DNA of 64,000 nt, taken from positions 124,001 through 188,000 of the forward strand of contig NIVC01001406.1 of assembly GCA_002269645.1 (NCBI GenBank). Direction: 5' to 3'. Source of the DNA: Macrostomum lignano. Its lineage: Eukaryota. Within the stretch, counting starts at the first letter, position 1, and each line of letters starts with the position of its first letter. The position numbers and the translations under genes are program-made. The notes below the pieces were generated by a model. That model was not told the DNA's origin and searched no databases. It was given only the letters and a program-made list of their open reading frames with translations. Below, piece after piece: positions 1-64,000 of the stretch.

Positions 1-1437
1 TACAGGAATAGAATGGATTGCTAGTCTGGCTTATCAATACCGGAATAGAATGGATTGCTAGTCTGGCTTATCAATACAGGAATAGAATGGATTGCTAGTC
101 TAGCTAGTCTAGCTTATCAATACAGGAATAGAATGGATTGCTAGTCTGGCTTATCAATACAGGAATAGAATGGATTGCTAGTCTATCTTATCAATACAGG
201 AATAGAATGGATTGCTAGTCTATCTTATCAATACAGGAATAGAATGGATTGCTAGTCTATCTTATCAATACAGGAATAGAATGGATTGCTAGTCTAGCTT
301 ATCAATACAGGAATAGAATGGACTGCTAGTCTGGCTTATCAATACCGGAATAGAATGGATTGCTAGTCTGGCTTATCAATACAGGAATAGAATGGATTGC
401 TAGTCTAGCTAGTCTAGCTTATCAATACAGGAATAGAATGGATTGCTAGTCTGGCTTATCAATACAGGAATAGAATGGATTGCTAGTCTATCTTATCAAT
501 ACAGGAATAGAATGGATTGCTAGTCTATCTTATCAATACAGGAATAGAATGGATTGCTAGTCTATCTTATCAATACAGGAATAGAATGGATTGCTAGTCT
601 AGCTTATCAATACAGGAATAGAATGGACTGCTAGTCTGGCTTATCAATACCGGAATAGAACGGATTGCTAGTCTAGCTTATCAATACAGGAATAGAATGG
701 ATTGCTAGTCTAGCTTATCAATACAGGAATAGAATGGATTGCTAGTCTGGCTTATCAATACCGGTATAGAATGGATTGCTAGTCTGGCTTATCAATACAG
801 GAATAGAATGGATTGCTAGTCTGGCTTATCAATACCGGAATAGAATGGATTGCTAGTCTGGCTTATCAATACAGGAATAGAATGGATTGCTAGTCTGGCT
901 TATCAATACCGGAATAGAATGGATTGCTAGTCTGGCTTATCAATACAGGAATAGAATGGATTGCTAGTCTGGCTTATCAATACAGGAATAGAATGGATTG
1001 CTAGTCTGGCTTATCAATACCGGAATAGAATGGATTGCTAGTCTGGCTTATCAATACAGGAATAGAATGGATTGCTAGTCTGGCTTATCAATACAGGAAT
1101 AGAATGGATTGCTAGTCTGGCTTATCAATACAGGAATAGAATGGATTGCTAGTCTGGCTTATCAATACAGGAATAGAATGGATTGCTAGTCTGGCTTATC
1201 AATACAGGAATAGAATGGATTGCTAGTCTGGCTTATCAATACAGGAATAGAATGGATTGCTAGTCTGGCTTATCAATACCGGAATAGAATGGATTGCTAG
1301 TCTGGCTTATCAATACAGGAATAGAATGGATTGCTAGTCTGGCTTATCAATACCGGAATAGAATGGATTGCTAGTCTAGCTTATCAATACAGGAATAGAA
1401 TGGATTGCTAGTCTGGCTTATCAATACAGGAATAGAA
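1..1437. repeat. 37-bp tandem satellite (TACAGGAATAGAATGGATTGCTAGTCTGGCTTATCAA), runs off the window start
   Basis: Unit recurs at positions 1 and 38 and onward with few variants; about 39 copies. Confidence 0.97.
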
Positions 1438-1459
1438 CGAATGCTCTCTTTTCTCTCTA

Positions 1460-2258
1460 CTCTCCTCTTTACCACACCTCTCTACCATCCCCTCTCTACC
1501 ACACCTCTCTACCACAACTCTCTACCACACCTCTCTACCACAACTCTCTACCACAACTCTCTACCACACCTCTCTACCACAACTCTCTACCACACCTCTC
1601 TACCATCCCCTCTCTACCATCCCCTCTCTACCACACCTCTCTACCACACCTCTCTACCACACCTCTCTACCATCCCCTCTCTACCACACCTCTCTACCAC
1701 ACCTCTCTACCACAACTCTCTACCACACCTCTCTACCACACCTCTCTACCACACCTCTCTACCATCCCCTCTCTACCATCCCCTCTCTACCACACCTCTC
1801 TACCACAACTCTCTACCACACCTCTCTACCACAACTCTCTACCACAACTCTCTACCACACCTCTCTACCACACCTCTCTACCACACCTCTCTACCATCCC
1901 CTCTCTACCACACCTCTCTACCACACCTCTCTACCACAACTCTCTACCACACCTCTCTACCACAACTCTCTACCACACCTCTCTACCACACTTCTCTACC
2001 ACACCTCTCTACCACACCTCTCTACCACAACTCTCTACCACACCTCTCTACCACAACTCTCTACCACACCTCTCTACCACACTTCTCTACCACACCTCTC
2101 TACCACACCTCTCTACCACACCTCTCTACCACACCTCTCTACCACACCTCTCTACCACACCTCTCTACCACACCTCTCTACCACACCTCTCTACCACACC
2201 TCTCTACCACACCTCTCTACCACACCTCTCTACCACACCTCTCTACCACACCTCTCTA
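1460..2258. repeat. 13-bp tandem repeat family (CTCTCTACCACAC / CTCTCTACCACAA)
   Basis: Directly visible; explains ORF 1405..2307. Confidence 0.95.
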
Positions 2259-2626
2259 TACAATTGCGCAGCCCACACTTGCCGAACCAAGTACTTATTA
2301 CGTTTAAATTTGGACACTAAACCGCTCAGCTTCTCTGGTTATACATCTAAGGCTTGCTCATAGACAAAGAATATAAAGATCCGTTTTTAAATTATTTCCA
2401 ATCTTCACAAACTTCCTTGACGTAAATAGATTTCTTTCTTGATCAAAAAGGCGCTATAGAAAGACAAAGAACATAGCAGCTTTAACAGTGGGCGTAAGTT
2501 CTGACTGGGAAGAGTTAAACAAATTCTGCCGAGTTGAAATTCCAACGAAAAGCCAAATCGGATGAATTTATGAGGATCATTGCAAGAAGAGCGGAGGTTG
2601 TTTCCTCTAGTAGCAGCAGCTGCAGT

Positions 2627-4391
2627 CATGGACCAGAGCCGCGACGGCTCCAGCGAGTTCGCCTCCGAGCTGCAGCGCCTCGGCAGCCACCTGGCCGGTC
2701 TTCCGCCCGAAGCTGCCGCCGCCTTCCGTGCCGCCATCTGTCGCCTGTCAGCGGCGACCGGCGCCTCCACTGAGGCGTCCTTGATGGCTGAACCTCTTCC
2801 GCCCGAGCCTTCGGCTCTTCAACTACCACCGCAACAGCCGCTGCCGCCTCAGCCATCAAAGCAGCAGCCGCTGCCGCCTCAGCCATCAAAGCAGCAGCCG
2901 CTGCCGCCTCAGCCATCAAAGCAGCAGCCGCTGTCACCTCAGCCATCAAAGCAGCAGCCGCAGCCGCCTCAGCCACCAAAGCAGCAGCCACAGCCGCCTC
3001 AGCCACCAAAGCAGCAGCCGCTGTCACCTCAGCCACCAAAGCAGCAGCCGCTGTCACCTCAGCCACCAAAGCAGCAGCCGCAGCCGCCTCAGCCACCAAA
3101 GCAGCAGCCACAGCCGCCTCAGCCACCAAAGCAGCAGCCGCTGTCACCTCAGCCACCAAAGCAGCAGCCGCTGTCACCTCAGCCATCAAAGCAGCAGCCG
3201 CAGCCGCCTCAGCCACCAAAGCAGCAGCCACAGCCGCCTCAGCCACCAAAGCAGCAGCCGCTGTCACCTCAGCCACCAAAGCAGCAGCCGCTGTCACCTC
3301 AGCCACCAAAGCAGCAGCCGCAGCCGCCTCAGCCACCAAATCAGCAGCCGCTGTCGCCTCAGCCACCAAAGCAGCAGCCGCTACCGCCTCAGCCACCAAA
3401 GCAGCAGCCGCTGCCGCCTCAGCCACCAAAGCAGCAGCCGCTGCCGCCTCAGCCACCAAAGCAGCAGCCGCTGCCGCCTCAGCCACCAAAGCAGCAGCCG
3501 CTGCCGCCTCAGCCACCAAAGCAGCAGCCGCAGCCGTCGCCATCGCAAGACCAGTGGGTGCCCCTGCTGGTTATAACAAACTCAGAGCTGTTTTGCACCG
3601 ACTGGGAAAGTTCCGAGCTCCCCACCAGCTGCAGCAGCTGCGAGCCGGACCGAAGCCGCCAGCTGATCAAGCCTGTCGATTCCACCGTCGGAGAGTCGCC
3701 GTCGGGTCAAACGGCGCCAAAGTCAGTGCCCGCCTCGATTCCGCTCGGCCCGTCCGGTCCGATCGTCCTGGCGCCGCTGAGCGTCTGCACCAGATTCTCC
3801 CTGGCCAGTGCCAGCCTGGATGCTGCATCTCCGATCTCCGAGGCATCTCCGAACGATTCGCAAATTCCAACCACGGCGTCGACTTTGTTGACTCAGTCTT
3901 CAAAAACACCGTCAGAGCTGATGCCTGCACCATCACCATCCCAGCAGCCAGCATCCGCTCTGCCTCCACCGCCTCTTCAGCCGCCCTCTCGTTCGTCCAC
4001 AATGCCTCCACCGATTTCTGAATCTTTGAATGCCCAACCGCCTCCTCTTCGCCAGCCTCCAGCGTTACCCCATCGGCAGTCTGCCTCAACGACCGCATCA
4101 TCCGTTGGGTCGTACAACTTCTTGGCGCTGCTGCTCGACCAGCTGACTCCGCCGATTGGCAGCGAAGAAAGTCGAAGCATCGGCAGCAGCAAACAGAGCA
4201 GAAGCAGCAGCGGCAGCGGCGGCGTCCGGAGAAACCCAGTCAGCAGCGGCGGCAGCAGCGGCGGCAGGGACTCCTGCGCCGAGATCGATCGCCGATCTGC
4301 TTGGACTCTTGGCGGCGACTTGGAGGACGTTCACACCTGCGACCTGGCCGATGAGTACGACGAATTGCGGGCTGTTGTCAGACATTCCTGA
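2627..4391 (+). CDS. Uncharacterised Pro/Gln/Ser-rich protein with about 23-24 copies of a 10-aa repeat (QPPKQQPLPP); unique N- and C-terminal segments
   Basis: ATG at 2627 follows a pyrimidine tract and AG (TTGTTTCCTCTAG, ~2597-2609). The frame stays open for ~210 nt before and ~850 nt after the 30-bp array. GC-rich composition matches the other exons in the window. May be one exon of a larger gene. Confidence 0.6.
2835..3536 (+). repeat. 30-bp coding minisatellite (CAGCCACCAAAGCAGCAGCCGCTGCCGCCT)
   Basis: Frame-preserving units with substitutions only. Confidence 0.95.
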
Positions 4392-4504
4392 CCGCAGCTG
4401 GCGAGTTTCTGGACCTCAGTTTAATGACTGACAGGTGACTAGACAATCAGGGTGTGCTGACACTGGGTTGTTATTGGATTGTGACTTCATGCAATTGAGC
4501 CCAA

Positions 4505-6772
4505 AAGTAATGGCTGGATGGGTGCCTGGATCATTGCTGCACTTCTCTGATGGGATGATGGCTGGATAGGTGCCTGGATCATTGCTGCACTTCTCTGATG
4601 GGATGATGGCTGGATAGGTGCCTGGATCATTGCTGCACTTCTCTGATGGGTGATGGCTGGATAGGTGCCTGGATCATTGCTGCACTTCTCTGATGGGATA
4701 TTGGCTGGATAGGTGCCTAGATCATTGCTGCACTTCTCTGATGGGATAATGGCTGGATGGGTGCCTGGATCATTGCTGCACTTCTCTGATGGGATGATGG
4801 CTGGATAGGTGCCTAGATCATTGCTGCACTTCTCTGATGGGATGATGGCTGGATGGGTGCCTGGATCATTGCTGCACTTCTCTGATGGGATGATGGCTGG
4901 ATAGGTGCCTGGATCATTGCTGCACTTCTCTGATGGGATGATGGCTGGATGGGTGCCTGGATCATTGCTGCACTTCTCTGATGGGATGATGGCTGGATGG
5001 GTGCCTGGATCATTGCTGCACTTCTCTGATGGGATGATGGCTGGATAGGTGCCTAGATCATTGCTGCACTTCTCTGATGGGATGATGGCTGGATGGGTGC
5101 CTGGATCATTGCTGCACTTCTCTGATGGGATGATGGCTGGATAGGTGCCTAGATCATTGCTGCACTTCTCTGATGGGATGATGGCTGGATAGGTGCCTAG
5201 ATCATTGCTGCACTTCTCTGATGGGATGATGGCTGGATGGGTGCCTAGATCATTGCTGCACTTCTCTGATGGGATGATGGCTGGATGGGTGCCTAGATCA
5301 TTGCTGCACTTCTCTGATGGGATGATGGCTGGATAGGTGCCTGGATCATTGCTGCACTTCTCTGATGGGATGATGGCTGGATAGGTGCCTGGATCATTGC
5401 TGCACTTCTCTGATGGGATGATGGCTGGATAGGTGCCTAGATCATTGCTGCACTTCTCTGATGGGATGATGGCTGGATAGGTGCCTAGATCATTGCTGAA
5501 CTTCTCTGATGGGATGATGGCTGAATAGGTGCCTAGATCATTGCTGCACTTCTCTGATGGGATGATGGCTGGATAGGTGCCTGGATCATTGCTGCACTTC
5601 TCTGATGGGATGATGGCTGGATAGGTGCCTGGATCATTGCTGCACTTCTCTGATGGGATGATGGCTGGATAGGTGCCTGGATCATTGCTGCACTTCTCTG
5701 ATGGGATGATGGCTGGATAGGTGCCTAGATCATTGCTGCACTTCTCTGATGGGATGATGGCTGGATAGGTGCCTAGATCATTGCTGAACTTCTCTGATGG
5801 GATGATGGCTGAATAGGTGCCTAGATCATTGCTGCACTTCTCTGATGGGATGATGGCTGGATAGGTGCCTGGATCATTGCTGCACTTCTCTGATGGGATG
5901 ATGGCTGGATAGGTGCCTAGATCATTGCTGCACTTCTCTGATGGGATGATGGCTGGATAGGTGCCTAGATCATTGCTGCACTTCTCTGATGGGATGATGG
6001 CTGGATAGGTGCCTAGATCATTGCTGCACTTCTCTGATGGGATGATGGCTGGATAGGTGCCTAGATCATTGCTGCACTTCTCTGATGGGATGATGGCTGG
6101 ATAGGTGCCTAGATCATTGCTGCACTTCTCTGATGGGATGATGGCTGGATAGGTGCCTAGATCATTGCTGCACTTCTCTGATGGGATGATGGCTGGATAG
6201 GTGCCTAGATCATTGCTGCACTTCTCTGATGGGATGATGGCTGGATAGGTGCCTAGATCATTGCTGCACTTCTCTGATGGGATGATGGCTGGATAGGTGC
6301 CTAGATCATTGCTGCACTTCTCTGATGGGATGATGGCTGGATAGGTGCCTAGATCATTGCTGCACTTCTCTGATGGGATGATGGCTGGATAGGTGCCTGG
6401 ATCATTGCTGCACTTCTCTGATGGGATGATGGCTGAATGGGTGCCTGGATCATTGCTGCACTTCTCTGATGGGATGATGGCTGGATAGGTGCCTAGATCA
6501 TTGCTGCACTTCTCTGATGGGATGATGGCTGGATAGGTGCCTGGATCATTGCTGCACTTCTCTGATGGGATGATGGCTGAATGGGTGCCTGGATCATTGC
6601 TGCACTTCTCTGATGGGATGATGGCTGGATAGGTGCCTAGATCATTGCTGCACTTCTCTGATGGGATGATGGCTGGATAGGTGCCTAGATCATTGCTGCA
6701 CTTCTCTGATGGGATGATGGCTGGATAGGTGCCTAGATCATTGCTGCACTTCTCTGATGGAATGATGGCTGT
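4505..6772. repeat. 48-bp tandem satellite (GGCTGGATAGGTGCCTAGATCATTGCTGCACTTCTCTGATGGGATGAT)
   Basis: About 47 near-identical units; explains ORF 4487..6790. Confidence 0.97.
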
Positions 6773-7107
6773 GTGGTTTTTTTCTAACACTGTTGAACGG
6801 CCAGTTTGTTCATCTTTCTGCCACTTTTCTCAATTTTCTGTCGAATTAAATTTTTTTCTCAGTCTATCAGACTCCAGTTTACTCGTAGGAGTTTTAGGGC
6901 ATGTTCAGTTCTGGACAGACAAGCATTTATAGTGCATCAGAAGAAGGAATATAAATATAAATTGCTTTTTTGGTCATGTAAATTGTACATACGAAGAAGC
7001 ATTGCAATGTAGCTTGGCATGTTTCAGCTCGTAGGATGCGTTTCCTTAAACTTTTTTTTGCCTAGAGTTTAAAAAATAGGTGAAGGATAATAGTAAACAT
7101 AAAACCC

Positions 7108-8257
7108 TGCATCCATCCTTTCATCCATCCCTTCATCCATCCCTTCATCCATCCCTTTATCCATCCCTTATTCCATCCCTGCATCCATCCTTGCATCCAT
7201 CCCTTCATCTATTGCCTGCATCCATCCCTTCATCCATCCCTGCATCCATCCCTGCATCCACCCCTTCATCCATCCTTGCATCCATCCTTGCATCCATCCC
7301 TTCATCCATCCCTGCATTCATCCCTTCATCCATCCCTTCATCCATCCCTACATACATCCCTTCATCCATCCCTTCATCCATCCCTGCATCCATCCTTGCA
7401 TCCATCCCTTCATCTATTGCCTGCATCCATCCCTTCATCCATCCCTGCATCCATCCCTGCATCCATCCCTGCATCCACCCCTTCATCCATCCTTGCATCC
7501 ATCCCTTCATCCATCCCTGCATTCATCCCTTCATCCATCCCTTCATCCATCCCTACATACATCCCTTCATCCATCCCTTCATCCATCCCTACATACATCC
7601 TTGCATCCACCCCTTCATCCATCCTTGCATCCATCCTTGCATCCATCCCTTCATCCATCCCTGCATTCATCCCTTCATCCATCCCTTCATCCATCCCTAC
7701 ATACATCCCTTCATCCATCCCTTCCTCCATCCCTTCATCCATCCCTTCATCCATCCCTTCATCCATCCCTTTATCCATCCCTTCATCCATCCCTGCATCC
7801 ATCCTTGCATCCATCCCTTCATCTATTGCCTGCATCCATCCCTTCATCCATCCCTGCATCCATCCCTGCATCCATCCCTGCATCCACCCCTTCATCCATC
7901 CTTGCATCCATCCCTTCATCCATCCCTGCATTCATCCCTTCATCCATCCCTTCATCCATCCCTACATACATCCCTTCATCCATCCCTTCATCCATCCCTA
8001 CATACATCCTTGCATCCATCCCTTCATCCATCCCTTCATCCATCCCTTCATCCATCCCTTCATCCATCTCTTCATCCATCCCTACATACATCCCTTCATC
8101 CATCCCTACATCCATCCCTACATACATCCTTGCATCCATCCCTTCATCCATCCCTTCATCCATCCCTACATCCATCCCTACATACATCCCTTCATCCATC
8201 CCTTCATCCATCCCTACATACATCCCTACATACATCCTGCATCCATGCCTGCATCCT
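7108..8257. repeat. CATC-derived 12-bp repeat (CATCCATCCCTT) with higher-order blocks
   Basis: Directly visible; explains ORFs between 7080 and 8334. Confidence 0.95.
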
Positions 8258-9263
8258 AATTTGGCAACTCTAATTAACCAATAAAGCCTTTGCCGCAGAG
8301 AAAGACAAGACAGACACAATGAACAGAGACACAAGAATACAGACAGACAGAATTTCTAGACAGCAGGCCTTGCAAAACAGCTCTGTCATTTTATCAACAA
8401 TTCTCTTTGCCCAACGCGGTTCCCAGGCCTTTAGTGCCCCACTCAATACAACTTGGTTGCCTGCATGGCTTCTGCATTTTCTTTTCAAATATTGTCCCAG
8501 CAGAGCTAGTCAGGAAGAGGGTGGTAGAGGGGAGAGGAGGAACAAGTTAATTTGATCCCTAGAGGATTTCCCGAAATTAGCGGGATCTGTGAGGGGACTG
8601 AAGGTTGGAGGAGGTCGCTGATAAGCATCTTTTGTCCCAGCGGGCCTGGGGTCTCAGCGTTGCGCAACCGCGCCTGAACAGACACCCCACACACTGTGTA
8701 GACATCTGGAGCAGATGCGGCTGTCTTTTGAGTGACTTGGCTTGGCTGTTTTGCCTCGAGTGTGTATCCGCTGCTACTACTTATAGTAGCTCATGGCAGT
8801 CAGGTATGTATACTCAAGGACCAGCACTGTAGTAATACTCAACTTTCATGGAAAAAATACACAGCGGAGATAGCCATTAAGCCATTCTTGCAGGTACAGT
8901 TCCTAGACCTGTCTAAATAATTAAGTGCAGACAATGTTTACTAATATCATTTTTCATATTGTTGTTAAGCTAGCCTTTAGAAAGCAATCCATTTATAAGC
9001 CAAGGCCTTGCTTAAGGGTAAGAGTGTCTGCATTGCAACAATTTCATTACAAATATACTTGATTCAAAATGCAAGAAACAAATTTGGCTTCGGCTTATAA
9101 AATAAAAAGAAAACAATATTAAATTGAAACTTTCTCTGCACAACTTTATAAAAATACAGCAGAGTAACAGATGGAGATGGCGATCTTCACTTCCCCAAAT
9201 GTAATCATTGATTTGTGTTGAAAAATGATTTTTTCCTATCTCTGCGGTGTATTTTTTTTCCAG

Positions 9264-9422
9264 GAAATCGGCCTCCTAAAAAGTTGGACTGGCCCTCATG
9301 GGCGTCGTGGCGCGCGAGAGTCGGACGCGTTCACCGCTGAACTGCTGAAATTAATCACCGACTTCCTCGAGAGGATTCATACCACCGCAATTAAAGAGGC
9401 AGTCAGTTTCACAATTGAATAG
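9264..9422 (+). CDS. Possible isolated terminal exon (EIGLLKSWTGPHG...AVSFTIE*), parent gene unresolved
   Basis: Strong T-tract plus CAG acceptor at 9261-9263, GC-rich open frame, stop followed by AATAAA (~9429); no matching upstream donor identified. Confidence 0.25.
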   Translation, partial: EIGLLKSWTGPHGRRGARESDAFTAELLKLITDFLERIHTTAIKEAVSFTIE

Positions 9423-9717
9423 TTTAGCAATAAATAAATAATACTATATCTATACTTGAATGCCTACTTGTAATCACAATTAGAGAGCCAATCAACTATC
9501 CCCGAACAATGGGCCAGGACTTCATATAATAAGCATGATTAAGCGGTCTGAGAGATTCATGCAGCCATAGCGACCATCAGGCTCAATTTTGTCTAATCCA
9601 CAGATACTACTAGCTCGTATACAATAGCATAATAAAATAGAATAAACAGAAGCATTTTAATGTATTTGTAAAGCCAAGGTTCATTTATTGGCTCTTACTC
9701 TACACCAAAGCCCTACA

Positions 9718-10463
9718 CCAAAGATACTATAATAACTAGATGGACCACTCAGGCGTATAAACTTAGTAAAACAGCTTTCTACTTTCAGTTCAGTAGCAAA
9801 GAAGAATGCATAAGCTATTTTAAAGAATAAAGGCTGCTGAAATGACTTTGACAAGTTTAGAAGCCCAAGCTTACAGGCGTAAACAGCTTGCTAATTGGTT
9901 CCGCAATAATGTACATTAGCCAATCCACTGAAATGTACATGGCAGCTTTAGACTGGAATTCCGAGAAAGGCAATAAAAATTGGGGCGGGGCGGGGTAGTG
10001 TGGAAAGGCGCGGTTGGAGGGTTTAAGCTGGGGGCAAGAGCGAATAAATGATGAGCCTTGGCTTTAAAAGTATACTTCTGTTTAACTTACTACTGAACTG
10101 AAAGTAGCTTACACGCAAATGTGCTGAGTGGCCCGTCTAATATCTGTGCCCTACACCAGCTTAAACCCTCCAACCGCACCTTTCCACACTCCCCCCGCCC
10201 CGCCCCAATTTTTATTGCCTTTCTCGGAATTCCAGCCTAAAGCTGCCATGTACATTTCAGTGGACTGGCTAATGTACATTATTGCGGAACCAATTAGCAA
10301 GCTGTTTACGTCTGTAAGCTTGGGCTTCTAAACTTATCAGTCATTTCAGCTTTTTTATAAAATAGCTTATGTATTCTTCTTTGCTACTGAACTGAAAGTA
10401 GAAAGCTGTTTTACTAAGCATATATGCCTGACTGGCCCATCTAGTTATTTTAGTATCTGTGGT
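9718..10463. mobile_element. Foldback/MITE-like element with ~310-bp inverted arms (~9722-10030 and ~10157-10458)
   Basis: Arms are reverse complements, e.g. GCTTGCTAATTGGTTCCGCAATAATGTACATTAG vs CTAATGTACATTATTGCGGAACCAATTAGCAAGC; no coding capacity; no target duplication found. Confidence 0.75.
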
Positions 10464-10825
10464 CAAACCTGAACTTTTCTTGACTACGTACTAAATGCTC
10501 AGAATATGCGTCGTAGATGCTACCTACGAGCTATTTAAACTCTGTCGCAGGAATGACTGGATTAGGGAATTTCTGGCAAAAAGCTCTATTTGCCAAAGTT
10601 GAGTAAACACAGTTAGAAATGAGTGCTGACTTTGCCTACCACTCAGGCACATCGACAGAGAGGTAAAAGGAGGACAGGATGGAGTGAATTCATTCGTTTT
10701 TCCGAACCATGCGCAAATTGTAGACCAGCCTGTAGAATACGCATGCAACCACACTGGATTAATTCACTCTGAAAGAGGGTTGGCAGTGTAGCTGGTGGTT
10801 TTAATAGCTCGAACTTTGTGTCAAT

Positions 10826-11765
10826 AGTGTCTGTCAGTAGTGTTTGTTTGCTTCAGTAGTGTCTGTCAGTAGTGTTTGCATGTGTCAGTAGTGATTGTTT
10901 GTGTCAGTTGTGATTGTTTATGTCAGTAGTGTCTGTGTCAGTAGTGTCTGTGTCAGTAGTGTTTGTTTGTGTCAGTAGTGTTTATGTCAGTAGTGTCTGT
11001 GTCAGTAGTGTCTGTGTCAGTAGTGTCTGTGTCAGTAGTGATTGCTTGTGTCAGTTGTGGTTGTTTGTGTCAGTAGTGTCTGTGTCAGTAGTGTCTGTGT
11101 CAGTAGTGTCTGTGTCAGTAGTGATTGCTTGTGTCAGTTGTGGTTGTTTGTGTCAGTAGTGTCTGTGTCAGTAGTGTCTGTGTCAGTAGTGTTTGTTTGT
11201 GTCAGTAGTGTTTATGTCAGTAGTGTCTGTGTCAGTAGTGTCTGTGTCAGTAGTGTTTGTTTGTGTCAGTAGTGTTTATGTCAGTAGTGTCTGTGTCAGT
11301 AGTGTTTATGTCAGTAGTGTCTGTGTCAGTAGTGTCTGTGTCAGTAGTGTTTGTGTCAGTAGTGTTTATGTCAGTAGTGTCTGTGTCAGTAGTGTCTGTG
11401 TCAGTAGTGTTTATGTCAGTAGTGTCTGTGTCAGTAGTGTCTGTGTCAGTAGTGTTTGTGTCAGTAGTGTTTGTGTCAGTAGTGTTTGTGTCAGTAGTGT
11501 TTGTGTCAGTAGTGTTTGTGTCAGTAGTGATTGTTTGTGTCAGTAGTGTTTGTGTCAGTAGTGATTGTTTGTGTCAGTAGTGATTGTTTGTGTCAGTTGT
11601 GATTGTTTGTGTCAGTAGTGATTGTTTGTGTCAGTTGTGATTGTTTGTGTCAGTAGTGTCTGTGTCAGTAGTGTTTGTGTCAGTAGTGTTTTGTTAGTAG
11701 TGTCTGTGTCAGTAGTGTTTGTGTCAGTAGTGTTTGTTTGTGTCATTAGTGTTTGTGTCAGTAGT
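10826..11765. repeat. 15-bp repeat (TGTCAGTAGTGTCTG and variants)
   Basis: Directly visible. Confidence 0.95.
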
Positions 11766-12602
11766 ATCTGTACCGGTGCGGGTCCCATACCCGCATGTAA
11801 TAACCGGTGCAGCATGGGCACTCAGTCGAACTGAAATCCTACAGCAAAATGCGCGGGTTTCTATAGGCTTAAGGCAGTGGCGGTAGCGGGTTTTTTAAGT
11901 TTGAGCAACTTGAATAGGCCACTATTTACACTCTGGTGAGCAATCTACCATAGCAATCTTGATTCCAACTTGAGACTAAAGCGTTGAAACCCGAGTCCAA
12001 GTACTCAAACTGATACGCTTTCATAATGCATAGAGAACTGAACTCATCCTAGACTTCGTGGAATGGTTAAAAAAACAAAAAAGACTGAAGGCGGCGAGCC
12101 ACAATGGCCAGATACACTTTCACCTGAAGAATTGCGAAGTAACTTTAATTCTTTTGGCAGCAGAAAAGATAGGGCGGCGGAAGCGAAAGCAATGCATGAC
12201 TTGAAGCAAAAATTGCTATTGGCAAATTCCGGAAAAAAGCAGACTATAAGTTAGTAGAAAGTAAGGATTGAGGCAGAGCAGTACCAGCAAATTGTTATCT
12301 ACCTGGTATCTCTGAGCATTAGCGCAGATTTTTCTACCGACTCAAAGAGGAACTGTTTTACTAGAAAAACTTTAATTAATTTTTGCTATTTGCAACTAGA
12401 CATGATATGATAATAATTACGACTTAGCTGTTCTGCCCCTGATATTGTTTATATACTCCACCAGGTTTTGAATGCTATCCTTGTAACTGTACAGAACTAA
12501 CGGTAAAAGGACTTTATTATACAGCATCGGCTTCCACGCATTTAAAGGCGGCAAAGAAGCAGACTGGAGAAAATGGGTTCAGAAGCGAAAACTACAAAAA
12601 CG

Positions 12603-13156
12603 GCAGCGACATCAGGAGCAGCGACATCAGGAGCAGCGACATCAGGAGCAGCGACATCAGGAGCAGCGACATCAGGAGCAGCGACATCAGGAGCAGCAGC
12701 GACATCAGGAGCAGCGACATCAGGAGCAGCAGCGACATCAGGAGCAGCGACATCAGGAGCAGCGACATCAGGAGCAGCGACATCAGGAGCAGCGACATCA
12801 GGAGCAGCGACATCAGGAGCAGCAGCGACATCAGGAGCAGCAGCGACACAGGAGCAGCGACATCAGGAGCAGCGACATCAGGAGCAGCGACATCAGGAGC
12901 AGCGACATCAGGAGCAGCGACATCAGGAGCAGCGACATCAGGAGCAGCGACATCAGGAGCAGCGACATCAGGAGCAGCGACATCAGGAGCAGCGACATCA
13001 GGAGCAGCGACATCAGGAGCAGCGACATCAGGAGCAGCGACATCAGGAGCAGCGACATCAGGAGCAGCGACATCAGGAGCAGCGACATCAGGAGCAGCGA
13101 CATCAGGAGCAGCGACATCAGGAGCAGCGACATCAGGAGCAGCGACATCAGGAGCA
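12603..13156. repeat. 15-bp repeat (GCAGCGACATCAGGA) starting ~25 nt past the IPMK stop codon
   Basis: Directly visible; about 36 units. Confidence 0.95.
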
Positions 13157-13180
13157 CTTCCGGTATACAAGGACTGAAAG

Positions 13181-14278
13181 TCAAGCTGTGGTCCCGCTAA
13201 GATCGGCAGAGGCCCGCTTGAAGTAGGCGATAAGCCTGGCCAGGCCGGCACGGTAGTTCTCATCTGTGCCGCCGCCTGCATCTGTGGAAGTGGCTTCATC
13301 GCCGCTGACTTTTTCTGACGACGTATCGGCTCGGCACCGGTGCACGTGAGCGAAATCGACAGCTCGGACCACTACAGCGAAACCGGAGCAGTCAGAATCT
13401 TCCTGCGGCTGCTGCACAGGCGCCGCCTCGTAGGCGATGAGCAGCGAGCTGGCGTAGAACCGGAAGGACCGCTGCACAGCGAACCAGGCGTCCAGCTGCT
13501 CCAGTCTGGCGGCCACTGCGGAGGCCACGGCGCCGGCTCGGCCGGGAGACCCAGCCGCGGCCAGGAACGGCAGGAAGCCCTTGCTGTACACGGCCTCAGC
13601 ATCCAGGGAGCGGCCGTGCAAGATGGAGTAGACTCGAGGCTCCGATCGGCCTATCAGCGGCACCCGGAAGCCCGTGATGACGAAGCCCAGCTGGCCTCGG
13701 TGCGAGTACATCGCCCGCTGCAGCAGCCGCTTGGAGGCCGGGGCGCCCGGCGGTGCTGACAGGCCGCCCATCTTGCAGTCCATCACGCACGGTCTGCGAA
13801 GGTGCTTCAAGGCGTCGCCGAGTCCCAGGTACAGCTGCCCGCCTCCCTGCCGACATCTGTACAGCCCGAGGAAGTCAGCAAGGAACGGCCGCAGTCCCTC
13901 CAACACTGGCGAGTCGGCATCGCTGCCGGCGGCGGCCGCCGCTCGATAGAAGGCCACCTCGCGAGGTCCCTTTGGCGGCCGCTGCACCGGCTTGTACAGA
14001 TCGCCGGACTGGCCGGACAGAATCGGCGACTTTCGCCAGAACAGCAGGCCCTTGCCGCCCACCTGGTGCGAGTACTCGGTCAGGCCTGCTGGCAGGTCCT
14101 GCACCTCCGGCTGCTGCCGCTTCTGCTGTTCGTCATCCTCTTGGACATCAAAAACTGCCGTCGTCTCCGCCAGCTCCCGCTGCTGACTGTTCTCGCAGCA
14201 GCCGCTGCTGGCGGCCTTCCACCGGGTAGCAATGGGGACGGCGCTGCTGGCGGACGCAGCCGGTTGAATGGCAACGGT
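13181..14278 (-). CDS. IPMK: Inositol polyphosphate multikinase (IPK superfamily); catalytic domain in a single exon; true start on an unresolved upstream exon
   Basis: Motifs in order: HQVGG, REVAFY, PCVMDCKMG (PxxxDxKxG), GFVITGFRV, FYASSLLIAYE (SSLL), VDFAH (IDF). Frame is open without a Met up to a stop near 14297. Candidate acceptor TTTCCTCAACAG| at 14279 (phase 0). An IP6K-type assignment is not excluded. Confidence 0.85.
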   Translation of the reverse strand, partial: TVAIQPAASASSAVPIATRWKAASSGCCENSQQRELAETTAVFDVQEDDEQQKRQQPEVQDLPAGLTEYSHQVGGKGLLFWRKSPILSGQSGDLYKPVQRPPKGPREVAFYRAAAAAGSDADSPVLEGLRPFLADFLGLYRCRQGGGQLYLGLGDALKHLRRPCVMDCKMGGLSAPPGAPASKRLLQRAMYSHRGQLGFVITGFRVPLIGRSEPRVYSILHGRSLDAEAVYSKGFLPFLAAAGSPGRAGAVASAVAARLEQLDAWFAVQRSFRFYASSLLIAYEAAPVQQPQEDSDCSGFAVVVRAVDFAHVHRCRADTSSEKVSGDEATSTDAGGGTDENYRAGLARLIAYFKRASADLSGTTA

Positions 14279-14614
14279 CTGTTGAGGAAATCGCCTTCAC
14301 AATTAAGTGTCTCTCCGGTCAGGCAGGATGCCGCGCTGTGACCTTCTGCGGCTGAGGAAGTTTCTTTGTCAGTTTTTTGTTTGCCCCCCCCTTAAGTTGC
14401 GCTGTCTCAGTGAATTTATGCGTCTGCGAGAGCGGCTCTTCCTGCTCCTCTTGCTGGCATTCGCTCCCGGCTTTGCTGCCTGCCTGTCCATTGCTTTGCT
14501 TTGCTTCCGTATTGCCCCGCTCTGTCCCGCCGCCTCACCCTCCCACCCCAGCTCCACTGCCAGCCTGTCTCATACTTTCCTACAGAGCTTCTCTCTCGCC
14601 CTCCTCCAGCAGGT

Positions 14615-14628
14615 GTTGCCATGGCAAC
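14615..14628. promoter_or_regulatory. Perfect palindromic RFX X-box GTTGCCATGGCAAC
   Basis: Exact match to the X-box consensus GTNRCC(N0-3)RGYAAC, about 340 bp upstream of the IPMK coding exon. Confidence 0.6.
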
Positions 14629-15519
14629 CCGGGGGTCCTGAGGGTAGGCTACCGTAGGAGCAGATGGGACAGAGGGAGAGGTGGGGTTGAGAGACGGGAG
14701 AATGGGATTAGAGGTAGTCTATTGTGCTTTGGCTTTTCCCCACAACCCCCACCCCATGCCCCAGGGTTCCCCTCACTGTTGGCCCACCAGAGCAGAACCG
14801 GAGAGGAGTGGGGTGGCTGCTTCCTGTGGTTGGGAAATAAATCCCATTGAACTTCTGCAATGCGGTGCAATAAAAACACCAGTTGCTCTGGGAGAAATCC
14901 ATAAACTGGGGGTGGAGTGGGTGAAAAAAGGCAGACCAAAGAGAATCCTCATGCCGGTCCCGCTGACTATCAGCCAGGCTCTTGAGCACACTTGAGTAGG
15001 GAATAAAGTTAATGCTCATTTGTATTTACAGATTGTATTGGCGTTCAAATCGATTGAGCAAATTTGTTAAAACTTTGTCAGGGATAGCGAAAAAATCGAT
15101 ACAAGGCTTCCAGATAACAGCTGGAGTGCCAACTGCAGAATATGCAAATGTCAGGTAGTTTTTTAAAGCAATTCTTCCCCAATGTAGCCATCTGGAGAAG
15201 CAATTGCCTATTGAGTTGTAGGGATGCCACGTGATATTTTTCTGCATATGGCCTCACACTTTCCCTGCTGCCACCTCAGAGCTGCCATCATCCTGTCTCG
15301 TAGTGCACAGGTGAACTTTTGCCAGCCAAAAATTCTCAGGCGCTGGGGCAGGCATTGCGTGGGTTGGTATTGAATATTAGCAACCTCAAAAATTAATCCC
15401 ATTAAATTGTTTTCAAATAATATTGCCTGTTTTTTCAAATTAAAATCTGTTGACACTTTGCACTATAAATTAACAATAGATTCAAGAGTTCACTAAATCA
15501 ATTCTTTATTTTGAAGTCG

Positions 15520-16490
15520 GCGCCATTCACAAGTTTTGAAGATGGCGCCATTCGCAATTTTTGAAGATGGCGCCATTCACAATTTTTGAAGATGGCGCCA
15601 TTCGCAATGTTTGAAGTCGGCGCAAATCACAAGTTTTGAAGATGGCATTATTCACAAGTTTTGAGGTCAACGCCATTCACAAGTTTTGAAAATGGCACCA
15701 TTCACAAGTTTTGAAAATGGCACCATTCACAAGTTTTGAAAATGGCACCATTCACAAGTTTTGAAAATGGCACCATTCACAAGTTTTGAAAATGGCACCA
15801 TTCACAAGTTTTGAGGTCAACGCCATTCACAAGGTTTGAAGTCCGCACTATTCACAAGTTTTGAAGATGGCACCATTCACAAGTTTTGAAGATGGCACCA
15901 TTCACAAGTTTTGAAAATGGCCCCATTTACAAGTTGTGAAAATGGCACTATACACAAGTTTTGAAGATGGCACCATTCACAAGTTTTGAGGTCAACGCCA
16001 TTCACAAGTTTTGAAAATGGCACCATTCACAAATTGTGAAAATGGCATCATTCAAAAGTTTTGAAAATGGCACCATTCACAAGTTTTGAGGTCAACGCCA
16101 TTCACAAGGTTTGAAGTCCGCACCATTCACAAGTTTTGAAGATGGCACCATTCACAAGTTTTGAAGATGGCACCATTCACAAGTTTTGAAGATGGCACCA
16201 TTCACAAGTTTTGAAGATGGCACCATTAACAAGTTTTGAAGATGGCACCATTCACAAGTTTTGAAGATGGCACCATTAACAAGTTTTGAAGATGGCACCA
16301 TTCACAAGTTTTGAAGATGGCACCATTCACAAGTTTTGAAGATGGCACCATTCACAAGTTTTGAAGATGGCACCATTCACAAGTTTTGAAGATGGCACCA
16401 TTCACAAGTTTTGAAGATGGCACCATTCACAAGTTTTGAAATCGGGGCCATTCACAAGTTGTGAAGCCGGTACCACCCACAAGTTTTGAT
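15520..16490. repeat. 25-bp satellite (GCACCATTCACAAGTTTTGAAGATG)
   Basis: Directly visible; more degenerate at the left end. Confidence 0.95.
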
Positions 16491-17148
16491 CTTCCTGTCT
16501 CTGAATTTGCAGTGCATTACCGCAATAAAAAAATCGATACACTCTACTAGGCAAGCAAAAGCGTCAGTAGTCACTATAGAACATAAATCTAATCTATTAG
16601 ATGCCGCGATGCGAAATCCTGGGAATCAGAAAAATAATTGGATTTGAAGCAAAAATATTGACTTCATTTCGAGAAATATGAAGAAGAGCCCCGAGGGAGA
16701 TTTCTCCTGAAAAAAATTGCATTTGCGAAAATTTGGAGGAAAGCTGAGCAGACTACTCATTCGCTTTGCGACAAAGACGTCATCAATTCTAAGTGGGAAG
16801 ATTCTAAACTTTGTCAAAAATACCGAGTTTCAATTTGTACTTGTCGGCCATGGCTTTGACCGAATGGGGAACGGGGCTGATCGATGAGGCGCGGAGGCTG
16901 AGACGCTCTGCGACTCTTTTAGATTGCTGCAAAAACTTGCAGTAAGAAATATTTTTGCTTCAAGCCACCGGAACTTTTTTCACGTAAAGAGCGCAAACTG
17001 ATGATTGATGCCCGTAGCAGTTATTAATTAGGGAGAAAAACTCAAGGAGAAAACCTGCCAAAAAGTGGAGAATTGACAGCTTTGCCGGCCATCGATCTGA
17101 CAGACACCGCAATTGCAGTTTTGTGAATGCGGGAGAAGCTTGGTGCCT

Positions 17149-18304
<1,156 letters not shown>

Positions 18305-18964
18305 GTTGCAATCGCCTTTTCTGTCAAAACATCTGTTTTCATAATTTCACGTTGCCCATTGCTGTTTGTTTTTGAGCAGAAAAAACTGCCTCAGATGGTC
18401 ATTTAATCCCGGAATCAGATGCCGCCCCAAACCCCTGCTTAATCAGGAAGTGAAGCCGTGGGCTCATCCGTGAAACTGAATTTTTAAGTTTTCAACAGTG
18501 GCCCCACAGCTTGCCGACTTTCACATTTTTGTTCGATGATAAATTTGTTTTCAAAGTGGAATATAAATGAGAATACTCTGAAGGTCAACTCTTCAGACTT
18601 CTGTTCTCCCGCCTGGCTTGCCGCATCCCGCAGCGGCAGTTGGGAATATCTGAGAGCCGCCGGAGCACTTTCCAGCGAATCAAATTGGTGCAGAAAGGCA
18701 ACGGAGAGCCTGACATCGGGATGAAGAGAGATGGGAGGTTGGGAGAGAGCGGGGAAAGCAGCAGATCTTCGAATCCCCTGCTTTTCCTGAATGCGTGCTC
18801 ATCGCCTTTCTTGCCCCGGCTCCAAGTTTGAGCAGCCAGAGATGATCGGCCTGTTTGCCTCCGGCCCGCAGCGCAGGGCAGCGCGAGCAGAGAAGGCAAA
18901 CCGGAGGGATCAATTCCTCAGCTTTACTCTGGGTGGTCCTGGGATGCGTGCTTATTCACTTGGA

Positions 18965-18965
<1 letters not shown>

Positions 18966-19063
<98 letters not shown>

Positions 19064-19078
19064 CTAAGACAGACACTA

Positions 19079-19147
<69 letters not shown>

Positions 19148-19150
19148 GGC

Positions 19151-19207
<57 letters not shown>

Positions 19208-19221
19208 CACAGACAGACAGA
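18966..19221. repeat. (CAGA)n microsatellite with ACACTAAG interruptions
   Basis: Directly visible. Confidence 0.97.
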
Positions 19222-19544
19222 CTATAAAATCCTCATGTATGCGACCTCCTTGACCTGAATTCCATGAGAATATCTGCTCCTGGTCCGTGCCACTCTGTGC
19301 CCAATTCGATTAGTGGTTGGCTCGAAGAGTTACTTCACTATGCGAACTTTATCTTATTTTTTTCCAGCGGAAACTTTGATGGGATTGGGAAGGAGAGAGA
19401 AGTACACCAGGGGATGCAGACGGCTCCTCTGGTGGTGGTGAATTATTTAGCATTTCGCAGCTGCAACGACTTGGACTTTGCATCAAATTTTGATGCCCAG
19501 ATGCTCGGTGTTTTGAGGCTGTAATTTTCCCGTTGCCTATAGTC

Positions 19545-19713
19545 CTTGCGCCCAATGATTCCCCTGTTCCCTATAGTCATCGCCCAATGATTCCCTAGTT
19601 CCCTATAGTCACCGCCCTGTGATTCCCAATTCCCTATAGTCATCGCCCAATGATTCCCCAGTTCCCTATAGTCACCGCCCTGTGATTCCCCAGTTCCCTA
19701 TAGTCATCGCCCA
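19545..19713. repeat. Short ~26-30-bp repeat (TTCCCTATAGTCATCGCCC...)
   Basis: About 5-6 degenerate units. Confidence 0.8.
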
Positions 19714-19994
19714 GACCTGAGCATCCTACAGACCTGACATTTCAATTAGCGGTCTCGGCATGGCGCACACGTTCTTGACCGACAAAAACTTTATTTTTTA
19801 CAACCCCAGCCCGATATCAGCATCCAGTAAAACTTCCTGACTGCTAAATGGCAGTTGAAATTTCCTCAATTCCTCAATGCCATATCCGGCGATTCGTCAT
19901 GAAGAATCCCATTTTAGTCTGACAGCTTCCATTTGCCCGAATGGGCAGGCGAATCAAGATTGCACTTTAAGCGCATTGCGAGAAATGTCTGACG

Positions 19995-21889
<1,895 letters not shown>

Positions 21890-22436
21890 TTTGCGGCAGC
21901 CCCCAAAGGCCCCTTCAAAGCATAAAAAGACAACTGGGGGAAAGCCGCCAGTCCAGCTTCTTGTTCAAGGCGTCCCTGCCTCAACCTGCCTGGGCTTCGG
22001 TATCTTTTTATCTTCCCTTCACCGGCTATGAATAGCAGTCACAGGCAGAATTCCTCTGACTGAGCGGCATGGGAGAATGCTGTGATGTACAAAACAAAGC
22101 CCAGGGTTACATTTAGCATTCTATTCATGAGAATTCAATAACCGCTGCCTGCTTTGCGGATGTTGCCTTTTGATTGAAGATTAAAGCCTGTATTATCATA
22201 CTTTACTCCAGCTCTGAGCAGTTTCTTTGTTCAAGAATTCGTTCAATTGCAGATTATCTCCGCTTTGTTGTCGAGTTTCATTGACTGCCTCTCGATCTTT
22301 GCCTCCTGGAGAGGTAAAATGTAGAGTAAAAGTCGCTTAAAAGGCACCGTCTTTTTGTCAGTTTTGTGAAAATGAGATACTTTTCTTTGACTTCTATGCA
22401 TCTCAATCATACCTTTCCTGTGTCACTTTCTCCCGC

Positions 22437-24385
22437 TCCTCCCTCCTATACAACACTGCACCCCTATCTACTCCTGTAGCTCCTCCCTCTACCACAACAC
22501 TGCACCCCTATCTACTCCTGTAGCTCCTCCCTCTACCACAACACTGCACCCCTATCTACTCCTGTAGCTCCTCCCTCTACCACAACACTGCACCCCTATC
22601 TACTCCTGTAGCTCCTCCCTCTACCACAACACTGCACCCCTATCTACTCCTGTAGCTCCTCCCTCTACCACAACACTGCACCCCTATCTACTCCTGTAGC
22701 TCCTCCCTCTACCACAACACTGCACCCTTATCTACTCCTGTAGCTCCTCCCTCTACCACAACACTGCACCCCTATCTACTCCTGTAGCTCCTCCCTCTAC
22801 CACAACACTGCACCCCTATCTACTCCTGTAGCTCCTCCCTCTACCACAACACTGCACCCCTATCTACTCCTGTAGCTCCTCCCTCTACCACAACACTGCA
22901 CCCCTATCTACTCCTGTAGCTCCTCCCTCTACCACAACACTGCACCCCTATCTACTCCTGTAGCTCCTCCCTCTACCACAACACTGCACCCCTATCTACT
23001 CCTGCAGCTCCTCCCTCTACCACAACACTGCACCCCTATCTACTCCTGTAGCTCCTCCCTCTACCACAACACTGCACCCCTATCTACTCCTGTAGCTCCT
23101 CCCTCTACCACAACACTGCACCCTTATCTACTCCTGTAGCTCCTCCCTCTACCACAACACTGCACCCTTATCTACTCCTGTAGCTCCTCCCTCTACCACA
23201 ACACTGCACCCCTATCTACTCCTGCAGCTCCTCCCTCTACCACAACACTGCACCCCTATCTACTCCTGTAGCTCCTCCCTCTACCACAACACTGCACCCT
23301 ATCTACTCCTGCAGCTCCTCCCTCTACCACAACACTGCACCCCTATCTACTCCTGTAGCTCCTCCCTCTACCACAACACTGCACCCCTATCTACTCCTGT
23401 AGCTCCTCCCTCTACCACAACACTGCACCCCTATCTACTCCTGCAGCTCCTCCCTCTACCACAACACTGCACCCCTATCTACTCCTGTAGCTCCTCCCTC
23501 TACCACAACACTGCACCCCTATCTACTCCTGCAGCTCCTCCTCTACCACAACACTGCACCCCTATCTACTCCTGTAGCTCCTCCCTCTACCACAACACTG
23601 CACCCCTATCTACTCCTGTAGCTCCTCCCTCTACCACAACACTGCACCCCTATCTACTCCTGTAGCTCCTCCCTCTACCACAACACTGCACCCTTATCTA
23701 CTCCTGCAGCTCCTCCCTCTACCACAACACTGCACCCCTATCTACTCCTGCAGCTCCTCCCTCTACCACAACACTGCACCCCTATCTACTCCTGCAGCTC
23801 CTCCCTCTACCACAACACTGCACCCCTATCTACTCCTGTAGCTCCTCCCTCTACCACAACACTGCACCCCTATCTACTCCTGTAGCTCCTCCCTCTACCA
23901 CAACACTGCACCCCTATCTACTCCTGTAGCTCCTCCCTCTACCACAACACTGCACCCCTATCTACTCCTGTAGCTCCTCCCTCTACCACAACACTGCACC
24001 CCTATCTACTCCTGTAGCTCCTCCCTCTACCACAACACTGCACCCCTATCTACTCCTGCAGCTCCTCCCTCTACCACAACACTGCACCCCTATCTACTCC
24101 TGTAGCTCCTCCCTCTACCACAACACTGCACCCCTATCTACTCCTGTAGCTCCTCCCTCTACCACAACACTGCACCCCTATCTACTCCTGTAGCTCCTCC
24201 CTCTACCACAACACTGCACCCCTATCTACTCCTGTAGCTCCTCCCTCTACCACAACACTGCACCCCTATCTACTCCTGTAGCTCCTCCCTCTACCACAAC
24301 ACTGCACCCTTATCTACTCCTGTAGCTCCTCCCTCTACCACAACACTGCACCCCTATCTACTCCTGTAGCTCCTCCTTCTACCAC
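22437..24385. repeat. 44-bp satellite (CTCCTCCCTCTACCACAACACTGCACCCCTATCTACTCCTGTAG)
   Basis: 44-nt period (TGCACCCCT at 22457 and 22501); about 44 copies. Confidence 0.97.
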
Positions 24386-24499
24386 AGTTACCTCCATTTT
24401 AACCAATGATCTCATAAGCCTGTTTTTCAATAGTTCACGCCGTGAGAACCAACCCGAAACCCTCTCAGCTACCCCTTGGTCCGCCATTGGTCAGTGAGT

Positions 24500-24700
24500 G
24501 GATTGGCTTTAAAGGCAGATTTAGACGCTTGGATGAAGCATTTCGGCTTCGACACAATCAGCTGCAACGCTTCACCAAGATTCGCTTAAAGGACTCTGAC
24601 AATATCAATACAGTCTTAGACGCGCCAGAAATGCGACGAAGCATTTTAGGATTCTGGCTCTGCGCCCAGCTGCTTCATCAGCTCTGCGGAGTCTGCTTGG
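24500..24700 (+). mobile_element. Degenerate non-LTR retrotransposon ORF2 C-terminal remnant (RTE/L2-like)
   Basis: RRLDEAFRLRHNQLQRFTKIRLKDSDNINTVLDAPEMRRSI resembles the recalled RTE-type pattern RRLDAF...LRRILxIRWxDxVxNxEVL; judged by eye. Confidence 0.4.
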
Positions 24701-24877
24701 TGAGGCCGCGCAGATCTGTTGTGTTGAAATCCGATTCAGTTTAGGAGAGTGATCTTTGTATTCCCAAATTTTTATATTCCTGCCAACTTATCTTCTCCTA
24801 GCCCCCTCAGGTACTCAGATTTTCGATCCTTGCTGCTATCGGCGCATTTGTTTAAAACTTCTCTCCTTTAGCCTGCT

Positions 24878-25870
24878 GTCTCTCCCATCCGCTCTCTCCC
24901 TCTCCCTCCCGCTCCCTCCTCTCCCATCCGCTCTCTCCCTCTCCCACCCGCTCCCTCCTCTCCCATCCGCTCTCTCCCTCTCCCACCCGCTCCCTCCTCT
25001 CCCATCCGCTCTCTCCCTCTCCCTCCCGCTCCCTCCTCTCCCATCCGCTCTCTCCCTCTCCCTCCCGCTCCCTCCTCTCCCATCCGCTCTCTCTCTCCCA
25101 CCCGCTCTCTCCCTCTCACATCCGCTCCCTCCTCTCCCATCCGCTCTCTACCTCCCATTCGCTCCCTCCTCTCCCATCCGCTCTCTCCCTCTCCCTCCCG
25201 CTCCCTCCTCTCCCATCCGCTCTCTCTCTCTCCCACCCGCTCTCTCCCTCTCACATCCGCTCCCTCCTCTCCCATCCGCTCTCTCCCTCACCCTCCCGCT
25301 CCCTCCTCTCCCATCCGCTCTCTCCCTCTCCCTCCCGCTCTCCTCTCTCTCCCATCCGCTCTCTCTCTCTCTCTCTCTCCCTCTCACATCCGCTCCCTCC
25401 TCTCCCATCCGCTCTCTACCTCCCATTCGCCCCTCCTCTCCCATCCACTCCCTCCTCTCCCATCCGCTCACTCATCTCCCATTTTCTCCCTCCTCTCCCA
25501 TCCGCTCTCTCCCTCTTCCACCCGTTCCCTTTCTCCCATCCGCTCCCTCCTCTACCATTTGCTCCCTCCTCTCACATCCGCTCTCTCCCTCTCCCGCCCA
25601 CTCCCACCTCTCCCATCCGCTCTCTCTATCCCACCCGCTCTCTCCCTCTCACATCCGCTCCCTCCTCTCCCATCCGCTCCTTCCTCTCCCATTTGCTCCC
25701 TCATCTCCCAGTTTCTCCCTCCTCTCCCATCCGCTCTCTCCTCTCACATCCACTCTCTCCTTTCCCATCCGCTCTCTCCCTCTTCCACCCGCTCCCTCCT
25801 CTCTCATCCGCTCCCTGCTCTCCAAATCGCCCTCTCCCTCTCCCATCCGCCCTCTCCCTCTCCCATCCTA
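24878..25870. repeat. Pyrimidine-rich degenerate repeat (CTCTCCCATCCGCTC)
   Basis: Directly visible. Confidence 0.9.
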
Positions 25871-26244
25871 CCTTCTCCCTTCTACGAGCTACTACGAGCG
25901 TATAAAGCATGCAGCACCTCGCGTCTTTACCTGCGACTTTCCTTTTCCGCCGATATTTTCTCGCTAATGTCAGCGAGCCACAGCAGTAATCTAAGATTTT
26001 AAGCTTAGCTGGCTAGGGTTACAAAGCAGGCTGCCTGAGTTTACTGTCAGTGTTTGATTAGCCAAACTGATGAACTCAAAAAGAAATACGGCACAGCACG
26101 AACAGAGCTACGAGCTAGTTGGGTCTTCCACTGAAATTTGAGTCAAAAATTGTTTGAGGTTCCTCAATAGCATCCTGTTTTTGCCGAGCTGTTTTTGGTT
26201 AAGTGTCTTCCTACCTTTGCCAAATAAGATACCCAAAGACTAAT

Positions 26245-27238
26245 TGATAATCCATTCTCATGGATTAACAGCATCGATAATCCATTCTCATGGATTAACA
26301 ACATCGATAATCCATTCTCATGGATTAACAGCATCGATAATCCATTCTCATGGATTAACAACATCGATAATCCATTCTCATGGATTAACAGCATCGAAAA
26401 TCCATTCTCATGGATTAACAGCATCGATAATCCATTCTCATGGATTAACAACATCGATAATCCATTCTCATGGATTAACAGCATCGATAATCCATTCTCA
26501 TGGATTAACAGCATCGATAATCCATTCTCATGGATTAACAACATCGATAATCCATTCTCATGGATTAACAGCATCGATAATCCATTCTCATGGATTAACA
26601 ACATCGATAATCCATTCTCATGGATTAACAGCATCGAAAATCCATTCTCATGGATTAACAGCATCGATAATCCATTCTCATGGATTAACAACATCGATAA
26701 TCCATTCTCATGGATTAACAGCATCGATAATCCATTCTCATGGATTAACAACATCGATAATCCAATCTCATGGATTAACAGCATCGAAAATCCATTCTCA
26801 TGGATTAACAGCATCGATAATCCATTCTCATGGATTAACAACATCGATAATCCATTCTCATGGATTAACAGCATCGAAAATCCATTCTCATGGATTAACA
26901 GCATCGATAATCCATCATTCCTCATGGATTACCAGCATCGATAATCCATTATTCCTCATTTATTAACAACACCGACAATCCATCATTCCTCACAGATTAA
27001 TAACATCGATAATCTATCATTTCTCATGGATTGCCAGCATCGATAATCCATTATTTCTCATAGATTAACAACATCGATAATCCATAACTCCTCGTGGAAT
27101 AACGAAATCGATAATCCATTATTCTTCATGGATTAACAACATCGATAATCCATTATTTCTCATAGATTAACGACATCGATAATCCAATATTCCTCACAGA
27201 TTAACAACATCGATAATCCATTATCCTCATAGATTACC
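26245..27238. repeat. 30-bp satellite with an internal hairpin (GATAATCCATTCTCATGGATTAACAGCATC), decaying rightwards
   Basis: AATCCAT/ATGGATT 7-bp stem with a 4-nt loop in each unit. Confidence 0.95.
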
Positions 27239-27727
27239 AGGATGTATTATTAATTATATTTACAATGCTCCTAACTTTCCATTCACCGCTCATATAGGAT
27301 GCACGAAGTTGAAATGATTATCATTTTTCGTGATGAACTCTTTGTCTCTTTGCCTGCCAATATTAACTCACAATGTTAATCTGACATGTAGCCTCTCCTG
27401 GGGTCGTCGACCCCTCTCGGGCACCCCACACTGACACAGCCCTCCCCGATCCCCGCTGCTGCCTTCCCCGCCTCCACATCCTTGAAGAAGCGACGGTTAT
27501 CAGTTCCACCTTAGCCGGAAGTGCGGAGTTCTTGACCGGCACGGCAGACACCTGCGGCTGTTCGCCCAATTGAGACGTTCAAGGCTACCGGGATTTTTCC
27601 GGAAAAAATTATACCTTTGCAAAATGAAAGATGTTAGTGTACCGTTGAAAGCGATAGCCTAAATTGGAGACATTTGTGTGAGAACAACGTGACAATGTGC
27701 GAGAGACAGTCAGTCTGCTTTGAGGCG

Positions 27728-28345
27728 TGTGATCAGACTGGCGCCCTATTGATTGATTGATCAGACTGGCGCCCTATTGATTGATTGATCAGACTGGCGC
27801 CCTATTGATTGATTGATCAGACTGGCGCCCTATTGATTGATTGATCAGACTGGCGCCCTATTGATTGATTGATCAGACTGGCGCCCTATTGATTGATTGA
27901 TCAGACTGGCGCCCTATTGATTGATTGATCAGACTGGCGCCCTATTGATTGATTGATCAGATGGCGCCCTATTGATTGATTGATCAGACTGGTGCCCTAT
28001 TGATTGATTGATCAGACTGGCGCCCTATTGATTGATTGATTGATCAGACTGGCGCCCTATTGATTGATTGATCAGACTGGCGCCCTATTGATTGATTGAT
28101 CAGACTGGTGCCCTATTGATTGATTGATCAGACTGGCGCCCTATTGATTGATTGATTGATCAGACTGGCGCCCTATTGATTGATTGATTGGTCAGACTGG
28201 CGCCCTATTGATTGATTGATTGATCAGACTGGCGCCCTATTGATTGATTGATTGATCAGACTGGCGCCCTATTGATTGATTGATTGATCAGACTGGCACC
28301 CTATTGATTGATTGATTGGTCAGACTGGCGCCCTATTGATTGATT
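27728..28345. repeat. 28/32-bp repeat (GATCAGACTGGCGCCCTATTGATTGATT)
   Basis: Directly visible; about 21 units. Confidence 0.95.
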
Positions 28346-29399
28346 GTTAGGTAGATTGATAAACTGATAAATTCGGTGCCCTGAAAATACTGCGAGTCTC
28401 TGCGCGCATCCCCATCTATATTTAAAACTCTTCAAATGGAGTTCAGAAAGTCCAAGCAGAGGTACAAAATTAGATCAAGAAGGGCTTAAGCAGCCGCATC
28501 AGCTGCACACGAACATCCGGGATTCTCAAAAAGATAAATCCAATCCAGCTACTGATAGCCACCATCTGCTTGCCTCTCTCTCACCAGATGCGAGTGCCAA
28601 CTCAAGATGATGGATAGAAGCTGACAGGTGATAAACAGGCTCTTGTTTCTTCAGAACAAAACTTTCTTAGAAGTTTTTGTTAGAAACAGCTCACAGAAAG
28701 TGCAAAACTGAAGGGGACATGCATACCCCCTAGCCAGAAACTTATTTTTTCACTCTCTTTATTCCATCCCTATTCCATCATTTATACGCCAAAAAGCCAC
28801 CTGTCGAAAATCCCACACAGCCAGATGACGAATAAGGAGACCGGAGCCTCTCCTGTCAAATCCTGGGATAAAATCGCGGCAGAAAAGGACTTTACACACT
28901 GTACTTGATTCTGACTGGACTGGGATTCGCAAGCACAGATGCTGGATTGTAGGGCGGGGACAGTGATGAAGGAGGCAGCTGGAGATTTGCCGGTTGGAGA
29001 GGGATGGTAAAAGGGATTCCGTAGCCTAGTGGTCCAGCGCGGCGCTTGAGAACCAACCCCAAGGCACAGTGAAGTGTACATACCTAGCGATAAATAAAGT
29101 TAGGGCCGCTGTACACTCCTGTGTGAGTGTGTGCCTGTGCGTATGACTGCGTACGTATCCGCGCGCTTGTGTGCCTGCTCAGGGGAGTCGGCGAAATGGG
29201 CAGCAATGCCTCTCGCCGGTAGTGCGACAATGTCGCTTAAAGTGCGCCCAGGTGCCCCCTGCCTCAAAAAAGAGGGTTGGTTGAAGAGACTGAAGGGCGC
29301 AAGAAGGTAATGAAGGGCGCCAGAAGGAACCAAAAGGCGAAGAAAGATAAAATAACTTTAGTAAGGAAAAGATGGAACATCAGTGAGAGATGGAGACAG

Positions 29400-41083
<11,684 letters not shown>

Positions 41084-41249
41084 GCAAAGAGGTGTCTGAT
41101 CAGTATGAATGAAGACAAACTCGTAAGCTGCAGCGACATTCTTATCTCAAACAGCTCTTGGGTATCACAAGCATGTGAGAATGCGTGAAGCAGACTGATT
41201 GATTTAAATCAAAAATTAAGTTATTGGTATCAAAACGCTGGTCTATGTA

Positions 41250-41665
41250 CCTCACTCCCTGCCCCTACCCAGCCACCTCACTCCCTGCCCCTCCCCAACC
41301 CAACCTCACACACAGCCCCCAAACCTCGCACCACTGCAGCCACCTCACTCCCTGCCCTCAAACCCCTCACCACTGCAGCCACCTCACTCCCTGTCCCAAA
41401 CCCCTAACCACTGCAGCCACCTCACTCCCTGCCCCCAAACCCCGCACCACTGCAGCCACCTCACTCCCTGTCCCAAACCCCTACCACTGCAGCCACCTCA
41501 CTCCCTGCCCTCAAACCCCTCACCACTGCAGCCACCTCACTCCCTGTCCCAAACCCCTAACCACTGCAGCCACCTCACTCCCCGCCTCCAAACCTCGCAC
41601 CACTGCAGCCACCTCAGTCCCCGCCCCCAAACCCTGCACCACTGCAGCCACCTCACTCCCTGCCC
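41250..41665. repeat. ~39-40-bp repeat (CCACTGCAGCCACCTCACTCCCTGCCCCAAACCC)
   Basis: About 10 degenerate units. Confidence 0.9.
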
Positions 41666-42324
41666 TTCCCAGCCTCAAGCATTCAGCTACCTCACCTCTG
41701 ATGATTACGTTCGTACGATGTCAACTTAATTTCAAAGCACGCACTTTTGCAGAGACCTTGCCTATTGCTGCAATATTCTAGTGCTTAGAAGCTACATTCG
41801 TCCCATACAAATTTTCAAACACTCGTAGCAGTAAGCTATGCATAATGCGAACTTGCAAATAAAAAAAGCACTATGTGTATTTAAATGCGCCCTTTTAAAT
41901 TTCGCATCAAAACTTGCCGAAAAGATTGACGTCTGCTTATCTGTTTAGTGCGACCGCTATGATCAATGATGAAGTTTTTGTCTTTTTTCCCTCGCTTTTG
42001 TGTCCCGTCTTTAATTAGCATCGCAGACTGTCTGTTCAGCTTGAACGCATTGTTAAAACAACGCGCTTAGTTTTTTAGTTTCATTGCATTTGCCCGTCGG
42101 CTGACTAGCACGCGGAACCAGAGTATGCTGACCCTTCATCGCATCTGAAAGCAACGAAATATTGAAAAGATTACTCTTAATTTGTGTCTATAATAGAAGT
42201 TTTAAAAGACCAAGTAGCAAGTTTTGTTTTGGACATGGCCAATTATAACTTATTGGAATTAAATGCTGCACAGTTTTAACTGCTTTGCGCCAGGCCCGAG
42301 AAGGGAGCAAGAGAGTATGTTGGG

Positions 42325-42777
42325 GGATGAGAAAGGAGAGTGAGAAAGAGTTGGGGGATGAGACAGGAGAGTGAGAAAGAGGGTGACAGGGAGAGAATAC
42401 AGGGAGAGAAGGGAGACAAGAAGAGAGGGAGAGAGGAGAGAGGAGAGAAAAAAGAAGAGAGGGGGAGAGAGGAGACAGGAGACAGAGGGAAAGAGGAGAA
42501 GAGAAGAGAGAGAGGAGAGAGAGAGAGGAGAGAGAGAGAAGAGAGAGAGGAGAGAGGAGAGAGAGGAGAGAGAGGAGAGAGAGGAGAGAGGAGAGAGAGA
42601 AGAGAGAGAGGAGAGAGGAGAGAGAGGAGAGAGGAGAGAGGAGAGAGAGGAGAGAGAGGAGAGAGGAGAGAGAGAGAGGAGAGAGGAGAGAGAGAGGAGA
42701 GAGGAGAGAGAGAGGAGAGAGGAGAGAGAGGAGAGAGAGAGAGGAGAGAGGAGAGAGAGAGGAGAGAGGAGAGAGAA
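42325..42777. repeat. GA-rich low-complexity repeat (GAGAGGAGA)
   Basis: Directly visible. Confidence 0.93.
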
Positions 42778-43194
42778 GTCTGGACAGAAACAAGTTAAGA
42801 AGGAACAGTCAATCAATCTGGTGGATCAGTGATACCTTAAAAACATACCTTTCTTTCTAATTGGCTTCTTTGATAGAAGCCGTACCGTGGTGCAGTCTTG
42901 ATTTATTATCTCTTTGGGAGTCTAAACACGCTATTGCTATCGTATCTGTCTCCGGGGGCAACCCTGTCTGCTGATTGCAAATTTCACCTGTCGATCAGAG
43001 ATGCTTGTATACTGCGAGCGATTCGTGATAATTAGACTGGAAAAACTCATTGGCTCAGGGGTTAGTTATGAGCATTTTTTTTACATGATTAAGCCATGAG
43101 TTTTGCACCGTGACTCTCACTGCCATTGTGATGCTCTCACTGTCGCTGTAACTAAGAACCTAACACTGTAGTTTTCATAGTTAAAGTGGCTCAA

Positions 43195-44065
43195 TGACCC
43201 TCTTTCTGTCGCTATGACCCTCTTTCTGTCGCTATGACCCTAATAATATCGTTATGACCGTAATACTGTCGGTAGGACCCTTATATTGTCGCTATGACCC
43301 TCTTTCTGTTGCTATGACCCTCTTTCTGTCGCTATGACCCTCTTTCTGTCTCTATGACCCTCGTTCTGTCGCTATGACCCTAATAATATCGTTATGACCG
43401 TAATACTGTCGTTATGACCCTAAATACTGTCGCTATGACCCCAATACTGTCGCTATTACCCTAATAATGTCGTTATGACCCTAATACTGTCGCTATTACC
43501 CTAATAATGTCGTTATGACCCTAAATACTGTCGCTATGACCCTAATACTGTCGCTATGACCATAATAATGTCGTTATGACCCTAATACTGTCGTTATGAC
43601 CCTAATACTGTCGCTATGACCCTAATACTGTCGCTATGACCCTAATACTGTCGCTATGACCCTAATACTGTCGCTATGACCCTAATACTGTCGCTATGAC
43701 CCTATTACCACTATCGGTATGACCCTAATACTATTGCTGTGACCATAATACAATTGGTATGAGCCTAATAATATCGTTTTGAGCCTAATACTATTGCTAT
43801 GACCCTAATACTGTCGCTATGACCCTAATACTGTCGCTATGACTCTAATACTGTCGCTATGACCCTATTACCACTATCGGTATGACCCTAATACTATTGC
43901 TGTGACCATAATACAATTGGTATGAGCCTAATAATATCGTTTTGAGCCTAATACTATTGCTATGACCCTAATACTGTCGCTATGACCCTAATACTGTCGC
44001 TATGACCCTAATCTATCGCTATGACCCTAATACTGTCGCTATAACCCTAATACTGTCGCTATGAC
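43195..44065. repeat. 20-bp repeat (GCTATGACCCTAATACTGTC)
   Basis: Directly visible. Confidence 0.93.
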
Positions 44066-44355
44066 ATCTTACTATCACTACTTACAATTCTGCCATGACG
44101 CAGCTCATAGCCATAGAAAATGTAATGAGTATTCTGTGCAACAAAGTTAAACTCTCATCGTATTTGTAATTTAAACAAATAGTTCGTCACTCACAAAGGA
44201 AGCTAGATTGAAGTCACGTGCTTTTTGGAGAATATATTAAAATTCAACGCGAGCGGGAATTTCAGTCAGGAATTAAAATATGTTAAGTAAAAAGATAAGG
44301 GAAATGAGTCACAATGGCTGACAACAGATGAATAACAATGAATATAAATATCCAT

Positions 44356-44500
44356 TCATATTGGAGTTTGCCAGCGCGGTCTTGACTCTCGGCTGTCAGT
44401 TGTCGGTTGGTCAAGTTCAGAACTGGGGCATTTTCTGTAGCCTGCGGGATTTCGGAGGCAGATGGTGACTATCCATCTGTGTACTTTTTTTCGTACCCAT
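44356..44500 (-). mobile_element. Possible degenerate LINE (RTE-like) 3' remnant
   Basis: HRWIVTICLRNPAGY...SRESRPRWQTPI loosely resembles the RWxGHxxR...RGRPxxRW pattern. Confidence 0.25.
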
Positions 44501-44779
44501 ACTGAATGACTGGTGGGATCGCCTATTTCCCCATTTGACATTTGGAATTCAATAATAAATACTAGATGTGTATCTGGGGATCTGATCGACAGTAAGGAAT
44601 ATAAATGTTGATAATAGCTAGTGCATGCAACTGTATCGTCTGCCCAGATTAACCATCAGTCTAGCTGTAGATGTCTTTGTGTCACAGTTGTGTAAGATCG
44701 TATACAGTGAGCTAAGCTGCTAGACTAGATTGGCTGATATTAGCTAGTTGAGTGGCTGATATTAGATAGTTGAGTGTGT

Positions 44780-45200
44780 AATAAGCTAGTTGAGTGGGTG
44801 ATAAGCTTGTTGAGTGGGTGATAAGCTTGTTTGAGTGGGTGATAAGCTAGTTGAGTGGGTGATAAGCTTGTTGAGTGGGTGATAAGCTAGTTGAGTGGGT
44901 GATAAGCTTGTTGAGTGGGTGATAAGCTTGTTGAGTGGGTGATAAGCTAGTTGAGTGGGTGATAAGCTTGTTGAGTGGGTGATAAGCTTGTTTGAGTGGG
45001 TGATAAGCTAGTTGAGTGGGTGATAAGCTAGTTGAGTGGGTGATAAGCTAGTTGAGTGGGTGATAAGCTTGTTGAGTGGGTGATAAGCTAGTTGAGTGAG
45101 TGATAAGCTTGTTGAGTGGGTGATAGGCTTGTTTGAGTGGGGGATAAACTATTGTAGTTAAATGGGTGATTAGTTGAGTGGGTGATAAGCTGATAAGCTG
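44780..45200. repeat. 20-bp repeat (GATAAGCTTGTTGAGTGGGT)
   Basis: Directly visible. Confidence 0.94.
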
Positions 45201-45295
45201 AAATTTAAGACCAGAATTCGGATCCTTATTAATACAATAGATTATGTTTATTGATACACCCGGGTTCTTCATCAAACATCAGAAGCATATTATTC

Positions 45296-48200
45296 TTACA
45301 CAAGCTCCGGGTTGCTCAGAGGACCAAACAACTCGACAACAGAATCTGCTGATCCCGAGAGCGCATCTTGGAGACCCTGGGAGCTGATGCTGCTGAGGCT
45401 GGCATTGCTGCTGGTGTCGCTGCTGCTGCAGCTGCTGCTGTCGTCGCTGCTGGTCAGGCCAGTGGAGTGGTGATTGAAGTTCTTCTGCAGTCGGCCTCTG
45501 CCGGATTTGCCTCCCATGCCAACATCGACACCGACTGTGGTGCAGCCTGGGCAGCCCAGCTTGCTGACTGGACGGTCTGGAGATGAGATTATAGGTGAAC
45601 AGTAGGCAGATGGTCGCCCTCAATGACTTTATCTTTCACCGACTTCTCCAGTGACTCCTAAGCCACTTTGAGCTTATTAGTAACCTTGAAACTTTTCTCT
45701 AGTTCTCTAGTGACCTTGAAAGTTCAAATAAGTTCTCTAGAGACCTTTAAACTTGAAACAAGTTCTCTAGTGACCTTGAAACTTGAAACAAGTTCTCTAG
45801 TGACCTTGAAACTTGTTCGAGTTGAAAAGTGACCTTGAAGCTTTCCTCTATTTCTCAAGTGACCTTGAAACTTTCCTCTAGTTCACTAGTGACCTTGAAA
45901 CTTGTTCGAGTTGAATAGTGACCTTGGAGCTTTCCTCTACTCGTAGTTCTCTAGTGACCTTGGAACTTTCCTCTAGTTTTCCAGTGACCTTGAAACTTGT
46001 TCGAGCTGATTAGTGACCTTGTAGCTTTCCGCCTAGTTCTTTAGTGACCTTGAAACTTGTTCGAGTTGAATAATGACCTTGAAATATTCCTCTAATTCTC
46101 CAGTGACCTTGAAACTTGTTCGAGTTGATTAATGACCTTGAAGCTTTCCTCTAGTTCTCCAGTGACCTTGAAACTTTCCTCTACTTCTCTAGTGACCTTG
46201 AAACTTGTTCGAGTTGATTAGTGACCTTGGAGCTTTCCTCAAGTTCCCTAGTGACCTTGAAACTTGTTCGAGTTGAGTAGTGACCTTATAGCTTTTCTCT
46301 AGTTCTCTAGTGACCTTGAAGAAACTTTCCTCTACTTCTCTCTAGTGACCTTGAAACTTGTTTGAGTTGAATAGTGTCCATGGACCTTTCTGCACTATAA
46401 AAGTGACTTTAAACCTTTAACGACTGCAGTTCTCGAGTGAAGGACCATTTATTTCCTATTTTTTCTTGTGCTTTTAATTTATATTCAAACTAAAGCCTTC
46501 TTTGCATTCATTTATTGTAATCGAAACTTTCTTCAGTAACTTGGAAAATTTCCTCAGTGTCTTTCGTTGACAAAAATACAGTAAAATCCAATTGACTCAC
46601 ACAACAGGGGCAGGGCTGAGCAGCCATAGCTTTCAGAGTCTCCCAGCGCCACCCGACCGCTCGCGCTTTCCTCATCAATTTTTTCTGAGCCGCCACTTTC
46701 ACAGCAATCTTTTTGTCTGTCGTCAGCGCTGCCGGCCACTCCGACCTCGCCGCAGTCGCTGCTGCAGCAGCACTGATGCTGCTGAAACTGACAGCGGCAT
46801 GACTCCTTGATTGACTGGCCGGTCTCGCGGCTCGGAGAAGCGGTCGAAGGCGCGGCGGCTACCGAGGATACAGCGGGCAGTCTGGCTTTGTTGACGTCTG
46901 CGGAGTTGTTGACAGGCGCCCGGGCGCGCTGCGGCCTGTCGGACTGTCGCCTATCGTTTCTGCTGTCCTTCTCTTTTTCTGCAAAAGAGAATTTGAGTTG
47001 GTTTCTAAAATCCAGTAAGGCACCTCAGAATAAAAAACAAAACACAGCCACTCTCAGTCCCTCACCTGCAAGTTTGTTCACAAGTCCAGCAATTGATGCC
47101 TCAAATTCACCGAGGGTCTGCCGAATCTGCCGTAGCAGAGTGCGTTCTCGAGCCTCTTGGTCTCTAGAGAGCAGGTCGCGCATGGTCGAAGAAACGACCT
47201 GAGCTAGTACGCTTTTCACTTCGCGCGGATCTGCAGTGCATGTTTTGGCAGAAAAGGAACTCGTAGAGTTTACTTCGCTATTTTACATTACACTCTACTC
47301 ATAGTAGATATTCGAGTTTTTTTTCTTGCCATCAAATAAATCGGAGCAGACACTGAACTCACCCATCACAAGCAGAGGCCTGCCGGCGCTGGCACTGCGG
47401 CTACTGTGCTCAGTCCTCGATTCTTTGAGTTGCTGCTCCGGCTTTGCAGACTCCGCAGTCGCGTTATAGTCGTAGTCAGCGACATGCCACGGCAATTGCG
47501 TCTCAGCAATGAGGCTTCTATGCCTCTTGGCTGGCGAAGCTAAAAGTTTTATAAATACGTTTAGAGAACATTTTAGAATGAAGCTTTAGTCTAATTATAT
47601 CCTATTATATTCTATTAGGGGGTTTTAGTCTAGTAAGGGGTTGTAGCCTAGTGGCTAGAGCGTCGGACACGAAGGTAGGAGGTTCGATTCCCTATTCCAC
47701 TGGAACTATTTGTGTCCTTAAGCAAGACATTAACATGTCAAAGACTCAAAGTCACGTGACACAATCTTGGTTTTCCTTCGGCGTAAAGATGTTATCACAT
47801 GTAGAAATACTAGAAACTCACCTCGCCGTTTCGACCTTCGATTAGATGAATAAATTTCTGTCTCGGCCGCGTCCGCTGCTGACCCTGCGGTTGATGGAGC
47901 TGCTTGAGGAACCGGCTGTTTCTGCTGCGGTTGCTGCTGCGGTTGTTGCGGTTGCCAAGTGGAGGCATCAGAGGTGGCGCTCGGTGGCAGGCTGGCGGTC
48001 AAGCGGCTGCTGGTCGGCGATGGTGCCCTGCCCAGCAGCCGGGGCATGACCCTCCCGATGCCGCTGAGCAATGAGCTGGCCATTGCGAGCTCCTGACCTT
48101 GAGCCACCGGCTGCGGTAGCCGCTGCTGCTGCTGATGCGGCTGCTGCGACAGCTGCTGCTGCTGCTGATGATGATGTTCCTGACGCGTCTGTCGCTGCTG

Positions 48201-48321
48201 ATGCCGCTGACGAGACGATGACGGTTGCTGCCGTTGGACATCCGCGGAGCAACGATTGTACTCCTGGTACAGCAGGCCGATGTCCAGGCTGTCAGCTGAC
48301 TGCGCCAGGATTGTCGAGTTG
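45296..48321 (-). CDS. Uncharacterised multi-exon protein (Q/H-rich, helical, Cys-rich and Ser-rich segments). Exons 48321-47822, 47539-47363, 47230-47066, 46978-46601, 45576-45296; 5' end unresolved
   Basis: Four consecutive introns with GTGAGT/GTGAGG donors and pyrimidine-AG acceptors, all phase 1. Internal exons are 177, 165 and 378 nt. The spliced frame is open to TAA at 45296. Confidence 0.75.
45640..46375. repeat. Composite intronic repeat (CTAGTGACCTTGAAACTTGTTCGAGTTGAA and variants)
   Basis: Directly visible. Confidence 0.9.
47637..47734 (+). mobile_element. tRNA-derived SINE 5' fragment
   Basis: A box TAGCCTAGTGG and B box GGTTCGATTCC, no complete cloverleaf; followed by TTGTGTCCTTAAGCAAGACA, a motif common in metazoan SINE bodies. 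Confidence 0.65.
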
Positions 48322-48819
48322 CTGTTTTATATGCACCAAAATATTCGGTCAGCCTAGCGACTTGACGCAGCTCCGGGTGATTTTTTAATTACATTTGACG
48401 GACGCAGTCACAAAGTCAAATTGACTTTCGGCCATAGACTGCGGGTACCATGCAGTAGCGGCTTTTGTTTATTCCATAATTTAGAAACTTAATTAAAAAT
48501 TACACGAATCGAAGTATACTTTTTTTGCGTACGACAAAAGCTCGCGCTTTTCCTGGACATTGAGGAGGCCTTCGACAATATGATCTTCGAGGCCTTTGGC
48601 AGAGCCCTTGAAATCCAGGGCCACCCAGCCTCTCCTTGTCCTTACCCCTGTTCTTTGGAACATGGTCATGAATTAGTCGTTTTGTAGGGATTTTCATGAC
48701 CTCATTTATAGTGGGCTATGCAGCGTTGAGCAAACGAATGTGGCCTCAGGCTCTCAGAGTCGCAAACCACAGCGGTTATGTTTTCCAAAAAACTGCTCTG
48801 GAAATGTGACATTTCTATG

Positions 48820-49420
48820 GAGAAGCAGGTCTGCTGCCTGGGCCTCACTCTAGACCACAGCCTTAACTGGACCCCCCACATCCAAGCTGAAGCTAAAAAA
48901 GCCCTGGCGGTCCACCTGGGAGCTCACCCCCAGGAAGCTGTGGTGGATTTACACTGCCATCATCCGCCCTTCGATCAGTTACGCCAGCCTCGTGTGGGCT
49001 AGCGGTCTGGGCGTCAAGGGCAACCTCTACGCTCTCTACAAAATCCAGGGCAGAGCCTGCCGCATGACTATGGAAGATCCACCCTCTGCTGGAGGCATGA
49101 TCCTCCTCTGGATATTTGTATCAAAGTAGAGGGGGCGAAGAGCACCCGGCGCCTTCTGGATGCTGGGGGTGGCCTTTAAAAAGGTGCGGGCCTTTAAGAA
49201 GCGGTCGCTTATCCCGCACTCCGACCTCTGCCTCAAGACTCTCGAGGAGTGCGGCGGGCTCAACATCCTCACGGACTCGATTCAAGCCACCCTTCTCCTG
49301 AGACAGAGGGATAAGGTCACTATTCAGCCTCGACACGAGGCGAGTGACAGCTGGAGCGATTCCGAAGTCAACTGTTACACTGACGGCTCTATGAGGCATT
49401 GGTCTCTCAAGCTTCGGAGC
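48820..49420 (+). mobile_element. Degenerate non-LTR retrotransposon (I/LOA/R1-like): RT thumb through RNase H start, frameshifted
   Basis: LGLTLDHSLNWTPHI; WIYTAIIRPSISYASLVW; YKIQGRACR; VNCYTDGS (RNase H first motif). Confidence 0.75.
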
Positions 49421-50372
49421 TTGCGTCCTTATCAAGAGAGAAGCGGTGTGAAGCTACTCCAAGCATACTGGACTCAACTTTGCAACTGGCAACGAGTGCG
49501 TTGACCTGCTGGTCAAGGCTGGCTCCGCACAGGGGCCCCTATCCTCGCCTCGGTGATGAACTCCCGCGTTAAGCGCTGAGCTGACTCCAAGCATCTCCGC
49601 TGGTGGCACGACCACTCGAAATTGCAGGAAATCCCGCGCTGCCGTCCCCTGCCTTCCCATCTCATGCGTAGAGCCCTCCTTAGGCTCCACTGCAGCGACC
49701 TCAGAGCAGTCAGCATGGCCCTCTCCGGCATGGCTGCTTCTATCGCCATCGCTTTCTTCAGGGCCAGGTACCTGAGGAGCGGTGCCCCTTCTGTCGCTCA
49801 GGCAGTGAAAGCGCCGAGCACTTTATCTGCCACTGCCCGGTCTTCACCAGGGCCAGGCTCACTCACTCGTTCCAATCCCGGTTCTCTTCGAGAGCATATA
49901 CCTGTAACACCTGGTGAAACGTCTGGCTAGCTGAACATCCAGGATATTGGACATCCAACAGTTTAAAAAAAGAACGTTTCAGTCCCAGAAAAGATTTCTT
50001 GGAATTACCTCGTAGTATTTCGCGTGGAGGCAAGTTAACTACAAACGCGCTCTGTATGCTGTAGTAAGCTGGGTAGAACTCTATGCTATTGTTGGGGCAG
50101 AAAGTGACAGACAGCCTAAAAAAAGAAACAATAAAATTAAGAAGCCAGACCCACCAACTCCATTTAACTGCTATTTATAGCACAGGGCTGTACAGTCACT
50201 GAGCACCACGGGCTCATTGCCTCATTCTGCGGGTAGACAGTAGCGGCCATCGTGGAAATCCCAAGCATTTTTGAAACAGAAGTTCTAAGGTTTTTTATTC
50301 TGCAATTATAAAAGCGTAAAAGAAAAATTGACAAACGCTCAGACACTCGAACCACAAACTTCGGATACAAAA

Positions 50373-51137
50373 ATGCATCTCAGCCAGGTGATTCTCCTGT
50401 GCCCGCTGCTGCTGCTGCTCACCAGCGCCCAGTCACCGCCCGGGCCCCGCCGGCTGCTCCGCTGTCCCGCCGAGTTTGCCGCTCTCGTTGAGCCGCTGCC
50501 CGACAATCCGGACGTGCAGCCGGTGCTCACGACCGGCCCCGGTGTCCGGCTGCAGACTGTCGGGTTTCTGCGGGACTCCGAGCTGAAGCTGGACTCGGAC
50601 GGCCGACTGTGGCTGAGCAGCAGGTTGGCTGGCAACCGCTTCAGCGGGCCGCACGTTCTGTTGTGCTCCGACACCGAGCGCCGCGGCCTCATCACCTTCT
50701 CGCTGTTCGTCAGACTGGCGCCGCCGGACCTCACCGAGGTCAACACTCCAGACGCCCTTCCTGAAGCAACCGTGACATCCGCTGCTCCGTCTGCAGCCAC
50801 CAAGACCTCCGCTGCTCCGTCTGCAACTACCAAGACCTCTGCTGCTACGTCTACAGCTGTCAAGGCATCAGGCGCTCCGGAGAGGCTCGCCGCAGCTCCC
50901 GCCTCCGCCGCCAACGGAGCCGTCAGCCACATCGACGACCCGCTGTTCTGCGCTCTCGCCGCTGCCGTCCTGTTGCTCCTCGCAATCTGCGTCGCTCTCG
51001 CCGTCACCCTCGTAGTCGCCCTTCGCCGACGTCGCTGCACCCAGCGCGGTCTGAAGGGCCCGATCTTCGTCTCCAACCTGGGGTGCAGCGCCGAGCCGCT
51101 GTTTCAGCAGAGCGAGGAGGTCAAGATGGAAGTTTGA
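50373..51137 (+). CDS. Paralog P1 (254 aa): signal peptide, two-Cys ~90-aa ectodomain, Ser/Thr/Ala stalk, one TM helix, short tail ending MEV
   Basis: Intronless ORF, ATG at 50373, TATAAAAG ~65 nt upstream, obvious similarity to three other ORFs in the window. Confidence 0.85.
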   Translation: MHLSQVILLCPLLLLLTSAQSPPGPRRLLRCPAEFAALVEPLPDNPDVQPVLTTGPGVRLQTVGFLRDSELKLDSDGRLWLSSRLAGNRFSGPHVLLCSDTERRGLITFSLFVRLAPPDLTEVNTPDALPEATVTSAAPSAATKTSAAPSATTKTSAATSTAVKASGAPERLAAAPASAANGAVSHIDDPLFCALAAAVLLLLAICVALAVTLVVALRRRRCTQRGLKGPIFVSNLGCSAEPLFQQSEEVKMEV

Positions 51138-51438
51138 AAAGCAGATTAAGAACCTTTTCGAACTGGGAAAATGATGCTTAATCTGTCATTCTTTGCAGAT
51201 ATTTTTACTCGAAAGACAATATGGTACATGTATTCTTTTTTGGATGAATTGAACTTTTTCACTGCATATTCTCTCCAGCTTTATCCTGAATCTCATAAAC
51301 ACTTAGCTGTCTGTCTGAATATGTTTTTCCATTATGAATACAAGAATAATTTAATTGATTGTTATCAAATAATGAAGACATTGTTATTCAGTAAACATGT
51401 GCTAAACTTTCACAACTGAGTAAATAAATTTTACTAAA

Positions 51439-53641
51439 TGATGTAACCACGCTCTGGTCGCGGGATAGGGCATGGGAACTTTTTCGAAAGTGCCTCCTAT
51501 CCCGTGCACCCTCTGCACAGAGCTGTCGAGACTCGGCCAGGTCTCCGACCGGGCCTGGAGACTCCCGCTCTGCTGCACCCCTCCTGCTGCCTTGGTCCCG
51601 TCTCTCCTGCCGCCACACCTGCCTTTCCGGAGCCCCCTACCCCTTTCTGTACCTCCCCTCTACCCTATCTCTTCTGTTTCCGCCCTATTCTTCCTGTACT
51701 TTCCCTTTCCCCCCTCTTTTTATCTCTCTCTGCACTTTTTTTTCCTGCGCTGTCCCTCCTTCTCTGTGTCTACTTACAGTATTTTGTGTGCTCACCGTCT
51801 CCCCATCCCCTCCCAAACTCCCAAACGGTGACGCAAGTCGTGTGACCCCTTCTTCCCCCGATGACTCATCGATGACTCATCCCCCTCTCTTGCGCAACCT
51901 TTTCTCATGCTATTGTTCTCCTCCCCAAATTTCTCATGCGACACCCACCCCACCTCCGCTTCTATTGTTCTCGTTTTTGATTCTTTTGTTCTCTCGACCC
52001 CCACCAATTATCACATTTTCTCCGATTTTCTCTTTCTTTTGTTCTCGTTTTCGCACCTAATTATCACCTTTTCTCCAATGTTTACTTTTCCATTGTTCTC
52101 AGTTTTCCCCAATTATCCCCGATTTCCAATTCCTTTGTTCTCGACCCCAGCCCTATTGTTCTCAATGTTTGCTTGCGCAACACTTTCGCGACCTCCCGCT
52201 GCGCCAATTATCCCCCACCCCACCTCCGGATTGCGCAATTTCCCTATTTCTCATGTTGCTATGCCGGTCTCATGCTTCTCATCATGACTCATTCTGACGT
52301 CATTCTGCCGGCAGCCAATCAGAGAGAGGGAGCCATGGTAACGACATTGAGGAGGCGGCTGTGAGGTCTATAAAAGGAAGCGATTTCGGCATGAGAATCC
52401 TCAACTTTTCCTCTCCTCGTCCTTCTTTGGACTTGCCGTCAGATTGAGTTCTGACCCATTCGTCTATAAGACGAGTCCCTGCCGGTCCGCGGTCTGTTAC
52501 CGCCAAGTTATCCTTAGCTCCCCAAGTGAGCTCGCCTATCGGCCAGCGGTCTGACACCGCCCAGCATCATCAGCATCGCCTGATCCACATCAGCGCCTCG
52601 TCGCTCCAGCGCATCGCCGCTTCACCGTCTGCCTGATTGCAGCCTACAGCCGCCACCGGTCACTCCGCCTCTCTCTCTCTCTGTGCAGCTGCCGGTAAGT
52701 TCCTGTTACTAATTTGTGCTCTAATTGCCTTTGCTTATCCGGGGTTTGCCTATTTTCCATTGTCTGATTAGAGAGCTGAGCCAATTGTGATACCGTATCT
52801 TTTGCTGTATTTTACTCAATAGTGAAGCCGCCTAATTGCCTGATTATTTGCCTAAGGGCCTAATTATTAACTATTAACTAACTTCATCATTATTCAATCT
52901 TTCACCATCATTTCACTCATGGCTTGCTAAGCCTTTCTCCCGGGGTGGCAAAGCATAAGGAAGTTTGGGTAAGCTAATGGCCTCTCCCCGTGCAAAGCCC
53001 GCCTGTGAGTGCGTGCTGCGGGGCCGCGTGTGCGTGCAGTAGAGGGATTAGCGAGTCTTGGCACAGAATGGCAGCAGGAAGGTTGCAACCCCATGCTAAC
53101 GCGTCCCTTCGCCCTGAGCAATCTAAACTGTAGACAGTACATGTTCGCCTCATACTACTCTTAGTAATCAAAGTCGCAAGTCAGTCTCGCTCACAGCCAC
53201 AAAGGATCCCCTGCTGAGAAATCCTCCAGGATTGAGCCCAGAGTTCCCGATCATGCCCCAAGCAGAGTCCCTGTACTCGGCTGCATGCGTCTCCCCTGTT
53301 AGCCTAAATCCCCTGGTAACCAATCCAGGCGGGGCTCTAGCCTCGAGAGGTCTGGTAGAAAGATCCAGGTGCGCCAGGTCACATAGAGTGGTGGCAGCCA
53401 CTCGGTCATACCATGACCGAGTGACCAACTATTGCACCTTGGCTACAGGTGGGGTCCATGTGGGTCCTTGGCCCTCTGGTCACGAAGCGCTACCAAAGCT
53501 ACTAATCATGTGGGCGGGACAGTCTGGTGCTGGAGGTCCGTCAGGTCATTGCCCGGTCATAGGCAGCCTACGGTCATTGCCCCCTCTAGCCATGCGTTCG
53601 TCTCTCTACGGAGCGGACAGGCGACAAGGGCGGTTACATCA
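51439..53641 (+). mobile_element. 2203-bp TG...CA element with terminal inverted repeats and a 4-bp target duplication; probable solo LTR
   Basis: Starts TGATGTAACC, ends GGTTACATCA; TAAA at both 51435-51438 and 53642-53645; internal TATA promoter; no intact ORF. Confidence 0.7.
51862..52376 (+). promoter_or_regulatory. Pol II promoter/enhancer inside the element
   Basis: AP-1 TGACTCA at 51862, 51873, 52285; C/EBP TTGCGCAA at 51890, 52173, 52231; CRE TGACGTCA at 52295; AGCCAATCAG ~52313; TATAAAAG at 52369; downstream donor CCG|GTAAGT at 52695. Confidence 0.7.
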
Positions 53642-53797
53642 TAAATTCGTTATGCAATTCGAGTCATTGGTGCAAAATGGTAAACAGATTATTAACAGTC
53701 TTGATGCGGTATATTGTTCGGTTCCCATGAATCAATAACAAAAAGCGCAGATTTGTTTAAACATTGTCAAGGAGTTAGAAAAAAACCGCAAAGAATG

Positions 53798-54448
53798 TCA
53801 GACATCCGTGACCTCGTGAAACTCCCCTAGCGACTTGCCCAGCAGCTGCTGGTGCCCGCTCTTCAGACCTGTGGGCGGCACGAATATTTTCTTTTGCTTG
53901 TATTGCCAGCAGCAGGTTCGCCTTGTTGACACCACCACGAGAGCAGCGGTGAGGCAGAGGCAGGCCAATAGGAGCAGCAGTGCAGTTCCAGCCAGGACCA
54001 GTTCCCGCGGTCTGAGTCCACCGATGTCCTCAGCAGCAGCTTCTGAACTGTTATGCGGTGCCGTTGTCACAGGATTTGCCAGCGACTCTGTCCTCAGGCG
54101 GATGTACAGCACGAAGCTGACAGTTTTCCGGTCGTTTTGGCACTCCAGATGGTGCGGCCCGCTGAAGCGGCTGCCGGCCGACCTGCTGGAGGCGCCAACG
54201 TTCAGCCACAGTCGGCCGGCCGAGTCCAGCCGCAGTTCGGAGTCGCGCAAGAACCGGACAGTCTGCAGCCGGACACCGGGGCCGGTCGTGAGCACCGGCT
54301 GCAGGTTCGGATCGTCGGGCAGCGGCTCAACGAGGGCGGCGAACTCGGCGGGACATCGGAGCAGCCGGTGGGGCCCGGGCGGTGGCTGGGCAGCCGCTGC
54401 CGTTACGCAGAGCAGCAGTGCAGCGAGAAGGATTCCAGCAAAGTTCAT
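53798..54448 (-). CDS. Paralog P2 (216 aa): same architecture with a divergent stalk, TM and tail, ending TDV
   Basis: Intronless ORF; shares LLRCPAEFAALVEPLPD..QPVLTTGPGVRLQTVRFLRDSELRLDSAGRLWL. Confidence 0.85.
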   Translation of the reverse strand: MNFAGILLAALLLCVTAAAAQPPPGPHRLLRCPAEFAALVEPLPDDPNLQPVLTTGPGVRLQTVRFLRDSELRLDSAGRLWLNVGASSRSAGSRFSGPHHLECQNDRKTVSFVLYIRLRTESLANPVTTAPHNSSEAAAEDIGGLRPRELVLAGTALLLLLACLCLTAALVVVSTRRTCCWQYKQKKIFVPPTGLKSGHQQLLGKSLGEFHEVTDV

Positions 54449-55004
54449 TTCAGAGTCTGTAGAGGCTAGCGCAGATTTACTAGAGAGCTGAGCTCAATGT
54501 TCTCAAAGCTCTCGCACAGCTTTAAATAGTGCTCGCGGCGGACCCGAGGGCAGAGCGGCGTGAATAGATGAATAAGCAAATTAGCCTCTGCATAACCCAT
54601 GGTTTCAACCCCTCTCACGGGTTTCTCTGGGTAGCCCGACTGCCCCTTGCCATTGTCAGTTGAGCAGGCTGAGTCCAGTGTATATCTAGAGCTCATTTGT
54701 GGCTCAGTGGGAGGGAGGGTGGTTCTTGTTGGCATCCGCATGACCCATCCAAAAATAGGCTCACTGCGGCTATATCTGACGACTGGACTGCCCACACGGA
54801 ACACAAAAAACTAGTTTTTTTTAACGCGGATTTTCTATTTACATCGAAGATTTTTATTACTTTGTCGGCAAATGCAGACTGTCCATTGCGGAAGCAGTGC
54901 TCTAGGAAGCTAAAAAAAGGCACCAAAAACTGTAAAATTACTTAATTTATGTATTTTATGAGTTTTGGACACCTTAGACTTAGTAGTAAGTAGCTTTTTT
55001 CAGG

Positions 55005-56535
55005 CTGGACAACCGCCCCCCCTCAGATTCTCAGGCTGGGCCACCGCCTCCCCCTCAGATTCTCAGGCTGGGCCACCGCCTCCCCCTCAGATTCTCAGGC
55101 TGGGCCACCGCCTCCCCCTCAGATTCTCAGGCTGGGCCACCGCCACCGCCCCCCCTCAGATTCTCAGGCTGGGCCACCGCCCCCCCCTCAGATTCTCAGG
55201 CTGTGCCACCGCCCCCCCCTCAGATTCTCAGGCTGTGCCACCGCCTCCCCCCTCAGATTCTCAGGCTGGGCCACCGCCCCCCCCCTCAGATTCTCAGGCT
55301 GGGCCACCGCCCCCCCCTCAGATTCTCAGGCTGTGCCACCGCCTCCCCCCTCAGATTCTCAGGCTGGGCCACCGCCACCGCCCCCCCCTCAGATTCTCAG
55401 GCTGTGCCACCGCCCCCCCCCTCAGATTCTCAGGCTGGGCCACCGCCTCCCCCCTCAGATTCTCAGGCTGGGCCACCGCCTCCCCCCCCTCAGATTCTCA
55501 GGCTGGCCACCGCCACCGGCCCCCCCTCAGATTCTCAGGCTGGGCCACCGCCCCCCCTCAGATTCTCAGGCTGGCCACCGCCCCCCCTCAGATTCTCAGG
55601 CTGGGCCACCGCTCCCCCTCAGATTCTCAGGCTGGCCACCGCCCCCTCAGATTCTCAGGCTGGCCACCGCCCCCCTCAGATTCTCAGGCTGGCCACCGCC
55701 CCCCCCCTCAGATTCTCAGGCTGGCCACCGCCCCCCCCCCTCAGATTCTCAGGCTGGCCACCGCCCCCCCCTCAGATTCTCAGGCTGGGCCACCGCCTTC
55801 CCCCTCAGATTCCCAGGCTGGCCACCGCCCCCCCCCTCAGATTCTCAGGCTGGGCCACCGCCCCCCCTCAGATTCTCAGGCTGGGCCACCGCCCCCCCTC
55901 AGATTCTCAGGCTGGCCACCGCCCCCTCAGATTCTCAGGCTGGGCCACCGCCCCCCCTCAGATTCTCAGGCTGGCCACCGCCCCCCTCAGATTCTCAGGC
56001 TGGCCACCGCCCCCCCTCAGATTCTCAGGCTGGGCCACCGCCCCCCCTCAGATTCTCAGGCTGGCCACCGCCCCCCCTCAGATTCTCAGGCTGGGCCACC
56101 GCCTTCCCCCTCAGATTCCCAGGCTGGCCACCGCCCCCCCCTCAGATTCTCAGGCTGGGCCACCGCCCCCTCAGATTCTCAGGCTGGGCCACCGCCCCCC
56201 CCTCAGATTCTCAGGCTGGCCACCGCCCCCCTCAGATTCTCAGGCTGGGCCACCGCCCCCCCTCAGATTCTCAGGCTGGCCACCGCCCCCCTCAGATTCT
56301 CAGGCTGGGCCACCGCCCCCACCCTCAGATTCTCAGGCTGGCCACCGCCCCTCCCCCTCAGATTCTCAGGCTGGCCACCGCCCCCCCTCAGATTCTCAGG
56401 CTGGGCCACCGCCCCCCTCAGATTCCCAGGCTGGCCACCGCCCCCCTCAGATTCCCAGGCTGGCCACCGCCCCCCCTCCCAGGCTGGCCATCAGATTCTC
56501 AGGCTGGGCCACCGCCCCCCTCAGATTCTCAGGCT
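55005..56535. repeat. ~30-bp satellite with a variable C-tract (CTCAGATTCTCAGGCTGGGCCACCGCCCCCC)
   Basis: Directly visible; explains ORFs between 54965 and 56673. Confidence 0.95.
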
Positions 56536-56696
56536 GAGAAAGAAACTACACGAAAGCAGAAACTTCACGCTCTATCTATGTTTGACAGTTTGTTGTATTG
56601 TGGCAAAAAATTAAAAAAAAGCTACAAAATTCATCAAAGGATAAAACGAAAAAGTCAGTACAGGTGTGGGTAAGAATTTGAATGCAGTGGATCTAC

Positions 56697-57272
56697 GAGC
56701 TCAGCAGGTGTTCAAGCCAGATGTTCAGCAGGTGTTCAAGCCAGATGCTCAGCAGGTGTTCAAGCCAGATGCTCAGCAGGTGTTCGAGCCAGATGTTCAG
56801 CAGGTGTTCGAGCCAGATGTTCAGCAGGTGTTCAAGCCAGATGCTCAGCAGGTGTTCGAGCCAGATGTTCAGCAGGTGTTCGAGCCAGATGTTCAGCAGG
56901 TGTTCAAGCCAGAAGCTCAGCAGGTGTTCAAGCCAGATGCTCAGCAGGTCTTCAAGCCAGATGCTCAGCAGGTGTTCGGGCCAGATGCTCAGCAGGTATT
57001 CAGGCCAGATGCTCAGCAGGTGTTCAAGCCAGATGCTCAGCAGGTATTCAGGCCAGATGCTCAGCAGGTGTTCGAGCCAGATGTTCAGCAGGTGTTCAAG
57101 CCAGATTTTCAGCAGGTGTTCAAGCCAGATGTTCAGCAGGTGTTCGAGCCAGATGCTCAGCAGGTCTTCGAGCCAGATGCTCAGCAGGTCTTTGAGCCAG
57201 ATTCTCAGCAGGTGTTCAAGCCAGATGCTCAGCAGGTGTTCAAGCCAGATGCTCAGCAGGTGTTCGAGCCAG
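56697..57272 (+). repeat. 24-bp satellite (CAGCAGGTGTTCAAGCCAGATGCT), outer part of the left inverted arm
   Basis: About 24 units; reverse-complement array at 59130-59463. Confidence 0.95.
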
Positions 57273-57325
57273 ATGCGCCGGAGGCACCACTTCTAAAACA
57301 CAGCGTCTTCATTCTCTGACTTCCT

Positions 57326-57405
57326 GTTGCACTGGCGGGAGTCGAACCCGCGCCAGCTCGTTCGTTCTCAGGACGAGTTGCTCTACCGTTAAGCTACAGT
57401 GCAAC
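57326..57405 (-). ncRNA. tRNA-like Pol III unit, copy 1 (atypical anticodon arm)
   Basis: Exact reverse complement of 59001-59080. Confidence 0.7.
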
Positions 57406-57911
57406 CGGAACAGTCTGCTCTCAGCTGGACCGATTGAATCACAATTTATAGCCCAGCTTAGTTGGATAATTCCGGAGTCATGGAAAAGCCACGCCATCCT
57501 TTGTGAATTATTGAGCTAAAATTAGCGAGTATTTTAAGGAGGGCCGGCGGGGAAAGTCGCCTATTTTAAGCTCAAGCCGAATGTACAGTCGTAGAAGTAA
57601 TAAAATCGTCACAAGGAACTGGCGGCTCAAGTTGTGTTCACGACTTGCAGCGGCCACTTAGAGCTGCAGTCTATTTAGAGACAGTTTGTGTGCTAAAAAT
57701 AGCCGTTCCTTTAGCCCGGCTTCACTTGGAGATTGAATCTGTACTGCTGCAGCAGATGAATCATTTTTACAGGTATTACTTTTGAAAGACACAGAAAACA
57801 TTTCATTACTTAAAGTTATCTCTCTTTCAACTTTTTATTGTATTCAAAATTCTGAATCATTGAGCATATCTCTATGGTGTTAAATGACTTGTTACAGTAT
57901 ATCTCAGTATT

Positions 57912-58660
57912 GCTGAGGTGCCCTGACACAGGGGGAATGCTGAGGTGCCATGACACAGTGGGAATGCTGAGGTGCCATGACACAGGGGGAATGCTGAGGT
58001 GCCATCACACAGGGGGAATGCTGAGGTGCCATCACACAAGGGGAATGCTGAGGTGCCATGACACAGGGAGAATGCTGAGGTGCCATGACACAGGGGGAAT
58101 GCTGAGGTGCCATCACACAGGGAGAATGCTGAGGTACCATGACACAGGGGGAATGCTGAGGTGCCATGACACAGGGGGAATGCTGAGGTGCCATGACACA
58201 GTGGGAATGCTGAGGTGCCATGACACAGGGGGAATGCTGAGGTGCCATCACACAGGGGGATGCTGAGGTGCCATCACACAGGGAGAATGCTGAGGTACCA
58301 TGACACAGGGGGAATGCTGAGGTGCCATGACACAGGGGGAATGCTGAGGTGCCATGACACAGGGGGAATGCTGAGGTGCCATGACACAGGGAGAATGCTG
58401 AGGTGCCATGACACAGGGGGAATGCTGAGGTGCCATTATACAAGGGGAATTCTGAGGTGCCATGACACAGGGGGAATTCTGAGGTGCCATCACACAAGGG
58501 GAATTCTGAGGTGCCATGACACAGGGGGAATGCTGAGGTACCATAACACAGGGGGAATGCTGAGGTGCCATCACACAAGGGGAATGCTGAGGTACCATAA
58601 CACAGGGGGAATGCTGAGGTGCCATGACACACGGGGAATGCTGAGGTACAATGACACAGG
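57912..58660. repeat. 27-bp satellite (GCTGAGGTGCCATGACACAGGGGGAAT) filling the spacer of the inverted duplication
   Basis: Directly visible. Confidence 0.96.
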
Positions 58661-59000
58661 TCAACAGATTTAATCTCCAAGTGAAGCCGGGCCTAAGTGG
58701 CGGCTATTTTTAGCACACAAACTGTCTCTAAATAGACCGCAGCTCTGAGTGGCCGCTGCAAGTCGTGAACACAACTTGAGCCGCCAGTTCCTTGTGACGA
58801 TTTTATTACTTCTACGACTGTACATTCGGCTTGAGCTTAAAATAGGCGACTTTCCCCGCCGGCCCTCCTTAAAATACTCGCTAATTTTAGCTCAATAATT
58901 CACAAAGGATGGCGTGGCTTTTCCATGACTCCGGAATTATCCAACTAAGCTGGGCTATAAATTGTGATTCAATCGGTCCAGCTGAGAGCAGACTGTTCCG

Positions 59001-59080
59001 GTTGCACTGTAGCTTAACGGTAGAGCAACTCGTCCTGAGAACGAACGAGCTGGCGCGGGTTCGACTCCCGCCAGTGCAAC
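59001..59080 (+). ncRNA. tRNA-like Pol III unit, copy 2 (atypical anticodon arm)
   Basis: A box TAGCTTAACGG; B box GGTTCGACTCC; GTTGCACTG/CAGTGCAAC acceptor-type stem; D stem GCTT/GAGC; T stem GCGGG/CCCGC; TATAAAT at 58956; TTTT at 59108-59111. Confidence 0.7.
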
Positions 59081-59129
59081 AGGAAGTCAGAGAATGAAGA
59101 CGCTGTGTTTTAGAAGTGGTGCCTCCGGC

Positions 59130-59463
59130 GCATCTGGCTCGAACACCTGCTGAGCATCTGGCTTGAACACCTGCTGAGCATCTGGCTTGAACACCTGCTG
59201 AGAATCTGGCTCAAAGACCTGCTGAGCATCTGGCTCGAAGACCTGCTGAGCATCTGGCTCGAACACCTGCTGAACATCTGGCTCGAAGACCTACTGAGCA
59301 TCTGGCTCGAACACCTGCTGAACATCTGGCTTGAACACCCGCTGAACATCTGGCTCGAACACCTGCTGAACATCTGGCTTGAACACCCGCTGAACATCTG
59401 GCCTGAATACCTGCTGAGCATCTGGCTTGAACACCTACTGAACATCTGCCTCGAACGCCTGCC
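59130..59463 (-). repeat. 24-bp satellite, outer part of the right inverted arm
   Basis: About 14 units. Confidence 0.93.
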
Positions 59464-59921
59464 AAAATATACGGCTTGAATATCGAAAGTACTCAAATAG
59501 ATGATTCAATATTACTGACTTTATAAGTATATATTAATAACTATAGATAATTTGTATTCATACTCTTACCTACGCTTGTATTGACATTATTGTTTCATCC
59601 GTTGTTGACTGTTGCCATAAATTTAAAATTTACTGTCAAGCACCAATAGAGCGTGAAGTTTCTTGGTTACGTTGTTGACTTTTTGTCAGTTTACTTTTAT
59701 TACGTTTACTTTTACAACCATTATAAACTGCCTACTTGATAAAGGCATAGCTTGAGTCCCTAATTTCGACATACCCACCCGTCCATCAGATCTTGACGAT
59801 GCTTCAGATTTGGCAAACGATAAAAATTTCAGGTGCCTACCGACATCCACATCCCCCATACCCCTGTCTACCGCTAAGTACAATACTCCCCATTGCGACT
59901 GTGTAATGTTCGTACAACACC

Positions 59922-60446
59922 CAGGGGGAATGCTGAGGTGCCATGACACAGGGGGAATGCTGAGGTGCCATGACACAGGGGGAATGCTGAGGTGCCATCA
60001 CACAAGGGGAATTCTGAGGTGCCATGACACAGGGGGAATGCTGAGGTGCCATGACACAGGGGGATGCTGAGGTGCCCTGACACAGGGGGAATGCTGAGGT
60101 GCCATGACACAGGGGGAATGCTGAGGTGCCATGACACAGGGGGAATGCTGAGGTGCCATGACACAGGGGGAATGCTGAGGTGCCATGACACAGGGGGAAT
60201 GCTGAGGTGCCATGACACAGGGGGAATGCTGAGGTGCCATAACACAGGGGGAATGCTGAGGTGCCATGACACAGGGGGAATGCTGAGGTGCCATAACACA
60301 GGGGGAATTCTGAGGTGCCATGACACAGGGGGAATGCTGAGGTGCCATCACACAAGGGGAATGCTGAGGTGCCATGACACAGGGGGAATGCTGAGGTGCC
60401 ATCACACAAGGGGAATGCTGAGGTGCCATCACACAGGGGGAATGCT
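59922..60446. repeat. Second array of the 27-bp satellite, same orientation as 57912-58660
   Basis: Directly visible. Confidence 0.95.
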
Positions 60447-60881
60447 GATATCTGAGGCGCGAAAGCTTGTTTTCTGTGAAGGATATTTCTGTTTTATAAA
60501 AAACCAGCCATTCTGACTATGTAAGGATAGTATAATTTTTAAAAAGATTTTGTTAACCTCAACTTGTTGAATTGAATAACAAATCAATAAAAAGGCAAAA
60601 TCTTGATAATTATTGAATATTAGTTGTATATTTCGGAAATCGATCACACACTTGGGTATCAGTTAGGTACTGACAAAACATTTTTAGTGTATGGATTGGA
60701 AACGTGTAAGCTAATAAGAAGAATAATAATGTAATACATCAATGAGTCTGAATGATATTTCAGATGAATGAAATCATACTCGCAATAAGGAACGCCTGAA
60801 ACTCAAAGATATGTACAAGTTTGAGCCGTCAATGAAGCACTGAAAGAGACTAGGCAAAACTGTCATTAGTAACCATCGGAA

Positions 60882-61658
60882 TTAGACTTGATCGCGCTCG
60901 AGGATCACGACTTCATGCGAAGTTGGCTTGCTCTGCTGGAACAGCGGCTCGGCGCTGCCCTTGACGATCGGTTTGAAGATCGGGCCCTTCAGACCTCGCT
61001 GGGTGGTGCGACGGTGGCTGCGACGGCCGACGGCTAAAAGGGCGAAGGCGAGAGCGATGCAGATTGCGAGGAGCAACAGGACGGCAGCGGCGAGAGCGCA
61101 GAACAGCGGGTCGTCGATGCGGCTGACGGCTCGGTTGGCGGCGGAGGCGGGAGCTGCGGCGAGCCTCTCGGGAGCGGCTGATGCCTTGACAGCTGTAGAC
61201 GGAACAGCGGAGGTCTTAGTGGCTGCAGACGGAGCAGCTGATGTCGCGGTTGCTTCAGGCAGAGAGTCTGGAGTGTTGACCTCGGTGATGTCCGGTGCCA
61301 GTCTGACGAACAGCGAGAAGGTGGCGAGGCCGCGGCGCTCGGTGTCGGAGCACAGCAGCACGTGCGGCCCGCTGAAGCGATTGCCAGCCGACCTGCTGAA
61401 GTTGCCGCCGATCAGCCACAGTCGGCCGGCCGAGTCCAGCCTCAGTTTGGAGGCCCACATGAACCGGACAGTCTGTAGTCGGACACCGGGGCCGGTCGTG
61501 AGCACCGGCTGCACGTCCGGATTGTCGGGCAGCGGCTCCACGAGGGTGGAGAGCTCGGCTGGACAGCGGAGCAGCCGTCGGGGCCCAGGCGGTGACTGGG
61601 CGCTGGCGAGCAGCAGCAGCAGAGGCCAGAGTGCCAGCAGCTTGATGACGCTGAGCAT
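60882..61658 (-). CDS. Paralog P3 (258 aa): stalk, TM and tail closest to P1, ending DQV
   Basis: Intronless ORF; shares IDDPLFCALAAAVLLLLAIC and QRGLKGPIF...SAEPLFQQS with P1. Confidence 0.87.
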   Translation of the reverse strand: MLSVIKLLALWPLLLLLASAQSPPGPRRLLRCPAELSTLVEPLPDNPDVQPVLTTGPGVRLQTVRFMWASKLRLDSAGRLWLIGGNFSRSAGNRFSGPHVLLCSDTERRGLATFSLFVRLAPDITEVNTPDSLPEATATSAAPSAATKTSAVPSTAVKASAAPERLAAAPASAANRAVSRIDDPLFCALAAAVLLLLAICIALAFALLAVGRRSHRRTTQRGLKGPIFKPIVKGSAEPLFQQSKPTSHEVVILERDQV

Positions 61659-62453
61659 TATTTAAACTAACAGTTGAATAAAATATTCGTCAGAGTTCTT
61701 GCAGACCTGGCAGGGTGTATAAAATAGTGTCAGCTGCAGCGGGCCTCTATATACTTGTGGTTTGGAAGCTGGCACTACCCCGTAAATTCCAGCCCTTTAC
61801 CCGCGGGAAATCCAGCCGCGCTCATTGGCCACTACAAGCGGATGAATATCTTGCGTAAATCTAAAAATAGTAACAAATCTGTTCTAATTTCTGATGCAGA
61901 ACATGGAACGGACTGCTTATGTCACAACGGTTTGTTCCTAGCTCGTAGTAGCTAAACTAACGGTTGATGCAATTGACGTCAGAAAATTTTGTTTAACTTT
62001 CTAACTGTTAGTTACACTCTTACCTTTCAAAGCCTTTGAAATTACCTTTCATGTCTTCCCTTTCAAAGTCCCAAAGGCATTTAAAACCGCCATAATAATT
62101 CAATACTGAAAAGTCTAACAAACTCCTATCTCGTCAATGTGTTTTTTGCCTGAAAATTTTCATTAGCTTCCAAAAAAATCTTAATGAAATGCTAGGAACG
62201 TCCGATTGCTGAGAAACTTTCAATAATTTCGGCCTTACAAAAAAGCCAAACTGCTTGTATTTGCAATGTTTTGAACGGAATGCCAAGCCAAGTATATTTT
62301 ACAGAAATGATTCGTGAAGCAGTTACTTCCGGCATGTACAATTAAAATGACAATTCATTACGAAGTGCTACAAAGATGCGTCTATTATGTTGCATACAAA
62401 ATATTGTCAACGGCGATATAAATCGATCTTTTATCGATTCCGTGTCGCAGAAA

Positions 62454-63029
62454 TCAAACTGGCAGTTTCTGAGCTCTGCTCGCCGCCGCGGTGAAGTGTC
62501 GAAAGTCGCGGTAGGGCCGGGCGCTCTGGCTGCGAACTCGCCGATCCCGCAGTCCAGCCGCGCAGGCCAGGGCGGCCGTCAGGACGGCGGCGAGGACTCC
62601 GACTGCGGCCAGGGCAATTTTGGTGGTCTTGCCGTCAACTAAAAACCGGTCTGCTTGCAAAGGAGATGACGACAATGACAGGTCGCCCGGAGGCTGGTGG
62701 CTGACGAACAGCGAGAAGGTGGCGAGGCCGCGGTGCTGAGTGTCGGAGCACAGCACGAAGTGCGGCCCGCTGGAGGTGCCACCGCTCAGCCACAGTCGGC
62801 CGGCCGAGTCCAGCCGCAGCTTGGAGTCGCGCAGGAACCGGACAGTCTGCAGCCGGACACCAGGGCCGGTTGTGAGCACCGGCTGCACGTCTGGGTTGTC
62901 GGGCAGCGGCTTAACGAGGACGGCGAACTCGGCGGGACAGCGGAGCAGCCGTCGGGGCCCGGGCGGTGACTGGGCGCTGGTGAGCAGCAGCAGCAGTGAG
63001 CACAGGAAAATCACCTGGCTGAGATGCAT
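62454..63029 (-). CDS. Paralog P4 (191 aa): signal peptide closest to P1, short unrelated stalk, TM and tail, ending LPV
   Basis: Intronless ORF with the shared ectodomain and a hydrophobic IALAAVGVLAAVLTAALACAAGL segment followed by basic residues. Confidence 0.82.
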   Translation of the reverse strand: MHLSQVIFLCSLLLLLTSAQSPPGPRRLLRCPAEFAVLVKPLPDNPDVQPVLTTGPGVRLQTVRFLRDSKLRLDSAGRLWLSGGTSSGPHFVLCSDTQHRGLATFSLFVSHQPPGDLSLSSSPLQADRFLVDGKTTKIALAAVGVLAAVLTAALACAAGLRDRRVRSQSARPYRDFRHFTAAASRAQKLPV

Positions 63030-63407
63030 GCTGTCTACTTGCTACTGAAGTGGCTGAGGTTAAAGCTTTTTTACATTAAGCAGCTGCATTGCTTTTAAAG
63101 GCCACAGCAGAGTAGCAGAATTTCTACCCCGCCTCGACCCCAGCGGAGAGTTGTTTTCAAAAATATACCAGAGAAAACCCGCGGAAAACTCTCAAGCCAA
63201 TCTGAGGCAAGAAAACAAGGCACAAGGGTTTTGGTTTATTTTTAGTCCCCTGCGTCACCGCCAGCCAGCAGGTTAAGGCATGCAGAATTCAAGCATTTGT
63301 TTACAACAAATGCGTAAGAGGAGTGAAAATTTGACAGGCTGCTTATTTGTGAAGCATCTGTTCTATGTGAGATACTCGATCTTATTTTTGATTGTGGCCA
63401 GTTCATA

Positions 63408-63830
63408 GACTAATTACACTCTCGCTTGTGTAGGTCATACACTAATTACACTCTCGCTTGTGTAGGTCATACACTAATTACACTCTCGCTTGTGTAGGTC
63501 ATAGACTAATTACACTCACGCTTGTGTAGGTCATAGACTAATTACACTCTCGCTTGTGTAGGTCATAGACTAATTACACTCTCGCTTGTCTAGGTCATAG
63601 ACTAATTACAATCTTGCTTGTGTAGGTCATAGACTAATTACACTCTCGCTTGTCTAGGTCATAGACTAATTACACTCTCGCTTGTGTAGGTCATAGACTA
63701 ATTACACTCTCGCTTGTGTAGGTCATAGAATAATTACAATTTCAATTGTCTAGGTCATAGAGTAATTGTATTCTAGCTATTCTAGGTCATAGACTAATTG
63801 CATTCTCGCTTGTCTTGATCATAGACTAAT
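63408..63830. repeat. 32-bp repeat (GACTAATTACACTCTCGCTTGTGTAGGTCATA)
   Basis: About 13 units, decaying rightwards. Confidence 0.94.
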
Positions 63831-64000
63831 TACATCCTGCCGTGCCCGAGTCCTAGAATATATTTGCAGTGTTCTCTAACATTTTTCTGAAATTCTTACT
63901 TCAAAAAACAAGCGATAGCGGAAATTCTAATTAATGCAAAAAACTAAGGTCGTCACAAGATTCAAAGCAAAGCGCAAACGGGCTTTTCTGACGCAGCAAT

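What the first reader, a model, noticed from the sequence alone, without database searches (positions are those of the whole stretch)
50373..63029. Cluster of four intronless single-pass surface proteins sharing an unassigned two-Cys ectodomain (candidate recognition or adhesion family)
Seen: P1 (50373-51137 +), P2 (53798-54448 -), P3 (60882-61658 -) and P4 (62454-63029 -) each have a signal peptide, a ~90-aa domain (QSPPGPRRLLRCPAEF..LVEPLPDNPDVQPVLTTGPGVRLQTVRFLRDS.LRLDS.GRLWL...GPH.L.C...TFSLFV), a stalk of variable length, one TM helix with a basic stop-transfer and a short tail. Both ectodomain Cys are kept in all four. I do not recognise the family. Inference: LxLDxxGxLxL and the final TFSLFV strand suggest a cadherin/Ig-like beta-sandwich. 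Clustered, intronless, diversifying type I membrane genes are the layout of invertebrate allorecognition and immune or adhesion receptor families. This is the best candidate for an undescribed system here.
Basis: partly seen in the sequence, partly recalled or inferred. Interest (0 to 1): 0.82.

Follow-up and report, generated by a model that had tools for sequence, protein, structure and literature searches.

The report
Orphan flatworm membrane-protein gene cluster
Four neighbouring single-exon genes of the flatworm Macrostomum lignano encode small single-pass membrane proteins that share a roughly 95-residue outer domain with no detectable relatives; the family is real, but its fold and function are unknown and nothing found here points to allorecognition or immunity.

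Summary
Four intact ORFs lie at the stated coordinates. Each has a signal peptide, a 93-101 aa two-Cys head, a variable stalk, one TM helix, a basic stop-transfer and a short tail.

The window is Macrostomum lignano contig NIVC01001406.1. Two other contigs carry the same cluster, consistent with the known redundancy of this assembly. P2, P3 and P4 already exist in GenBank as 'hypothetical proteins' derived from RNA-seq-based gene models. P1 is unannotated.

A profile of the head was scored against 1.84 billion representative proteins and recovered only these M. lignano genes. Pfam, PDB sequences, two AlphaFold runs (pLDDT 45 and 40) and Foldseek assign no fold, so the cadherin/Ig idea is untested rather than supported.

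Copy-to-copy comparison gives dN/dS 0.36 (p=5e-5), which indicates constraint.

The unexpected result is that paralog homology lies strictly inside the coding sequence. The head has dS of about 0.15-0.25 in every pair. The flanks, and the stalk/TM/tail of P2 and P4, are unalignable. This fits gene conversion or module shuffling that keeps one head on different anchors, which is the opposite of a diversifying recognition domain.

The most likely reading is a lineage-restricted family of membrane glycoproteins with a shared binding head. Interest is moderate to low.

The parts
50373..51137 (+). P1: 254-aa type I membrane protein (signal peptide 1-18, head 19-115, Ser/Thr/Ala/Pro stalk 116 to about 187, TM about 188-216, RRRRC stop-transfer, tail ending -KMEV). 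Not annotated in GenBank.
   Evidence: ORF; architecture; intact in a second genomic copy (L003 19335-18541, 264 aa) with dN/dS 0.29; exact sequence absent from the protein collection
53798..54448 (-). P2: 216-aa paralog and the most divergent one. Its signal peptide, stalk, TM and tail are not alignable to the others. Juxtamembrane CC; tail ends -EVTDV.
   Evidence: annotated as a 227-aa 5'-partial model P0003 on NIVC01001406.1
60882..61658 (-). P3: 258-aa paralog, homologous to P1 over nearly the whole CDS. This is gene Mlig007760 (the 95%-identical copy in L001 is PAA80334.1). Tail ends -RDQV.
62454..63029 (-). P4: 191-aa paralog. It shares only the signal peptide and head with P1; its short stalk, TM and tail are unrelated. 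This is gene Mlig010170 (the copy in L001 is PAA80333.1). Tail ends -KLPV.
50427..50717 (+). Head domain of P1 (97 aa, Cys13 and Cys80 of the mature chain). GC3 0.87.
54095..54391 (-). Head domain of P2 (99 aa). This is the only part of P2 with DNA similarity to the other genes.
61299..61601 (-). Head domain of P3 (101 aa; one N-F-S sequon).
62697..62975 (-). Head domain of P4 (93 aa; the variable loop is 8 aa shorter).
50774..50857 (+). 30-nt tandem repeat (2.8 copies) encoding the 10-aa stalk unit SAAPSAATKT. The L003 copy of P1 has one more unit, so stalk length varies by repeat number.
50307..50312 (+). TATAAA, 66 nt upstream of the P1 ATG (candidate core promoter).
   Evidence: consensus match only
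54521..54526 (-). TTTAAA, 78 nt upstream of the P2 ATG. The 5'-partial transcript-based CDS model begins 33 nt upstream of the ATG.
61748..61753 (-). TATATA, 95 nt upstream of the P3 ATG.
63094..63099 (-). TTTAAA, 70 nt upstream of the P4 ATG.

Best explanation
These are four paralogous genes with single-exon coding sequences, probably separately promoted, belonging to a family so far seen only in Macrostomum lignano. They encode small type I membrane glycoproteins. Shown here: the ORFs, the architecture, the copy number, the restriction to this species in the databases searched, purifying selection, and homology limited to the CDS. Inferred working: the signal peptide is cut after a conserved Ala (A|Q). 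A 93-101-aa beta-rich head, probably held by one disulfide between its two invariant Cys, sits on a flexible Ser/Thr/Ala/Pro stalk that is probably O-glycosylated. Stalk length differs between paralogs, and between copies through a 30-nt repeat. A TM helix with an Arg-rich stop-transfer anchors the protein (with juxtamembrane Cys in P1 and P2), and a 25-45-aa tail always ends in Val, which could be a PDZ-ligand or ER-export type signal. The head-coding segment is kept alike in all four genes by gene conversion, or was recently shuffled onto unrelated stalk/TM/tail modules. The four proteins would therefore present the same binding module, most likely for one common extracellular partner, at different distances from the membrane and with different cytoplasmic connections. 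The partner and the tissue are unknown.
For: ORFs and domain conservation. Topology features. Organism and annotation. The GenBank models are RNA-seq derived, with names clustered at 95% identity (PMC5730564). Restriction: a profile search of 1.84e9 representatives finds only the M. lignano proteins at E<=1e-16, and the remaining five hits (E 2e-8 to 7e-4) are NHL/RCC1/Reg_prop propeller proteins matched over 23-48 residues. Constraint: the four copy pairs pooled give Sd 33, Nd 31, dN/dS 0.36, p=5e-5. ORFs are intact in 9 of the 10 copies recovered on three contigs; the exception is a 1-nt deletion in an otherwise identical copy. All indels are multiples of 3. CDS-internal homology: blastn matches are P1-P3 50397-51116, P1-P4 50373-50713, and the head only for P2. 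No flank similarity over 600 nt on each side at word size 7, whereas the duplicated loci align straight through intergenic DNA at 96.5%. Head dS is 0.14-0.25 in all pairs, against >1 or unalignable for the TM+tail of P2 and P4. The C-terminal halves are not similar by BLASTP (E=0.68, and none). Head GC3 is 0.85-0.87 against 0.63-0.71 for the rest, as GC-biased conversion would give. Both AlphaFold runs place four beta strands in the C-terminal half of the head.
Against: There is no expression, localisation or binding data. P1 has no transcript model. The fold is unknown (pLDDT 40-45), and the disulfide, glycosylation and role of the terminal Val are all inferences. dN/dS cannot by itself tell the sense frame from the antisense frame whose third positions coincide with it (omega 0.40, p=2e-4). 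Gene conversion and module shuffling cannot be separated with these data. Absence from other Macrostomum species is not established, because their genomes and transcriptomes may not be in the protein collections searched. dN/dS in the last third of the head is about 1 or higher for P2 against the others (1.4-2.1, not significant), so part of the head may be relaxed or diversifying.
Confidence: 0.6

Rival explanations
1. Allorecognition or immune-type receptor cluster: polymorphic, diversifying ectodomains mediate self/non-self or pathogen recognition.
For: Clustered type I membrane genes with single-exon CDSs and a lineage-restricted head. Amino-acid differences between genomic copies are enriched in the 10 residues after the second Cys (5/40 against 25/879, post hoc p=0.008, mostly from one pair). 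omega is about 1-2 in the last third of the head for P2 against the others (not significant).
Against: There are only four members per locus, and none elsewhere in the searched protein space. The head is the most conserved, homogenised part: 76-87% identity and omega 0.27-0.66 over its first 63 codons. Copy-to-copy divergence is ordinary (dN 0.016). No ITIM/ITAM-like Tyr motifs are in the tails (the only tail Tyr are WQYKQK in P2 and RPYRDF in P4). No Ig or other known recognition domain was found. No population data exist.
Confidence: 0.06
2. Reproductive recognition proteins (sperm, egg or genital-tract surface), a class known to be lineage-restricted and fast-evolving in Macrostomum.
For: Orphan status and moderately high omega between paralogs (0.4-1.0 over the head). 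Rapid evolution of reproduction-related genes is reported for the genus (PMC7336406, abstract).
Against: The gene IDs Mlig010170 and Mlig007760 do not occur in the held supplementary tables of that paper or of four other M. lignano papers. This is weak evidence, because files may be truncated or use other IDs. There are no expression data either way.
Confidence: 0.15
3. Young orphan ORFs that are transcribed but have little or no function, with the membrane-protein look arising from composition.
For: No homologs anywhere, low AlphaFold confidence and low-complexity stalks. P1 is unannotated. One copy of P4 carries a frameshift.
Against: dN/dS is 0.36 with p=5e-5 between copies. Signal peptide, TM helix and terminal Val are kept even where the sequences are not homologous. 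Both Cys and 55 head positions are invariant. All indels are in frame.
Confidence: 0.12
4. The opposite strand is the coding one: long antisense ORFs overlap all four genes (50339-51076 -, 53835-54491 +, 60928-61665 +, 62740-63048 +).
For: The antisense ORFs are 102-245 codons long, all in the same relative frame, with omega 0.40.
Against: That frame shares third codon positions with the sense frame, so low omega and high GC3 are inherited automatically. Three of the four antisense ORFs have no ATG at their start (TTG). In P4 the antisense ORF ends with the head. Its products are Arg/Ser/Gly/Ala-rich with no recognisable features. The transcript-based GenBank models are on the sense strand. 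TATA-like boxes and purine -3 ATG contexts lie on the sense side.
Confidence: 0.03

Closest known systems
CD8-type architecture (one small disulfide-bonded head on an O-glycosylated stalk, TM, short tail)
   Same: Order and size of the modules: signal peptide, an approximately 100-aa head with two Cys 62-70 residues apart, a Ser/Thr/Pro/Ala-rich stalk, a single TM, juxtamembrane Cys and a short tail.
   Different: No Ig-family Pfam match even at E<=10, and no Trp 10-15 residues after the first Cys. This is an analogy of layout only, recalled from general knowledge; membership is not claimed.
Sialomucin-like small type I membrane proteins (the Pfam models TMEM154, FAM174/DUF1180 and Mucin-like glycoprotein gave the only weak hits)
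   Same: Low-complexity Ser/Thr/Ala/Pro stalk followed by a TM; weak sub-threshold matches cover exactly that region (E 0.04-1.2, 10-14 bits against cut-offs of 25-35).
   Different: The matches are compositional and below every curated cut-off. Those families lack the conserved two-Cys head that defines this one.
Invertebrate allorecognition clusters (Hydractinia Alr, Botryllus fuhc region)
   Same: Genomic clustering of lineage-restricted type I membrane genes.
   Different: Those systems have Ig-like or EGF ectodomains, many members or alleles, and hypervariable membrane-distal domains (general knowledge). Here there are four members, no known domain, and a homogenised membrane-distal head.
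Cadherin repeat
   Same: A hydrophobic-alternating 'xLxLDxxGxLxL' beta-hairpin and a terminal 'FSLFV' strand look superficially like cadherin strands.
   Different: No PF00028 match. No LDRE or DxNDNxPxF calcium-binding motifs (read directly). The ordered beta part is only about 60 residues.
Gene families under concerted evolution by partial gene conversion
   Same: Homology tracts are confined to part of the coding sequence, dS is uniformly low across all pairs in the tract, flanks are unrelated, and GC3 is raised in the tract.
   Different: Conversion was not demonstrated directly. Shuffling of a head module onto unrelated anchors would give the same picture.

Membership tests
Cadherin superfamily | Sequence match to the cadherin repeat profile (Pfam PF00028 and relatives) | tested here: not met
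   No cadherin family at E<=10 for the full proteins or the isolated heads
Cadherin superfamily | Ca2+-binding linker motifs (LDRE, DxD, DxNDNxPxF) and a repeat of about 110 aa | tested here: not met
   Motifs are absent on direct reading of alignment A2. The head is 93-101 aa, of which about 35 N-terminal residues are Pro-rich and predicted coil
Immunoglobulin superfamily | Match to Ig/I-set/V-set/C2-set profiles | tested here: not met
   No Ig-type Pfam hit at E<=10; no PDB sequence hit (best is a thioredoxin-like protein, E=1.3)
Immunoglobulin superfamily | Beta-sandwich fold with a B-F strand disulfide | tested here: inconclusive
   The two invariant Cys are 62-70 residues apart, which is compatible. 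However, the AlphaFold models have pLDDT 45 and 40, and Foldseek against the PDB gives nothing (best E 2.4, TM<=0.3)
Beta-propeller repeats (Reg_prop / NHL / RCC1) | Several tandem blades matching the repeat profile | tested here: not met
   A single 12-residue match to Reg_prop (E=0.19, 12.5 bits against a cut-off of 20.4). The propeller proteins found match only 23-48 residues of the profile
Allorecognition / immune receptor gene clusters | Many paralogs or alleles with a hypervariable distal ectodomain | tested here: not met
   Four paralogs, and no others among 1.84e9 representatives. The distal head is the most conserved part
Allorecognition / immune receptor gene clusters | High population polymorphism and positive selection | not testable with these tools
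   Only three assembly copies from one inbred line are available. Copy-to-copy dN/dS is 0.36, with a post hoc cluster of changes after Cys2
Type I membrane glycoprotein with mucin-like stalk (architectural class) | N-terminal signal peptide, one TM helix, positive-inside stop-transfer | tested here: met
   Hydropathy peaks and Arg clusters in all four (alignment). No dedicated signal-peptide predictor was available
Type I membrane glycoprotein with mucin-like stalk (architectural class) | Actual O-/N-glycosylation and surface exposure | not testable with these tools
   The stalk is Ser/Thr/Ala/Pro-rich. There is only one N-x-S/T sequon each in P2 and P3, and none in P1 or P4
Transposon- or virus-derived protein | Homology to transposon or viral proteins, or terminal repeats and many dispersed copies | tested here: not met
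   No Pfam hits. No hits outside the family in the exhaustive search. Exactly four copies in the window, with unrelated flanks. Genome-wide copy number was not testable

The most novel reading that the evidence does not exclude
The head is a new fold that serves as a Macrostomum-specific recognition module (gamete or self/non-self). Most of it is kept uniform across paralogs by gene conversion, while the loop after the second Cys and the indel-prone loop before it diversify. The different stalks and tails route one recognition event to different cellular outputs.
Probability: 0.07. Interest if true: 0.7.

Novelty: new variant of a known kind. Interest (0 to 1): 0.32.

Why it matters
If the reading is right, this is a compact example of a taxonomically restricted surface-protein family in a regenerating, transgenesis-ready flatworm model. 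One extracellular module is held constant across paralogs by recombination internal to the coding sequence, while the anchors diverge freely. That gives a tractable case for asking how orphan membrane proteins arise and acquire partners. It also flags an unannotated gene (P1) and a probably mis-annotated 80-aa fragment in the reference genome. It does not currently open a route to flatworm allorecognition or immunity.

Tried and rejected
1. Pfam on the full proteins and on the isolated heads at E<=10 gave only sub-threshold compositional hits (Rv1476, TMEM154, Stevor, Mucin, DUF1180, DUF7074) and one Reg_prop motif hit.

2. The PDB sequence profile search found nothing.

3. Two AlphaFold2 runs on 4- and 5-sequence alignments gave pLDDT 45.1 and 39.8, so they are unusable. 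Foldseek against the PDB on the better model gave best E 2.4 and is treated as meaningless.

4. The word-indexed protein searches returned very little. With P3 as query there were 3 hits. With the head profile the only hit was the frameshifted 80-aa model. With the P2 C-terminal half there were no hits, but that search did not even recover P2's own model, so it is uninformative.

5. The weak hits of the exhaustive profile search (P0005-P0009) are propeller-repeat proteins and were rejected as motif-level matches.

6. Searches for Mlig010170 and Mlig007760 in the full-text library and in the supplements of five M. lignano papers found nothing.

7. Retroposition as the origin of the intronless copies was rejected. 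Similarity stops inside the CDS, the UTR regions are unrelated, and no poly(A) remnants were seen.

8. Faster divergence of the unconstrained parts cannot explain the mosaic. Intergenic DNA between the duplicated loci diverges at about the synonymous rate (3.5% against dS 0.044). Flanks at dS of about 0.2 should therefore still align, and they do not.

9. dN/dS did not arbitrate between the strands, because the antisense frame that shares third positions also scores low.

10. The neighbouring ORFs (window 53232-53738 and 51907-52287; the upstream 430-aa ORF in L001) have no Pfam domains.


Full report
**1. The observation**

The four ORFs are at the stated coordinates and strands. Aligned, they share 53-80% identity to P1 overall and 76-87% over the head, P1 residues 19-115. 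There are 55 invariant head positions, including both Cys. Paralog tblastn E-values range from 1e-33 to 3e-93, and the window contains exactly four copies with no fragments.

Hydropathy shows one N-terminal hydrophobic stretch and one TM stretch in each protein, followed by an Arg-rich stop-transfer. Each ORF begins with ATG preceded by a purine at -3 and has in-frame stops upstream. A TATA-like hexamer lies 66-95 nt upstream of each ATG. The upstream regions of the paralogs are otherwise unrelated.

**2. Where it comes from**

[quoted passage not shown] The window is identical to part of contig NIVC01001406.1 of assembly GCA_002269645.1 (L002).

The whole four-gene cluster, in the same order and orientation, recurs on NIVC01000330.1 (L003):
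- P3 is 100% identical there.
- P4 is identical except for a 1-nt deletion, which produced the annotated 80-aa 'Mlig010170g2'.
- P2 is 97.7% identical.
- P1 is 264 aa, with one extra 10-aa stalk repeat.

The P4-P3 pair recurs on NIVC01000587.1 (L001) at about 96.5% DNA identity, running through the intergenic DNA. Such redundancy is expected. The sequenced DV1 line carries extra copies of the large chromosome, and the assembly has 180 Mb in blocks at least 95% identical (PMC5730564).

The GenBank annotation is derived from a genome-guided RNA-seq transcriptome with TransDecoder ORFs, and gene-name prefixes group transcripts at least 95% identical. P4 (Mlig010170), P3 (Mlig007760) and P2 (the 227-aa 5'-partial model P0003) therefore rest on transcripts. 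P1 is not annotated on either contig and is not in the protein collection. The CDS ranges of the models equal the ORFs, so the coding regions are single exons in a genome that averages 4.9 introns per gene.

**3. Is it coding, and on which strand?**

Comparing each gene with its copy on another contig gives, pooled, 33 synonymous and 31 nonsynonymous differences. That is dN/dS 0.36, with a binomial p of 5e-5 for synonymous excess. P1 alone gives 0.29. All indels between paralogs are multiples of three.

Long antisense ORFs overlap all four genes. They lie in the one antisense frame whose third positions coincide with the sense third positions. That frame inherits the low dN/dS (0.40) and the high GC3, so these statistics cannot choose the strand.

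The sense strand is favoured for the following reasons:
- The signal-peptide/TM/terminal-Val architecture persists even in the non-homologous C-terminal halves of P2 and P4.
- Three of the four antisense ORFs start at TTG.
- The antisense ORF of P4 stops at the end of the head.
- The transcript-based models, TATA-like boxes and ATG contexts are all on the sense side.

**4. What the head is**

No Pfam family matches, either for the full proteins or for the isolated heads, at E<=10. The only hits are sub-threshold compositional matches in the stalk/TM region and a 12-residue Reg_prop motif match. A profile search of PDB sequences finds nothing.

A HMMER profile of the head was scored against all 1.84 billion cluster representatives. 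It recovers only the M. lignano proteins at E<=1e-16. Five further hits (E 2e-8 to 7e-4) are NHL/RCC1/Reg_prop beta-propeller proteins matched over 23-48 residues, that is, the 'D-x-x-G-x-L-W-Φ' blade hairpin.

Two AlphaFold2 runs gave pLDDT 45.1 and 39.8. Both place a Pro-rich coil in the first 35 residues or so and four beta strands in the last 50 or so. Foldseek on the better model found nothing.

The head is therefore an unassigned, probably beta-rich, single-disulfide domain. The cadherin/Ig suggestion is neither confirmed nor excluded at the fold level, and it fails every sequence-level membership test.

**5. The unexpected part: homology confined to the coding sequence**

blastn of each gene with 1.5 kb of flank against the window shows paralog similarity only inside the ORFs:
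- P1-P3: 50397-51116 against 61631-60927 (84% identity).
- P1-P4: 50373-50713 against 63029-62701 (87% identity).
- P2: only about 250 nt of the head (86-88% identity).

A sensitive search (word size 7) of 600 nt on each side finds no flank similarity in any pair.

Synonymous divergence in the head is 0.14-0.25 for every pair. The signal peptide of P2, and the stalk/TM/tail of P2 and P4, are saturated or unalignable against P1/P3 (dS>1; BLASTP E=0.68 or no alignment).

Faster evolution of unconstrained parts cannot explain this. Between the duplicated loci, intergenic DNA diverges at about the synonymous rate (3.5% against dS 0.044). Flanks at dS of about 0.2 should therefore still be roughly 80% identical.

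Head GC3 (0.85-0.87) exceeds that of the rest of each gene (0.63-0.71), as GC-biased gene conversion would produce.

The data fit two scenarios. In one, an older family has had its heads (and, for P1/P3, nearly the whole CDS) homogenised by gene conversion. In the other, one head module was recently shuffled onto unrelated anchors. In either case the event predates the split of the assembly copies by about four- to five-fold in dS.

**6. Variation within the head**

The first 63 codons are under purifying selection (omega 0.27-0.66). The last 30 or so contain an indel-prone loop and the two final strands, with omega 0.5-2.1 (1.4-2.1 for P2 against the others, not significant).

Amino-acid differences between genomic copies are enriched in the ten residues after the second Cys (5/40 against 25/879, p=0.008). 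This test was chosen after seeing the data, and one pair dominates it. It is the only hint of a variable surface.

**7. Other sequence features**

These were read directly or taken.
- The conserved A|Q junction suggests the signal-peptide cleavage site.
- The stalks are Ser/Thr/Ala/Pro-rich. The P1 stalk contains a 30-nt tandem repeat whose copy number differs between assembly copies.
- N-glycosylation sequons are scarce: one each in P2 and P3.
- P1 and P2 have juxtamembrane Cys.
- The tails contain no ITIM/ITAM-like motifs.
- All four tails, and their copies on other contigs, end in Val (-MEV, -TDV, -DQV, -LPV), although the tails are otherwise dissimilar. From general knowledge, a C-terminal Val can act as a PDZ ligand or an ER-export signal. 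This is an inference.

**8. Interpretation**

The best-supported statement is that this is a lineage-restricted family of type I membrane glycoproteins, at least partly expressed. One binding head is kept uniform across four genes while stalk, anchor and tail differ. That predicts a common extracellular partner with paralog-specific reach or coupling.

The rivals are reproductive recognition, allorecognition/immunity, near-functionless young ORFs, and antisense coding. They are listed with their evidence in the Rival explanations section. None of them is favoured by the data, and allorecognition is disfavoured by the small family size and the homogenised head.

**9. Novelty and score**

The sequences of three members are already public as uncharacterised hypothetical proteins. 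The architecture is conventional. The head has no detectable relatives, and the CDS-limited homology is a modestly interesting evolutionary feature. Orphan genes are numerous in this genome.

I rate this 'new variant of a known kind' with interest about 0.3.

Noticed in passing
window 56944-57742 and 58664-59462: A 799-nt inverted repeat (96% complementary). Each arm carries a tRNA-Ser(UGA) gene (57326-57403 on -, 59003-59080 on +; Rfam 53.6 bits each) next to a 24-nt minisatellite. The arms flank a 27-nt minisatellite, and the whole structure lies between P2 and P3.
   Followed up: partly
window 55000-56476, 56699-57276, 57911-58660, 59130-59462, 59922-60448, 63403-63834: Large minisatellite arrays (periods 32, 24, 27, 24, 27 and 32 nt; 14-47 copies) fill most of the space between the genes and create long spurious ORFs in several frames. 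Array lengths differ strongly between the assembly copies.
   Followed up: partly
L003 10001-10243 (NIVC01000330.1): The annotated 80-aa protein Mlig010170g2 is P4 with a single-base deletion (GGCCCTGGTG to GGCCC-GGTG) in an otherwise 100% identical copy. It is either a long-read assembly indel or a very recent pseudogene.
   Followed up: yes
window 50373-54448 versus 60882-63029, compared with L003: Between the window contig and NIVC01000330.1, P3 and P4 are 100% identical at the nucleotide level (apart from the 1-nt deletion). P1 and P2 differ by about 2% plus a 30-nt indel. The two contigs are therefore a mosaic of identical and diverged segments, which could reflect recombination or loss of heterozygosity between chromosome copies, or an assembly collapse.
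   Followed up: no
window 50339-51076(-), 53835-54491(+), 60928-61665(+), 62740-63048(+): Long antisense ORFs overlap all four genes, all in the frame that shares third codon positions with the sense frame. They are interpreted as a by-product of GC3-rich codon usage.
   Followed up: yes
window 13181-14104 (-): A single ORF encoding an inositol polyphosphate kinase domain (Pfam IPK, E=2.5e-28), directly adjacent to a minisatellite at about 12573-13299.
   Followed up: partly
window 29277-29900 (+), continuing to about 31900: An exon-like ORF with a hormone-receptor domain (Pfam HRM, E=1e-12; the N-terminal domain of secretin-type GPCRs). It runs straight into about 2 kb of minisatellite that keeps the frame open.
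   Followed up: partly
window 48778-49504 (+): Short ORFs with motifs reminiscent of a degraded non-LTR retrotransposon ('LGLTLDHSLNWTPHI', 'CYTDGS'), just upstream of P1. There is no Pfam hit at E<=0.01, so this rests on memory only.
   Followed up: partly
window 2580-4391 (+): A 603-aa ORF with a long PQ-rich 'PPQPPKQQPL' tandem repeat and a unique C-terminal part. It has no Pfam domain.
   Followed up: no
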